Positions 1 to 64,000 of a stretch of 64,000 nucleotides of DNA are shown here, piece by piece. The notes beneath the pieces are model-generated. The model saw only the letters and a list, made by a program, of their open reading frames with translations, searched no databases and was not told the DNA's origin. Origin of the DNA: Patescibacteria group bacterium (GTDB taxonomy: Bacteria; Patescibacteriota; Patescibacteriia; Patescibacteriales; UBA12465); NCBI GenBank assembly GCA_041661685.1, contig JBAZTY010000001.1, forward strand, positions 256,691 to 320,690, given 5' to 3'. Each line of letters begins with the position of its first letter. Positions within the stretch are counted from its first letter, which is position 1. The position numbers were made by a program, and so were the translations under genes.

Positions 1-308
1 TACTCTTCAGCCAGAATTTTATCATCAATCTCCAAAAAATCTGCCAGCCGAAACTATTAATACTATCCGGCTTTTTTGTTAATTATCCGGAAGCTAAAAC
101 TGACCTCTTGCTCGTCGGCACAATCCGGCGCGAGGCCTTCTTGAAGCTCGTCAAAGGATTAGAGAAAGAATTAGGTAGAGAAATAAACTTTACCGTCATG
201 ACCGAACGCGAGTATCGTTATCGCCGCGATGTCATGGACATATTCCTCTATAATATCCTGGAGGGGAAAAAGCTCGTCCTGATAGACGTTCTAAATAAAG
301 AAAACTAA
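1..308 (+). CDS. hypothetical protein, C-terminal part (gene continues beyond left edge)
   Basis: The frame is open from nt 3 with no stop, so the TTG at 108 in the ORF track is internal. Stop at 306-308. The tail GREINFTVMTEREYRYRRDVMDIFLYNIL recalls the C-terminal domain of small wHTH-type proteins common in CPR genomes (from memory, not verified). Confidence 0.5.
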   Translation, partial: LFSQNFIINLQKICQPKLLILSGFFVNYPEAKTDLLLVGTIRREAFLKLVKGLEKELGREINFTVMTEREYRYRRDVMDIFLYNILEGKKLVLIDVLNKEN

Positions 309-312
309 AAAT

Positions 313-2208
313 ATGAAGAATACGAAAAGATACTTAGCTTATTTTCTCAACGCTCTCTGGTCTATCCTGAAATACGCGCTGATTATTGCCGTTATCGGAG
401 TAGTCCTTCTTCTGGTCGCTCTCGGCAGCTCTTATAGAGAACTGCGGGCCGCCGGCGAACAAGGCTTAGCCGGCAAGAATGATATCACGGCCGCTGTCGA
501 CGCGATTAAAGCCCAAGATTGGAAGACCGCCGAAACCTTAGCGGCCAAAGCTCGTTCCGAATTTAACGACGCCTTAGCCAGCCTAGATAAAACCCGCTCT
601 AATCCGGCTATCAAGAATTTCGTCCCCGCCCGCTTACAGATAGATGATTTAGAATATCTTCTCAAGACTGCGGAAATACTCAGCCGCTCTTTAGAGAGAG
701 GGCTGCCGATTGCTAGCGGATTAAGCCAAATAAGCGTCGAGGCCGGCAATCGTAATTTTACTGATTTATCGGAAACGGATAAGAGCCGTTTCTTAAAAAT
801 GATCTATGAATCAGAACCGGAACTCAACGGCCTGAAGGCTAATATCGATCTCGCGCTGCTCAACCTTGATAAGATCCATAAGATCGGCATCCTGTGGCCG
901 ATATACAGCCAGATCAGCGATATTAAGCTGGAACTTATTCAAGCTTCTGAACTATTAGGCAAAACCACCCCCCTCATCAAGTTGCTTCCAGCCTTAGCCG
1001 GTTATCCTAATGCCAGCCGCTTCCTGATTATTCTCCAGAATAACGACGAACTGCGCCCGACCGGCGGCTTCATCGGCGTTTACGGAATATTAGAAAGCCG
1101 AAACGGCGAAATAGTTTCGATTGATACTGACGACAGTTATCATATCGACATGCCAGCTTCACTATCTGATAAATGGAAAACGGAAGCGCCGGCGCCTCTG
1201 AAAAAATATCTCAAAGTCGAGAAATGGTATTTCCGCGATTCTAATTGGTCGCCTGATTGGCCGACCTCGGCTAAGAATATCAACGATATCTTCCTAGGCG
1301 AAAGTGCCGCCATCGGCACTAGTACTAAACCATTTACCGGCATAGTCGCCATCACGCCAGACTTTATCGGAGATCTATTCAATCTGGTTGGGCCGATAAT
1401 CATTCGCGGCCAGACTTACGACGCTACTAACTTCCAGCCGCTTCTGCAATATAATGTCGAAGTCGCTTATAAAGACCAAGCCATATCTTCATGGGATCGC
1501 AAGAATATCGTCGACGAATTGATGAACGAACTCAAGAGCCGCTTATTCAAGCTGGGCGCAGATAAACTAGGCGAGCTTATTAAGATCACTGATAACAACA
1601 TCGCTGAGAAGAATATCCAGGCCTATTTCTTAAATGCCGGCTGGCAAGGTCTGGCTAAAGATATGGGTATAAGCGGGGAAATGAAAAACCCCGCGAGCGA
1701 TTACCTGATGGTCGTCGACGCTAATCTCGGCGCCTTCAAGAGCGATGCCGTCGTCAAAAAAGACCTATCTTATACTCTTAATCAGAACACCAACGGACTG
1801 AGCGCCGCTATCCGGCTTGATTATCATCATGAGGGCGGATTTGACTGGCGGACGACTCGCTACCGCAGCTATACGCGCATCTATGCGCCTTTAGGGAGCC
1901 GTTTAATAAGCTTAAAGGGCGTAGACGAAACTACTGCCGATATCAGCGCTACCGACGACCCTAAGCTCAATAAGACCGTCTTCGGCTTCTTCTGGACCAT
2001 AGAGCCAGGAACTAGCGCCAGCGCCGTCCTGAGTTATAATCTGCCGGACAGGATCAATATCCAGATGAAAGCCGGAGCCTATGAGTTATTCGTCCAGCGC
2101 CAGGCCGGCTCCCGCATTAATTCCTTAAAAGCTATCTACAAACCTTTAACCGGAAAAACTAAGGAATGGAGCGACAATCTTAATGCTGATAAGAGCTTTA
2201 AATTTTAA
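313..2208 (+). CDS. DUF4012-like membrane-anchored envelope protein
   Basis: 631-aa ORF with an N-terminal TM helix (ALIIAVIGVVLLLVALG). The motif ILQNNDELRPTGGFIGVYG matches the signature I associate with DUF4012. It starts 4 nt after the upstream gene. Confidence 0.6.
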   Translation: MKNTKRYLAYFLNALWSILKYALIIAVIGVVLLLVALGSSYRELRAAGEQGLAGKNDITAAVDAIKAQDWKTAETLAAKARSEFNDALASLDKTRSNPAIKNFVPARLQIDDLEYLLKTAEILSRSLERGLPIASGLSQISVEAGNRNFTDLSETDKSRFLKMIYESEPELNGLKANIDLALLNLDKIHKIGILWPIYSQISDIKLELIQASELLGKTTPLIKLLPALAGYPNASRFLIILQNNDELRPTGGFIGVYGILESRNGEIVSIDTDDSYHIDMPASLSDKWKTEAPAPLKKYLKVEKWYFRDSNWSPDWPTSAKNINDIFLGESAAIGTSTKPFTGIVAITPDFIGDLFNLVGPIIIRGQTYDATNFQPLLQYNVEVAYKDQAISSWDRKNIVDELMNELKSRLFKLGADKLGELIKITDNNIAEKNIQAYFLNAGWQGLAKDMGISGEMKNPASDYLMVVDANLGAFKSDAVVKKDLSYTLNQNTNGLSAAIRLDYHHEGGFDWRTTRYRSYTRIYAPLGSRLISLKGVDETTADISATDDPKLNKTVFGFFWTIEPGTSASAVLSYNLPDRINIQMKAGAYELFVQRQAGSRINSLKAIYKPLTGKTKEWSDNLNADKSFKF

Positions 2209-2240
2209 CTATAGTTTATAAAGACATTAGGAAAGAAAAA

Positions 2241-2272
2241 AGATGACCAAAAAAATACGGCCATCTTTTTTT
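2241..2272 (+). terminator. rho-independent terminator after the DUF4012-like gene
   Basis: Stem AGATGACC / GGCCATCT (one A-C mismatch), 10-nt loop, then T6. Confidence 0.6.
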
Positions 2273-2286
2273 ATATGCAATTCCTC

Positions 2287-2315
2287 TTGACTAAAACCTA
2301 AAAATATTATATAGT
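2287..2315 (+). promoter_or_regulatory. sigma70-type promoter for the GHL15-like gene
   Basis: TTGACT (2287-2292), 17-nt spacer, TATAGT (2310-2315). It lies about 70 nt upstream of the ATG at 2384. Confidence 0.55.
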
Positions 2316-2383
2316 GTACAGTCAATCAATTTGACGTTTATATCTGTAAATTAACAATAAAATAATATAAAAACCAAAAAAAC

Positions 2384-3406
2384 ATGAAAAATCTCCTTTT
2401 ATTTTCACTGATCATGCTACTGGCCCCGGCTATTGCTTTGGGGCAGAGAACAAAAGGGACTGTTTACGGGACTTGCCCTTGGCTAGGCCCGCACGCAGCC
2501 GATAGCTTGGCACGTTTTGATTTTGTAATCTTAGACATGGAAAACATGTTTAATAATTACGATTCTCTAGTAAAGATCAAAAAAATCAATCCAAAAATCA
2601 AGCTTATCTGCTATAGCAACCCTATGGAGATATTTGACCCCAGAATAGGCGGACGCCCTCTGCAAAATTCTTGGACAGATGAAATATATGCTAAATACCA
2701 AAGTTGGCTATTAAAAACCAACAAAGGGAATAAAGCAATATTTTATCATGGCATGCGGATGATGAATCTAAGTTCAGCCTGTCCGAAGATAAATGGCGTT
2801 ATCTATAGCGAATGGATGGCCAATATCCTCTTGACTAAGGCGCTGAAAGATACTATCTGGGATGGCTACACCATGGATAACTCCGGCGGTAATTGTGCTT
2901 GGATGTATTCTGGCAAAGAAAAGATCGATGCCGATAATGACGGCAAGCCGGATGCCGATACTACTTTGGACAGGACTTGGTCGGAAGGGATACGTATTTT
3001 CTTGACGAAGATACGTCAGGCAAAAGGGAAGGATTTCATTATTATAGGAAATAAAGGAAGTGTGGAATTCTCTGATCTGTTCGACGGAAAAATATTCGAG
3101 GATTGGCCTAATGATTATCTAGGCGATAAACGCGATAACGGCTGGTGGCAATGCATGGCCAACGCCAAGAAAACCGGGCCCTATACGATTTTCCAGGTTT
3201 CTGAAAAGAACCTGAAATTCGCCATCGCCAGCGCAGCACTCCTCGATAACGTCCATGTCGCGGTTTGGCAGAACAACTATAAATTCTATCCGGAATTCAG
3301 GATAGATTTCGGCAAACCGATTGATACCTTCAGGCAATACGAAAATGCCGTCATTGAAGTCGATCCGGCAAAAAAAGAAGCAAAAATCTTCATCCTGAAA
3401 AAATGA
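2384..3406 (+). CDS. secreted GHL15/GH114-like putative glycoside hydrolase (TIM-barrel type)
   Basis: Signal peptide MKNLLLFSLIMLLAPAIALG. Shares FDFVILDME, INPKIKL, WDGYxxDN, IDADNDGKPD and GKDFIIIGN with the N-terminal domain of the 680-aa protein at 27996-30038, so the two are clear paralogs. The family name is from memory of the GHL15 pattern. Confidence 0.55.
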   Translation: MKNLLLFSLIMLLAPAIALGQRTKGTVYGTCPWLGPHAADSLARFDFVILDMENMFNNYDSLVKIKKINPKIKLICYSNPMEIFDPRIGGRPLQNSWTDEIYAKYQSWLLKTNKGNKAIFYHGMRMMNLSSACPKINGVIYSEWMANILLTKALKDTIWDGYTMDNSGGNCAWMYSGKEKIDADNDGKPDADTTLDRTWSEGIRIFLTKIRQAKGKDFIIIGNKGSVEFSDLFDGKIFEDWPNDYLGDKRDNGWWQCMANAKKTGPYTIFQVSEKNLKFAIASAALLDNVHVAVWQNNYKFYPEFRIDFGKPIDTFRQYENAVIEVDPAKKEAKIFILKK

Positions 3407-3412
3407 AACACT

Positions 3413-3450
3413 AAGGCCAATCAAGACACGAAGTTTGATTGGCCTTTTTT
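3413..3450 (+). terminator. rho-independent terminator
   Basis: Perfect 12-bp stem AAGGCCAATCAA / TTGATTGGCCTT, 10-nt loop, then a T-run. Confidence 0.85.
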
Positions 3451-3458
3451 ATTAAATA

Positions 3459-4790
3459 ATGTATTATTTAACATATATGATAGAGACTTTATCGATTCTA
3501 GCGTTAGTTATGGTTCTAGCCGCCTTCCTGGCTTGGCCGGAAATCAGCTTATACGCTTTGACCGCTTGTCTGCCAGTTATCGGCTGGGATTTTTATTGGC
3601 ATGGCTTTATTCTGCCTTTAGCTGATCTAGTCGCCTTGCTCGCCCTGACGGCATTCTTCGCTCGCTTCATTTATCAGCGATTTTTCAAAGTGGCCAAACC
3701 GCTTAAATTGAAATGGCCGCTTTTCTTACCTTTCGCTATTTTTCTGCTCATTAGCGTCATCTCATCGCTATTAGCAAAAAATCCGCTTTATTCGCTTTGG
3801 TATGTTGCCCGCTGGCCTTTGTTCTTATATTTCGCCTATATTTTCTTGCCATATAACCTCGTCACTAGCGGCCGATTATTCAGAAAAACCTTGATGGCTT
3901 TAGCTTTAAGCTCAACCATAGTATTAATCAGCGGCTATCTTTCTTTATACGGACAAGATTGGCAAGACAGTTTCTTCCGCATTAGATCGATTGCCTGGTT
4001 CGGCGTTTTTCCTTTTGGAGAAAATCATAATCTGATAGCCGAGTTCTTGAACGTCGGCGCCCTTATTTTCTTGGCTCTCAGAGAATTTTATGAAGACAGC
4101 CGTGTCAGGCGCTGGTGCGATATCGCCTTTGCTCTGACTTCTATGGGAATCGTTCTGACTTTTTCTCGAGCCGGCTGGATCACTTTAGCTTTGCAGATCA
4201 TCATTTATATCATATATAAAACCGATCAGAAAAAACGCTTGAATACTATCTTTGCTTTATTCGGAATAGTCCTGATCATGTCGCCTCTCCTATGGAAAAT
4301 GGATCAGCTCCAAAAAGATAATGTCAGTTCGACCGAGAATCGCGTATTGTTGACGGAAATCTCTCTCGCGGCCTTCCATGAACGCCCCTTCCTAGGTTTC
4401 GGCAGCGGCGAATTCATTAATCTCGTGGGGGATAATATCAGGTTTACCGCCAAGTACGGAGAACCGATAGATTCGCACGGCATGTTGCAGAAAGTATTGG
4501 CGGAAAATGGCATCTTCGGGCTAGCCGCCTGGCTCTTCATACTGGCTTATCTGCTCCGAATCGGCTACTTAACGATACGCCATTATTATCGCGATAATCC
4601 CTGGATATTGCCGCTCGGTTTGGCCGCGGCGGGCGGACTGTTCTTCCAATTTTTCAATACGTCGTATTATAAAGGAAAGGTCTGGCTGCCGGTCACTCTT
4701 TTCTTATTAGCCGCCAGGCTGCTGGAAACGAAATACCAGAAAAGACAGAAACAAATGAATGCTTATGAAGATGCCGCAGAAAAAAATTAA
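3459..4790 (+). CDS. O-antigen ligase / polymerase family (Wzy_C-like) polytopic membrane protein
   Basis: 443 aa with about 10 hydrophobic segments. The central loop LTFSRAGWITLALQ is typical of the O-antigen ligase family. Confidence 0.7.
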   Translation: MYYLTYMIETLSILALVMVLAAFLAWPEISLYALTACLPVIGWDFYWHGFILPLADLVALLALTAFFARFIYQRFFKVAKPLKLKWPLFLPFAIFLLISVISSLLAKNPLYSLWYVARWPLFLYFAYIFLPYNLVTSGRLFRKTLMALALSSTIVLISGYLSLYGQDWQDSFFRIRSIAWFGVFPFGENHNLIAEFLNVGALIFLALREFYEDSRVRRWCDIAFALTSMGIVLTFSRAGWITLALQIIIYIIYKTDQKKRLNTIFALFGIVLIMSPLLWKMDQLQKDNVSSTENRVLLTEISLAAFHERPFLGFGSGEFINLVGDNIRFTAKYGEPIDSHGMLQKVLAENGIFGLAAWLFILAYLLRIGYLTIRHYYRDNPWILPLGLAAAGGLFFQFFNTSYYKGKVWLPVTLFLLAARLLETKYQKRQKQMNAYEDAAEKN

Positions 4791-5892
4791 GATCGTTTAC
4801 CTCCTGCCGACTTTAGACAAGGGAGGCGCCGAAAGGATGGTTGTCGATCTGATTCTCAATCTGGATCGTTCGATTTTCGAGCCGACTCTCATCCTATTCA
4901 AGCGAGGCGGGGGATGGCTCACCGAATTAGCGACCGAGAATATTCCGGTCGTTATCCTTGAAAAAAGAAAAAAAATAGATCTGTCGAATCTTTTTAGTCT
5001 CTTGCGTGCCATCAGAAAGATTCAACCACAAATAGTTCATACTCATCTAGGCGGAGATTATTACAGTTGTGCGATTTCCAGACTGACCGACGTACCAGTC
5101 ATCTTGTCCACAGAACATAATGTCAACTCGGATGAAAGCTTCTGGCGGAATATTCTCAAAAGAATCAATAATCGAGCGGCTGATGAAATTGTGGCTATTT
5201 CCGATGCCGTCAAAAATGATATTGTTTCTCGCTACCACTTAGCAGCGCAAAAGATCTCGGTCATCAAAAACGGCGTAGATACGGCCAAATTTTTAAAAGC
5301 GGCAAAAATAAGAAAAAACGAATCAGGACCCGAATCTAATCATAAGGTTATTTTCGGCACCATGGGCCGATTAAGCCCGCAAAAAGGGCACCTGGTCCTG
5401 ATCGAAGCTTGGAAAACCGTAAAACCGGGTATTGATTGCTTGATTGCCGGCACCGGTCCCTTAGAAAAAGATTTGGAAGAAAAAATAAAAAAAGACGGCT
5501 TAAAAGATAGGATAAAATTAATCGGTCCAATTTCCGATCCGGCTGCTTTCTTGAATTCATTAGACGCTTTCGTCTTTCCTTCAATATGGGAAGGACTCGG
5601 GCTAGTTCTTTTGGAAGCCGGCTTAGTCGGATTACCGATTATCACTTCCAAAATAGACGGAACTGTGGAAATCGTTGATGGGGAAACCGGTTGGCTGGTT
5701 CCGGCTGGAAACGCTGTCGCTTTAGCCGCCAAAATAAATTGGCTAGCCGATAATCTGAATGAAGCATCAGTAATATCCAAGACAGAGAAGCTGCGGAAAA
5801 AAATCATTTCTAATTTTAGCATCACAGACGCAGCTATAAGATATCAAGCCTTATATCGCGATTTATTGAAACGAAAAAATCTAAGTTTATGA
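4759..5892 (+). CDS. glycosyltransferase family 4
   Basis: N-terminal IVYLLPTLDKGGAERMV. C-terminal FVFPSIWEGLGLVLLEAGLVGLPIITS carries the E-x7-E GT4 motif. Overlaps the upstream gene. The start may instead be the ATG at 4771 (MPQKKIKIVY). Confidence 0.85.
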   Translation: MLMKMPQKKIKIVYLLPTLDKGGAERMVVDLILNLDRSIFEPTLILFKRGGGWLTELATENIPVVILEKRKKIDLSNLFSLLRAIRKIQPQIVHTHLGGDYYSCAISRLTDVPVILSTEHNVNSDESFWRNILKRINNRAADEIVAISDAVKNDIVSRYHLAAQKISVIKNGVDTAKFLKAAKIRKNESGPESNHKVIFGTMGRLSPQKGHLVLIEAWKTVKPGIDCLIAGTGPLEKDLEEKIKKDGLKDRIKLIGPISDPAAFLNSLDAFVFPSIWEGLGLVLLEAGLVGLPIITSKIDGTVEIVDGETGWLVPAGNAVALAAKINWLADNLNEASVISKTEKLRKKIISNFSITDAAIRYQALYRDLLKRKNLSL

Positions 5893-7115
5893 AGATACTG
5901 CAAGTCAATAAATTTTATTACCCTCGGGGCGGCGCCGATAAATATTTCCTCTGGCTGACAGGCGCTTTAAAAAAAGCCGGACACGAAGTGGCAGTCTTCT
6001 CTATGGAACACCCCAAGAACCTGCCGACTCCTTGGAGCCTCTATTTCGCTTCTAGAATCAGCTTTAATGAAGGAGGGGTCATGGACAAACTAAAAGCTCC
6101 TGGACGAGTTCTCTATAGTTTTTCCGTCAGAAAAAAATTCAGCCGCTTAATAAAAGATTTCCGGCCCGATGTCATTCATATTCATAATATTTATCATCAT
6201 CTTTCTCCTTCGATATTAACCGTGGCTGGACGCAACCATATACCGGTTGTGATGCATCTGCATGATTATAAGCTGATTTCTCCTGACTATAATCTTCTTA
6301 ACGCGGCCGCTGGCAGTAAAAGAGATGCTCGGCCCAAAAAATATTATCAATATCTCTTCAGCCGGGACGTCAAAGACTCATACGCGGCCACCGTTTTAGC
6401 GGTTGTAGAAATGTATTTGCATCATTCCATCTTGAATATCTATCGCAAGAACGTCAGCGTCTTTATCGCTCCCAGCAGATTCATGAAGGACGCCGTCGTC
6501 AAAGCCGGCTGGCCGGAAGATAAAATCTCGGTAGTTTATAACCCCTATAGCCCCGATCTTGAGGCGGAAACGCCGACAGGAAAGAACCCGGCAGTCGAAG
6601 ATTATCTCTTTTATTTCGGCCGCTTAAATTCTGAAAAGGGAATCGCTACTTTAATCAAGGCCGCGGCCAGAATCAGCCAGAAAGTGAAGATTGCCGGAAT
6701 CGGCCCGGAAGAATCAGCCTTGAAAAAAATAACCGAGGAATTAAAAGCTCAAGTAGAATTTTTAGGATTCCAGGCGGCTGCTGAATTGCGACCTTTGATT
6801 ACCGGCGCCAAAGCCGTAATCATTCCTTCCATCTGGCCGGAGAATATGCCCCTAAGCCTGTTGGAAGCTATGAATCTCGGAAAGATAGTCATTGCCGCGC
6901 GCATCGGCGGATTACCGGAAATAATCAAAGACGGAGAGAACGGCTTACTATTCAATCCCGGCGACGAGGATGACCTGATACGCCAAATCAAGCGTCTAGA
7001 CAGCGTCGACCGCGAAAAATTAAGCCGGGCGGCCACCGCCACAGCCAGCAATTTTTCACCGGAAAATAATCTGACAGAAATAATCCATATCTATAAACAT
7101 GTCATTCGCTTATAA
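5889..7115 (+). CDS. glycosyltransferase family 4
   Basis: MKILQVNKFYYPRGGADKY at the N-terminus and IIPSIWPENMPLSLLEAMNLGKIVIA at the C-terminus. ATGA overlap with the upstream GT4 gene. Confidence 0.85.
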   Translation: MKILQVNKFYYPRGGADKYFLWLTGALKKAGHEVAVFSMEHPKNLPTPWSLYFASRISFNEGGVMDKLKAPGRVLYSFSVRKKFSRLIKDFRPDVIHIHNIYHHLSPSILTVAGRNHIPVVMHLHDYKLISPDYNLLNAAAGSKRDARPKKYYQYLFSRDVKDSYAATVLAVVEMYLHHSILNIYRKNVSVFIAPSRFMKDAVVKAGWPEDKISVVYNPYSPDLEAETPTGKNPAVEDYLFYFGRLNSEKGIATLIKAAARISQKVKIAGIGPEESALKKITEELKAQVEFLGFQAAAELRPLITGAKAVIIPSIWPENMPLSLLEAMNLGKIVIAARIGGLPEIIKDGENGLLFNPGDEDDLIRQIKRLDSVDREKLSRAATATASNFSPENNLTEIIHIYKHVIRL

Positions 7116-7734
7116 GATTTCCGGCTACAATCGCCGCCGCAAATACCAAGAGTTCCTAAAATTCTTAAAGCCGTCGCCCGACGACGCTATCTTAGACGTC
7201 GGCTTCAATGCTGAAGAGTATAGCGCCGGCGACAACTTTTTAGAGAAAAATTATCCTTACCCTAAAAAAATCACCGCCCTGGGGATTAACGAACCGGGAA
7301 AATTTTCCAATCTTTACCCTGAAGTTAAAGCTGTGATTTATGATGGAAAGAAGTTTCCATTCCCAGACCAAACGTTCGATATCGTCTGGTCTAACGCCGT
7401 CCTGGAACATGTCGGATCACAATCTGACCAGATATTTTTCTTAAAAGAAATCAAGCGGGTAGGGAAGAGCTTCTTTGTCACTACGCCTAACAAAAATTTC
7501 CCTATCGAGATACACACCCGCACTCCTTTCCTGCATTTTCTTCCCAAAAAAATCTTTGACGCCTATTTGAAAACGGTTGGAAAAAGCTGGGCGGCCGGCT
7601 CTTACATGAATCTCCTGAGCCGCCGACAGCTAAGCGGCTTATTGGCAGAAGCGGGAATAAAAGATTACGCGATAATCAAGAATCGCCTGGCCGGCTTGAC
7701 GCTGGATTTCGTCGTTATCAGTCTAAAAAAATAA
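7099..7734 (+). CDS. class I SAM-dependent methyltransferase
   Basis: ILDVGFNAEE (motif I-like) and FDIVWSNAVLEHV (Methyltransf_11-like). 17-nt overlap with the upstream GT4 gene. Confidence 0.7.
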   Translation: MSFAYKISGYNRRRKYQEFLKFLKPSPDDAILDVGFNAEEYSAGDNFLEKNYPYPKKITALGINEPGKFSNLYPEVKAVIYDGKKFPFPDQTFDIVWSNAVLEHVGSQSDQIFFLKEIKRVGKSFFVTTPNKNFPIEIHTRTPFLHFLPKKIFDAYLKTVGKSWAAGSYMNLLSRRQLSGLLAEAGIKDYAIIKNRLAGLTLDFVVISLKK

Positions 7735-7758
7735 AAACCCCGGTATCCCGGGGTTTTT
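7734..7758. terminator. bidirectional rho-independent terminator
   Basis: AAAACCCCGG-TATC-CCGGGGTTTT, flanked by an A-run and a T-run. It lies between convergent genes. Confidence 0.9.
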
Positions 7759-7795
7759 AAATATATTTATCTTCTAATTATCTTATCGGCAACCC

Positions 7796-9070
7796 TTATT
7801 CGGCAATCCTGAAGTCGATGCTGTAAGTCAATTTAGAGGCAACGCCGTTCACTTTGATATCGACGCGTTCTGGCTTAACATCAGGAACCGTCAGGGTCTG
7901 GGTGAATCGGCCGCGACTGTCAGCTTTTCCGTCAGTTTCAATGCCGGCGAAATATATCTTAAGATTTTCATTAGACAGATATCCGCCGCCGCTCAACTTG
8001 ACCGAAGCTGCGGCAGCACCGGAATTGTGATCCAAGTTCAGATAAAGATTTTCTGCCGGAGCATCTTCAGCATCTTCTGTCATCTGATAATCAGCGAGTT
8101 TATTCAAATTCTCATCCAAGACTAAGATGCTGGAATTATTGAAGACAACCACCTTATCTCCCTTGGCATAGACCGCCTTAAGGCCCATCGCCCAACCGCG
8201 CGCGCCGGCTAAATTCAAAGTTTCCTGAGAATCGGCCAGCTTCATGGTATTCTTACCTAATTTGACCACGCCAAAACCGTTAGAGAAATAAACATAATCA
8301 TTATATCCGGAAGCAGATACGTCATAGCCCTGATAATCGACATGCTCGAAGCTGCCCAATAGGTGGCCGCTAAGATCAAATTTCTTGAAATAATAATCAT
8401 CCGCTAGATAGACAAAGCCGCTTTCATCCTGATAAACTCTATGGTTATCGGTATTATTTTTGTAATTAAGGGCAATCTTAGCAGAAACTTCGCGAGTTTC
8501 GCGATTAAAGACATATAAATAATTATCCTGGATATTGAAAATATACAGACCGTTATCGGCGTGGATATTATAAGGATTCTGCTTGTTAGTGAAAGAATAG
8601 GCATCGACGACATCCATTAATTTCGTGTTCCAAACCTTAACTCCCTTGTCGCTGATGGTGACTATGTTATCGCCGAACTTATCAATCTGCGTATACCATT
8701 CCCAATAGCTATTCGTCTTCTTGACGATTTCTTGAACCTGATTGCCGCTTATTTGATACTTATACAGATTGAAGCCACTGACGGCATAGACAAATAATTG
8801 CCCATCCTCTTCAGAGAACTTGGCGCCATAGAAGTTATCCCGGCTGCCTAATCTGGTATCAAGCGCCTTAACTTTAACCAGGGTCTGCAATTCTTTATCT
8901 TCCAGCTTTAGCACCTCTAAACTGCCGGTGTTAGTAGAAGCTACATAGACTTCATTATTGAAGCTGATAGCATCTCCGGAATAATAATTCTTTGTTTTAC
9001 TCTGCCCTTGACTGACAAGTGCAAAAACAGCCAATAAAACAATAAACGATAGGAAAGCGATTTTTTTCAT
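7796..9070 (-). CDS. secreted beta-propeller-like protein with C-terminal Ig-like domain
   Basis: The ORF-track start (9139) is a TTG. The ATG at 9070 gives MKKIAFLSFIVLLAVFALVSQG, a clean signal peptide. The body has repeated hydrophobic/aromatic blade-like segments. The C-terminal 80 aa look Ig-like. Confidence 0.7.
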   Translation of the reverse strand: MKKIAFLSFIVLLAVFALVSQGQSKTKNYYSGDAISFNNEVYVASTNTGSLEVLKLEDKELQTLVKVKALDTRLGSRDNFYGAKFSEEDGQLFVYAVSGFNLYKYQISGNQVQEIVKKTNSYWEWYTQIDKFGDNIVTISDKGVKVWNTKLMDVVDAYSFTNKQNPYNIHADNGLYIFNIQDNYLYVFNRETREVSAKIALNYKNNTDNHRVYQDESGFVYLADDYYFKKFDLSGHLLGSFEHVDYQGYDVSASGYNDYVYFSNGFGVVKLGKNTMKLADSQETLNLAGARGWAMGLKAVYAKGDKVVVFNNSSILVLDENLNKLADYQMTEDAEDAPAENLYLNLDHNSGAAAASVKLSGGGYLSNENLKIYFAGIETDGKADSRGRFTQTLTVPDVKPERVDIKVNGVASKLTYSIDFRIAE

Positions 9071-9135
9071 ATTTTTACCAATTATTTTTTTGCTAATATT
9101 ATACAAAGATAATATATTTTTAAACAATTCTCCTA

Positions 9136-9226
9136 ACAATATATCATTTTAATAAAAATGTCAATAGACAAAAATATTGACAGACAAGACCAAAGTATTG
9201 ACAAATAAAAATATTTGTAGTAGGAT
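9136..9226. promoter_or_regulatory. back-to-back divergent promoters sharing TATTGACA boxes
   Basis: Minus strand: TTGACA (complement of 9159-9164), 17 nt, TATTGT (complement of 9136-9141). Plus strand: TTGACA (9198-9203), 17 nt, TAGGAT (9221-9226). A third TATTGACA copy lies at 9175-9182. Confidence 0.5.
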
Positions 9227-9262
9227 AGTATATTAATATAAAAGCAGTATAAAAGACAAAAT

Positions 9263-9937
9263 ATGGAATTTTTAGATTTTATCAAACTATTAGGGAAGAA
9301 AAAGGGGACATTCTTTACTCTGGCTTTCGTCACAGTCCTCTTGACTATACTCATATCTTTAATCGGACCCCTTAACTATGGAGCGAAGTCCCGCCTATTA
9401 TTAATACAAAACTCAAGCGCCAGCGATCCCTATACTCTTTCTAGATCAAACGAATATCTTAGCGGACTCTTGGCTGAAGTAGTCCATTCCGGATCCTTCT
9501 ATAATCTAGTCCTCGCCTCTCCGTATGATATCGATAAGACCCATTTCTCCGGCGATTACAACAAGCAGATGAAACAATGGAATAAGACCGTCAGCACCAA
9601 GACGTATAGCGACACCGGCATAATCGAAATAAATGTCTACCACTCTAATCCTTATCAGGCGCAGCAAATCGCTTTAGCCGTCAATGACATCATCATAAAT
9701 AATAACGCCAGCTACCAAGGAAGCGGCAGCGCAATCAAGATCAACATCATCGACCAGCCGATAGTTTCCAATTATCCAGTTCAACCGAACCTAATAATGA
9801 ACGCGCTTCTGGCTATCGTCGGCGGCCTACTGCTATCATTATTCTACGTTTACATATTTCCAGAAGAGCGCTATGATTTGTCGTTATGGAAAAAGACGAA
9901 AAAAAACAAGATTGGCCACATGATAAAGTTGGACTAA
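9263..9937 (+). CDS. Wzz/polysaccharide co-polymerase-like chain-length determinant protein
   Basis: Two-TM topology: TM1 FFTLAFVTVLLTILISLIG and TM2 LIMNALLAIVGGLLLSLFYVYIF. A Pro-rich segment (PIVSNYPVQPN) sits just before TM2. Confidence 0.6.
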   Translation: MEFLDFIKLLGKKKGTFFTLAFVTVLLTILISLIGPLNYGAKSRLLLIQNSSASDPYTLSRSNEYLSGLLAEVVHSGSFYNLVLASPYDIDKTHFSGDYNKQMKQWNKTVSTKTYSDTGIIEINVYHSNPYQAQQIALAVNDIIINNNASYQGSGSAIKINIIDQPIVSNYPVQPNLIMNALLAIVGGLLLSLFYVYIFPEERYDLSLWKKTKKNKIGHMIKLD

Positions 9938-10045
9938 CGGATGAGATGGATGGCTCGGATCAAATTACACGGTAATTAATAAATTAAAATAATTATTAAA
10001 GTAACTTAAAAAATAACCCTAAGGAGAGGTTCATAAAAATAAAAG

Positions 10046-10930
10046 ATGAAAAGAAAATTATTCTTATTTTTGTTTCTGATTATCGTTTACGGCGCTAAAG
10101 CGCAGAATGATTTCAGAAACCGTATGAATGTTTCCTTATTCGGCGGCTATTTTGCTGAACAGCAAAATGCCAACAATAATGGAAACTATTACGGTGCTTA
10201 CTTAGATTACCAGGCGTTGAAAACTTGGAGCGGCTGGTCTTTAGGACCATATCTGATCTATAACCGTTCGGGTTTTGACAAGAATCTCATCCCTTACAGC
10301 GCTAATAGCACTGAAATGGGCGGAGGATTCACCCTGGGGTATTATTCGGAGTATCTTACATCTTCGTATGCGATGTTTACGGGGCTCAACCTCGGCTACA
10401 AGCATTGCGAAGAGTCAGGCGAAAGCTTGGTGCTCCATGGCCCTAAGAAAGGACATTACCTAGGCAAACAAACCGACCATATGCTTAGTGGCTCTATCAA
10501 CAGCAATCTGATAAAGACCTGGGGGCGATGGCCGAAACTATTTCCTCGAACGCAACTAATACTAGGCTTTCAAATGCCATTGCGATCGGAGAAAAAAGCC
10601 TATTGGAACGAGACTTTAATTCCGGACTCTACTTACAAGCCCTGGGACAAGACATTCTATGATGTTTTCTTGAAACAGAGCTTGGCAGACTGGGCCTGGG
10701 GTAAAAATCTTTACTGTTCGCCGAAGCTAGTAACTTACTATAGCTATAGCTGCGGCAATTCAGCGGGAAACAGAAGCCTCTACGCCGTCGGCGCAGAAAT
10801 CTCCTGGCATAAGCCGGGGAAAGACGATTGGCTCGCTTTGAACCTATTATATAAGTTCGATAACGATCCGTTGAAACGCAGCTTCGCTTTTGGAGCAAGT
10901 TTCAATATTGGAACATTAATTAGTAAATAG
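10046..10930 (+). CDS. secreted beta-barrel-like protein (porin/OMP-like pattern), function unknown
   Basis: Signal peptide MKRKLFLFLFLIIVYGAKA-QN. Rich in Gly/Tyr/Asn/Ser with alternating hydrophobic dipeptides (FGGYF, GGGFTLGYY, GLNLGYK, YAVGAEISW, FAFGASFNIG). No HMM check was done. Confidence 0.45.
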   Translation: MKRKLFLFLFLIIVYGAKAQNDFRNRMNVSLFGGYFAEQQNANNNGNYYGAYLDYQALKTWSGWSLGPYLIYNRSGFDKNLIPYSANSTEMGGGFTLGYYSEYLTSSYAMFTGLNLGYKHCEESGESLVLHGPKKGHYLGKQTDHMLSGSINSNLIKTWGRWPKLFPRTQLILGFQMPLRSEKKAYWNETLIPDSTYKPWDKTFYDVFLKQSLADWAWGKNLYCSPKLVTYYSYSCGNSAGNRSLYAVGAEISWHKPGKDDWLALNLLYKFDNDPLKRSFAFGASFNIGTLISK

Positions 10931-10954
10931 TAAACAACCAAAAAAAGAATAAAA

Positions 10955-11788
10955 ATGAGAAATCTAGTGACCGCATCGCTTATAGTAATGATGATCATTA
11001 CTATGTCTTCCTGCCAATATTTCAACGGGGGAGACCAGAAGAAACAAGAACCAGCAACTTCGACAGTGACAGCCAAGGATCCGATCGATCTTCTAATTGA
11101 GAAGAAAGGTAAATTGGAAAAACTGGCAATCGAAGCCTCGATCAATGAAAAAAATGCCAGCTTGGTTAAAGAGCAAGTAACCAAAGAATTAGAACAATTA
11201 ATGGCCAAAGAGGAGATCTTAAAAGTCTTAAAGACATCTAATTCTATTAGTGATTGCTCAAAAGAAGCTCGGCTCGCAGATTCGCTAAAAAGAATAAACA
11301 AAGCCAAGGAAGCTACTATCGAATCTTTGAGAAAGAAATCTGAATATTGGAAGAATAAGACAAAAGAGCTTCTTGATAAAGAAAGTACATCCGTTCAAAA
11401 AAGCGTGGTGAGCGAAGAGGTTGTCAATACGACTAGCACTACAGACGTTTCCGGCTCTAGTGTCGGAGGTCCAAAGATCTTAGCCGAATTTTCTATCCAT
11501 GTTGGAAACAATCGTTTCTGGCCGCATGTAGCTATGGAAGAATTGCATAAGTCATACGCCGAAGCCGAACTAAACGGCCCGGGGAATGGCTATAATATCA
11601 AGCTAAGAACGGCCAATTCCGACTTATTTGGGAACTACGGCGTAACAACTGACGGTACGATTTATGTCGCCGCCACTGAACTTGATGGCATACTACAAAT
11701 CAAAACACCCGAAATAACCTCCAGCCAAACAGGTTGGATGTTGAAACAAATGGAAAAAGTAGGAGGCTTCTACGTTTTCCATCAATAG
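10955..11788 (+). CDS. lipoprotein, coiled-coil N-terminal half, unknown function
   Basis: Lipobox-like ITMSSC followed by QYF. The K/E-rich central region looks like a coiled coil. Starts 24 nt after the beta-barrel-like gene. Confidence 0.6.
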   Translation: MRNLVTASLIVMMIITMSSCQYFNGGDQKKQEPATSTVTAKDPIDLLIEKKGKLEKLAIEASINEKNASLVKEQVTKELEQLMAKEEILKVLKTSNSISDCSKEARLADSLKRINKAKEATIESLRKKSEYWKNKTKELLDKESTSVQKSVVSEEVVNTTSTTDVSGSSVGGPKILAEFSIHVGNNRFWPHVAMEELHKSYAEAELNGPGNGYNIKLRTANSDLFGNYGVTTDGTIYVAATELDGILQIKTPEITSSQTGWMLKQMEKVGGFYVFHQ

Positions 11789-11814
11789 GGGACAAGAACA
11801 ACTTTGTCCTAACA

Positions 11815-11841
11815 AACCCTTGCCAAAAGCAGGGGTTTTTT
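11815..11841 (+). terminator. rho-independent terminator
   Basis: Stem AACCCTTGC / GCAGGGGTT (one G-U pair), loop CAAAA, then T6. Confidence 0.8.
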
Positions 11842-11895
11842 ATATATCTTTAATATTAGCCAATTTTTATTATAAGATTTTATTGCCTTTATTAC

Positions 11896-11924
11896 TTGAC
11901 AAATAAATTATTATATATTACAAT
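11896..11924 (+). promoter_or_regulatory. sigma70-type promoter for the GT4 and PKD-lipoprotein unit
   Basis: TTGACA (11896-11901), 17-nt spacer, TACAAT (11919-11924). Confidence 0.6.
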
Positions 11925-11964
11925 ATTCAGTTAATATAATATTCATGCTGACAATGAAAAACCT

Positions 11965-13071
11965 ATGAGAATCGCCTTTATCGGACAAAAGGGAATACCG
12001 GCCAAAAATGGCGGTGTTGAAAAATATGTAGAGAATTTGGCCATTAACCTAGCCGCTTCCGGCCAGGATGTTTTAGTATACAATCGCCGGAATTATCTGC
12101 CGGCCCAGCTTCAGGAATTCAAAGGGGTCAAGATAATCAACCTTCCCGGCCTGCGCTCTAAAAATCTTGAAGCTATCTCCCATACTTTTCTAGCTTGCTT
12201 AGACGTCCTCTTCCGTAAAGTCGATATAATCCATTTCCAATCGATCGGGCCGGCTTCTTTGATGTGGTTAATAAAACTGCTCAAACCTAACACTACGATC
12301 GTCTTCACCTTCCATTGCCAAGATTATTACCACCAGAAATGGGGCTTCTTCGCCCGCCGCTATCTGCGCTTCGGCGAAAGAATCGGATGTTTATTCGCCG
12401 ACAAAATTATTACCGTTTCTAAAGAATTGACAGAATATGCAGCCCGCGAATACAAGAAGGATCCTATCTATATTCCGAATGGCGCCAATCCTGTAGAAAA
12501 AACGCCAGTCCGAGAAATAAGACGCTGGGGCTTAGAAGAAAAAAATTATATCGTCTATATCGGCCGCTTGGTGCGCCATAAAGGCGTTCATTATCTAATT
12601 GAAGCCTATAAGCGTCTGGAGACGGACAAGAAATTAGTGATTGTCGGTGAAGGCTCTTACACTGATGACTACGTGGCCGATTTGCAGAAACTGACCGGAG
12701 ACGATAATAATATAATCTTTACCGGAAATCAGACCGGGAGGATCTTATCCGAACTGTATTCCAACGCTTACATATTCGTCCAGCCTTCTGAGAGCGAGGG
12801 GTTATCTATCGCCTTATTGGAAGCGATGGCCTATAAGACTGCCTGCCTAGTAAGCGATATCCGCGCTAATTTAGAAGCGATAGGGCCGGCAGGATTAGTT
12901 TTTGCCAATAAGGATGCGAACGATCTGAGCTTGAAGCTGCAAACTGCCCTAGATAATCCGGAAAAAATAATGGAAAAGGCCAACGAAGGCTTCGAGAGAG
13001 TGAAGAGGGAATTTAATTGGCGCGATATTTCCGATAAGGTTCTGGACGTTTACAAAAGCCTAAAAAAGTAA
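11965..13071 (+). CDS. glycosyltransferase family 4 (DUF1972-type N-terminus)
   Basis: MRIAFIGQKGIPAKNGGVEKYVENL at the N-terminus and FVQPSESEGLSIALLEAMAYKTACLVSD at the C-terminus. Confidence 0.85.
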   Translation: MRIAFIGQKGIPAKNGGVEKYVENLAINLAASGQDVLVYNRRNYLPAQLQEFKGVKIINLPGLRSKNLEAISHTFLACLDVLFRKVDIIHFQSIGPASLMWLIKLLKPNTTIVFTFHCQDYYHQKWGFFARRYLRFGERIGCLFADKIITVSKELTEYAAREYKKDPIYIPNGANPVEKTPVREIRRWGLEEKNYIVYIGRLVRHKGVHYLIEAYKRLETDKKLVIVGEGSYTDDYVADLQKLTGDDNNIIFTGNQTGRILSELYSNAYIFVQPSESEGLSIALLEAMAYKTACLVSDIRANLEAIGPAGLVFANKDANDLSLKLQTALDNPEKIMEKANEGFERVKREFNWRDISDKVLDVYKSLKK

Positions 13072-13129
13072 CCAAATAAATTAATATATTTGCAGAGTAC
13101 GTTTACAACTTAATTTAAATCGATAAGTC

Positions 13130-14299
13130 ATGAGAAAAAAAACAGTTTTTATGCCTGTGGCTATAGCTTTAGCTTTGGTATTCTTGATGTTCGGATGTGA
13201 AAAACAATCATATCACGAACTGAAAGACGATGAGAATTCGCCAGAAATCCGGATGAAAGTAGGGCAAAAAGTAGTCGGAGTGGATGATACGCTATTAGTA
13301 GAACGCGGGGTTTCGGTAAGCTTCTTGGCTATTTCCAATGGTCCTAACATCGTAACTTGGCAATGGACTTTCGCCGACGGCAGCGCCTTCGGCCCTAACA
13401 CCAGCCATACCTTCAAAGGAGAATATTTCTCTGTTACGGAAGTAAGATTGATTGGTGTCGCTGACGACGACCAGACCTATCAAAGGATCTTGCAAGTCAA
13501 AATCTTGCCCGCTCTTGATGGATTGCCAGCGGTCAAAGAAATTTCCAGCACGCCGCTAGGAGGAGGCATATTCCGCATAGTCATGGCCTTGAATAAAGCT
13601 GCCATGAAGACGAAAGGCGATTTCTTCTACATTGGAGACGTTACGGCCACTGACTGGGTAGCTACCCTGATTCCAGCAGCCGATACGAACTTCTATGTGA
13701 TTAATAACGCTCTTGTTCTTCCTACGAATACCGCAGAAATCGCTAAATTCGTGGCTGTCAGGACGATACTGACGCCAGGAGAATATCAGCTGGGAGTGGG
13801 ACGAATATCTGGAGGGAACCAATACTGGGGAATATATTGGGGAGACTTCGTGAATCCTTCTAACCCGACTTTGATTAAATTCAAAGTTGATATTAGTGGA
13901 AATGTCACTGCTAATGCCAATGCCGTGGTAGTTAATCTGCCTGGCACATCGGGAGACCAGGGAGTGGATGCCGTAATCAGAATGGACCAAAAAATAGATT
14001 CCTTGGTTCTATATATTAACAATCAAGCGCCATTCTCCGGTCTCTCGCCATTCGTTGTCCTTCAAGACAGCGTCGGAAACTGGTCTGCGCCGCTGCTAGA
14101 AACACCTGTCACCGGCTTTGCTAATTGGGGTATGCGAAAAATCGCCTACACCGATATGCCGATGAATTATGAACTAGTCTTTAAAGCTGGTTCTAATTCT
14201 GCTAGCCCGACGATCTTTAATGCTAACCAATCGCTATCCAGCTATTGGGATCCATATTTCGGAGTCCTGAAAATAGGATTGGCAATCTCGGACCATTAA
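13130..14299 (+). CDS. lipoprotein with PKD-like domain
   Basis: Lipobox LMFGC. The segment VSFLAISNGPNIVTWQWTFADGSAFGPNTSHTFKGEYFSVTEVRLIG fits a PKD fold signature (WxFGDG-like). Confidence 0.65.
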   Translation: MRKKTVFMPVAIALALVFLMFGCEKQSYHELKDDENSPEIRMKVGQKVVGVDDTLLVERGVSVSFLAISNGPNIVTWQWTFADGSAFGPNTSHTFKGEYFSVTEVRLIGVADDDQTYQRILQVKILPALDGLPAVKEISSTPLGGGIFRIVMALNKAAMKTKGDFFYIGDVTATDWVATLIPAADTNFYVINNALVLPTNTAEIAKFVAVRTILTPGEYQLGVGRISGGNQYWGIYWGDFVNPSNPTLIKFKVDISGNVTANANAVVVNLPGTSGDQGVDAVIRMDQKIDSLVLYINNQAPFSGLSPFVVLQDSVGNWSAPLLETPVTGFANWGMRKIAYTDMPMNYELVFKAGSNSASPTIFNANQSLSSYWDPYFGVLKIGLAISDH

Positions 14300-14328
14300 A
14301 CCCATTAAACAGAGAAATACCAATTTCT

Positions 14329-14358
14329 AAAAGCCCTGACTCAACACCAGGGCTTTTT
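14329..14358. terminator. bidirectional rho-independent terminator
   Basis: AAAAGCCCTG, 9-nt loop, CAGGGCTTTT. It lies between convergent genes. Confidence 0.85.
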
Positions 14359-14399
14359 CATTTGGTAAAACACTAAATAATTTCTAAATCGGCTTTATC

Positions 14400-15362
14400 T
14401 TATATCCACCTCTTGCCCTTGAAGAACGCCAACATTCCGATAGAGCAAAGGAGCATCAAACCCAAAATCATCCAAAAACCTAAAGGATGATCGACAAAAG
14501 GCATATACTTGGCATTCATGCCGAAGATAGCGGCCAATAAAGTCAGCGGGAAAACAATCACAGAAAAAATAGTCAAAGTCTTCATGATATCGGTCATCCG
14601 GTCGTTGAGAATCGACTCATTCGTGCTATTTAGCACTTCGATCATCTCTTTCTGGTTGTCCAGCATCTCCCAGATGCGCTTAGAGTGCTCGACTAAGACG
14701 GAATAGTATTTCTTGACCATAGCTCTTTCTACCAAGCTGCTTTCCATATCCATCAGATTCTGCAGGATATTCTTATGATTCTGCATGATCTTGCGGATAT
14801 TGATGATATTGCGGCGGAAAGTCATAATCTTCTCGACAGCCTTCTTCTGCTGCCGCTCGAAAATAAGATCCTCGATTTCATTCAATTTCACACTGCTATC
14901 GTCGAGCAACTGGAAACAGTCATCCATCAGATGGCCCAAAACTTCATAGAGAAGTATAGCCGACGATTCCAAGGAATAAGAGAGCAGGGAGTCGGGGCTT
15001 TTCTTGCCCAGCGAAAAGAAATGAGTCAGGGCTTTTAGGGTATTATTATGGACAGTAATCAGGTAGCCGTGGCCGACAAAGAAATCGACCTCGCTAGCGA
15101 CGATATTTTCACCTTTAAAAGTCGGAAAATGGAGCACTAAGCAGAGATAATCATCACCTTTGAAGATCATCGGGCGCTGGAAAGAGACGGAAGCGGCCGC
15201 CGCTTTCAGATGAATCAGATTGAAATTATAATTCTTGCGCAGATAGTCAATCTCGTTCTTACCGGCATTGATTATATTCACCCATTTGACCGAAGGAGTG
15301 GTCCGCGGGTTATCGATCTTGATCTCCTCGATCCGATCGGTAATTCTTTTATAATAAGCCAT
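14400..15362 (-). CDS. corA: magnesium/cobalt transporter CorA
   Basis: 320 aa with two C-terminal TM helices and the GMN signature (AAIFGMNAKYMP). Confidence 0.9.
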   Translation of the reverse strand: MAYYKRITDRIEEIKIDNPRTTPSVKWVNIINAGKNEIDYLRKNYNFNLIHLKAAAASVSFQRPMIFKGDDYLCLVLHFPTFKGENIVASEVDFFVGHGYLITVHNNTLKALTHFFSLGKKSPDSLLSYSLESSAILLYEVLGHLMDDCFQLLDDSSVKLNEIEDLIFERQQKKAVEKIMTFRRNIINIRKIMQNHKNILQNLMDMESSLVERAMVKKYYSVLVEHSKRIWEMLDNQKEMIEVLNSTNESILNDRMTDIMKTLTIFSVIVFPLTLLAAIFGMNAKYMPFVDHPLGFWMILGLMLLCSIGMLAFFKGKRWI

Positions 15363-15454
15363 AAATGAAACAAATAAAACTTTGACTTAAGCTGATTTTT
15401 ATAATAAAATTAAGATATAATCATGAAAACTTTCTGATGTCATTATTATAACAT

Positions 15455-16648
15455 ATGGTCAATGTTTTGGGAATAAATTTAAGCGCCGTGGATCGTGGGG
15501 AGGTTCTAAAAAGAATCGGCCGGTTCTTAAACGACGGCGGCCAGCATTATATCGTCACCCCCAATCCGGAAATAATTCTCAAATCTCACAAAGACGAGGA
15601 GTTTTTTTATATCTTGAATAAAGCCGCTTTGTCTCTAGCTGACGGCTTCGGCATCAAGCTGGCTGGCTTCATTATCGGCCAGAAAATTCCGCGCCTGACC
15701 GGGGCTGATTTGACTTTAGACTTATTAGCGCTCGCCCGCGAAAAAAAATTAAGAATCTTAGTTATAAATCGCGAAGGCGGCCTCTCCCAGCAGACAGCCA
15801 TCAAGGAGGCCTTAGCTAAAAAGTATCCCGGCTTAGAAGCTTTAGTCGTTGACCGGCATCGCGCTCAGCCGCTTGACCATGAACTGAATGAAAAAATAAA
15901 GGCCTTCGCGCCCGTGATTTTCTTTTCTACTTTCGGCGCGCCCGCTCAAGAAAAATTCATCTATCATAATCTCCATAAAATTCCGAGCGTCAAGATCGCT
16001 ATCGGCGTCGGCGGCGCTTTCGATTTCATCACCGGCAAGATCAAGCGCGCGCCGAGCTCCATGCGGCGCATCGGCTTAGAATGGCTCTGGCGCCTAATTC
16101 AGCAACCCAAACGAATCAAGCGTATCTATAACGCGACTGTGGTCTTTTCCGCGGTCTTACTCCGGTCAAAATTCAATCATTGGTTCTATCGGCCTAATGT
16201 CGCCTGCTTCTTATATAGAGAAACTAGGAACGGAAAAGAAGTCTTGATAGTGGAAAGAGAAGACGACCCCGGTCATTGGCAATTGCCGCAAGGCGGAACC
16301 GATGGCGAGCCGTTAGAAAAAGCTGGCGCGCGTGAGCTCAGAGAGGAGCTCAATACCGATAAGTTCATTATGAAGGCTGCCTTTGAAAAAACTTATAGCT
16401 ATCTTTTTCCGCCAGTCAGCCAGCAGAGCCCCAAATCCCTACAGCGCCGTTATATCTTTGATTATAAGGGGCAGAGGCAGGGCTTATTCATCGCCGAGTT
16501 CACCGGCCAAGACGAGGATATTAAAGTAAATTTCTGGGATCATTCCGCTTGGCGCTGGGTAGACATGCATGACCTGGTCACGAGCGTTCATCCGCGTCGC
16601 CGCGAGGCCGCGCAGATATTCTTAGCAAAATTTTATTCCTTAAAGTAG
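15455..16648 (+). CDS. WecB/TagA/CpsF-family (GT26) glycosyltransferase fused to a NUDIX hydrolase domain
   Basis: The N-terminal ~240 aa carry VTPNPEI, LADGFG, FGAPAQEKF and GVGGAFDFITGKIKRAP...GLEWLWRL (GT26). The C-terminal ~150 aa carry a Nudix box, WQLPQGGTDGEPLEKAGARELREELN. Confidence 0.8.
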   Translation: MVNVLGINLSAVDRGEVLKRIGRFLNDGGQHYIVTPNPEIILKSHKDEEFFYILNKAALSLADGFGIKLAGFIIGQKIPRLTGADLTLDLLALAREKKLRILVINREGGLSQQTAIKEALAKKYPGLEALVVDRHRAQPLDHELNEKIKAFAPVIFFSTFGAPAQEKFIYHNLHKIPSVKIAIGVGGAFDFITGKIKRAPSSMRRIGLEWLWRLIQQPKRIKRIYNATVVFSAVLLRSKFNHWFYRPNVACFLYRETRNGKEVLIVEREDDPGHWQLPQGGTDGEPLEKAGARELREELNTDKFIMKAAFEKTYSYLFPPVSQQSPKSLQRRYIFDYKGQRQGLFIAEFTGQDEDIKVNFWDHSAWRWVDMHDLVTSVHPRRREAAQIFLAKFYSLK

Positions 16649-16669
16649 CCATAAAAATAACATTAAAAT

Positions 16670-18139
16670 ATGTTCACATCCTTATTTGGTCGTCAAAACC
16701 ATAAACCGCGCTTACGCTTCGCTCCTTCTCCGACCGGCTTCCTGCATATCGGTAATTTTCGCAGCGCTTTATTCGGCTACCTATTAGCCAAGAGCCAAGG
16801 CGGCGATTTCATATTGCGCATCGAAGACACTGACCAGAAAAGAGAAGTGGCCGGCGCAGTCGACAGCCTATTTAGGCTTTTTAAGACCATGAATATGGAG
16901 TTTGACGAGGGGCCGCATATCGGCGGAAAATACGGGCCGTATGTCCAGACACAACGCTTAGATATCTACAAAAAATATTCCGATCAGCTCTTAAAAGAAG
17001 GGAAGGCTTACCGCTGTTTTTGCAGCGAGGAGAGATTGACCGAAATGCGCACCGAGCAAGAAGCCAAGAAAGAAGCGCCGCGCTATGATCGGCGCTGCCG
17101 CGGCTTAAGCGCTGCCGCAGCCGAAGCTAAGGCCAAGGCTGGCGAAAAATTCGTTATCCGCCAGAAGATGCCGCTTGACGGAGAAGTAAAGGTTTATGAT
17201 GAATTGCGCGGCGAAATAACTTTCAAGGCAGCCGATCTCGATGATCATGTCCTGATAAAATCTGACGGCGTGCCGACTTATCAATTCGCCAATATCGTCG
17301 ACGACCATCTGATGAAAATCACGCAAGTGACCCGCGGCGACGAATGGCTCGGCTCATTCCCGAAGAATATCCTATTATATCAAGCTTTCGGCTGGACTCC
17401 GCCAAAATTCATCCACTTGCCGCTCATCCTAAATAAAGTCGGCGGCGGAAAGTTGAGCAAGCGCAAGGGCGATGTCTTTGTGGAAGATTACCTAGCTAAA
17501 GGCTACCTGCCAGAAGCGCTGATAAATTTCTGCGTGCTTCTGGGCTGGCATCCGAAGAGCGACCAAGAAATATGGAGTCTGGAAGAATTGAAGCGGGCTT
17601 TCTCGATCGCTGGCATGGGCGCAAGCCCGGCGGTCTTTGATACGGAAAAGCTAGATTATTATAATAGCTATTATCTGCGTCAAAAATCCGTTCCGGATCT
17701 GACTGAGCTTTGCCTGCCTTATCTTAAAGAAGCTGGCAGAGATATCAGTGATGCTGAAAAAATCAAGAAATTCGTGGCCCTGGCTCAAGACCGCCTGAAA
17801 ACTTTAAGCGAAATTGCGGCCGCTACCGCTTTCTTATTCGAACTCCCGGAATACGCGCCGGAATTACTATGCTGGAAAACTTTGACATTAGCAGACGCCA
17901 AAGCCAATCTGGCAACATTGAAGAAAGAATTGGAGAAAATTGCAGCTAATTCTTGGGATAAGGACTATCTGGAGAAGACTATCCTGGACTGGATAAAAGA
18001 AACGAACGGGAAGAACGGCGACTACCTCTGGCCGCTGCGCGTCGCGCTGACCGGACTAAAGAACAGCCCCAGTCCTTTCGAAGTCGCTGCTGCTCTGGGC
18101 AGGGAAGAAAGCTTGAATAGAATAAATATCATTAAATAA
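16670..18139 (+). CDS. gltX: glutamate--tRNA ligase
   Basis: HIGH-type motif PTGFLHIGNFRSALF and KMSKS-type motif KLSKRKG. 489 aa. Confidence 0.95.
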   Translation: MFTSLFGRQNHKPRLRFAPSPTGFLHIGNFRSALFGYLLAKSQGGDFILRIEDTDQKREVAGAVDSLFRLFKTMNMEFDEGPHIGGKYGPYVQTQRLDIYKKYSDQLLKEGKAYRCFCSEERLTEMRTEQEAKKEAPRYDRRCRGLSAAAAEAKAKAGEKFVIRQKMPLDGEVKVYDELRGEITFKAADLDDHVLIKSDGVPTYQFANIVDDHLMKITQVTRGDEWLGSFPKNILLYQAFGWTPPKFIHLPLILNKVGGGKLSKRKGDVFVEDYLAKGYLPEALINFCVLLGWHPKSDQEIWSLEELKRAFSIAGMGASPAVFDTEKLDYYNSYYLRQKSVPDLTELCLPYLKEAGRDISDAEKIKKFVALAQDRLKTLSEIAAATAFLFELPEYAPELLCWKTLTLADAKANLATLKKELEKIAANSWDKDYLEKTILDWIKETNGKNGDYLWPLRVALTGLKNSPSPFEVAAALGREESLNRINIIK

Positions 18140-18158
18140 TAATAGACGACAAATAACT

Positions 18159-25772: not shown

Positions 25773-26921
25773 TTAATTATTGATTATTTCACGACGGATA
25801 TTGGCTTGGAGTTTGACCAAGAACTCATAAGGAATAGTATCGCACAGAGCGGCCAGATTAAAGATAGAATTATGATTGTCCCTCTTAGCTGAGATAATCT
25901 GGACAATATCGCCAATTTTTGGCTTATTTTGGCCTAAATCTAATGAAGTTAAATTCATGCAAACCTTACCGGCTATCTTGGCCCAGAAACTTCCGATCTC
26001 TGACCTGACTAAAAATTGGGCACGGTTAGATAAGCGCCTATCTAATCCTTCAAAATAGCCGAACGGGATAGTGCCGATATTAACCGCCTGATTGGCGCGA
26101 TAGGTCTCATTATAAGAAACACTTTCCAGTACATTCACCTCTTGAAGGGAGACGATATGAGAGAATACTTCCAGGGCCGGCTGAAGAGATGTCGCTCTTC
26201 CCTGTTCATCAGAAAAAGGACTATAGCCATAGAAAGCTAATCCCGGACGATAAGCGGTCAGAAAATCATTCTTAGTCGTAAAAACCGCGGCTGAGTTGCC
26301 CAGATGGACCCAGCGCGGCTCGAAACCCGCCTTCTTTAATATTTCTAAGGCCGTACGGAAATTATCTTCTTGCTCCTGATTCAGGCTTGATTCTTGATCA
26401 GCGGAAGCCAGATGGGAACAAAGACCGCTCACTTCTACTTTATCGAGATATTCCTTGTTGGCCTTAACGAAAGACTCCATATCTTTAATGCCCTCGCGGT
26501 TCATGCCGGAATTGACGAAAAGATGGATGCGGGCGCGCTTGCCCTGCCGCGACAGATATCTTAAAGTTTCTTCATTATAAACTACGAATTCCGTCCGTCC
26601 CAGCTTGCAATAATCATAAGCGCGCTGTGGCATTTCGCCTAAGATAAGAACCTGGCCTCGGAAATGACGATAAGCGATCTGCGCTTCCGGGTAAGAATCA
26701 ACGACAACCATCTTTGGTTTGACCTTATTCAGGATCTGGCAAACCTCTTTCAAGCCATGCCCATAAGCGTTAGATTTCAAGACTGGAAAAATAGCCGCTG
26801 TTGGCTGCAGGCTTTCCAAATAACGAAAATTCTCGATCAGCTTAGCGGCATCAATCTCGATGACGTTAAGAGTCTCGTATTTCGGCTTGATAATTTTTCT
26901 TAATAAATTCATCATAGTCAA
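25773..26921 (-). CDS. alr: alanine racemase
   Basis: PLP-lysine motif AVLKSNAYGHG. 382 aa, with a C-terminal beta domain. Stops 5 nt before the ftsQ-like start. Confidence 0.9.
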   Translation of the reverse strand: MTMMNLLRKIIKPKYETLNVIEIDAAKLIENFRYLESLQPTAAIFPVLKSNAYGHGLKEVCQILNKVKPKMVVVDSYPEAQIAYRHFRGQVLILGEMPQRAYDYCKLGRTEFVVYNEETLRYLSRQGKRARIHLFVNSGMNREGIKDMESFVKANKEYLDKVEVSGLCSHLASADQESSLNQEQEDNFRTALEILKKAGFEPRWVHLGNSAAVFTTKNDFLTAYRPGLAFYGYSPFSDEQGRATSLQPALEVFSHIVSLQEVNVLESVSYNETYRANQAVNIGTIPFGYFEGLDRRLSNRAQFLVRSEIGSFWAKIAGKVCMNLTSLDLGQNKPKIGDIVQIISAKRDNHNSIFNLAALCDTIPYEFLVKLQANIRREIINN

Positions 26922-26934
26922 TTCCGATTCCGGA

Positions 26935-27984
26935 TTATTCGTTGACGACCTTACCCTGGCCGGAATTGAAACGATCCTTATCTAGGTCAGTAGTCAGTTT
27001 ATCTAGAGAGCCATTCACTTCCTGCCCGGTCAGGACATCAGTGGCGTAATACTGCACGTTATTCAACAAGGGTAAAACTAGACCGACTTGATCAGCGGTT
27101 GGTATTAACTGGACCTCAAAGCCTAGATGATAGCTTTCCGCGCGGCCCGGCATTTCCGCGACTTTCCAGATTAATTGGCGAGTCTCGGGATTATAATTAA
27201 AATCACCGGCCAAGAGAGAACGGCTATCGGTCAACTCGACGCCCTTGGGCAGTTTAGCGCTGACGATCAAATTCTTCCAATTATCTTGGCTCTGCGCTTC
27301 TAAGAAGATCCAACAATTAGTCGGAATGCCGACGAAAGGAGGCAAGGGGCCGATGCCTAACTGGTCGCCTTGCGGACTGGTATAATAAGCGGCATCAGTT
27401 ACTTTTAATTCTGCTTTCACTTTCAAAGCCGATAAATCGAAATCATGCTTTAAGGTCTGGCCGTCAATACTATATTCGCTGCGCGCGCGCCAATTGATAG
27501 TTCGCTCATTGCTCTTAGAGCTGAAGTAAACCTTCACTTCCGCTTCCCCGCTCGCTCCGGCTGCAATCTTAGCAAATTTGATTACCTGATTATCAATATT
27601 AAAATTAGAATTATCTTTGACCTTTTCCAGCTTCTTCAAGGTAAAATTACCATCAGAAGTTTCTAATGATAATTTCAAGTCAGAAATTGCGACCGAACCG
27701 CTATTCTTGAAACTTATCTTTAAAGTCGCGCCTTCCTCTAAACCGACTATTCCCGCGTCCGGAATCAATTCTAGGCTAAGAGGCGGATTATTCAAATCGA
27801 CTGTCGGCCGGGCATAAGAACCGAATCCCGGCAGATTAGGACGATAGAGATATAGTCCGGTTAAAGTCGCCAATAAACAGATAATGACAATCAAGAGCGA
27901 CAGGTCGAGGACAAAATGCCAATGGCTCTTGAAATAGAACCTCTCGAAGCGGCCGCGGAAATAACGATGAATCAATTTAAACAT
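26935..27984 (-). CDS. membrane-anchored hypothetical protein with Ig-like/DUF11-like repeats
   Basis: N-terminal TM helix (LDLSLLIVIICLLATLTGLYLY). The beta-rich ectodomain includes GATLKISFKNSGSVAISDLKLSLE. Confidence 0.7.
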   Translation of the reverse strand: MFKLIHRYFRGRFERFYFKSHWHFVLDLSLLIVIICLLATLTGLYLYRPNLPGFGSYARPTVDLNNPPLSLELIPDAGIVGLEEGATLKISFKNSGSVAISDLKLSLETSDGNFTLKKLEKVKDNSNFNIDNQVIKFAKIAAGASGEAEVKVYFSSKSNERTINWRARSEYSIDGQTLKHDFDLSALKVKAELKVTDAAYYTSPQGDQLGIGPLPPFVGIPTNCWIFLEAQSQDNWKNLIVSAKLPKGVELTDSRSLLAGDFNYNPETRQLIWKVAEMPGRAESYHLGFEVQLIPTADQVGLVLPLLNNVQYYATDVLTGQEVNGSLDKLTTDLDKDRFNSGQGKVVNE

Positions 27985-27995
27985 ATGTTTAAAAA

Positions 27996-30038
27996 TTAAT
28001 AAAAATTCTTGATGCCGACGAGAATATCTGGCGTGCCATCGCTGTTCATGTCGCTCACGCTGACGCGCGCGCCGCCATGATAGCTCTCATCATAGGCGAA
28101 AAAGCTCGCTAGTGCTTGGCCGCCAGCCGAGAAAATACGGACTTGCGGACCGCCAGCGGAAGCGGGCACGGTTATTATCTCAATAGCGCCATCGCCATTA
28201 ACATCACCGGTCGCGATATTGATGCCGCCGTTGAATTTTTCTCCATAAGCGGAAAAAGTCTTCTTTAATTTTCCGGTCAATGTGAATATTTTTATCCCGG
28301 ATTTATCACCCTTACCCGGTCCAGTAATAATTTCGTCTTGCCCATCATTATCAATATCAGCCAGAGCGACACTCACGCCGCCGCGCAGATTCTTATCATA
28401 AGCAAAAAAGCTTCCTTCTAACTTTCCGCTCGGACTGAAGACGCGGACCTGCGGGCCGCCCCCTAGACCAGCTCCGGTAACTACTTTCTTAAAATATCCA
28501 TCATCGAGATGAGCCGTCAGATTAACCGCTTTCTTATAAGCCTTATCATAAGGATAGAAGGATGAAACTGATCGGCCGTTCTGATATAGGATTATCCGGC
28601 CGCTAGCGGCGCTAAGATTAATATCGCTTCCGGCATCGGAGCCAGACGCCATGATGACTTCGGCTTCGCCGGGATAAGCGCTGACATAAGAAAAGAAGCC
28701 GCCGCTAATCTGATTTCCTTGAATATTAAAAACTCTATAAAAATAACCATTCGTAAAAGCGCTATTGCTGATTGCGGTATTGCGTTTCAACAAGACCAAA
28801 CCGTCTTGCGGCGCCAGCTGGATATAGTTTATCTTCGCGCCATTATTAATAGCTGGAGCTTGCCCGCCGGAAATCTTCTGCAATTCTTCCTTCAGGAGGG
28901 CGTAAGTCTGTTTCTTATCAGTCGAATTGACGATAGCGACTCCATTCTTAAAATCGCGGCGCCAAAGGCCAGGTTTCAACTCTTCGCTCGCGTTCGCTAA
29001 TAGATTGAACGGCTGTGAACTAGGCGGACCAAGATTGACGTCATATTCGTCATACCACCAAGTCTGGCCGTGCTTAGTGACGTCATAATCAAAACTGTAA
29101 AAGCCGCTGCCCATAAGCGCGCTAGCTAGGCCATAACGGAGGTGTTGATAATTAAACTCATTCTTATCCGAGACATTCAGCACGGAAATTGCCGGCGCCG
29201 GATTAAGGTTCGGCAATTTCAAATATGTCTTCATCGATCCGGCCCAAGTGCCGCCATTTTCCCAAGATGAAGGAAAACTTTCCAGCATCATGCCGTTTAT
29301 AATCGACTGATAGCCGTCATAAACGCGGCCATTGCCGATAATGATAAAATCATTGCCGGTCAAAAGGCGAGTCTTAGCCAGCATCTTCTTAAAGCCGGCC
29401 GCCCAAGCGGCATCGGCCTGAGCCGGCGTATCATTGACGCCGTTATTATCCAAATCCATCCTGCCGCCGTTAACCCAGGAAACATCGCCCCAAGTATTAT
29501 CATAGAAAACGCCATCCCAAAGACCGCTCGCCGCAATTCTATTCGCGACGAAGTCTGGCAGATAATCATTAAATTTTTTTCCATTCGCATCCGGAATAGC
29601 GCCGTCAGTCAAATTAAACATCGAGGTATAGGGCCAATTAGAGATTGTCTTTCCATTCTGGTCATGTATCCACCAGCCATCGGATAGACCGCTGGCGAGC
29701 TCCTGTCTTAAGGTAGCCGAACCATAATCATTGATATTATCCAATATTTCTTGCGAAGTGAGGTAAGCGAGAATAATAACGCTAGGATTAAGCTGGCGGA
29801 TCTTTTTTAATTGCGCTGGACTATTTTCCGCCACTTCCATATCTAAGATGAGCAGATCCCATTTCGCTAATTCCTTAGCTTCGCTGCTAGATATTTCCCA
29901 TTTCAAAAAATAATTAGCCAGCCGCGGATAAGACGGCTTCAGAGTCAAAGCCCCAGAGACAGACGGAAAAAGAAAGCCGGTAATAACGACGGCTAAAAAT
30001 GATATGAAAAAAAAATTTGATTTCGACGTCTTCTTCAT
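27996..30038 (-). CDS. secreted GHL15/GH114-like domain fused to FG-GAP/VCBS-type repeats
   Basis: Signal peptide. The N-terminal ~330 aa are paralogous to 2384-3406 (WDLLILDME, LNPSVIIL, WDGVFYDN, MDLDNNGVND, GNDFIIIGN). The C-terminus has repeats DIDNDGQDEIITGPG, GDVNGDGAIEIITVP and SDMNSDGTPDILVG, with GGPQVRVFS motifs. Confidence 0.65.
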   Translation of the reverse strand: MKKTSKSNFFFISFLAVVITGFLFPSVSGALTLKPSYPRLANYFLKWEISSSEAKELAKWDLLILDMEVAENSPAQLKKIRQLNPSVIILAYLTSQEILDNINDYGSATLRQELASGLSDGWWIHDQNGKTISNWPYTSMFNLTDGAIPDANGKKFNDYLPDFVANRIAASGLWDGVFYDNTWGDVSWVNGGRMDLDNNGVNDTPAQADAAWAAGFKKMLAKTRLLTGNDFIIIGNGRVYDGYQSIINGMMLESFPSSWENGGTWAGSMKTYLKLPNLNPAPAISVLNVSDKNEFNYQHLRYGLASALMGSGFYSFDYDVTKHGQTWWYDEYDVNLGPPSSQPFNLLANASEELKPGLWRRDFKNGVAIVNSTDKKQTYALLKEELQKISGGQAPAINNGAKINYIQLAPQDGLVLLKRNTAISNSAFTNGYFYRVFNIQGNQISGGFFSYVSAYPGEAEVIMASGSDAGSDINLSAASGRIILYQNGRSVSSFYPYDKAYKKAVNLTAHLDDGYFKKVVTGAGLGGGPQVRVFSPSGKLEGSFFAYDKNLRGGVSVALADIDNDGQDEIITGPGKGDKSGIKIFTLTGKLKKTFSAYGEKFNGGINIATGDVNGDGAIEIITVPASAGGPQVRIFSAGGQALASFFAYDESYHGGARVSVSDMNSDGTPDILVGIKNFY

Positions 30039-30057
30039 AGCTGGTTATAATTAAAAT

Positions 30058-31338
30058 TTATTTCTTCTGACGGCTTATCTTTTTATAGCCTTTTGGCATA
30101 TATGGCACCAGAGCTTTAGGAATGTCTATCGAGCCATCCTCATTCTGATAGTTCTCTAAGATAGCAATCAGGCAGCGCGGGATAGCGATAGCCGTACCAT
30201 TAAGGGTATAGACTAATTCTTTTTCGCCATCAGCGCGACGATATTTAGTATTCAGGGCTCGAGATTGATAATCAGTGCAATTAGAAGTAGAGGTTACTTC
30301 CGCCCAGGCGCCTTGATTACCGTCAGCCGCCGGTTTACCCGGCATCCAGGCTTCGAGATCGTAAGTCCTGATTGAAGGAGCGCCGAGATCGGCCGTGCAA
30401 TGATCAATAACCTGAAACGGAAGACCCAGACCTTTAAATATTTTTTTTTCTATTTCCAATAATTCTAAATGCGTCTTTTCCGCCTCCGACGGTTTCACGT
30501 AAGCAAACATCTCAATCTTAGTGAATTGATGGACGCGGAATACGCCTTTAGAAAATTTGGAGTAGCTGCCGGCTTCGGTTCGAAAACAATGCGAAACGGC
30601 CGCATATTTTTTAGGCAAATCAGCCTCTTCAAAAACTTCATCCTTATGATATCCGCCCATGGTTATTTCCGCCGTGCCGATCAGGCTGAGATCGGAATTT
30701 TCGATGTTATATATCTGGGTAGATTCGCCGCGCGGACTATAGCCCATGCCTTCAAGCACTTCTCTTTTCGCCAAGTCCGGAGTCGTAAACGGCGTAAAGC
30801 CGCGCTTGACTAGGATTCCGAGCGAATATTGGATAAGAGCATATTCCATCAAGGCTAATTCATTCTTCAGATAATAGAACTTCGCGCCGCTCACTTTCGT
30901 CGCCCGGTCGAAATCAATCAGGTCTAACGATTCCGCCAGCTCGACATGATCCTTAGGGGAAAATTTGAACTTGGTCGGCTGGCCATATATCTTCAGTACT
31001 GGATTATCATCTTCATTATCACTTACTCTGACATCAGGATGAGTCAGATTAGGAACAGACATGAGCATCTCTTTTAATTTAGCCTCTTGCTCAATCAATT
31101 CTGTTTCCCATTTCTTCAACGACTCGCCAAGATTTTTCATCTCGGCGATTATTTCCGGGGTCGGCTTGGTCTTAGAAGCTTGATTGCGCCTAGCTCTAGC
31201 GGTCTCGCTTTGAGAAATAAGAGTCCGAACTTCAGTATCTAAAGCTAAGAGGATATCGATATCGACAACTGATAAGCGATTCTTAGAATTTTTCTTGATC
31301 AATTCTGGATTTTCTCTAATAATTTTTATGTCTAGCAT
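30058..31338 (-). CDS. serS: serine--tRNA ligase
   Basis: N-terminal coiled-coil arm plus a class II core (FRTEAGSYSK, GTAIAIPRCLIAILENYQ). Confidence 0.95.
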   Translation of the reverse strand: MLDIKIIRENPELIKKNSKNRLSVVDIDILLALDTEVRTLISQSETARARRNQASKTKPTPEIIAEMKNLGESLKKWETELIEQEAKLKEMLMSVPNLTHPDVRVSDNEDDNPVLKIYGQPTKFKFSPKDHVELAESLDLIDFDRATKVSGAKFYYLKNELALMEYALIQYSLGILVKRGFTPFTTPDLAKREVLEGMGYSPRGESTQIYNIENSDLSLIGTAEITMGGYHKDEVFEEADLPKKYAAVSHCFRTEAGSYSKFSKGVFRVHQFTKIEMFAYVKPSEAEKTHLELLEIEKKIFKGLGLPFQVIDHCTADLGAPSIRTYDLEAWMPGKPAADGNQGAWAEVTSTSNCTDYQSRALNTKYRRADGEKELVYTLNGTAIAIPRCLIAILENYQNEDGSIDIPKALVPYMPKGYKKISRQKK

Positions 31339-31363
31339 ATTTTTATAATTATTTTCTTCTTCT

Positions 31364-33064
31364 TTAATTGATCACTTCCCCGCCAAAAGTCTTTAAGAGA
31401 TCGGCCATCAACCCGCCAGGAGCTTGTTCAGTCTTCGCAGCGGCCGGCTTAACCGGCTCAACTTCAGTCTTTGGAGCAATAGCTGATTTTCCCGCCGTTT
31501 CCTCTTCTTCATGGCATAATTCCAAATTCTCATCAACCAAGGCGATAAAGCTCAAAGCTCGTCCGAAGACTTCGCTTAAATTATTCTCAACGATGCTCTT
31601 GATATTATGATCGCTAACCCGATCATGATGAAATTTATATTTAAAAACCAGCATCATTTTCCCTCCCCTCACTTCCCGAGGCTCGCAATTCTGCAAGACA
31701 AAAGATAAAGAGTGATTATATTTTTTAATCTTCACTAAGAACTCCGGCCATTTCGCCAAAATCTCTTCGGAGCACAGATTGCATTCCTTATCGATTTCGC
31801 TAGACGAAGATGCGACGCCGCCATTAAGCGGCCGACTCTCTTCTTTCACCGGCGCTAAAGTTTCTTTCTTGATAAAAGTAGGACCGACATTCCGATTCTG
31901 ATTAGGCATAATCGTTTCCCGACGCAGGCTCGGAGCAGATGGAACGGATGGAGCAGATGACGCCGGACTGAAGCCGAAACATAATTCCACTATCGCTAAT
32001 TCCAAAGGTAATTGCGGAATCAATGGACTCTTATTATCATTAGCGCTTTCTAAAAAACGGCGCGTAAAAGAAAAAATCTGATCCCAGCTGAGATTTCCAG
32101 CCACTTCGGTTAGGCGCTTTTCCAGATTCTCGCCCAGATCAAGCCCGAGGTTATCCGCTAATTCCGGGCTTAATTTATCAAGCATAATCTTACGAAGCAA
32201 GCTAATCAGCTCGCCGGTAAAAGTTTTTAGATTAACGCCGCTATCTATCAAGCCGTTCACTAAACTGACCGCTTTAGCAGCGTCCTTCTTGCCGAGATAA
32301 TCAAGCAGACTAATTGCTTCATGGCTATTATAATGCGGCAAGACTAATTCAGCTTGTTCGGCCGTAATCTTCTTATCGCCGAGCGCGAATATCTGGCCTA
32401 AAAGACTTTCCGCATCGCGCAGATGCCCGCCAGAACGGCGCGCTACTGCTTCGAGAACAGAAGCATCGACGCTGATGTTCTCGGCTTTCGCGATATGGCT
32501 CAACTTAGTAACAATCTCGCTGACGCTGATGCGCTTAAAATCAAAACGTTCGCAGCGGGAAATGACCGTGCCGGGAACTTTCTGAATTTCCGTCGTGGCT
32601 AGGATGAAGACGACATAAGCCGGCGGCTCTTCGATTATCTTCAGGAGCGCATTAAAAGCGGAAATGGAAAGCATGTGAACTTCATCGATAATGAAGACTT
32701 TGAATTTAGCGCTCGTCGGCGTCAACCTGGAAAAAGCGATAATGTTCTCGCGGACATTATCGACGCCAGTATTAGAAGCCGCATCGATCTCGATGATATC
32801 CAGATTCTTTCCAGCCGTGATGCCAACACAGCTGGCGCATTTATTACAAGGCTCGGACTCTCCATCCTTCCGTTTTTCGCAATTAAGGGCTTTCGCCATG
32901 ACGCGAGCCAGGGTCGTCTTGCCGACCGCGCGCGGACCGCAGAAAAGATAAGCGTGCGCCGGACGGCCGGCGGCGATTTCATTCTGAAGAGTGATCTTGA
33001 TGTGATTCTGTCCGAGAACTTCGGAAAAATTCTGGGGACGATAATCGCGGTACAAAGTGGACAT
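31364..33064 (-). CDS. dnaX: DNA polymerase III subunit gamma/tau
   Basis: Walker A GPRAVGKTT, a zinc module CEKRKDGESEPCNKCASC, Walker B FIIDEVHML, and SRC (VISRCERF). Confidence 0.95.
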   Translation of the reverse strand: MSTLYRDYRPQNFSEVLGQNHIKITLQNEIAAGRPAHAYLFCGPRAVGKTTLARVMAKALNCEKRKDGESEPCNKCASCVGITAGKNLDIIEIDAASNTGVDNVRENIIAFSRLTPTSAKFKVFIIDEVHMLSISAFNALLKIIEEPPAYVVFILATTEIQKVPGTVISRCERFDFKRISVSEIVTKLSHIAKAENISVDASVLEAVARRSGGHLRDAESLLGQIFALGDKKITAEQAELVLPHYNSHEAISLLDYLGKKDAAKAVSLVNGLIDSGVNLKTFTGELISLLRKIMLDKLSPELADNLGLDLGENLEKRLTEVAGNLSWDQIFSFTRRFLESANDNKSPLIPQLPLELAIVELCFGFSPASSAPSVPSAPSLRRETIMPNQNRNVGPTFIKKETLAPVKEESRPLNGGVASSSSEIDKECNLCSEEILAKWPEFLVKIKKYNHSLSFVLQNCEPREVRGGKMMLVFKYKFHHDRVSDHNIKSIVENNLSEVFGRALSFIALVDENLELCHEEEETAGKSAIAPKTEVEPVKPAAAKTEQAPGGLMADLLKTFGGEVIN

Positions 33065-33099
33065 AGAGGTTTCTGAAAATAGAAAAAATTATTTAAAAA

Positions 33100-35571
33100 T
33101 TAGCGTCCGCTGCGGCGGCTTATCTCCGCTTCGACCAGCTTAGCGTTCTGTCCGTATTTCAAGCGGCTCAGAGCCCGAATCTTATCGGCGAGCCCTGGGC
33201 GCTTAACGCCCAAGATCGGCCAGATTGTCTTCAAGGAGAACGGCCGCGATGAGCTATTATCGACTAAAAGTTTAAGACAAGCCATGCCCTTATCAACGTT
33301 AATGAGGTCATACTCGTTAAAGACCGGCGCGAATTCCTTAACTAGAAAAGCGGCATCTTCCGAACCGATCTTAAAGCTCACCATCGTGCCGACGTTGCCA
33401 AAGACCGCATCCTTAATCTCGGTATTATTATTCTTTGTTAATTGACCGATATACTGATGAGCGATGACCAGGTTAAGCGCATATTTTCTAGCTTCCGATA
33501 ATATCTGGCAGATCGAGTTAGTCGTGAAATTCTGGAACTCATCGATATAAAGATAAAAATCCTTGCGCGATTCTTGGGGCATATCCGTGCGGCTGAGCGC
33601 CGCCATCAAAATCTTGCCGACTAAAATCATACCCAAGAGATAAGCATTCATTTCGCCGACGATGCCTTTCGGCAAATCGATAAGCAAGATCTTCTGCTTG
33701 TCCATCACTTCGCGCAGATTAAAAGCGCTCTTCTGCTGCCCGATAATCGGGCGCATCATGTCGTTAGAAATAAACGAAGTCAACTTGGAAGTAATGTACG
33801 GAACGATATTAGCTAAAGCCGCTTCCCCGCCGGCTTTCTCCGCTTCCTTACGCCAGAAATCAACGACGGTCTGATTCTTGCAGCGGCTCAGCTTTAAGCG
33901 ACGGAACTCTTCATCAGCCAGAACTTTCGGAATCTCCATTAAAGTCGAACCGCTCTCCGGATCGTCCATAATAAGCAGCATCGCGTTCCTCATGTATTGT
34001 TCGAACATCGGACCGCCAGTCGCTTTCAAATCATATAATTTATCGAAGATGCCGATCATCTCGTTGATAACAAAGCTCTTCTGCTCCGGATAACGCTCAT
34101 CATAATCTAGCAGGTTTAAAGCGAGCGGGCGTTCCAGGTCTCCGGGAGAAAAGATGATGACGTCTTCAGCTCTTTCCGGCGGCATGCGATCCAAGATGTC
34201 TTGAATCAAATCGCCGTGCGGGTCGAGTACGCAGACGCCTTCCCCGTTCTGGATATCCTGAATGGCCATATTCGCCAATAAGACAGATTTACCGACACCG
34301 GATTTACCGATGATATAGGTATGGCGGCGGCGGTCGGCGCGCTTAATCCTGATTTCCTTCTTGACGCCGCGATAGACATTCTCGCCCAAGCTTATGCCTT
34401 CAGTCGGAATCTCAGCCGGAGCTGGAGCAACTCTAGAAGTCAGCCAGAAGATATTCGGAGTTTCTGTCCCGGATAGCGGGAAATGAAAAATACTAGCTAG
34501 CTCTTCACTATTCATTAAGAAGCTAGTCTGCTCGCGGAAATAACGATAAATAAAATCCTTAATGATTTTATCAGGGTCGCTCTTATAAACGCGGGAAAAG
34601 ACGTTGCCGTAACTGAAATTATTATATTCCATGAAAGCGCTCGAGACATTATCCAGATAGACATTCGCTTTTTCTTTCGTGTTCGCGCAAGCGACGACGC
34701 GGACATTCACATCCAGCCCGGCTTTCAAGTTCTTCTCTTCAATCGCTTTCAGCATCTCTTCTTCGACGGCTGACAATTTTTTCATATCCAGCGGATGCGC
34801 CGGATCTTTCGGTTTAGACGAAGGCATCAGTTCATTGAAAAAATTAAGAAAACGTCCGTAAGAAGAGGCAGCCATTAAACCATTCTTAACCGATTGTTTC
34901 TTGATAATACTCTGGGCAACACGACGAGAAGTCCCATGCCAGGAACCCCTAGCGCTGCGAACAGTATATTGGATCGCCAGGCTTTCATCCTTATCTAATT
35001 TTGATAATATGTTAATAAGCGAATTAAGCGGATCAACTTCCATCTTCTGATAAGTCTTGATCGGAAAAACGAAGTTCTTAGTCGTCCGCAGATAACCGGC
35101 AGCAATAGCTCCTTTCAAACTAAAAGAATTATAATCTTCCAACTCTTCAATCACCGCTTGCGGATAATGCGCGTGAATCTGCTGCTCTAAATAACGCGCG
35201 CTCTCCTTAGGCGCCGCGATATAAAAAGAAATGCGGTTATGGCTGGCGACAATCTCAAAAGAAAATTGATCATTGCGTCCGGTCAGCCAATGAGAAAAGC
35301 CGCTCTGCGCTTTCAGGCCGCCGATAGCAGAAAATATTGTCTCTCCTTTAGCGATTTCCTCTTTCATCTGATTAACGTTTGCCTCTTTCTTATCATCGCT
35401 CGGCTTTTCTTTCGGCAAGCGGACAATGAAGACCTGATGCGGAAAATAACGGCGGCGCGCCAGCAAGAGCCTGATGATATTTAGGATAATCAGCGCGCCA
35501 AAAATAATCGCGCCTGAAACGGCGAGATAATAAATAGCGGCGTCTCCTAAATTAAAAGGAAGGTTTTCCAT
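33100..35571 (-). CDS. membrane-anchored VirD4/TraD/HerA-like P-loop ATPase (type IV coupling-protein-like)
   Basis: N-terminal TM helix, about 400 aa of unknown domain, then Walker A YIIGKSGVGKS, Walker B FYLYIDEFQNF, and ARKYALNLVIAHQYIGQL. Confidence 0.65.
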   Translation of the reverse strand: MENLPFNLGDAAIYYLAVSGAIIFGALIILNIIRLLLARRRYFPHQVFIVRLPKEKPSDDKKEANVNQMKEEIAKGETIFSAIGGLKAQSGFSHWLTGRNDQFSFEIVASHNRISFYIAAPKESARYLEQQIHAHYPQAVIEELEDYNSFSLKGAIAAGYLRTTKNFVFPIKTYQKMEVDPLNSLINILSKLDKDESLAIQYTVRSARGSWHGTSRRVAQSIIKKQSVKNGLMAASSYGRFLNFFNELMPSSKPKDPAHPLDMKKLSAVEEEMLKAIEEKNLKAGLDVNVRVVACANTKEKANVYLDNVSSAFMEYNNFSYGNVFSRVYKSDPDKIIKDFIYRYFREQTSFLMNSEELASIFHFPLSGTETPNIFWLTSRVAPAPAEIPTEGISLGENVYRGVKKEIRIKRADRRRHTYIIGKSGVGKSVLLANMAIQDIQNGEGVCVLDPHGDLIQDILDRMPPERAEDVIIFSPGDLERPLALNLLDYDERYPEQKSFVINEMIGIFDKLYDLKATGGPMFEQYMRNAMLLIMDDPESGSTLMEIPKVLADEEFRRLKLSRCKNQTVVDFWRKEAEKAGGEAALANIVPYITSKLTSFISNDMMRPIIGQQKSAFNLREVMDKQKILLIDLPKGIVGEMNAYLLGMILVGKILMAALSRTDMPQESRKDFYLYIDEFQNFTTNSICQILSEARKYALNLVIAHQYIGQLTKNNNTEIKDAVFGNVGTMVSFKIGSEDAAFLVKEFAPVFNEYDLINVDKGMACLKLLVDNSSSRPFSLKTIWPILGVKRPGLADKIRALSRLKYGQNAKLVEAEISRRSGR

Positions 35572-35572
35572 A

Positions 35573-36052
35573 TTATAAAGAATCTTTTATTCTAATTATC
35601 TTATCGGCTTTTATTTTCGCTTCCTGTTCTAAGAAGAAAAGATTGATTCCGGGAATAAGCTTGAGCCAGGCTCTGATCAGATCGATAATTTTACTGGCTT
35701 TAATTTTGGTCTTATCAAGAAGCGTATTTATCCTCTTAACCGTTTCTTCCCCGCTCTTCTTGAATTCCTGCTGACGCTTGGCATCCATCTTCAAGAAGAC
35801 CTCGTTAAGGCCTTCGGACAAGACGGCGTCTATAGCCTGTGCGCGCTGCTCCTGATAACTGAGCGCAACCGGAGTAACCGGACGCGGCGCGACCGGCGCA
35901 GCTTCCCCCGCCCTCAAAGTCTCTGGAGCTTTTTCCGGCGCGGCCGGAATCGACTCCACTCTATTTTCCGGGCTAGCTATCTTCTCCGCCTGACGTGAGG
36001 GCAGAGTTATCTTTTCTTGCTGCGGGATTTCAATTTTATTCTCTTCAGCCAT
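35573..36052 (-). CDS. hypothetical protein (Pro/Ala-rich N-terminus, helical C-terminus), translationally coupled to the ATPase
   Basis: The ORF-track start (36076) is a TTG. The ATG at 36052 gives MAEENKIEIPQ. Its stop TAA is followed by T and then the ATPase ATG (TAATATG). Confidence 0.6.
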   Translation of the reverse strand: MAEENKIEIPQQEKITLPSRQAEKIASPENRVESIPAAPEKAPETLRAGEAAPVAPRPVTPVALSYQEQRAQAIDAVLSEGLNEVFLKMDAKRQQEFKKSGEETVKRINTLLDKTKIKASKIIDLIRAWLKLIPGINLFFLEQEAKIKADKIIRIKDSL

Positions 36053-36097
36053 ATATTGTTTTTTTTGAATCGTCAATGGCGATCCTTAGCTTGGCGA

Positions 36098-36271
36098 TTA
36101 TTTAACGCTGATAACTTCTACCGGGCAATTCTCAGCCGCGTTCTTAGCACAGTCCGTCGCCACATCGCTCACGACTTCAGACTTTCCGTCCAAATCCATC
36201 TGAAAAGTTTCCGGGCACATGCCGGCGCATAAGCCACAGCCGATACACTTGTTCTTGTCTACTTTGACCAT
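36098..36271 (-). CDS. small single-cluster [4Fe-4S] ferredoxin (57 aa)
   Basis: Not in the ORF track (under 60 aa). Sequence: MVKVDKNKCIGCGLCAGMCPETFQMDLDGKSEVVSDVATDCAKNAAENCPVEVISVK. It has CxxCxxC...CP plus distal C...CP, like the Thermotoga/Pyrococcus-type ferredoxins. A TGgTATAAT promoter element lies at the complement of 36310-36318. Confidence 0.8.
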   Translation of the reverse strand: MVKVDKNKCIGCGLCAGMCPETFQMDLDGKSEVVSDVATDCAKNAAENCPVEVISVK

Positions 36272-36388
36272 ATGATTTTAATTAGTTTTTAGCTATTTTT
36301 GATGTTTTTATTATACCATATTTAAAAAAAATTGAAATGACATCCGGACGCCTAAAAATGGCCAAATAAAGCCTAAAAATAGCTAAAG

Positions 36389-36417
36389 TTGACAATTAAA
36401 CCGGCTTTTGTTATATT
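36389..36417 (+). promoter_or_regulatory. sigma70-type promoter for rpmA
   Basis: TTGACA (36389-36394), 17 nt, TATATT (36412-36417). The leader is about 65 nt. Confidence 0.65.
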
Positions 36418-36489
36418 GAGAGTATAAAATTTTAATAAGCACTCTGAAATACTGGTCTGATTGACTAGTATTTTAATGTCAGCACCAAT

Positions 36490-36882
36490 ATGGCACATAA
36501 GAAAGCCGCCGGATCAACCTCATTAGGCCGCGAATCAGAAAGTAAGCGCTTGGGCGTTAAGCTCTCTGACGGCGAATGGGCTAAAGTCGGCTCAATCATC
36601 ATCAGACAGCGCGGCACCAAATACCACCCTGGCCTGAACGTCAAAAAAGGCAAGGACGATACCTTATTCGCTCTTAAGCCTGGATTTGTTTATTTCTCTT
36701 CCAAGAAATTAAGAAAATTTGATAATTCTCTTAAAGATTGTAAGATTGTCAGCGTCTTGCCAACCGCCAAAGTTCCGGTTCCGGCTAAGAACCCGACTCC
36801 GAAAGGCACTAAGCCGCCGATCAAGAAAAAGAACGTGAAGCGCAAAGCTATCGTTGTTAAGCCGAAGAAGGCTAAGAAGTAA
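36490..36882 (+). CDS. rpmA: 50S ribosomal protein L27 with Lys/Pro-rich C-terminal extension
   Basis: [24 protein letters not shown]...[16 protein letters not shown] is canonical L27. About 45 extra C-terminal residues end in [27 protein letters not shown]. Confidence 0.95.
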
Positions 36883-36904
36883 TATCTTTAGGCAAGTTAC
36901 TCTG

Positions 36905-36933
36905 AAAACACCCGCCAAATTGGCGGGTGTTTT
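36905..36933. terminator. bidirectional rho-independent terminator
   Basis: Perfect 12-bp stem AAAACACCCGCC / GGCGGGTGTTTT. Confidence 0.9.
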
Positions 36934-36956
36934 GTATTTTTATAATATAAATCTAT

Positions 36957-37514
36957 TTATTTTTCTTTTTTTTCTTTTTTTCTTTTTTTATCTCCTTTTT
37001 TCTCTCTAAATTCACGGCCCTTTATCATTGCCAAAACTATTTTATCAGACTCTTTTTCAAAATCTTTATGGACGGCTCTCTTGATGCCTTCATAAGCCAA
37101 TGATATAACACCGCTTGCAGCCACGATTTTAAAGAGTGTGGTAGCTAAGTCTTTAAAATCTCCGCTTTGCATTTCTGCAAAATTTAAATGATGCGTCTCT
37201 TCAGCCAAAGAACCCACTAAGACGGCATTAAACATTACCAAGGCACCGGCGATTTTTGCCGCCCTGCCTAAAATTCTTCCGGCAATTCCAGGATTTTTTT
37301 CTAAAGCTTTCCCCAGTTCTTCTTCGTTGCCGAATTCTTTGACATCTTTTTGCAAGCCTTCAAGGTTAACACCAAGCTTTTCACTTTCTTTTAGAATCTC
37401 TCCATTGATCATCTCATCGGATTCTAAAGACTCAATGTCTCCACCTAGATTCTTTTCTTCTTTTATTAACCGATCTTTTGAAACTATTCTTTCATTAAAT
37501 TTATTTTCCTTCAT
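36957..37514 (-). CDS. hypothetical protein with central hydrophobic helix and Lys-rich tail
   Basis: The ORF-track start (37562) is a TTG that overlaps the upstream small ORF. The ATG at 37514 gives MKENKFNERIV. Hydrophobic stretch IAGRILGRAAKIAGALVMFNAVLVGSLA. Tail KKGDKKRKKEKKEK. Confidence 0.55.
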   Translation of the reverse strand: MKENKFNERIVSKDRLIKEEKNLGGDIESLESDEMINGEILKESEKLGVNLEGLQKDVKEFGNEEELGKALEKNPGIAGRILGRAAKIAGALVMFNAVLVGSLAEETHHLNFAEMQSGDFKDLATTLFKIVAASGVISLAYEGIKRAVHKDFEKESDKIVLAMIKGREFREKKGDKKRKKEKKEK

Positions 37515-37518
37515 ATGA

Positions 37519-37683
37519 TTAAAGGCTATCGCTAATTTTTTTACTAGCTTTAAGATCGGCAATATCGTCTCTCAGACCTTCAATGATCGCGTTTATTTCC
37601 CGTAATAGGTTCAATTTTTCTGTCGGAGAAGCCTTTTCTGCTGCCATCTTTTCTCCTATGATTTTAATTTCTTCCTGAGTCAT
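37519..37683 (-). CDS. small helical protein (54 aa), hypothetical
   Basis: Not in the ORF track. Sequence: MTQEEIKIIGEKMAAEKASPTEKLNLLREINAIIEGLRDDIADLKASKKISDSL. The stop is 4 nt before the next ATG. A consensus promoter lies directly upstream. Confidence 0.4.
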   Translation of the reverse strand: MTQEEIKIIGEKMAAEKASPTEKLNLLREINAIIEGLRDDIADLKASKKISDSL

Positions 37684-37716
37684 AGATTTTGAATATTAAT
37701 TAAATTCGATACTCAT

Positions 37717-37744
37717 ATTATAATATTTCTTCATATTTTGTCAA
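37717..37744 (-). promoter_or_regulatory. near-consensus sigma70 promoter
   Basis: On the minus strand: TTGACA (complement of 37739-37744), 16 nt, TATAAT (complement of 37717-37722). It lies about 30 nt upstream of the 54-aa ORF. Confidence 0.65.
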
Positions 37745-37906
37745 ATATCTTTAATAAATTAAATTTATAATTTATAATTTTTTAACTAAAATTAAACAAA
37801 AATATTATACTTCTTCTATAAATAAGCCCCATATTGACATATATTAATAAATATGATACACTTATATAAGTAAAAACAGTTCATTATCTAACCAAAATCT
37901 ATAGCA

Positions 37907-38083
37907 ATGAAAACGAAAAATCATAGGATGATAAGATTTATTACCAGGGCTTATTCGGCATTCGCAACTACTTTAGTGGCAATATTCTACCCCATAGCGC
38001 TAAACTTCTTAGAAGAAGGGGCCACGAATATCTGCAAAGGAACCTACAGGTTTCTTCTAAAAAAATGCGCCAGATTCGCATAA
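37907..38083 (+). CDS. small basic protein (58 aa), hypothetical
   Basis: Not in the ORF track. Sequence: MKTKNHRMIRFITRAYSAFATTLVAIFYPIALNFLEEGATNICKGTYRFLLKKCARFA. TTGACA at 37834-37839, then 17 nt, then TACACT preceded by TGa. A strong terminator lies 20 nt downstream. Confidence 0.35.
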   Translation: MKTKNHRMIRFITRAYSAFATTLVAIFYPIALNFLEEGATNICKGTYRFLLKKCARFA

Positions 38084-38102
38084 AAGAAAGATTTGTTAAA
38101 TC

Positions 38103-38134
38103 AAAAAGACTCTGTCAAAAACAGGGTCTTTTTT
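38103..38134. terminator. bidirectional rho-independent terminator
   Basis: AAAAGACTCTG, 7-nt loop, CAGGGTCTTTT (one G-U pair), flanked by A and T runs. Confidence 0.85.
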
Positions 38135-38171
38135 CTTCTTCTATATCTTCTTCATATTCAACTACTCCTCC

Positions 38172-39065
38172 TTATTTCTCTTCTTCTTTCTTTTCGCTGC
38201 GATAATAGCCCCTCTGCTCTTCCGGAAGCATAGTGGAAATAGTTCTGCCTAATTTCTCCGATTGCTCAGAAAGAAAATGATTCACTTTTTTAAAAGCTTC
38301 AAATTCTTCGTCGCTGACTTTTTCTCCGCTCTGCCTCTTACTAACGACTTGGCTGATTATCTTTATATCAAGACCTTCCGGCAAGGGCTCCGGTTTATAC
38401 GGCTGGCCGACATGATATTTTGCGCCAGAGTCTTCTTTTAAATTTTTAGCCAAATCTCCGACTCCCTGCAACCTATCGGATCCGCCTTTTATTTCCAAAG
38501 CGGTTGGAATTATCCAAGCATTCTGACGATAAGCTTCAATCAAGGCGCCATTATCGACTTTACGCATCTCGCCGTCGGCAGAAAAAGAATGGGCCGCCAT
38601 CCATGGCGTTCGGCCCTGATCCATTTTCTTATCAAGTTCCTCAAAATTTTCCGGTCGGAAAACCCCATATTCTTTTTTATCGCTGCTCTCTTTTTGTCCT
38701 AATCTAGTGAAATTATCTTGAAATAAAGTTCTGACGCCGATATTCTGCGCTAAATATTTAGCCTTTTCAAAAAATAATTCATTGCCGGTTACCTGAAGAT
38801 TAAAATCATTACCAAAAGTTTTTAATAAAGCGGTGACATCAAGATTATTGGTATGTGAAGCAGTAAAGATAAATTTATCTTCAGGATGCTCAGCTTTGAA
38901 TTTTCTCAAATCATCATCTCCTTCTGTTTCGTAATTCTTACAGAACATCTTAATAATCTTTTCGCCATAAGAAATAAGACGATCAGGAGTCTTGGATGGC
39001 TCTTGATTGATTGACTCATCCTCTTTTTTCTTAAAAACATTGTTAAAACTAAATTTTTCTAACAT
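38172..39065 (-). CDS. hypothetical protein, possibly a divergent HX4D acyltransferase-like protein
   Basis: 297 aa. FIFTASHTNNLDVTALL contains H-x4-D, as in the PlsC/LPLAT motif I. The other LPLAT motifs are not evident. Starts 26 nt downstream of pyrG. Confidence 0.35.
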   Translation of the reverse strand: MLEKFSFNNVFKKKEDESINQEPSKTPDRLISYGEKIIKMFCKNYETEGDDDLRKFKAEHPEDKFIFTASHTNNLDVTALLKTFGNDFNLQVTGNELFFEKAKYLAQNIGVRTLFQDNFTRLGQKESSDKKEYGVFRPENFEELDKKMDQGRTPWMAAHSFSADGEMRKVDNGALIEAYRQNAWIIPTALEIKGGSDRLQGVGDLAKNLKEDSGAKYHVGQPYKPEPLPEGLDIKIISQVVSKRQSGEKVSDEEFEAFKKVNHFLSEQSEKLGRTISTMLPEEQRGYYRSEKKEEEK

Positions 39066-39091
39066 ATTTTTGAATATTAATAATAATCAAA

Positions 39092-40729
39092 TTATTTCTT
39101 CCCCTTATTCTTGCAAACCTTAACAAACTCCACGAACAAAGGATGCGGCGCCAAGGGACGAGAGATATATTCCGGATGGAATTGCACGCCGATAAAGAAA
39201 GGATGATTAGCAATTTCGACCGCTTCCACAATTTCTCCATTCGGCGAAGTGCCGGCAATCTTCAAGCCGAGCTGCTCAAACATATCTCGATAATCATTAT
39301 TAAATTCATAGCGATGGCGATGGCGCTCGGAAACAGTTTTAGCTTTAGTATATTTGGCATAAGCCTTGGCTAGATGCGTGCCGGGCATAATCTTGCAAGG
39401 CCAGCCGCCGAGACGGATAGTTCCGCCGTAGCCCTTCTCTTTAATCAGCTTCTCCTGGCCCGGCATGATATGAATAACCGGATTCTTAGTCTTCGGATCG
39501 ACTTCAGAAGAATTAGCATCTTTTAATTTCGCCACATGACGAGCGAACTCAATCACTGCCATTTGCATGCCATAGCATAAGCCGAAATAAGGCACGCCTT
39601 TCTCGCGGCAATACTGGATAGTTCTGATCTTCCCTTCCGAGCCGCGTCCGCCCCAGCCTTGAGGCACGATGACACCATCAAGCCCGGCTAATATCTTCAC
39701 GCCTTTCTTTTCGATATCTTCAGCGCTCAGCCAGGTTATTTTCGCCTTACAATGATTCGCGATGCCCGCATGCTTGATCGCTTCGATGACGGAAATATAA
39801 GAATCGCCGAAAGAAAAATCACCGCTGGCGAAATATTTGCCGACGATGCCGATATTGACTATCGGGCTCTTGGCCTTAGAAGCGGCGACCATCTTTTTCC
39901 AAGCCGCGTTGTCATGCTTGCGAGAAGGCAAGCCGAATTTATCCAAGATATGCTGGCCTAAATCATCTTTTTCAAAATTAAGCGGAATATCATAGATAGA
40001 ATCAGCATCCGGCGCGGCAATAACCGCTTCAAGTGATACATTGCAATTGATAGACAGCTTTTCCCGGCGCACCATATCTATCGGCCGCTCACTGCGCGCT
40101 ACCAAGAAATCCGGTTGGATGCCAGCGCTCTGCAGATTACGGACGGCATGCTGCGTCGGCTTAGTCTTCATCTCTCCAATCATATGAGGAACAGGAAGAT
40201 AAGAGACAATGACGAATAAGACATCTTTCGGATGGAATAATTTCATGACTCTCGCCGCTTCCAAGAATAAGAGATTCTCATATTCTCCGACCGTGCCGCC
40301 GATTTCGATAATCATGATCTCAGCCTTAGTCTTCTCAACCGCCTTTTCGATGCGCTCGCGGATTTCCTGCGGGATATGAGGCACGACTTGGACGCACTTG
40401 CCTTTATATTCCAAATTGCGCTCCCGAGCGATGACGCTCTGATAAACGCGCCCGGTCGTCATATAATTCTCCCGGTAAATATTAGTGTTCAGGAATCTCT
40501 CGTAATTGCCGATATCCTGATCGGTCTCATCACCATCTTCAGTCACAAAGACCTCTCCGTGCTCAATCGGATTCATGGTTCCAGCATCGACATTGATATA
40601 AGGATCCATCTTAATAGCGCTGACCTTATAGCCACGCGCTTGCAGAATCTGGCCGATAGAGGCCGTAGTTATGCCCTTTCCGACTCCAGACATCACTCCG
40701 CCAACGACAAAAATGTATTTAGTAGCCAT
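39092..40729 (-). CDS. pyrG: CTP synthase
   Basis: The true start is the ATG at 40729 (MATKYIFVVGGVMSGVGKGI). The 64 aa further upstream in the ORF track look non-coding. The GATase domain carries GLCYGMQ and HRHRYEFN. Confidence 0.95.
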   Translation of the reverse strand: MATKYIFVVGGVMSGVGKGITTASIGQILQARGYKVSAIKMDPYINVDAGTMNPIEHGEVFVTEDGDETDQDIGNYERFLNTNIYRENYMTTGRVYQSVIARERNLEYKGKCVQVVPHIPQEIRERIEKAVEKTKAEIMIIEIGGTVGEYENLLFLEAARVMKLFHPKDVLFVIVSYLPVPHMIGEMKTKPTQHAVRNLQSAGIQPDFLVARSERPIDMVRREKLSINCNVSLEAVIAAPDADSIYDIPLNFEKDDLGQHILDKFGLPSRKHDNAAWKKMVAASKAKSPIVNIGIVGKYFASGDFSFGDSYISVIEAIKHAGIANHCKAKITWLSAEDIEKKGVKILAGLDGVIVPQGWGGRGSEGKIRTIQYCREKGVPYFGLCYGMQMAVIEFARHVAKLKDANSSEVDPKTKNPVIHIMPGQEKLIKEKGYGGTIRLGGWPCKIMPGTHLAKAYAKYTKAKTVSERHRHRYEFNNDYRDMFEQLGLKIAGTSPNGEIVEAVEIANHPFFIGVQFHPEYISRPLAPHPLFVEFVKVCKNKGKK

Positions 40730-40799
40730 AGTGCTTGGTCTCTCAAACTTGACGTTTGAACAATTTATTGATATAAAATAATTAACTAAAACAGCTGTT

Positions 40800-41099
40800 A
40801 TGGAAGTTCTCCGCATTGTTAAACACGGATACAATGGTAACGCTAGATTCTCTTTGTTCCTTGTAAAACCTCCAACCCCGCTTATCACTAACAAACTCCT
40901 AAACGAGATAGTTAGCGGCATTGTTAGAGGCTATCCAGAGATAGCCGAGAAAGTAACAGAAGCCAATCAGATAATGAAAGGCTCTGATACCGGGGATATC
41001 AATTTCTCTCTTGTGGACTGCGAAGACAGAGCAGAATTGGTAAAACAAATCTCAATTGAATTTAATGCTCAGCAAAAAAAGATGGCTGCCAGCAAATAA
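40800..41099 (+). CDS. hypothetical protein (99 aa)
   Basis: An ORF divergent from pyrG, followed by a strong terminator. No motif recognised. Confidence 0.45.
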   Translation: MEVLRIVKHGYNGNARFSLFLVKPPTPLITNKLLNEIVSGIVRGYPEIAEKVTEANQIMKGSDTGDINFSLVDCEDRAELVKQISIEFNAQQKKMAASK

Positions 41100-41126
41100 A
41101 TTTAATGATGAAAGGAACAATTCCTC

Positions 41127-41162
41127 AAAAAATCAGGGGCGACAAAAGTCGCCCCCTTTTTT
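41127..41162. terminator. bidirectional rho-independent terminator
   Basis: GGGGCGAC-AAAA-GTCGCCCC, flanked by A6 and T6. Confidence 0.85.
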
Positions 41163-42432
41163 ATTTCTTCACTGTTTTCAATAATTCAACCGCCTTATCA
41201 AATTGCGGATCCAAACCTTTGTCCGCGTCTGCCGGCGTCAGCTTAACTTCTATATTCGGGGTCAAACCTTTTTCATTGATGAAGTCGCCAGCCGGAGTCA
41301 ACCAATGGGCGATAGTTATCTTCAGGGAGGCGCCGCCGGATAAGTTGCTTAAGCTCTGGACAGAGCCCTTGCCATAAGTGGTTTCTCCGACGATAGTTGC
41401 TTTCTTATAGTCCCTTAAAGCGCCCGCCAATATTTCCGAAGCGGAGGCGCTACCCTCATTAACTAAGACGATAGTAGGGATATTTTTCAAGCGGCCGCTG
41501 CCGTTCGACGGATATTCATTACGACGATTGTCGTTGAATTGCTCCGCGACAATCGGTCCAGCTTCTACCCACTCGCTCGCCATATTGACGGCGGTTTCTA
41601 GATAACCGCCAGGGTTATTGCGAAGGTCGAGGATTATGCCCTTCGGATTCTTCACTAATATATTATTGACGGCCGTATTGAAGAGGTCTTGAGTATCGTC
41701 ATTAAAATTACTAACTCTGACTACATAAATACCATCGGCGCGCATCTCCGTCTTAACGCTCTTAACAATAATGACTGAGCGCGTCACCGTAATATCGCGA
41801 GGCTTTTCTTTTCCTCTGATAATGGTCAAAACGACTTTTGTATCTTTCGGGCCGCGGATTTTAGCGACCGCCTCGCTCACGGTCAAACCCACGGTCGAAA
41901 CGCCGTCGACAGCATAAATCTTATCGCCAGCGCGCACTCCGGCTTTCTGAGCCGGCATGCCGTCTAAAGGAGAAATAATAGTCGTAATATCGTTGCGCAT
42001 GCCGACTTCGGCGCCAATGCCTTCGAAAGTTCCGGCTAAATCATTAGAAAATTCTTTTGATTCTTTCGGATCCATAAAAACGGTATAAGGATCACCGGCC
42101 GCTGCGGCCAAGCCCTTTAATGAGCCATAGAACAGGTCGGCGTCATTAACTTTATTCTTATCGACATAGTCTGTCTTCAAGCTATCCCAAACCTGCCAAT
42201 AAAGATTAAAATCGATTGCCTGCCCGCTTTTATCATTGTCCGCATTAACGGCTTCAGGAGAATAGGCAATTAAGTGGCTAGCGGAAGAAAGATTGACGCT
42301 CTTCTTCTGGCCGGAATAAAAACCGGCGACAAATATGCTCGCCAGAACAACAAAAGCAATCAAGGTTAAGCTGAGCTTCTTGTATGATTCACGACTGATA
42401 TTATTGAACTTCCTCATGATCCGATGGAACAT
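41161..42432 (-). CDS. S41 family C-terminal processing peptidase with PDZ domain
   Basis: The ORF-track start (42558) is a TTG. The ATG at 42432 (or 42417) gives a basic N-terminus plus TM helix LTLIAFVVLASIFVAGF. PDZ segment GMPAQKAGVRAGDKIYAVDG. Catalytic region LVNEGSASASEILAGAL. Confidence 0.9.
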   Translation of the reverse strand: MFHRIMRKFNNISRESYKKLSLTLIAFVVLASIFVAGFYSGQKKSVNLSSASHLIAYSPEAVNADNDKSGQAIDFNLYWQVWDSLKTDYVDKNKVNDADLFYGSLKGLAAAAGDPYTVFMDPKESKEFSNDLAGTFEGIGAEVGMRNDITTIISPLDGMPAQKAGVRAGDKIYAVDGVSTVGLTVSEAVAKIRGPKDTKVVLTIIRGKEKPRDITVTRSVIIVKSVKTEMRADGIYVVRVSNFNDDTQDLFNTAVNNILVKNPKGIILDLRNNPGGYLETAVNMASEWVEAGPIVAEQFNDNRRNEYPSNGSGRLKNIPTIVLVNEGSASASEILAGALRDYKKATIVGETTYGKGSVQSLSNLSGGASLKITIAHWLTPAGDFINEKGLTPNIEVKLTPADADKGLDPQFDKAVELLKTVKK

Positions 42433-42543
42433 AATTTTTAATTTATTTTCTAGGACTAACAGGTTAAAAACCCAGCCACAATAGTATTTTAACCAATAAA
42501 TTATTTTTAAGCAAACTGGGCAGTAAATCGCCTCATTTAGAGC

Positions 42544-42572
42544 TTGAAATAATAGCAAAAATATGTTAAAGT
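42544..42572 (+). promoter_or_regulatory. promoter for the tsaC-tsaE fusion gene, apparently leaderless
   Basis: TTGAAA (42544-42549), 17 nt, TAAAGT (42567-42572), then 6 nt before the ATG at 42579. Confidence 0.45.
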
Positions 42573-42578
42573 CGCTCT

Positions 42579-43679
42579 ATGGAACGCATAAAATATACAA
42601 AAGATAACTCTGAAATAATTATCAAAAAAGCCTTAAATGTTCTAAAAAATGGCGGCATTTTTGTATTCCCGACCGAAACTTGCTACGGCCTCGGCGTCGA
42701 CGCCACTAACCAGATGGCCATCGATAAATTATATTCCTATAAGACGAGACGAGAGGGCAAGCCGCTTTCTATCGCCGTTTGCGATCTGGCCATGGCCTCT
42801 AAATATGTCGAAATCAACGAAACTGCAAAAAACCTCTACAAAAATTATCTGCCCGGTCCGATAACCGTCGTTTCTAAAGGTTTGGGGAAAGTCGCTAAAG
42901 GAGTCGAATCTGAATATGGCACATTAGGAGTCCGCATTCCGAACTATGGGCTAGTCCTAGATATCATCCGCGCTTTCGGAAAACCGTTTACAGCGACATC
43001 AGCGAATGTTTCCTATGTGCCGAAGCCGTACAGCGTCGAGGCCCTGCTTAAAGACACACCTAGGAAAAACCAAGAACTAATCGATCTAATAATCGATGCG
43101 GGCGAACTAGTGCATCACGAAACCTCGACCGTAGCCGATACGACGATGAATAATCTGAATATTATGCGACCCGGACAGATAGATCTTTCCGAGCGCTTGT
43201 CCGGCCAGAAATCAATCATGTCCGCACGAACTGACAGCGCGGAACAGACTGTAAACTTCGGGGGCATGAACATGCTGAAATATATCGATGAACCACTGGA
43301 TAAGCCGCTAGTCTTTTTCCTGAGCGGCGAACTCGGCACCGGCAAGACTCAATTCACGAAAGGGCTGGCAAAAAAACTGAATATCGAAGAAATCATCAAA
43401 TCGCCTACTTTTACGATCCTGAACGAATATAAATACCAGCTCGGCCGCAGGCAAGGCCAATTCATCCATATCGACACCTGGAGGCTCGACAGCCTGAAAG
43501 ATTTAGAAACCGTCGGATTTGATCGTTATCTGTCTGCTAACAATATCATCGCCATCGAATGGGCTGATAAATTCTTTAACGACTTAAAAGAAAAAATAGA
43601 AGCAGCAGGCGGAAAAATCATCAATGTCGTCTTTGAATATCTCGATGAAAATACCAGAAGCATCAAAACTTATGAATAA
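42579..43679 (+). CDS. fusion of TsaC/YrdC-like threonylcarbamoyl-AMP synthase with the TsaE P-loop ATPase
   Basis: N-terminus: FVFPTETCYGLGVDA, KTRREGKPLSIAV, LPGPITVV, FTATSANVS (YrdC fold). C-terminus: LSGELGTGKTQFTKGLAK, KSPTFTILNEY, HIDTWRL, IEWADK (TsaE/YjeE). Confidence 0.85.
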   Translation: MERIKYTKDNSEIIIKKALNVLKNGGIFVFPTETCYGLGVDATNQMAIDKLYSYKTRREGKPLSIAVCDLAMASKYVEINETAKNLYKNYLPGPITVVSKGLGKVAKGVESEYGTLGVRIPNYGLVLDIIRAFGKPFTATSANVSYVPKPYSVEALLKDTPRKNQELIDLIIDAGELVHHETSTVADTTMNNLNIMRPGQIDLSERLSGQKSIMSARTDSAEQTVNFGGMNMLKYIDEPLDKPLVFFLSGELGTGKTQFTKGLAKKLNIEEIIKSPTFTILNEYKYQLGRRQGQFIHIDTWRLDSLKDLETVGFDRYLSANNIIAIEWADKFFNDLKEKIEAAGGKIINVVFEYLDENTRSIKTYE

Positions 43680-44808
43680 ACAAGAACCACTCATTTTAGC
43701 GATCGACACTAGCTGCGATGATACTTCCGCGGCCGTCTTAAGAGGCCGCTGCATCTTGTCGAGCGTCATCTCTTCACAAGTGGAGCTGCACAAAAAATGG
43801 GGCGGCGTCGTCCCCGATATCGCTAGACGAGCGCATAAAGAGAACATCGGAAAAGTTTATCAGGAGGCCTTGAAGAGAGCCCGAGTCAAGGAAGAAGAGC
43901 TTGAGTTCATCGCGGTCACTTACGGACCCGGCTTAGCTATCGCCCTGGAAATCGGCATCGATTTTGCCAAAAACCTGGCTTATACCCAGAAAAAAAAGCT
44001 AGTTCCGATCAATCATATGGAGGGACATATGCTGGCTTCATTCATTTTGAATCAGAAAGCTCAGGGACCGATCGGACAGAATGAAGAAAAAGATGTCTTC
44101 CCTGCCTTAGCGCTCTTGATGTCCGGAAATCATACCGAAATAATATACGCCGAAGGATTGAATAAATATGAGATCATCGGAGAAACCTTGGACGATGCGG
44201 CCGGTGAAGCTTTCGATAAAGTCGCCAGAATGATGGATATCGGCTATCCCGGCGGTCCGATCTTGACCTTACTGGCCGATAAGGCGAGCGATCAGTGGTC
44301 AGATGCTCTCTTAGGATTTAATGAAAGAAACGATAAAAAACCTCTGTCGGAAATCGCCGGCCGATTCGGTCTGCCTATCCCGATGATGCGCTCCGGAGAC
44401 CTGAATTTCAGCTTTTCTGGATTGAAGACTGCCTGTTTATACAAGATAAAAGATTTGCGCGCCAGATACGCGAAAGATACTGATTGGTCCTATGATTTTT
44501 CGCGCGAATTTATCAACGCTGTCTCCAAATCATTGTCCTTCAAGCTGAATAAAGCCATGAAGCTTCATCCAAAAATAAAATCCGTCATTATTGGCGGAGG
44601 CGTTAGCAATAACAAATATATCGTTCGCGAAATCGGCGCTCTCGTCAGGAAACAGGCAAAGAAATATTTCATTCCCGCAGCTAGATTCCGCAGCGATAAC
44701 GCTGGCATGATCGGCATCGCCGCTTATTATAATATCAAGAATAAGAAATATTGGATCGAGGGCGAAGAGATATTAAAACTAGACCGGAAGCCGATGCTCA
44801 AGCTCTAA
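43672..44808 (+). CDS. tsaD: tRNA N6-adenosine threonylcarbamoyltransferase TsaD
   Basis: The start at 43672 (MNKQEPLILAIDTSCDDTSAAVL) overlaps the upstream stop (ATGAATAA). Metal site INHMEGH. Also GGGVSNN. Confidence 0.9.
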   Translation: MNKQEPLILAIDTSCDDTSAAVLRGRCILSSVISSQVELHKKWGGVVPDIARRAHKENIGKVYQEALKRARVKEEELEFIAVTYGPGLAIALEIGIDFAKNLAYTQKKKLVPINHMEGHMLASFILNQKAQGPIGQNEEKDVFPALALLMSGNHTEIIYAEGLNKYEIIGETLDDAAGEAFDKVARMMDIGYPGGPILTLLADKASDQWSDALLGFNERNDKKPLSEIAGRFGLPIPMMRSGDLNFSFSGLKTACLYKIKDLRARYAKDTDWSYDFSREFINAVSKSLSFKLNKAMKLHPKIKSVIIGGGVSNNKYIVREIGALVRKQAKKYFIPAARFRSDNAGMIGIAAYYNIKNKKYWIEGEEILKLDRKPMLKL

Positions 44809-44820
44809 AACTTTTCGGTT

Positions 44821-45240
44821 CTAAGACTTCTCTAATTTAAATTTAGCTAAGGTTTCTAGCGCTTTTTCTCGTGTCAGCCTTCTCTTCTCATCTCTCTGTA
44901 ATGCGCCAATATTTTCCAACGCCTTTTCCCAATCATTTCCGTCTTTCTTATTAGGAACCAGATGATAATGGGCATGAGGCACTAATCGGCCGAAAGAGGC
45001 CGAATCTATAAATTCGTAGCCCAGGCTGCGATAATGATTAGCGACTTTCACCGCGAATTCATAAAATTCGCCGACATTTTCGATATCCCAAATAAAACGA
45101 AAATGCTTTTTCGGTATCACAATCGTATGGCCGTCAGTGAATTGAGCGATATCGAGAAAAGCTAAATATTTATCATCTTCGTAGATCTTGTACGAAGGTA
45201 TCTCGCCGCGTACGATCTTGCAAAAGAGACAATCGTCCAT
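44821..45240 (-). CDS. HIT family protein
   Basis: CLFCKI and the histidine triad HAHYHLVP. Confidence 0.9.
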   Translation of the reverse strand: MDDCLFCKIVRGEIPSYKIYEDDKYLAFLDIAQFTDGHTIVIPKKHFRFIWDIENVGEFYEFAVKVANHYRSLGYEFIDSASFGRLVPHAHYHLVPNKKDGNDWEKALENIGALQRDEKRRLTREKALETLAKFKLEKS

Positions 45241-45259
45241 ATTTTTATATGATTGATAA

Positions 45260-45793
45260 TTAGATAATTGCCTTCAAAGCCTTCAGGGCCTCCGGCAATA
45301 TCGGCAGGATGATGTTTACTACTTTCAATAATAGCGGCGAAACGACGGAATCAGTCAGCTGGGCGCCGAAAAAATTAGTGACAAGCGTATAGCGGGAAAT
45401 GACGTAGATTATCAGCCCGACGGATAAGGCTCCTTCTAATAAACCGAGAGCCGCGCCTAAAAGATTATTGATATACTTGCTTCCCGGAATGACAGCGATG
45501 AAATTAAAAATCTTCTCGATAATTAAGAACAAAAGCGCGGTTAAGCGCGTCACGAGCGCGAACAGGATAATGAAAGCCAAAATCTTGGCAAAATTTTCAT
45601 GACTCGAAGCCCAGTTCGCGAGCCAATGCCATTTCAGCGCCAAGGCATAAAAATTCAGATAAAAGTGACTGGAGATATAAGCGCCGACGATTAGCCCGGC
45701 GATATTACCTAAGAGCTTGATTAGCCCCTTGAATAAGCCGTTGACCATAAACAGGCCGACGATGATAATGAGGACGATGTCAAAAGTTGACAT
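45260..45793 (-). CDS. CvpA family membrane protein
   Basis: 177 aa with four TM helices. N-terminus DIVLIIIVGLFMVNGLFKGLIK is typical of CvpA. Confidence 0.7.
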   Translation of the reverse strand: MSTFDIVLIIIVGLFMVNGLFKGLIKLLGNIAGLIVGAYISSHFYLNFYALALKWHWLANWASSHENFAKILAFIILFALVTRLTALLFLIIEKIFNFIAVIPGSKYINNLLGAALGLLEGALSVGLIIYVISRYTLVTNFFGAQLTDSVVSPLLLKVVNIILPILPEALKALKAII

Positions 45794-45805
45794 AAAATTA
45801 AATAT

Positions 45806-47248
45806 TTAAATTCTTGGAAAAAGAATCTCTCCCTTCTTAACTTGTGCTGCGGAAAATTGTTCTTTAATCTTCTGAGCGGCCGCCGGAATAAACGGTTCCA
45901 GTAAATAGGCGCAATTAAGAATAGCAACGGCGAGCGGCTTAAGAACCGCTTCTATTTCCTTTTTATCCGTCATTTTCCAAGGCGCAGTGCGGCTGATAGC
46001 TTCATTGCAATCTTTCAGTTTACTCCAAATCGCCTGAATAGCTTCATTAAAACGATATTCCGTCATGCTAGCTTCAAATTCTTGGACGGTCTCCTTAATA
46101 TCCGAGCTTTGTAAATCAACGTGTAAATTAGTCTTAATCTCATTCTTCTCTAATAAATTAGAAACGCGCGCGGCTAAGTTCCCTAGGCCGTTCGCCAGGT
46201 CGGCGTTATAACGTTCCCGGAATTTCTCTTCCGAATAATCTCCGTCTTCAAACGGAGGGATCTCTGCCAAGAGATAATAGCGAACCGCATCCGCGCCGTA
46301 TTTATCAGCTAATTCAAAAGGATCAACCGTGTTGCCCAAACTCTTGCTGATCTTCTGGCCGTTCACCGTCAAAAAACCGAAAACCAAGACTTGAGAAGAA
46401 TTAGGCAGGCCGGCTGACAATAGCATCGCCTGCCACATGGCCGATTGCGGACGAAGGTTATCTTTACCGCAGACCTGTAAACCCGGCCAATACGTCTTGA
46501 AATTTCCGGATTCATCGGGCCAACCGAGCGTCGAAATATAATTTACTAAAGCATCGAACCAGACATACATGACCTGTGTATCATCGCCGGGGACGGCAAT
46601 GCCGTGCGGCATCTTTTCCTTCACGCGCGAGATGCTGAAATCCTGCAAGCCGCCTTCAACAAAAGTCTTGATCTCCTTCAAGCGGCTGGAGGGTAGGACG
46701 AACTCAGGGTTAGCTTCATATAATTTCAAGAGCGGCTCCTGATATTTAGAGAAACGGAAAAAATAATTCTCTTCATCGATGATTTCTAAATCTCTATTCG
46801 GATGCAGCGGACAACGACCGTTAACTAGCTCAGAATCCGTCTTTTCCAGTTCGCAACCGACGCAATATTTTATCTTGTAAGTTTTCTTATAGATATCACC
46901 CTGCTCATCGCATTTTTTCCAAAACGCTTGCGCGGCCGCCTCATGATCAGCGTCAGTCGTGCGAATAAACTTATCGTAAGTCAGATTTAATTTTTCCTTC
47001 AAAGGGCGGAACTTCGCCGAATATTCATCGCAATAAGCCTGCAAGTCCATACCCAGTTCCTGTGCTTTCTGATAAATCTTCAGGCCGTGCTCGTCAGTCC
47101 CGGTATTAAAAAAGACTTCTTTTCCGCGCTGGCGCTCATAGCGGGCGATGACATCGGCTTTGATTATTTCCGCCGCAAAACCGATATGCGGCTCGGAATT
47201 GATATAAGGCAAAGTGGTGGTGATGTAAAAATGTTTAGGGTCGGACAT
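45806..47248 (-). CDS. metG: methionine--tRNA ligase (short form)
   Basis: HIGH-type motif PYINSEPHIGF, Zn knuckle CVGCELEK...RCPLH, and KMSKS-type motif KISKSLGN. Confidence 0.95.
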   Translation of the reverse strand: MSDPKHFYITTTLPYINSEPHIGFAAEIIKADVIARYERQRGKEVFFNTGTDEHGLKIYQKAQELGMDLQAYCDEYSAKFRPLKEKLNLTYDKFIRTTDADHEAAAQAFWKKCDEQGDIYKKTYKIKYCVGCELEKTDSELVNGRCPLHPNRDLEIIDEENYFFRFSKYQEPLLKLYEANPEFVLPSSRLKEIKTFVEGGLQDFSISRVKEKMPHGIAVPGDDTQVMYVWFDALVNYISTLGWPDESGNFKTYWPGLQVCGKDNLRPQSAMWQAMLLSAGLPNSSQVLVFGFLTVNGQKISKSLGNTVDPFELADKYGADAVRYYLLAEIPPFEDGDYSEEKFRERYNADLANGLGNLAARVSNLLEKNEIKTNLHVDLQSSDIKETVQEFEASMTEYRFNEAIQAIWSKLKDCNEAISRTAPWKMTDKKEIEAVLKPLAVAILNCAYLLEPFIPAAAQKIKEQFSAAQVKKGEILFPRI

Positions 47249-47249
47249 A

Positions 47250-47978
47250 TTAAGATAGTTCTTTATTGCTTGTATTATTTTTATCTTCTTTCTTATTGAT
47301 CAGCACGACGAATTCCCCTTTCAAGCTATTCGGATCGGACTGCAGCTCCGCCAAAACTTTTTCCGGAGAGCCGCTATAGAAGCTCTCAAACATCTTAGTC
47401 AATTCTCTAGCGACCCTCACTTCTATCGGGGCCTGCAACTCCCTACTCATCTTTATCAATTCTTCCAAGAGTTTTAGGATCCGATGCTTGGACTCATAAG
47501 TGACGGCCGGATATTCGCTTCTGAAGATCTGCTTCAACATCGTCTGTCTCCCCTTCTTATGTGGCAAAAAACCTAAGAATAAAAAACGGTCAAAACCGAC
47601 GCCCGAAATAGAAATGGCGGTAGCGAGCGCGGAAACTCCGGGAACGCTTTCAATCTTGACCGCGTCTCCGAATTCTTCTCGCACCGCGGACACGAGTTTC
47701 GAGCCCGGATCAGATATGCCCGGTGTGCCGGCATCGGTCACAAGCGCCAAATTCTTCCCCTCTCTTAACAAGGCGATAATCTTATCGGTCTTCAGATCGC
47801 CGGAATGCTGATGATAAGAAATCGTCGACGTAGTTATATTATAATGATCCAATAATCTCTTAGTGACGCGCGTATCCTCGCACAAAACGAAATCAGACTC
47901 CTTCAGCGTCCGTTCGGCGCGATGAGTCAGATCCTCAAGATTTCCTATCGGGGTGGCGACTATCCTCAATATTCCCAT
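47250..47978 (-). CDS. rsmI: 16S rRNA (cytidine1402-2'-O)-methyltransferase RsmI
   Basis: MGILRIVATPIGNLEDLT and TDAGTPGISDPG. The start at 47978 avoids overlapping the upstream gene. The ATG at 48011 is an alternative. Confidence 0.85.
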   Translation of the reverse strand: MGILRIVATPIGNLEDLTHRAERTLKESDFVLCEDTRVTKRLLDHYNITTSTISYHQHSGDLKTDKIIALLREGKNLALVTDAGTPGISDPGSKLVSAVREEFGDAVKIESVPGVSALATAISISGVGFDRFLFLGFLPHKKGRQTMLKQIFRSEYPAVTYESKHRILKLLEELIKMSRELQAPIEVRVARELTKMFESFYSGSPEKVLAELQSDPNSLKGEFVVLINKKEDKNNTSNKELS

Positions 47979-47979
47979 A

Positions 47980-49707
47980 TTAGTCCATGTTATCGCGGCG
48001 TTCCCGGACATACTTAGTCCAGTCTTCCGCTATTTCCACTAAGACCTTGAACGGCGCCTCGATGACGAAATCGAATAAGAAAATAAAGACATTTACCTTA
48101 GCAAATTGGCTGGACAACCAGCGGCCGACTAAGATTATCGGCATATAGAACAGGTCTAACAGGAACGTTAGTAAATTCTCCTTGCGTTCCACTATTATCA
48201 ATTCCTTAACGCCTTTAGTCGTCAGCACGCTGAAGAAACTGACGAAAGCCAAGAAGAACAGGAAGATAATGATGCTGACCCAATTGAAATTTATCTTATT
48301 CAAAGCCCAGATGACGAACCAGACCGAAAAACAGAAAGAAGCGGCGTAGATAAGATGGAAAATGCCATCCTTGAGCCAGCTGCGACGCGCCGGACGGCGG
48401 AGCATAAGCGGCTGCTTCTTCTCGCTGCCCGCGAAAGCGATCTCCTTGATACCGCCGACGATCTTATCAGTGTTATTATCTCTGGGCGTCCGAGTCAAAA
48501 AAACGATGATAAACAAGAGCACGGCCGGAAAAGCGATGTTTATGCCCAGAGAAACTGGATTGATTGGTTCGTTGAAGAATTTTATCGCCGGCACTTCGAT
48601 CAAGACGACGAAGACTGATTTCGTCAAAAAGATATAGATGATGCCTCTTAAGGCCGCCCGCCATAATCTAGCTTTGGCTTTCAAATATTTTTTATTGCAA
48701 ACCTTGCGGATCAGAGAGACAAAGTTCTTTTCACCTTTCTGCAGTTCGTTATAAACTTTAGCCGGGTCGCTGTCGATCGTTTCTGAGAGAATAGAGAAAT
48801 ATAAGGCATAGACCTTGACGATACGATCCAATTGCTTGACGAGCGGATGCGCCAGTTGCGCCTCAATCTTTTCCCGCAAGGAGACGATATGGCTCGCAAT
48901 CTCATTTATCTGGCTATCTTCTTTTTCAGGCAAACTAGCGTCAGAAGAAAGACTAAGCCAGGCGGGATTATAATATTTGAACAAGATAAAACCAAGCATA
49001 TCCGCATCAAATTTCGAGAAAGTGCGGCCGATGCTCAGATATATTTGGATTTCTAAATCATTTTCATAAGGCAAATCCGCCGGCAATCTCAAACTCTTAT
49101 GCAGCACGGAAAAAAGATTATCGACGATAGTAGCCTTAACCAGATTAGGCGCCAGATTCTCTTCAATCTCGCAGGCGGCCATATCCAAGAGCCAATGGAT
49201 GAGCTTGTTCTTCTCCGCAATTAAATCCTTAGCTTTATTGATATCTGTCTTAAGATTCAGGCCGGCGTTTATCTTAGCTACGACATTATCCTTCAGCCGG
49301 ATATATTTTTCTAACAGCCCGGCGATTTCGCCGATTTTCGTTTCCGGAATAGTATTATTGGACAGATAACTGGCACGGATGAGCTCTACTAGAAGATGCT
49401 CGGCAATCTTGGCGCTGTCAGTTTCCAGAACTACGCCTTCGATGATTATCTGGCGGCGCAGGATGCGAGAAATAGCATTCTTGCGAAGCAGATGCTCTTC
49501 TTCATAGTCGACTGCGTTCCTAACTTTTTCATAGAAAAAAGCGACCCGAGATATGAGTGTCGAAACTTTGATCTTCGAAATATTTTCATCTAGCTCCGCT
49601 TTTTTGTTCTTTTCGCTATAAATAACCTGAAAAAGCTTCTTGGCATCATCATTAATCTCCACGGGACGGTCATCTTCGGCGCGTTTGGCTAAATTTGGGC
49701 TAACCAT
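47980..49707 (-). CDS. hypothetical polytopic membrane protein
   Basis: 575 aa. A soluble helical domain of about 370 aa is followed by 4-5 TM helices. No catalytic motif recognised. Confidence 0.7.
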   Translation of the reverse strand: MVSPNLAKRAEDDRPVEINDDAKKLFQVIYSEKNKKAELDENISKIKVSTLISRVAFFYEKVRNAVDYEEEHLLRKNAISRILRRQIIIEGVVLETDSAKIAEHLLVELIRASYLSNNTIPETKIGEIAGLLEKYIRLKDNVVAKINAGLNLKTDINKAKDLIAEKNKLIHWLLDMAACEIEENLAPNLVKATIVDNLFSVLHKSLRLPADLPYENDLEIQIYLSIGRTFSKFDADMLGFILFKYYNPAWLSLSSDASLPEKEDSQINEIASHIVSLREKIEAQLAHPLVKQLDRIVKVYALYFSILSETIDSDPAKVYNELQKGEKNFVSLIRKVCNKKYLKAKARLWRAALRGIIYIFLTKSVFVVLIEVPAIKFFNEPINPVSLGINIAFPAVLLFIIVFLTRTPRDNNTDKIVGGIKEIAFAGSEKKQPLMLRRPARRSWLKDGIFHLIYAASFCFSVWFVIWALNKINFNWVSIIIFLFFLAFVSFFSVLTTKGVKELIIVERKENLLTFLLDLFYMPIILVGRWLSSQFAKVNVFIFLFDFVIEAPFKVLVEIAEDWTKYVRERRDNMD

Positions 49708-49836
49708 AAAAAAATTAAGAATTAATAGTTCTTGATATTATTGTATCTTGTTTGCCTATAAAAAGCAATAAAAAGACCAGTTATGGGCGCTTTATCGGCC
49801 TAATGGCAACTATCCGCAAAACCCCTCGCCGACCCC

Positions 49837-49865
49837 TTGACATAGGCTCGTAGATTTTGTATTAT
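49837..49865 (+). promoter_or_regulatory. sigma70-type promoter for secE-nusG-rplK-rplA
   Basis: TTGACA (49837-49842), 17 nt, TATTAT (49860-49865). Confidence 0.65.
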
Positions 49866-49922
49866 TTCAGTAGATAAATTAGCCTTTCTGGGCCTTTTTT
49901 TAAATAGAGATAATCTAATCTT

Positions 49923-50108
49923 ATGAGCAAATTAACTACCTATTTCAAAGAGTCCGTCGCCGAGCTGAAAAAAGTGACTTGGCCGACAAAAAGAGAAACT
50001 TATAATTATACCCTGCTGGTCATCGGTATCAGCTTGGGTGTAGCGATATTCTTAGGTTTACTGGATTATATCTTCGCTCAAGGCTTCCAGTTCATGATCA
50101 ACAGATAA
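49923..50108 (+). CDS. secE: preprotein translocase subunit SecE
   Basis: 61 aa with VAELKKVTWPTKRET plus a single TM helix. It occupies the canonical position before nusG. Confidence 0.9.
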   Translation: MSKLTTYFKESVAELKKVTWPTKRETYNYTLLVIGISLGVAIFLGLLDYIFAQGFQFMINR

Positions 50109-50142
50109 AATTAAATTTTTATAAAACATTGTTCTTAAATTT

Positions 50143-50688
50143 ATGGCCAAGCAACTTTTAAACCAAGGCCGCCGCTGGTATGTCATCCATACCTATTCCG
50201 GCTACGAAGAAAACGTCGCCCAGAACTTGAAACAGAGAGTCGAATCCCTGGATATGGAAGACAAAATCTTCAACATCCTCATCCCGACCGAGAAGAAGAT
50301 TAAGATCAAGAACGGCAAACGTAAAGTCACGGAAGAAAAGATCTTCCCGGGCTACATCCTCGTCGAGATGGAAGTGACCGATGAATCCTGGTATATCGTC
50401 AGAAATACTCCTAACGTCACTGGTTTTATCGGCACCGGCACTATCCCGACTCCGATCAGCGATACCGAAGTCAAAGCACTGCAGAAGAGAATGGGCGTTG
50501 AAGAGCCTAAATTCCAAATCGATGTCGCCGTCGGTACTCCGGTCAGAATCAACGAAGGCCCATTTAAAAACATGGAAGGTAAGATTACTGCGATTGATGA
50601 AGCCAAGGGCAAAGTCAAGGTTTCCGTCTCCATGTTCGGACGCGAAACGCCAGTCGAGCTCGATTTCCTGCAGATTAAAAAAGTATAA
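50143..50688 (+). CDS. nusG: transcription termination/antitermination factor NusG
   Basis: WYVIHTYSGYEENV (NGN domain) and the C-terminal KOW segment GTPVRINEGPFKNMEGKI. Confidence 0.95.
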   Translation: MAKQLLNQGRRWYVIHTYSGYEENVAQNLKQRVESLDMEDKIFNILIPTEKKIKIKNGKRKVTEEKIFPGYILVEMEVTDESWYIVRNTPNVTGFIGTGTIPTPISDTEVKALQKRMGVEEPKFQIDVAVGTPVRINEGPFKNMEGKITAIDEAKGKVKVSVSMFGRETPVELDFLQIKKV

Positions 50689-50752
50689 CCCCGGACTAAT
50701 CCGGTTATAATATAAAGAGCGGGCTTCTAACGCTCAAAATTAAAATAATAAT

Positions 50753-51175
50753 ATGGCCAAGAAAATAAAAACCAAGATTAAATTACAGATTCCGGGCGCA
50801 GGCGCTAATCCAGCCCCTCCAGTCGGTCCGGCTTTAGGCCAGCACGGCTTGAACATCGCTCAATTCTGTAAAGAATTCAACGATAAGACTAAAGACAAGG
50901 CTGGCGATATCATTCCGGTAGAAATTACCGTCTATGATGATCGCAGCTTTGACTTCATCCTGAAGACTCCTCCGGCTTCCGAGCTCATCAAAAAAGCTGC
51001 CGGCATCAAGAAAGGATCGGGCAAGCCGCTGACTGAAAAAGTCGGCAAGATTTCACAGGCGCAATTGGAAGAGATCGCTAAAATGAAGATGCCTGACCTG
51101 AATGCTAATGATTTAGAAGCAGCGAAGAATATCATCGCCGGCACTGCCCGTCAGATGGGGGTAGAAATTAAATAA
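50753..51175 (+). CDS. rplK: 50S ribosomal protein L11
   Basis: [27 protein letters not shown]. Confidence 0.97.
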
Positions 51176-51229
51176 TTAATTATAATTGTGGGAGCTTGAT
51201 TCTCAAGCGTCTGACCACGAAATAAAACT

Positions 51230-52015
51230 ATGGCTAAAGCAGAAAAAACAGAGAAAGCGGAAAAAGAAGAAAAAATAGAAAAAAAAGCGGCGGCTCCGAA
51301 AGTTGCTAAGGGCAAAAAAGAAGTCGTCAAAAAAGTTAAGGCCGTCAAGAAGGTGGATCACTCCGCCGTCTATGACCGCTTAAAGACCTATTCTCCCGAA
51401 GAAGCGCTCGAGATCGTCAAGAAAATCAGTAAGACCAAATTCGACGCTGCTGTCGAAGTTCATTTCCGCCTCGGTATCAATACCAAGAAAGGCGATCAGC
51501 AAGTTCGCGGCGCTGTCAGCCTGCCTCACGGCACTGGCAAGACCATCAAAGTCGCAGCCTTCGTCTCTCCGGAGAACGAAAAGGCCGTTAAAGCGGCGGG
51601 CGCTGATTTCGTCGGCGGTGAAGAGCTTATCGCTGAAATCAAGAAAACCGAGAAGACCGATTTCCAAGTCGCTATCGCTGAACCGTCCTTGATGAAAAAT
51701 CTGGCTGTCATCGCCAAGATTTTAGGAACCAGAGGCTTGATGCCTTCTCCGAAGAACGATACCGTCACGACCAATCCGGTTAAGACTGTCGAAGAATTAA
51801 AGAAAGGCAAGATCAGTTTCAAGAATGACGACACCGCCAACGTCCATACTGTTATCGGCAAGGTCAGCTTCGATACTAAGAAATTAGCCGAAAACTACGC
51901 TACCTTATTGGACGTCCTCAAAAAAGCTAAACCAGCTTCATCTAAAGGCAGTTTCATCAAGAATATCAGCTTTTCCTCCTCTATGAGCCAGGGTGTTAAG
52001 GTCAATATTTCCTAA
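51230..52015 (+). CDS. rplA: 50S ribosomal protein L1 with Lys/Glu-rich N-terminal extension
   Basis: The core FDAAVEVHFRLGINTKKGDQQVRGAVSLPHGTGK is canonical L1. About 35 extra N-terminal residues read MAKAEKTEKAEKEEKIEKKAAAPKVAKGKKEVVKKVKAVKK. Confidence 0.95.
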   Translation: MAKAEKTEKAEKEEKIEKKAAAPKVAKGKKEVVKKVKAVKKVDHSAVYDRLKTYSPEEALEIVKKISKTKFDAAVEVHFRLGINTKKGDQQVRGAVSLPHGTGKTIKVAAFVSPENEKAVKAAGADFVGGEELIAEIKKTEKTDFQVAIAEPSLMKNLAVIAKILGTRGLMPSPKNDTVTTNPVKTVEELKKGKISFKNDDTANVHTVIGKVSFDTKKLAENYATLLDVLKKAKPASSKGSFIKNISFSSSMSQGVKVNIS

Positions 52016-52036
52016 TTACTGCACAATTCCCTACTA

Positions 52037-52065
52037 TTGACTACCCTCTAAAAACAGGCTATACT
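52037..52065 (+). promoter_or_regulatory. promoter-like element between rplA and a terminator
   Basis: TTGACT (52037-52042), 17 nt, TATACT (52060-52065). Confidence 0.45.
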
Positions 52066-52090
52066 ATTTACAGGTAAGCAATTTTTAAAG

Positions 52091-52119
52091 AAAAGCGGAC
52101 CAAAATCCGCTTTTTCTTT
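52091..52119 (+). terminator. rho-independent terminator (rplA operon end and/or leader attenuator)
   Basis: AAAAGCGGA-CCAAAA-TCCGCTTTTT. Confidence 0.7.
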
Positions 52120-52167
52120 ACTAAAAGGTCGTCTTACGTTAATAAATTAAGTAAAAAAGCAAACAAG

Positions 52168-52425
52168 ATGAAAAAATTATTTGTCGGCGGCTTGAATTTC
52201 AAGACCACTGATCAGAGCTTAGGCGAGGCTTTCGCCAAGGCTGGCAAGGTTATCTCCGCGGTAGTTATCATGGACAGAATGACCCATCGTTCTAAGGGCT
52301 TCGGCTTCGTAGAGATGGAGAATGATGATGAAGCTGAAAATGCTATCACCATGTACAACAATCAGGAATTAGACGGCCGCAAGGTTGTTGTCAACGAGGC
52401 TCGTCCTCTCGAGAAGAGATTCTAA
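52168..52425 (+). CDS. RRM-type RNA-binding protein
   Basis: RNP-2 KLFVGGL and RNP-1 KGFGFVEM. 85 aa. Confidence 0.9.
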   Translation: MKKLFVGGLNFKTTDQSLGEAFAKAGKVISAVVIMDRMTHRSKGFGFVEMENDDEAENAITMYNNQELDGRKVVVNEARPLEKRF

Positions 52426-52452
52426 TGAATTTTAGATGAACTGATCAAATAC

Positions 52453-52482
52453 AAAAACACCTCTCATTCGGGAGGTGTTTTT
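52453..52482. terminator. bidirectional rho-independent terminator
   Basis: AAAAACACCTCTC-ATTC-GGGAGGTGTTTTT. Confidence 0.9.
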
Positions 52483-52496
52483 GATATAGAAAAATA

Positions 52497-52976
52497 TTAT
52501 TTTTTCGCTTTAACTTTCTGGGTAACAACCATCTTCTCTTTAGTTATCGTTCTTTTGGCGACAACGGGTTTTTTCTTGCCCGCCACCTTTTTAACCGCGC
52601 CTTCATTTTTACTCTCATAATCAGCAATCGCTTTCTGCAAGCCTTGAACAGCCATGACCGAGCAATGGATTTTCTGGTTAGGCAGACCGCCTAATTCATC
52701 AACAACCTGCTTCCAATTATATTTCTTGGCTTGATCAATAGACAAGCCTTTAACTTTCTCGGTCAGAAGCGAGGCGGTCGCGATATTGGACGCACAACCA
52801 AAAGACAGAAACTTCACGTCCTTAATCTTTCCCTTTCCAATCTTCAAAAAAAAGTCCAGTTGATCGCCACAGACCATATTACCGATCTGGGCATAGCCAT
52901 CCGGTTTAGCAATTTTGCCGATATTCTGCGGCTTCAAAAAATGATTAATTGTTTTCTTAGTATAATTAAGAGCCAT
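52497..52976 (-). CDS. NifU/IscU-type Fe-S cluster scaffold with Lys-rich C-terminal tail
   Basis: The ATG at 52976 gives MALNYTKKTINHFLKPQNIG. Cys ligands are in NMVCGD, FGCASN and IHCSV. Tail KKVAGKKKPVVAKRTITKEKMVVTQKVKAKK. The ORF-track start is a TTG at 53039. Confidence 0.85.
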   Translation of the reverse strand: MALNYTKKTINHFLKPQNIGKIAKPDGYAQIGNMVCGDQLDFFLKIGKGKIKDVKFLSFGCASNIATASLLTEKVKGLSIDQAKKYNWKQVVDELGGLPNQKIHCSVMAVQGLQKAIADYESKNEGAVKKVAGKKKPVVAKRTITKEKMVVTQKVKAKK

Positions 52977-53063
52977 ATATTTACGCCATTTATATTTATT
53001 AAAACTTATCTTTATTATTCTATGCTTTAGCCGGCTCAACCAGCCCGCCTTGACATAAGTAAT

Positions 53064-53092
53064 ATTTTATATCAACTTTAGATAAATGTCAA
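53064..53092 (-). promoter_or_regulatory. sigma70-type promoter for the nifU-like gene
   Basis: On the minus strand: TTGACA (complement of 53087-53092), 17 nt, TAAAAT (complement of 53064-53069). Confidence 0.5.
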
Positions 53093-53160
53093 TTGTGGCT
53101 CATGGCATTAAAAAATAAAAAAACCCAAGTCTATTGACGAGGGCTTAATCTTACAACCTT

Positions 53161-54072
53161 TTATCTGATTTCAAGGTCGATTTCCTTATATATTATATCA
53201 GCTCCTTCGGGAAAATAAGCCGATATAGTTTTTTCAATCTTGGGAATCAGCTCTCCCCAATTATACGACTCAGCCTTCTGAAGAGAAAAGGTGTATGCTC
53301 CCTTTTCATTCATTTCTGGAGGAACACCATTGATAGACACAACGCCATCGGAAATATTATTTTCCGGTATGACAATCCCTTCCAAAAAGGTCAGACGGCG
53401 GCCAAGAAAAATATGATGGCGGACTTCGCTCCTTAACATAATGAATAAATAATCAGGATCTGGACTTCTGAAAATAGTGACGGTCTGCCTCTCAAACTCC
53501 GCTTGATATTCACGATGTAACCGAGTAAACAAAAATCTAAGGATAGCATCATTCAGATCGCTGAATTTCGCCGCCGGCGACTTGGAAACAGCTATCCCAT
53601 AACCGTCGCTAAAATCAATGTCGGCTAATTGATGAGAATGCGCCAGCATAGTCTCTTTTGCTTCATTGTCAAAATTATGACGGTAGCTTGAATAGAACAT
53701 CAGCTGGTCAGGATTCCTCTTCTTGCCCGAAAAAACTGGCGAGACCCGAATTACAAAACCCCTATACCTTTTGCTAATGAACACATTCTTTTCATTTTCA
53801 TCGACTTTATAATCTCCGGGGTCGATGGGAGTTGTTTCTTTTTCCGCAATCTTTTGAACAAAATTTTCCTTTTTGTTTCGATAAAGACGATAATAAATAA
53901 CACTGAGAACTACTAATGTAAAGGAAGCCACAAATCCAATTACTTGGATTGCCTGCAGCCAACCAAAATGGTTGATCGAATCTTGGATAATTAACATATT
54001 TTTAAAGTACTTGCCTGTATCCAGTAAATCGCTACTGAAAAACGGATTGGCTTGCGCCTTGCTACTTGCCAT
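53161..54072 (-). CDS. hypothetical membrane-anchored protein
   Basis: 303 aa with one TM helix (VIGFVASFTLVVLSVIYY). It has its own promoter-like TTGACA-17-TAATAT upstream. No motif recognised. Confidence 0.6.
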   Translation of the reverse strand: MASSKAQANPFFSSDLLDTGKYFKNMLIIQDSINHFGWLQAIQVIGFVASFTLVVLSVIYYRLYRNKKENFVQKIAEKETTPIDPGDYKVDENEKNVFISKRYRGFVIRVSPVFSGKKRNPDQLMFYSSYRHNFDNEAKETMLAHSHQLADIDFSDGYGIAVSKSPAAKFSDLNDAILRFLFTRLHREYQAEFERQTVTIFRSPDPDYLFIMLRSEVRHHIFLGRRLTFLEGIVIPENNISDGVVSINGVPPEMNEKGAYTFSLQKAESYNWGELIPKIEKTISAYFPEGADIIYKEIDLEIR

Positions 54073-54155
54073 TCAGGATATTTATCTTTACCCCATAATT
54101 CCAAGCTTTAGGAATGATGATATATTAGTATATTTATAACTATTTGTCAACAAAC

Positions 54156-54181
54156 AAAATAGGCTTATTAGGCCTATTTTT
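54156..54181. terminator. rho-independent terminator after nifS
   Basis: AAAATAGGC, 7-nt loop, GCCTATTTT. The element is symmetric. Confidence 0.75.
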
Positions 54182-54209
54182 ATGAAATCTAAATATTTCT
54201 AAGATAAAT

Positions 54210-55364
54210 CTAAACAACTGGGGAAAAACTCCTCAGTCTCTTAAATGTTGCTTTCAAGCGCTTGATCGTGTAGTCTATCTCCGCCTTCGTATTATACCGT
54301 CCGAAAGAAAAGCGGATATTACTGTTCAAGAAATTCTTTTCTAAGCCGATGGCGCGCAAGACATGAGAGGATTTCAGGTTAGTCGCCGAACAAGCCGAAC
54401 CGGTCGAAACATGGATGCCCTTGAAAGACAGGTCGATTAGGATAGCCTCCCCTTCGATATAGCCGAACATGATATTAAGATTGGCCGGAACGCGCTTCGT
54501 CAGGCTGCCGTTCAACTTCACTTCCGGAACCTCTTTCTTGATGCTCTTCCAAAAATAATCGCGCAGAGCCGTCACTTTGTTCAGATAAGCCGTTCTTTCC
54601 TTGTAAGCTAGTTCTAAAGCGGCCGCGAGACCGATAATTCCGGGGAGATTATAGGTACCGGAGCGATAGCCGTCTTCCTGCCCGCCGCCGACGATAAGCG
54701 GACGAATCTTCACTTTGCGATTTATATAAGCTAAGCCCACACCCTTGGGGCCGTAGAACTTATGCGCCGACAAAGTCATAAAATCAAGACCCATCTTTTT
54801 GACGTCGAGCTTCAGATATGGAACTGCCTGGACCGCGTCGCTATGGAAATAAGCGCCGTGCTTATGAGCGATCTCGGCTAAAGCGGCGATATCTTGAATA
54901 GTACCGATTTCATTATTGACGGCCATGACAGAAACTAGAATAGTAGAGTCATCGATTAATTTCTCTAAAGCGTCCGGAGAAATGATACCCTCAGAATCAG
55001 CCGGGATGAATTCGACTTTGAAGCCTTCCCTCTCTAATTCTAAAGCCGACTCGCGCACGCACGGGTGCTCGATAGCGGAGACGATGATCTTATTCTTCTT
55101 TTCAGTCCTATTGGCTCGAGCCACGCCCTTAATGATAAAATTATTAGCCTCGGTCGCGCTGGCGGTAAAAATAACACCCTCCGCTTCCCCGCCAATAAGC
55201 TTAGCGACCGCCTGACGCGCCTTAGACAGGTCTAAAAAGGCCTCTTGCCCGGGAAGATGGATAGATGAAGGATTGGCGTATTTAGTTGTCAAATAAGGCT
55301 TCATTTTAGCCAGAACCCGCTCGTCTAGCCGAGTGGTAGCGGCATTATCTAAATATACTTGCAT
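54210..55364 (-). CDS. cysteine desulfurase (NifS/IscS type, class V aminotransferase)
   Basis: PLP-lysine motif SAHKFYGPKG and active-site Cys loop STGSACSA. Confidence 0.92.
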   Translation of the reverse strand: MQVYLDNAATTRLDERVLAKMKPYLTTKYANPSSIHLPGQEAFLDLSKARQAVAKLIGGEAEGVIFTASATEANNFIIKGVARANRTEKKNKIIVSAIEHPCVRESALELEREGFKVEFIPADSEGIISPDALEKLIDDSTILVSVMAVNNEIGTIQDIAALAEIAHKHGAYFHSDAVQAVPYLKLDVKKMGLDFMTLSAHKFYGPKGVGLAYINRKVKIRPLIVGGGQEDGYRSGTYNLPGIIGLAAALELAYKERTAYLNKVTALRDYFWKSIKKEVPEVKLNGSLTKRVPANLNIMFGYIEGEAILIDLSFKGIHVSTGSACSATNLKSSHVLRAIGLEKNFLNSNIRFSFGRYNTKAEIDYTIKRLKATFKRLRSFSPVV

Positions 55365-55522
55365 ATGAATGATTTATCTTAATTTTATAGGTTTTTTATG
55401 AATTTTTACTATACCACAGTATTTGACTTATGTCCAATTAAAATAATTGACAATACTAGCCATGAATGGTAGTTTTTAATCATAATCTTAGTCCTTTATA
55501 AAAACTTAAAAAAACCATAAGG

Positions 55523-56071
55523 ATGACACAGATTCGTTGTTCACTAGAAAAAATCTATGATGACCAGCTAAAAAATTTAGTTAGTTATGGGTGCCCAGAA
55601 GAAACGATCTGGGAGCTTGAAGACCTGAAGACTGAAGTATTGGGTCTTTCTCAAGAATCGGCTTGCCGCTGCCATTTCCCTTTCTTGCCAGTATTGCCGA
55701 AGCCCTACATGGGATTAGTAAAGGAAATCTTCCACGCCAAACATGGCGTCGATCTCGTTGCCGATGAAAAAGAATACGACGGAAAAATCATCTCCGATCA
55801 GCCGTATTATATTATCGGAGTCCGCAAATTATTCCGCGTCGATATAAATAATTTTTCTGGATACGAAGCTGATTTTAACGAGATTATTTCGCTCTCTTTA
55901 TTTTCCGGCCTAAGCGGTCCCTTCTTTGCTTATAACGGCAATTATGTCATCACTGAAGGATGCAAAGAATTGGGCATATGGATCAACACCGAAACTGGCG
56001 GCATAGGTCCTTTCAGAAAAACCGATGACCGTCCTAGCTTCAGGAGTTTCACGAGAATCCTAAAAAAATAG
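55523..56071 (+). CDS. hypothetical protein (182 aa)
   Basis: A clean ORF with a strong terminator downstream. No motif recognised. Confidence 0.55.
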   Translation: MTQIRCSLEKIYDDQLKNLVSYGCPEETIWELEDLKTEVLGLSQESACRCHFPFLPVLPKPYMGLVKEIFHAKHGVDLVADEKEYDGKIISDQPYYIIGVRKLFRVDINNFSGYEADFNEIISLSLFSGLSGPFFAYNGNYVITEGCKELGIWINTETGGIGPFRKTDDRPSFRSFTRILKK

Positions 56072-56093
56072 GCGACGCCAAGGTTACAGTTTC

Positions 56094-56123
56094 AAAAAGC
56101 TATCCCGATCGGATAGCTTTTTT
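56094..56123. terminator. bidirectional rho-independent terminator
   Basis: AAAAAGCTATCC-CGATC-GGATAGCTTTTT. Confidence 0.9.
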
Positions 56124-56149
56124 ATTTTTCTCTCTTATTGACCAAAAAT

Positions 56150-56902
56150 TTATTTCAACAACTCGATAGAATTAACAATAACATCCTTAACCGGCCGATC
56201 GGCGTCTCCGGTCTCAGTGGCTCCAATCTTCTTAACGACGTCCAGGCCTGCGACGACTTCGCCGAAATTAGTATGATGCCCGTCAAGCCACGGAGTAGCC
56301 GCAGCCGTCACGATAAAAAACTGCGAACCATTCGTGCCCGGACCGGCATTAGCCATAGCCAAACTGCCCGCTACTAGCTTATGGGCATTGAACTCATCAT
56401 CAAACTTATAGCCCGGTCCGCCCGTTCCCCAAAGACTAGCATCGGTTCCTTTACTCGAAGGATCACCGCCCTGAATCATAAAATCTTTGATGACGCGATG
56501 GAATTTCGTGCCATTATAAAAATCTTTCTGAGCGAGATTCAAGAAATTATTAACCGTCTTAGGCGAATCAGCGCCATAAAACTTGACGGTGATATTACCG
56601 TAATTAGTCTTGATGAGCGCCTGAGAATATTGCGCGAACAAATCTTCCTGGCCTTCTAAGGTTTTCATACTGGTATTAGTTTCAACCGGCGCTGTCGTTC
56701 CCTCGGTCTGAGCCGGAGTAACGATAGTATTAGTTGCCGGTGCGGACGAGTCGATGGCGCTTTTACTCGAAGCGTCAGTTATCGCCGCTGAATTATTAAT
56801 ATTGATATTATCCGTCGCCTTATTATCGCTATTAGCGCAGGCGGAAACGCTTAACGCGGCCACAAGCAACATGGCCGCGAACATGATTTTTTTCATACTC
56901 AT
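56150..56902 (-). CDS. cyclophilin-type peptidyl-prolyl isomerase, lipoprotein
   Basis: Lipobox LSVSAC. FHRVIKDFMIQGGDP and LAMANAGPGTNGSQFFI. Confidence 0.92.
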   Translation of the reverse strand: MSMKKIMFAAMLLVAALSVSACANSDNKATDNININNSAAITDASSKSAIDSSAPATNTIVTPAQTEGTTAPVETNTSMKTLEGQEDLFAQYSQALIKTNYGNITVKFYGADSPKTVNNFLNLAQKDFYNGTKFHRVIKDFMIQGGDPSSKGTDASLWGTGGPGYKFDDEFNAHKLVAGSLAMANAGPGTNGSQFFIVTAAATPWLDGHHTNFGEVVAGLDVVKKIGATETGDADRPVKDVIVNSIELLK

Positions 56903-56909
56903 ATTTTAA

Positions 56910-58367
56910 TTAAACTTTATAATGTTTTTTAATCTCTTTATCTTCTTCCTGGCGCTTTTCTTCAATCATCTCCTTAGCGCGGCTTCGCAATTCTTCCAAG
57001 TCCATATCCGCTAATTTCCGCGCCTGCGCCTCCAAGCTATCTTCGGTATTCAATTCCGGGTCTTCGAGGACTTCGCCTAATAGTACGTCGAGAATCGCCC
57101 CAATCTTCGGCCCGGGAGGAATATTTAAGATACGCATCAACCCGTCGCCATTAATCTTCAGCATCTTAACTGAGACCGGATCGTTCTGGACCTTCTCGAG
57201 CATATACTCTAGGTGGCGCAGCTTATAGGGCATGGCCTTAGGCGTGCCCGAACCGAGGCGATCGGCGACGCGCAGATCAATAAGGTCTTTAAGATTCTCC
57301 CGGCCAACCTTCACGATCAGGCGACGGACCGAAGCGGCAGTCACCTCTCCGACATTATAATAAAACATGTGATTCTTGACCAGATTAACCACCCGCGTCC
57401 GGTCTTCCGTCGAGAATTTCAAGCGGTTCATAATTTTCTCCGTCATCTTCGCGCCCAAGTATTCATGATTATAGAAAGTAGCGATGCCTTTGATAATCTT
57501 GCGCGTCTTCGGCTTAGCGATATCGTGGAATAAGGCGGCTAAGCGCACCGGCCATTCCTTATTCGGGCAATGCTTCAGAGAGGAAATATTATGAACGAAA
57601 ACCGAAGTCGTATGATGGCGGTCTTGCTTCACGCCGACACCGGCTTCCAGTTCCGGCAAGATATATTGCAAAAGCTTGCAATCCTGAAGCAGCATAATTC
57701 CCTCAGACGGACGATCGGACGACAGAATCTTCACGAGCTCATCACGAATCCTTTCCCCCGATACAAATTTCAAACTGCCGGCTAATTTAGTTATTCCCCG
57801 CTGAGTCTTCGGCTCCAATTCAAAACCGAGCTGAGAACTAAACCGGACAGCCCGCATCATGCGCAAAGCGTCTTCCTTAAAACGATCCTCGGGCTGCCCG
57901 ACGGCGCGGATGATTTTTTTCTTGATATCTTTTTCGCCGCCGAAGAGATCGATGATCTTATCCGGCTCACTGGGATTAAGAGCTAAGGCATTAATAGTAA
58001 AATCGCGGCGCTCCAAATCCTTATCCAATTCTTTTTCAAAACGGACGATATCGGGATGGCGGCGATCGGAATAACCTTGTTCGCTCCGATAAGTCGTGAT
58101 CTCGACGACATCCTGCAATTGTCCCTTGCTAGCTCCTTCTTCCGGCTCAGTCCGGATCGGCAAAAGCACAGTACCAAAGACATTTTCATATCTCGCATCC
58201 GCGAATACTTTTTGAATTTCCTCGGGCAAGGCATTAGTCGTGATATCCCAATCTTTCGGTTCTTTATTCATCAAGACGTCGCGCACGCAGCCGCCCACAA
58301 TATAGGCCTCATAACCCGAGGCCTGTAAAGCTTTGACGATATCTTTTATGTAAACTGGAATATTCAT
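56910..58367 (-). CDS. cca: CCA tRNA nucleotidyltransferase (HD-domain type)
   Basis: GGCVRDVLMNKEPKDWDITT and RDFTINALA, followed by an HD region (HDIAKP). Confidence 0.9.
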   Translation of the reverse strand: MNIPVYIKDIVKALQASGYEAYIVGGCVRDVLMNKEPKDWDITTNALPEEIQKVFADARYENVFGTVLLPIRTEPEEGASKGQLQDVVEITTYRSEQGYSDRRHPDIVRFEKELDKDLERRDFTINALALNPSEPDKIIDLFGGEKDIKKKIIRAVGQPEDRFKEDALRMMRAVRFSSQLGFELEPKTQRGITKLAGSLKFVSGERIRDELVKILSSDRPSEGIMLLQDCKLLQYILPELEAGVGVKQDRHHTTSVFVHNISSLKHCPNKEWPVRLAALFHDIAKPKTRKIIKGIATFYNHEYLGAKMTEKIMNRLKFSTEDRTRVVNLVKNHMFYYNVGEVTAASVRRLIVKVGRENLKDLIDLRVADRLGSGTPKAMPYKLRHLEYMLEKVQNDPVSVKMLKINGDGLMRILNIPPGPKIGAILDVLLGEVLEDPELNTEDSLEAQARKLADMDLEELRSRAKEMIEEKRQEEDKEIKKHYKV

Positions 58368-58375
58368 AATAAAAA

Positions 58376-60124
58376 TTAATTCTTGACAGTCGTTAAGATT
58401 GAACCGTCCGTCTTCTGGAATTTAGTGTGCAGTACTTTAGCGCTTAAGCCGTGCTTCTTGGCCCATTCATAATATTCGACCGCCGCCTTATTCTCATGCG
58501 CGCGTCTGATCGCTCTGCTCTTATCAATACTGTATAGACCATTCAAACGTTTTTGTCTAATGGCCGCCGTCGTCGGGATAGGCTGGCCGCCGCCGCCGAT
58601 GCAGCCTCCAGGACAAGCCATCACTTCTATACAATGATATTTTTTGAGTTTTGGCAAGACTTTGTGAAGATTGGCAATACCATTAACGATACCGACCCTA
58701 ATCCGTTTGTCGCCGATAGCGACAATCGCTTCCTTAAAACCAGCTAAGCCGCGGACATCTTTGAATTCCAAACGTTCAGTACAGATAGGACTCTGCTTGG
58801 CTTTAGATCCTTTCTTGTCGGCGCAAGCGAGAGAGGCCGCGCTTCTAAGAGCCGACTCCATCACGCCGCCGGACGCGCCATAGATAGCCGCCGCGCCGCT
58901 GCCATGATTAAAGAGCTTATCGCCGTCTGAGGGCGTTAACTTCTTAAAATCAATCTTATTCTTTTTAATCAAATAAGCCAACTCTCTTGTCGTTAGAACA
59001 TAGTCAACGAGCGGCCGGCCGTTCAAACTCAACTCCGGACGCGCCGCTTCATATTTTTTAGAGGTGCAAGGCATAATAGAAACGAGAACGATATTCTTTG
59101 GATCAATCCCTTTCTTCTCGGCCCAATAAGTTTTCACGGCGCCGGCCAGATGAATCTGCGGCGAACGCGCCATCGTTAGATGCGGCAATAATTCCGGATG
59201 ATAATATTCGGCATAAGCGACCCAAGAGGGGCAGCATGAACTCATCATCGGCCAGATTGCGTTCTTATCCTTCATGCGTTCCACTAGTTCTTCCGCCTCG
59301 GTCAGAGTCGTAATATCAGCGCCGAAATTCACATCGACAACACTATTAAAACCTAATTTCTTCAAGGCGGTATAAATCAATCCTTCACAGTTAACACCAT
59401 AAGGCAAACCGAATTCCTCTCCGATACTGACACGGATAGACGGCGCGAATTGAGCGACGACTATCTTCTTCTTATCCTTGATCGCCTTTTCCACGGCCGG
59501 CCAAGCGCTCTGTTCCTGTGCGGACGCGGCTGGACAATGCAAAGCACATTGGCCGCAATAAATGCAAGCGCTATTATTATCCTTATCCGGCACGATCTCC
59601 TGAGCAGCTCCAACACCGGCCATCTTCAAATAATCGATGCCTTGGTTATGGCAAGCGGAGACGCAATTATCGCAATCAATGCATTGTTCACCGTCGATCT
59701 CGACGGCATTAGCGAAACGATAAGTCTTACGGCCATGCTTACGCGGAACTAAACGATCGCTTTTCACTTTATAAACCCGGGCTAATCGCAATAATTCACA
59801 ATCAGGAAAAGCAATACAGTCAGCGCATTTTTTCGTATGTTCAGCTAAGACTAATTCTAGATTGATAGCGCGCGCTTTTTTCACTCGCGGACTATCAGTC
59901 CATATTTCCATGCCAGCTTTAGCTTCGGTCGAACAAGCAGTCGCGAGCTTATCGCGGCCCTTAATTTCGACGACGCAGACGCGGCAATTAGCTTTCACAT
60001 CCAAATCAGGATGATAACACAAAGACGGAATTTTTATTCCGTACTCGCGCGCGATCTCTAATATCGTCTGGCCAGTTTTAGCCGCGACGACTTTGTTATT
60101 TATCTTCAAAGTCATGAGAGTCAT
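58376..60124 (-). CDS. hydA: [FeFe]-hydrogenase catalytic subunit, CpI-like domain order
   Basis: A 2Fe-2S ferredoxin-like N-terminus, a His-ligated cluster EHTKKCADC, and two CxxCxxCxxxCP motifs. H-cluster motifs are SSCCPSW, MPCTSKKYE and EVMACPGGCIGGGGQP. The C-terminal tail resembles the small subunit. Confidence 0.92.
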   Translation of the reverse strand: MTLMTLKINNKVVAAKTGQTILEIAREYGIKIPSLCYHPDLDVKANCRVCVVEIKGRDKLATACSTEAKAGMEIWTDSPRVKKARAINLELVLAEHTKKCADCIAFPDCELLRLARVYKVKSDRLVPRKHGRKTYRFANAVEIDGEQCIDCDNCVSACHNQGIDYLKMAGVGAAQEIVPDKDNNSACIYCGQCALHCPAASAQEQSAWPAVEKAIKDKKKIVVAQFAPSIRVSIGEEFGLPYGVNCEGLIYTALKKLGFNSVVDVNFGADITTLTEAEELVERMKDKNAIWPMMSSCCPSWVAYAEYYHPELLPHLTMARSPQIHLAGAVKTYWAEKKGIDPKNIVLVSIMPCTSKKYEAARPELSLNGRPLVDYVLTTRELAYLIKKNKIDFKKLTPSDGDKLFNHGSGAAAIYGASGGVMESALRSAASLACADKKGSKAKQSPICTERLEFKDVRGLAGFKEAIVAIGDKRIRVGIVNGIANLHKVLPKLKKYHCIEVMACPGGCIGGGGQPIPTTAAIRQKRLNGLYSIDKSRAIRRAHENKAAVEYYEWAKKHGLSAKVLHTKFQKTDGSILTTVKN

Positions 60125-60861
60125 TATTTTTTTATCTTCACTAATTCCTTATAGATGCTATAGGTATAGACCAGGACTATCGGACCAATTAAGAGGCTCG
60201 CGACTTGGACGATAGCGCCCCAGATAGAATTAAATAAGCTGCCTTTTTCAGCAAAGGATAGCGGCAGGGATATTAATAATGAGAAGACCCAGACAATGAC
60301 GCCGACAAAGATGAAGCGTCCGAACACCGGCCAGAAATATCCGGAAACGAGCTGAACGCTGCGGCGGATAGCGGCCAGGCCTCGCTTATCCTCGAAGAAT
60401 AAGGCATAGCAAGCAAAACTATAAAGCACGGAATAGATGATGCCCGGAATTATAAGCAGTAAGGTCCAAAGGAGCACGAAGACGCAAGTCAAGATAACCA
60501 GACTAACATAGGGCCAGAAATACTGACGAGTCTCTTTGAACAGCTTCTTTTCATGGCCGGCATAATCGTTCTTGACGAGCAAGAAGATACCGATATAAGA
60601 ACGGATAAAGAAATACAGCGCCGTAAAAAAACCGAGAACGGAAATAATGACGGTCGCGATTCGGAAACCGAGGCCAACGCTATCGCCGAGCCAATAATTG
60701 ACGCCGAGCAAGATAGCGATAACCGCCATCGGAATAAGCGCATACAATAATCCCCAAAGATAGATAAGCACTATCTTCTTAAGATTCTTCCACCAGGTTT
60801 TCAGCGCGATTTCAAAAGTGTCGAAAACCGGCACGAGCTTGATCTTTTTTTCTTTGTCCAT
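60124..60861 (-). CDS. hypothetical polytopic membrane protein (about 6 TM)
   Basis: 245 aa and strongly hydrophobic. Its stop overlaps the hydA start (TAATG). It starts 10 nt after the NuoF-like stop. Confidence 0.7.
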   Translation of the reverse strand: MDKEKKIKLVPVFDTFEIALKTWWKNLKKIVLIYLWGLLYALIPMAVIAILLGVNYWLGDSVGLGFRIATVIISVLGFFTALYFFIRSYIGIFLLVKNDYAGHEKKLFKETRQYFWPYVSLVILTCVFVLLWTLLLIIPGIIYSVLYSFACYALFFEDKRGLAAIRRSVQLVSGYFWPVFGRFIFVGVIVWVFSLLISLPLSFAEKGSLFNSIWGAIVQVASLLIGPIVLVYTYSIYKELVKIKK

Positions 60862-60871
60862 ATTGTTTAAA

Positions 60872-61906
60872 TTATTTCTTAACTATCTTAACTATATTAT
60901 TAAAATAACTTTTTAACGGAATCGGCAACGAAGATCCCAGCGCACAGAAACTGGTCTCTTCCAAGCTCGAAACTATTTCCCAGAATAGCTTATAATCGAT
61001 CTCTTTCTTGTTAATAAGTTCCCATAAGCGATAAGTACCCTCGCGGCAAGGAACGCATTGGCCGCAGCTCTGTTCATGATAAAATTTCAACCAATATTTT
61101 AAGAGTTTTCGCCGATCAGTCTCTTCAGCATGATAAATCATAATCGAACCCGTGCCCTCGACCGGTCGATCAAGTTGGCCGGAGTTAAAAACTTCTCCGC
61201 TCGCTTCGCCGCCAGTCTGGATAAAGAAAGGCCAAGCTGGATAATTACCCGTCCGCTTCAAAATTTCTTCTATAGTAAGATTGATTGGCAATTTATGGAC
61301 GCCGGGGCGCTTAACCCCGCCAGTGATAGTATAAAAACGATCCTCTTCATAGTTATCGCGCGCTAACCGGCTGACATTATAAAAAGTTTCCGTGTTATTG
61401 ACGAGCGTCGGGTGATTATGCAAACCGTTCGTCGTCGGATAGGGCGGTTTTAGACGCGGCTGGATCCGCTTCCCTTCAATCAGATTCAAGAGTACTGTCT
61501 CTTCGCCGCCGATATAAGTCAGACTTTCCGGCTTTAAGAAAAATTCTAATTTTTTAGCGAGAGCGCCATATCTCTTAGTCGCGAGAACTTTCTTAAGCCC
61601 GGCGCCATATTTCTGATAATACTCATGATTCAGAAAAAAATAAATCCGCTTGATCTTAGCCGACCCCAGGAATTTATCAGCTTCGTAGACGCCGTTTAAG
61701 ACTTCTTCTGGGTAATTGGCGATGATATAGCCGTCTTTCTTCACGCCCGGCTCGCCTTCGGCGCCATTAACGATAATATAGCCGAGTTTTTTAGTTTTTA
61801 GAGCATCACCCACCGCTGCCCATTTCTGGGCAGTCGGGAAAGAAGCGCCGCCGCGACCGACTAGTCCAGCCGAGGCCATTTTTTTTAGAATGTCTGTTCT
61901 AGGCAT
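60872..61906 (-). CDS. NuoF-like NADH-binding flavoprotein (short form)
   Basis: GRGGASFPTAQKW, VNGAEGEPG, YIGGEETVLLNLIEG, RLKPPYPTTNGLHNHPTLVNNTET and SCGQCVPCREG...SFCALG. Only 344 aa. Confidence 0.8.
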   Translation of the reverse strand: MPRTDILKKMASAGLVGRGGASFPTAQKWAAVGDALKTKKLGYIIVNGAEGEPGVKKDGYIIANYPEEVLNGVYEADKFLGSAKIKRIYFFLNHEYYQKYGAGLKKVLATKRYGALAKKLEFFLKPESLTYIGGEETVLLNLIEGKRIQPRLKPPYPTTNGLHNHPTLVNNTETFYNVSRLARDNYEEDRFYTITGGVKRPGVHKLPINLTIEEILKRTGNYPAWPFFIQTGGEASGEVFNSGQLDRPVEGTGSIMIYHAEETDRRKLLKYWLKFYHEQSCGQCVPCREGTYRLWELINKKEIDYKLFWEIVSSLEETSFCALGSSLPIPLKSYFNNIVKIVKK

Positions 61907-61921
61907 GAAAAATATTATTTC

Positions 61922-62653
61922 CTATCTCGCTGTCCAGCCACCATCGACATAGATGATAGTGCCAGTCACATATTTAGCATCATCACTCGCTAAGTATAAA
62001 GCGGCTTGAGCAATATCATTCGGTTCTCCGACATGTCCTAAAGGCGTGCTGGCTTTAATCATATTGTTAAATCCTTCATCAGCCAGGACTCCTTTAGTCA
62101 TATTAGTAGCGATGAATCCAGGAGCAATAGCGTTTATACGGATTCCCAAAGGCGCTAAGTCTAAAGCGCCCGCGTGAGTCAGCTGCACTACTCCGCCCTT
62201 AGTTGCTGAATAAGCGATAGTCGAGGCCATACCGACAGATCCAAGAATAGAGCTCATATTAATAATATTGCCTTTGATGCCAGCCGCTTTCATAGCATTA
62301 GCGGCGGCGCGTGCGCCATACATAACGCCGAAAAGATTTATCTTCAAAATCTTTTCCCAGTCCGCATCCGTTACCTCAAGAATTCCGCCCAGGCCGCCAA
62401 TACCGGCATTATTAACCATGATATCCAAGTGGCCGAACTTATCTACCGCCGTTTTAACGAGCGCGTCGACCTCTTTTGAATTAGCAACATCGCATTTTAC
62501 AAATAGAGCTTTAGCCGGGTCTAATTCCATAACCGGAGCATTCACGTCCGAATAGACGACTTTTGCGCCCTCAGACGAGAAGAGATTGGCGATAGCTAGA
62601 CCGATGCCGCTAGAGGCGCCGGTGACGATAGCGACTTTATTATCTAGTTTCAT
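61922..62653 (-). CDS. SDR family NAD(P)-dependent oxidoreductase
   Basis: TGASSGIGLA, NNAG, and the catalytic YSATKGG (YxxxK). Confidence 0.9.
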   Translation of the reverse strand: MKLDNKVAIVTGASSGIGLAIANLFSSEGAKVVYSDVNAPVMELDPAKALFVKCDVANSKEVDALVKTAVDKFGHLDIMVNNAGIGGLGGILEVTDADWEKILKINLFGVMYGARAAANAMKAAGIKGNIINMSSILGSVGMASTIAYSATKGGVVQLTHAGALDLAPLGIRINAIAPGFIATNMTKGVLADEGFNNMIKASTPLGHVGEPNDIAQAALYLASDDAKYVTGTIIYVDGGWTAR

Positions 62654-62663
62654 ATTATTAATA

Positions 62664-63677
62664 TTATTTTATAAATTTCTTTACATAATCCGCTAACTCC
62701 ACGAAACGATTGGAATAGCCCCATTCGTTATCATACCAGGAGATGACTTTAAGCAAGTCGCCGTCCACGATTCTTGTATTCTTCATGTCGATGATTGAGC
62801 TATGGGAATTACCGATGATATCTGTCGAGACTAATTCCTCATCGGAAGCTTGGATGATGCCGCGCATCTTGCCATTCGCCGCTTTAATGAAAGCACGATT
62901 CACTTTTTCGACTGTCGTTTTTTTGCCTAGCAGATAAACCGTGTCGCATAAAGAGCCGACTGGAGTCGGAACGCGGACGGCTAAACCGTCGAACTTACCC
63001 ACTAGGGACGGAATAGTTTCGGTCGTGGAAATAGCCGCGCCAGTCGTCGTCGGGATGATATTGATCGCGGCCGCGCGCGCTCTTCTCAAGTCCTTATGCG
63101 GACCATCGACCAGATTCTGATCAGCCGTATAAGAATGGACGGTTGTCATGAGTGCTTTCTTGATGCCGAAATTTTCCTTAATGACTTTAGTGGACGGAGC
63201 CAAGCAATTCGTCGTGCACGATGCGCAGGATAAGATATCATCCTTTTTAGTAACCTTATCCATGTTCACGCCCGGCACTATCACCTTGACGCCGCCCTTC
63301 TTCGCTGGGGCGGACAGGATTACTTTCTTGGCGCCGGCCTTAAGATGCGCACTCAAGCTTTCCTTATTCGTAAAGCGTCCAGTGCATTCCAGAACGATAT
63401 CGACTTTAAATTCTTCCCAAGGAAGTTCGCTCGGATCTTTGACAGCTAGAACCGGAATCTTATGGCCGTTCACGACGATAGCGTCCTTAGTGGCGGAGAT
63501 TTTCTGATTGGTTGAGCCGTAGCAGGAATCATGAGCCAAGAGATGCGCTAAGGTCGCGGCGTCGGTCAAGTCATTGATAGCCACGACATGCATATTCGGG
63601 AAACGCATCCAGATGACTTTCAGGGCGGCCCGGCCGATGCGGCCAAACCCGTTGATGGCGACGTTTACCTTTTTCAT
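62664..63677 (-). CDS. gap: type I glyceraldehyde-3-phosphate dehydrogenase
   Basis: INGFGRIGR, the active site SCASCTTNCLAP, and WYDNEWGYS. Confidence 0.95.
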   Translation of the reverse strand: MKKVNVAINGFGRIGRAALKVIWMRFPNMHVVAINDLTDAATLAHLLAHDSCYGSTNQKISATKDAIVVNGHKIPVLAVKDPSELPWEEFKVDIVLECTGRFTNKESLSAHLKAGAKKVILSAPAKKGGVKVIVPGVNMDKVTKKDDILSCASCTTNCLAPSTKVIKENFGIKKALMTTVHSYTADQNLVDGPHKDLRRARAAAINIIPTTTGAAISTTETIPSLVGKFDGLAVRVPTPVGSLCDTVYLLGKKTTVEKVNRAFIKAANGKMRGIIQASDEELVSTDIIGNSHSSIIDMKNTRIVDGDLLKVISWYDNEWGYSNRFVELADYVKKFIK

Positions 63678-63768
63678 AAAATTATAATTAATTATTTATT
63701 AATGAATTATAGCATATTTAGGAAAAAGGTTAAAATAAAGATAATGTCGTCAAAGAAACGCCAGAAAC

Positions 63769-63798
63769 AAAAAACTGCCCCTTTCACGGCAGTTTTTT
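63769..63798. terminator. bidirectional rho-independent terminator
   Basis: AAAACTGCC, 8-nt loop, GGCAGTTTT, flanked by A and T runs. It separates the edge gene from the gap operon. Confidence 0.85.
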
Positions 63799-63816
63799 AT
63801 TATAGAAACCTATATT

Positions 63817-64000
63817 TTATTTATGTTTCTGGCAATCAATACAATCTTTTTTCTTGTGGCGGTTGATATCGACGGAAATGATTGTATCCCGATCGCCTTC
63901 TTTCTCGCCAGCAATCCGGACATCGACCGTCTGCTTCAAAATGTGCTGGCCGATAACGACGCCGCGCGCGCCATCCACATTTACTTTTGTGCCGATAGGC
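63817..64000 (-). CDS. hypothetical protein, C-terminal 60 aa (gene continues beyond right edge)
   Basis: The minus-strand frame reads PIGTKVNVDGARGVVIGQHILKQTVDVRIAGEKEGDRDTIISVDINRHKKKDCIDCQKHK with stop at 63817-63819. It is protein-like and a terminator follows it. It is absent from the ORF track because no start codon lies inside the window. Confidence 0.45.
   Translation of the reverse strand, partial: PIGTKVNVDGARGVVIGQHILKQTVDVRIAGEKEGDRDTIISVDINRHKKKDCIDCQKHK

What the first reader, a model, noticed from the sequence alone, without database searches (positions are those of the whole stretch)
58376..63677. Compact gap-SDR-nuoF-like-membrane-hydA operon: a minimal NADH-to-H2 module wired to glycolysis
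Five genes with 10, 15, 10 and -1 nt spacers follow a terminator and a TGcTATAAT promoter-like element. cca and a PPIase follow with 8- and 7-nt spacers. GAPDH (an NADH producer), an SDR, a short 344-aa NuoF-like flavoprotein and a full CpI-type HydA with all three H-cluster motifs are co-transcribed. The window contains no NuoE/HydC-like 2Fe-2S subunit and no HydE/F/G maturases. The NuoF-like protein lacks the extra ferredoxin domains of bifurcating HydB. This suggests a stripped-down, non-bifurcating NADH-dependent hydrogenase that recycles glycolytic NADH, in a composition that differs from the characterised HydABC enzymes.
Basis: partly seen in the sequence, partly recalled or inferred. 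Interest (0 to 1): 0.6.

Follow-up and report, generated by a model that had tools for sequence, protein, structure and literature searches.

The report
NuoE-less NADH-linked [FeFe] hydrogenase operon
A tiny-genome (Patescibacteria/CPR) bacterium carries a conserved gene pair, a stripped-down NADH-binding flavoprotein next to a complete [FeFe] hydrogenase and usually just after the glycolytic gene gap, which most likely dumps glycolytic NADH electrons as H2 using fewer subunits than any characterised enzyme of this kind.

Summary
Seven minus-strand genes (gap, SDR, 344-aa NuoF-like, 245-aa membrane protein, M3-type HydA, cca, PPIase) sit 10/15/10/-1/8/7 nt apart. An intrinsic terminator and a TG-extended -10 promoter lie upstream, and a bidirectional terminator lies downstream. 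The window is a Patescibacteria contig; the nearest species genome is Ca. Falkowbacteria.

The conserved core is only the NuoF-like/HydA pair. It is adjacent in 16/16 related genomes and fused into one 918-aa ORF in another lineage. gap lies directly upstream in 11 of 14 informative loci. The SDR occurs only in the closest relative, and the membrane protein is confined to a subclade.

A NuoE/HydC profile finds nothing (E<=10) in the window or 24 CPR loci, yet it hits a NuoE-like ORF or domain in most of the 64 ordinary NuoF/HydB loci (76 hits). The flavoprotein keeps the FMN, NADH and N3-cluster motifs. It lacks the NuoF N-terminal ~50 residues and all extra Fe-S domains, and it carries the 'non-bifurcating' signature residues.

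Best reading: a two-subunit, NuoE-less, non-bifurcating NADH:H+ [FeFe] hydrogenase. This is a new variant of the known NADH-dependent enzymes (S. aciditrophicus HydAB, S. wolfei Hyd1ABC). No HydE/F/G occurs in the ~75 kb examined; the rest of the genome could not be searched.

The parts
63769..63792 (-). Intrinsic terminator after the upstream PSP1 gene (CTGCC-GTGAAAGG-GGCAG followed by TTTTTT)
   Evidence: Read directly in the sequence. The consensus scan did not list it.
63706..63733 (-). Promoter-like site, TTAACC-16 nt-TATAAT with a TG extension (TGcTATAAT)
   Evidence: Best-scoring site of the scan, 10/12 with TG. It lies 29 nt upstream of the gap ATG.
62664..63677 (-). gap, type I glyceraldehyde-3-phosphate dehydrogenase (337 aa)
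   Evidence: TIGR01534 scores 407.5 bits, above the 367.2 cutoff. Pfam Gp_dh_N and Gp_dh_C match. It lies directly upstream of the NuoF-like gene in 11 of 14 informative related loci.
61922..62653 (-). Classical SDR oxidoreductase (243 aa), substrate unknown; a lineage-specific insert
   Evidence: adh_short_C2 scores 231.8 bits. Only the NF005559 subfamily model, named 'glucose 1-dehydrogenase', is passed (233 > 215). The FabG and BudC equivalog models fall below their cutoffs. A copy in the operon (between gap and nuoF-like) occurs only in the window and L009.
60872..61906 (-). Short NuoF-like flavoprotein (344 aa; gene callers use a 335-aa start): FMN/NADH site, SLBB-like domain and an N3-type [4Fe-4S] site. 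It has no NuoE-like domain and no ferredoxin domain.
   Evidence: Pfam PF01512 and PF10589 match. It falls far below the NuoF equivalog cutoff (185 vs 558 bits). It aligns to Aquifex NuoF residues 54-396. The AF2 model has pLDDT 83 and pTM 0.84, with TM ~0.8 to NuoF/HydB cores. C281, C284, C287 and C321 are invariant in the family.
60124..60861 (-). Polytopic membrane protein (245 aa, ~5-6 hydrophobic helices), weakly DUF7847/UPF0259-like. Its stop codon overlaps the hydA start (TAATG).
   Evidence: Weak Pfam/NCBIfam hits below cutoff. Hydropathy profile. The family has 139 proteins, and every source name given is Patescibacteria. 37 of the listed clusters share a longest-contig length with a listed NuoF-like cluster. 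It is absent from 10 of the 16 related loci.
58376..60124 (-). hydA, group A [FeFe] hydrogenase with M3 architecture (582 aa): [2Fe-2S], His-ligated [4Fe-4S], 2x[4Fe-4S], H-domain and SSU-like tail
   Evidence: TIGR02512, 425.5 > 405.95. H-cluster motifs and accessory-cluster cysteines are present. It scores ~420 bits against A. woodii and T. kivui HydA1 and against CpI alike.
56910..58367 (-). cca, CCA-adding tRNA nucleotidyltransferase (485 aa); co-linear, with no functional link expected
   Evidence: It is syntenic downstream of hydA in many related loci.
56150..56902 (-). Cyclophilin-type PPIase with an N-terminal hydrophobic/low-complexity leader (250 aa)
   Evidence: It is syntenic in related loci.
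56094..56122 (.). Bidirectional intrinsic terminator (12-bp stem flanked by A and T runs), the likely end of the transcription unit

Best explanation
The NuoF-like protein and HydA form a two-subunit, NuoE-less, non-bifurcating NADH-dependent [FeFe] hydrogenase.

**Proposed mechanism (inferred)**
1. NADH, produced chiefly by the GAPDH encoded at the head of the operon, gives a hydride to FMN in the NuoF-like subunit.
2. Electrons leave one at a time through its single N3-type [4Fe-4S] cluster.
3. They enter the NuoG-like N-terminal cluster chain of HydA ([2Fe-2S], His-ligated [4Fe-4S], two [4Fe-4S]).
4. They reach the H-cluster, which reduces protons to H2.

The arrangement works like the N-module of complex I (NuoF to NuoG) with a hydrogenase in place of the quinone module. 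NADH to H2 is uphill under standard conditions. Net H2 release therefore needs low H2 partial pressure (tens of Pa), as supplied by H2-consuming neighbours or hosts. The enzyme could equally run in reverse.

The SDR, the membrane protein, cca and PPIase are co-transcribed passengers or accessories, not core parts. The membrane protein may tether the enzyme to the membrane in one subclade.

**Shown:** gene content, motifs, fold, conserved adjacency, the fusion, and local absence of NuoE.
**Inferred:** complex formation, NADH specificity, direction of the reaction, and activity.
For: **Pairing of NuoF-like and HydA**
- The NuoF-like gene is immediately followed by hydA in 16/16 related species genomes, down to 39% identity. 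The membrane gene is interposed in five of them. The pair stands alone in the most divergent loci.
- About 45 further contigs carry both, judged by matching longest-contig lengths.
- P0141 is a single 918-aa ORF fusing the NuoF-like module to a full M3 HydA. It has no internal stop under table 11 and is seen on 3 contigs.
- A parallel fusion, P0139, joins the same short NuoF-like module to a [NiFe]-hydrogenase small-subunit domain. A [NiFe] large subunit is encoded next to it. The module therefore acts as a stand-alone input for hydrogenases.

**Absence of NuoE**
- The NuoE HMM gives 0 hits at E<=10 in the window plus 24 CPR loci, against 76 hits in the 64 control loci. The HMM seeds were confirmed as PF01257.

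**State of the flavoprotein**
- The FMN loop GRGGASFP, the EGEPG motif, YIGGEET, and the SCGxCxPCREG...C cluster ligands are conserved.
- The NuoF fold is predicted with confidence.
- The family shows non-bifurcating-type residues (Lys at the 234-equivalent, Tyr at the 367-equivalent) and no GGPSG motif. It has no C-terminal 2x[4Fe-4S] domain and no N-terminal [2Fe-2S] domain (criteria).

**State of HydA**
- The H-cluster cysteines, Lys and Glu, and the L1/L3 motifs, are kept in all loci where the region is present. The L2 Met is replaced by Val in three relatives, and the L3 region is missing from the truncated L011 copy.

**Link to glycolysis and precedent**
- gap lies directly upstream in the window and in 11 of 14 informative loci. 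In the fusion lineage, pyruvate kinase lies directly upstream.
- Purified S. aciditrophicus HydAB makes H2 from NADH without ferredoxin, at 2.2-40 Pa H2 (PMC7311640).
Against: - There are no biochemical data for this family.
- In characterised systems NuoF-type subunits always come with a NuoE-like partner or domain, so stability without one is unproven.
- The AF2 model of the natural fusion gave no confident inter-domain geometry: pTM 0.59, and the HydA N-terminal cluster domains scored pLDDT <50.
- No maturase genes were seen in ~75 kb of this genome or within +/-10 kb in 16 relatives. Holo-enzyme formation is therefore unverified.
- cca and PPIase are equally co-linear, so synteny with gap alone is weak functional evidence.
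- An M3-type HydA can also take ferredoxin, and a 57-aa 2x[4Fe-4S] ferredoxin is encoded in the window.
- The residue at the position equivalent to T. maritima HydB 232 is Val, which matches neither published class.
Confidence: 0.6

Rival explanations
1. HydA is essentially a ferredoxin-dependent (CpI-like) hydrogenase. The NuoF-like protein then acts as an NADH:ferredoxin oxidoreductase or feeds a second input, so H2 production uses ferredoxin, possibly together with NADH in a non-canonical confurcation.
For: - HydA is as similar to monomeric CpI as to the HydA of HydABC complexes.
- A small 2x[4Fe-4S] ferredoxin is encoded at 36098-36271.
- Hydrogenosomal NuoE/F is reported to work with ferredoxin (own knowledge).
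Against: - The NuoF-like protein lacks every feature tied to bifurcation or confurcation: HydC, the HydB N-terminal [2Fe-2S], the C-terminal 2x[4Fe-4S], and the AFM/F/GGPSG residues.
- Direct fusion to the HydA N-terminus points to intramolecular electron transfer rather than transfer through a diffusible carrier.
- The ferredoxin gene is 22 kb away and is not syntenic.
Confidence: 0.15
2. The same two-subunit enzyme works physiologically in the uptake direction. It oxidises environmental or host-derived H2 to make NADH for a cell that has no respiratory chain.
For: - H2 to NAD+ is the exergonic direction.
- S. aciditrophicus HydAB catalyses both directions.
- The organism comes from anoxic, H2-containing habitats such as Lac Pavin and groundwater metagenomes.
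Against: - The conserved linkage is to NADH-producing or lower glycolysis genes (gap, pyruvate kinase).
- The fermentative lifestyle described for CPR (PMC7304191) creates a need for an NADH sink rather than an NADH source.
- Group A enzymes are typically H2-evolving (own knowledge).
Confidence: 0.12
3. The hydrogenase is not catalytically matured because the genome has no HydE/F/G. The pair then serves another redox or Fe-S role, or is a relic.
For: - No maturase was found in ~75 kb of this genome or next to the pair in 16 relatives.
- Fe-S assembly genes (NifS, NifU) are close by.
Against: - All H-cluster ligand cysteines and the Lys/Glu residues of the L1-L3 motifs are conserved across lineages as divergent as 43% identity. 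That implies selection for a functional H-cluster.
- Maturase genes are often unlinked from hydA (own knowledge).
- Most archaeal [FeFe]-hydrogenase genomes also lack HydEFG, yet their enzymes are active when matured. An alternative maturation pathway has been proposed (PMC11216029).
Confidence: 0.08

Closest known systems
[quoted passage not shown] 2020, PMC7311640)
   Same: Two genes, HydA plus an FMN flavoprotein. NADH to H2 without ferredoxin is shown biochemically. The beta subunit has non-bifurcating-type residues, and the CPR protein shares the Lys and Tyr signatures.
   Different: S. aciditrophicus HydB is 66 kDa, and the heterodimer is predicted to hold two [2Fe-2S] and five [4Fe-4S] clusters besides the H-cluster. 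From this I infer that its HydB carries Fe-S domains beyond the N3-type cluster, probably a NuoE-like [2Fe-2S]. The CPR protein is 38 kDa with only the N3-type cluster and no NuoE-like sequence anywhere nearby.
Syntrophomonas wolfei Hyd1ABC, and hydrogenosomal NuoE/NuoF-HydA systems (Nyctotherus ovalis fusion; Caecomyces churrovis complex, PMC13556243)
   Same: Non-bifurcating NADH-dependent H2 production by HydA coupled to a complex-I-type flavoprotein. A natural fusion of hydrogenase and flavoprotein occurs in N. ovalis, as it does in the CPR protein P0141.
   Different: All of these include a NuoE/HydC-like [2Fe-2S] thioredoxin-fold subunit or domain. The CPR family has none.
Electron-bifurcating HydABC (group A3; T. 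maritima 7P5H, A. woodii 7Q4V, T. kivui 8A6T)
   Same: HydA is ~40% identical, at 424 bits. The HydB core has the same fold as the CPR flavoprotein, TM ~0.8.
   Different: The CPR system has no HydC, no HydB N-terminal [2Fe-2S], and no C-terminal 2x[4Fe-4S]. It has EGEPGVKKD and xYIxGEE in place of EGDPGAFMD and AFVCGEET.
Complex I N-module (NuoE-NuoF-NuoG)
   Same: The NuoF-like FMN/N3 subunit sits next to a NuoG-like N-terminal cluster chain (the HydA N-terminus hits the NuoG, HoxU and NADH-G_4Fe-4S_3 models). The same electron path, FMN to N3 to [2Fe-2S], is expected.
   Different: There is no NuoE. About 50 N-terminal residues of NuoF are missing; in Thermus Nqo1 this region packs against Nqo2 (own knowledge). 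The protein falls far below the NuoF equivalog cutoff (185 vs 558 bits). The acceptor module is an H-cluster, not the quinone arm.
Clostridium pasteurianum CpI (monomeric ferredoxin-dependent M3 [FeFe] hydrogenase)
   Same: Same M3 domain architecture and H-cluster motifs, ~416 bits.
   Different: CpI works alone with ferredoxin. Here a dedicated flavoprotein gene is invariably adjacent to hydA or fused to it.

Membership tests
Group A [FeFe] hydrogenase (HydA) | Sequence passes the group A model | tested here: met
   TIGR02512 scores 425.5 bits, above the 405.95 cutoff. NCBI names close homologs '[FeFe] hydrogenase, group A'.
Group A [FeFe] hydrogenase (HydA) | H-cluster motifs L1 (TSCCPxW), L2 (MPCxxKxxE) and L3 (ExMxCxxGCxxGxGQP) | tested here: met
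   The window has SSCCPSW, MPCTSKKYE and EVMACPGGCIGGGGQP. The motifs are conserved in the related loci; the L2 Met is Val in three of them and L3 is missing from the truncated L011 copy.
Group A [FeFe] hydrogenase (HydA) | HydE/HydF/HydG maturases encoded in the genome | not testable with these tools
   None occur in the 64-kb window, the ~11 kb of flanks, or +/-10 kb of 16 relatives. The rest of the genome could not be reached.
Electron-bifurcating HydABC (group A3 / Bfu-type) | HydC (NuoE-like thioredoxin-fold [2Fe-2S]) subunit | tested here: not met
   The NuoE HMM gives 0 hits at E<=10 in the window plus 24 CPR loci, and 76 hits in 64 control loci.
Electron-bifurcating HydABC (group A3 / Bfu-type) | HydB with an N-terminal [2Fe-2S] domain and a C-terminal 2x[4Fe-4S] domain | tested here: not met
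   Only PF01512 and PF10589 match, and no CxxCxxCxxxC motif is present. The protein is 344 aa, against ~600 aa for HydB.
Electron-bifurcating HydABC (group A3 / Bfu-type) | Diagnostic HydB residues of Losey et al. 2020: A/E232, M234, F367 and GGPSG | tested here: not met
   The CPR family has V/I/L, K, Y and GGEASG. Control HydB-type proteins show EGDPGAFMD and AFVCGEET.
Non-bifurcating NADH-dependent [FeFe] hydrogenase (Losey criteria; NCBIfam NF040763 'group A6') | Beta subunit with K/S/A at 234, Y at 367, T/S at 232, and no GGPSG | tested here: inconclusive
   K, Y and absence of GGPSG are met. Position 232 is Val, not Thr or Ser.
Non-bifurcating NADH-dependent [FeFe] hydrogenase (Losey criteria; NCBIfam NF040763 'group A6') | HydA passes the NF040763 model | tested here: not met
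   HydA scores 609 bits against a 765 cutoff, although this is its best-scoring model.
Non-bifurcating NADH-dependent [FeFe] hydrogenase (Losey criteria; NCBIfam NF040763 'group A6') | NADH-dependent, ferredoxin-independent H2 evolution | not testable with these tools
   This requires an enzyme assay.
NuoF (complex I 51-kDa subunit) | Passes the NuoF equivalog model and sits in a nuo operon with NuoE | tested here: not met
   TIGR01959 scores 185.5 bits against a 558.65 cutoff. No nuo genes or NuoE are nearby. The protein aligns only from NuoF residue ~54.
NuoF (complex I 51-kDa subunit) | FMN/NADH-binding fold and N3 [4Fe-4S] ligands | tested here: met
   PF01512 scores 100.8 and PF10589 scores 59.7, both above cutoff. 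Four cysteines are invariant. The AF2 model has TM ~0.8 to NuoF/HydB.

The most novel reading that the evidence does not exclude
Patescibacteria run the smallest known NADH:H+ oxidoreductase, a NuoE-less NuoF-core flavoprotein wired (or fused) directly to an M3 HydA. They may also assemble its H-cluster without HydE/F/G, as has been proposed for most archaeal [FeFe]-hydrogenase genomes. In addition, the same free-standing flavoprotein module has been plugged onto [NiFe] hydrogenases.
Probability: 0.25. Interest if true: 0.8.

Novelty: new variant of a known kind. Interest (0 to 1): 0.5.

Why it matters
- **CPR physiology.** CPR/Patescibacteria lack respiratory chains. How they re-oxidise glycolytic NADH is a standing gap in their metabolic reconstructions. 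The CPR metabolism survey read here analysed only [NiFe] enzymes (PMC7304191). A conserved, widely distributed two-gene NADH-to-H2 valve would close that gap. It would also make these cells H2 donors to hosts or neighbours.
- **Hydrogenase biochemistry.** A NuoF core that works without NuoE would define the minimal diaphorase module. It would be a compact part for engineering NADH-driven H2 production.
- **Maturation.** If the genomes also lack HydEFG, the puzzle of alternative H-cluster maturation would extend from archaea and some protists to bacteria.

Tried and rejected
1. **Radical-SAM gene upstream of the operon.** The gene ~6 kb upstream of gap (outside the window) was suspected to be HydE or HydG. 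It is RlmN.
2. **Radical-SAM ORF near the operon in L009.** It is the AmmeMemoRadiSam enzyme, not a maturase.
4. **AF2 model of the natural fusion P0141 as a proxy for a multimer model.** Both catalytic cores were modelled well. The HydA N-terminal cluster domains scored pLDDT <50 and pTM was 0.59, so no statement on the interface is possible. MAFFT also misplaced a few terminal residues in the mixed alignment.
5. **The 240-aa ORF after the fused gene in L089.** It was tested as a homolog of the membrane protein and shows no similarity.
6. **P0127 (885-aa 'fusion').** It is not counted as evidence. Its junction reads ...NILG|MNV..., which could be a read-through TGA stop.
7. **Literature searches.** Searches for CPR [FeFe] hydrogenase architecture or maturases found no description of this operon. 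The library holds only open-access papers, so earlier mention in subscription journals cannot be excluded.
8. **Homology of the membrane protein to the archaeal 'hyd6TM'** (PMC11216029). This could not be tested because no sequence was at hand.

Full report
**What is in the window**

All genes are on the minus strand:

| Gene | Coordinates | Length |
|---|---|---|
| gap | 62664-63677 | 337 aa |
| SDR | 61922-62653 | 243 aa |
| NuoF-like | 60872-61906 | 344 aa |
| membrane protein | 60124-60861 | 245 aa |
| hydA | 58376-60124 | 582 aa |
| cca | 56910-58367 | 485 aa |
| cyclophilin PPIase | 56150-56902 | 250 aa |

The spacers are AT-rich and lack clear Shine-Dalgarno motifs. The stop codon of the membrane gene overlaps the hydA start (TAATG).

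Upstream, the PSP1 gene is followed by a hairpin plus T-run at 63792-63769. A TTAACC-16-TGcTATAAT site at 63733-63706 is the best promoter-like match in the region. On the minus strand nothing better than chance-level hairpins occurs until a 12-bp bidirectional terminator at 56094-56122, after the PPIase gene. The probable transcription unit therefore holds seven genes, not five.

**Domain content**

- GAPDH is type I.
- The SDR is a classical SDR.
- The flavoprotein has only Complex1_51K and NADH_4Fe-4S.
- HydA has the full M3 architecture and passes the group A model.
- The three H-cluster motifs and the accessory-cluster cysteines are present.

**Origin**

The window is identical to part of a 202-kb ENA metagenome contig. 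The membrane protein is identical to an NCBI MAG protein from a 'Patescibacteria group bacterium'. The closest species genome is a Ca. Falkowbacteria MAG from Lac Pavin, with 80-89% identity across the operon proteins.

**What is absent**

The Pfam labels of every called gene in the window, plus ~10.3 kb beyond the gap end and ~0.7 kb beyond the other end, show no PF01257 (NuoE/HydC), no HydF and no HydE/G. The one radical-SAM gene lies outside the window and is RlmN.

I built a NuoE HMM from 25 NuoE ORFs that sit next to ordinary NuoF/HydB genes in control loci. Two of these seeds were checked against Pfam and match PF01257. The HMM gives no hit at E<=10 among all ORFs of >=40 aa in the window and 24 CPR loci. 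In the 64 control loci it gives 76 hits, either as separate ORFs or as N-terminal fusions.

**Comparative genomics**

The NuoF-like protein belongs to a large, tight family of ~341-aa proteins. The 120 best database hits are at least 59% identical, and every organism name given is Patescibacteria. At the 50%-identity cluster level, about 30 clusters score above ordinary NuoF.

In 16 species genomes carrying a family member, the patterns are as follows.
- **hydA:** the next hydrogenase-related gene in all 16, with the membrane gene interposed in five.
- **gap:** directly upstream in 11 of the 14 loci where upstream sequence exists.
- **SDR:** found in the operon only in the window and its closest relative.
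- **membrane protein:** found in the window and 5 of the 16 loci, and split into two ORFs in L009.
- **cca, PPIase, NifS:** follow hydA in many loci.

In the most divergent lineages (L020-L022) the pair stands alone among unrelated genes, 9, 6 or -1 nt apart.

Matching longest-contig lengths indicate about 45 further contigs that carry both NuoF-like and HydA. They also indicate 37 contigs that carry NuoF-like and the membrane protein. The membrane protein family has only 139 members, and every source name given is Patescibacteria.

**Fusions**

The representative search turned up P0141, a 918-aa protein in which the NuoF-like module runs straight into a complete M3 HydA. Its DNA (L089 8001-10757) is one open frame under table 11 and occurs on three contigs. 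Pyruvate kinase abuts it upstream.

A second fusion, P0139, joins the same short module through a Pro/Thr-rich linker to a [NiFe]-hydrogenase small-subunit domain. A [NiFe] large-subunit gene follows 2 nt later.

These fusions are the strongest evidence here for two points. The flavoprotein physically partners the hydrogenase, and it is a self-sufficient input module.

**State of the flavoprotein**

- It aligns to Aquifex NuoF residues 54-396. It therefore lacks the N-terminal ~50 residues, which pack against Nqo2/NuoE in Thermus Nqo1 (own knowledge).
- The FMN loop (GRGGASFP), EGEPG, YIGGEET, PRLKPPYP and the four N3 cysteines are conserved.
- An AF2 model has pLDDT 83 and pTM 0.84. It superposes on NuoF/HydB cores with TM ~0.8.
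- I applied the criteria of Losey et al. (PMC7311640). In my control loci, HydB-type proteins read EGDPGAFMD and AFVCGEET, and non-bifurcating NuoF-type proteins read E[GS]EPGTFKD and AYICGEE. The CPR family reads EGEPG[VIL]KKD and xYIxGEE, has GGEASG rather than GGPSG, and has no ferredoxin-type motif.
- Two diagnostic residues are therefore of the non-bifurcating type, one is unique (Val), and all extra clusters are missing.

**State of HydA**

HydA scores equally against A. woodii and T. kivui HydA1 and against CpI. Sequence alone therefore does not reveal its redox partner. The H-cluster cysteines, Lys and Glu are conserved in the related copies down to 43% identity, apart from the truncated L011 copy that lacks the L3 region. 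The only change is Met to Val in L2 in three of them. This argues for a functional active site.

**Interpretation**

The best-supported reading is a two-subunit, NuoE-less, non-bifurcating NADH-dependent [FeFe] hydrogenase. The proposed path is FMN to N3 to the NuoG-like cluster chain of HydA to the H-cluster. It is usually co-transcribed with gap, which makes the NADH.

The reaction is endergonic under standard conditions. The characterised S. aciditrophicus HydAB sustains only 2-40 Pa H2 from NADH. The CPR enzyme would likewise depend on H2 scavenging by neighbours.

The link to glycolysis is plausible, given gap in 11 of 14 loci and pyruvate kinase in the fusion lineage. It is not compelling, because cca and PPIase share the same synteny.

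The SDR is a lineage-specific insert of unknown substrate. The membrane protein is a subclade-specific accessory, possibly an anchor. An uncharacterised 4-6-helix membrane protein ('hyd6TM') has been noted next to archaeal group A hydrogenases (PMC11216029). I could not test homology to it.

**Comparison with what is known**

[quoted passage not shown] All retain a NuoE-like module, and this family does not. It is not a member of the HydABC/A3 bifurcating class, because three defining features were tested and not met. It is also not a true NuoF.

Public annotation simply calls these proteins '[FeFe] hydrogenase, group A' and 'NADH-ubiquinone oxidoreductase-F iron-sulfur binding region domain-containing protein'. 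I found no paper in the searchable library describing the architecture.

**Open point**

Maturases are absent from the ~75 kb of this genome that I could see and from the neighbourhoods in 16 relatives. The rest of the genome was out of reach with these tools. Most archaeal [FeFe]-hydrogenase genomes lack HydEFG (PMC11216029). The same may or may not hold here.

**Verdict**

The finding is a new variant of a known kind and of moderate interest. Interest would rise if the NuoE-less enzyme is shown to be active, or if the genomes prove to lack maturases.

Noticed in passing
P0139 (JGI metagenome 3300072015, 6.8-kb contig; no DNA held): The same short NuoF-like module is fused, through a long Pro/Thr/Ser-rich linker, to a [NiFe]-hydrogenase small-subunit (Oxidored_q6) domain. 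A [NiFe] large-subunit gene follows 2 nt downstream. This looks like a two-gene NADH-linked [NiFe] hydrogenase, also without NuoE.
   Followed up: partly
L089 8001-10757 (ENA ERZ27316312 k141_158022, 29% GC): A natural single-ORF fusion of NuoF-like and a full M3 HydA (918 aa). Pyruvate kinase abuts it upstream (stop at 8000, start at 8001). An unannotated 240-aa ORF downstream is not similar to the window's membrane protein.
   Followed up: yes
window 36098-36271 (-): A 57-aa 2x[4Fe-4S] ferredoxin gene, a possible alternative redox partner for an M3 HydA. It is not linked to the operon.
   Followed up: partly
window 52497-55364 (-): Fe-S assembly genes lie just downstream of the operon: NifS-like cysteine desulfurase (54210-55364), a 303-aa protein with no family hit (53161-54072), and NifU_N/IscU-like (52497-52976). 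NifS also follows the hydA-cca-PPIase block in several relatives.
   Followed up: partly
L009 11055-11794; L011 2354-3372: In the closest species genome the membrane-protein gene is split into two ORFs. In L011 the gap gene is split into two ORFs. These are frameshifts or assembly errors. If real, the membrane protein is dispensable.
   Followed up: no
L013, L015, L018, L019, L020, L024 (labelled 'uncultured Gammaproteobacteria'), L016 (labelled 'Woesearchaeota archaeon'), L022 (labelled 'Saccharibacteria'): Several TPA MAG records that carry the CPR-type gap/nuoF-like/hydA/cca/PPIase synteny have organism labels that look implausible for this gene order. If the Woesearchaeota label of L016 is real, it would imply CPR-DPANN transfer of the pair.
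   Followed up: no
NuoF-like family, window protein residues 130-137 (TYIGGEET): The Cys of the otherwise near-universal Y/F-[IV]-C-GEE motif of NuoF/HydB is replaced by Ser, Gly or Ala throughout the CPR family. The Phe of PG-x-F-[KM]-D is replaced by Lys, Ser, Tyr or Asp. The consequences for the NADH/FMN site are unknown.
   Followed up: no
HydA of L009, L010, L023: The L2 motif reads VPCTxKKYE instead of MPCTxKKYE. The Met is replaced by Val in three Falkowbacteria-related genomes.
   Followed up: no
L004 1-7185 (upstream of the window on the same contig): Further lower-glycolysis genes (pyruvate kinase, enolase, a His_Phos_1 phosphoglycerate-mutase-like gene) lie 4-10 kb upstream of gap. 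They are interspersed with RlmN, an Fe/Mn superoxide dismutase and translation genes.
   Followed up: no
window 33100-35571 (-) and 18159-21446 (+): An 823-aa protein carries DUF8128 and faint type-IV-secretion coupling-protein hits. A 1095-aa protein is surface-Ig-like. Both may relate to an episymbiotic lifestyle and are unrelated to the finding.
   Followed up: no
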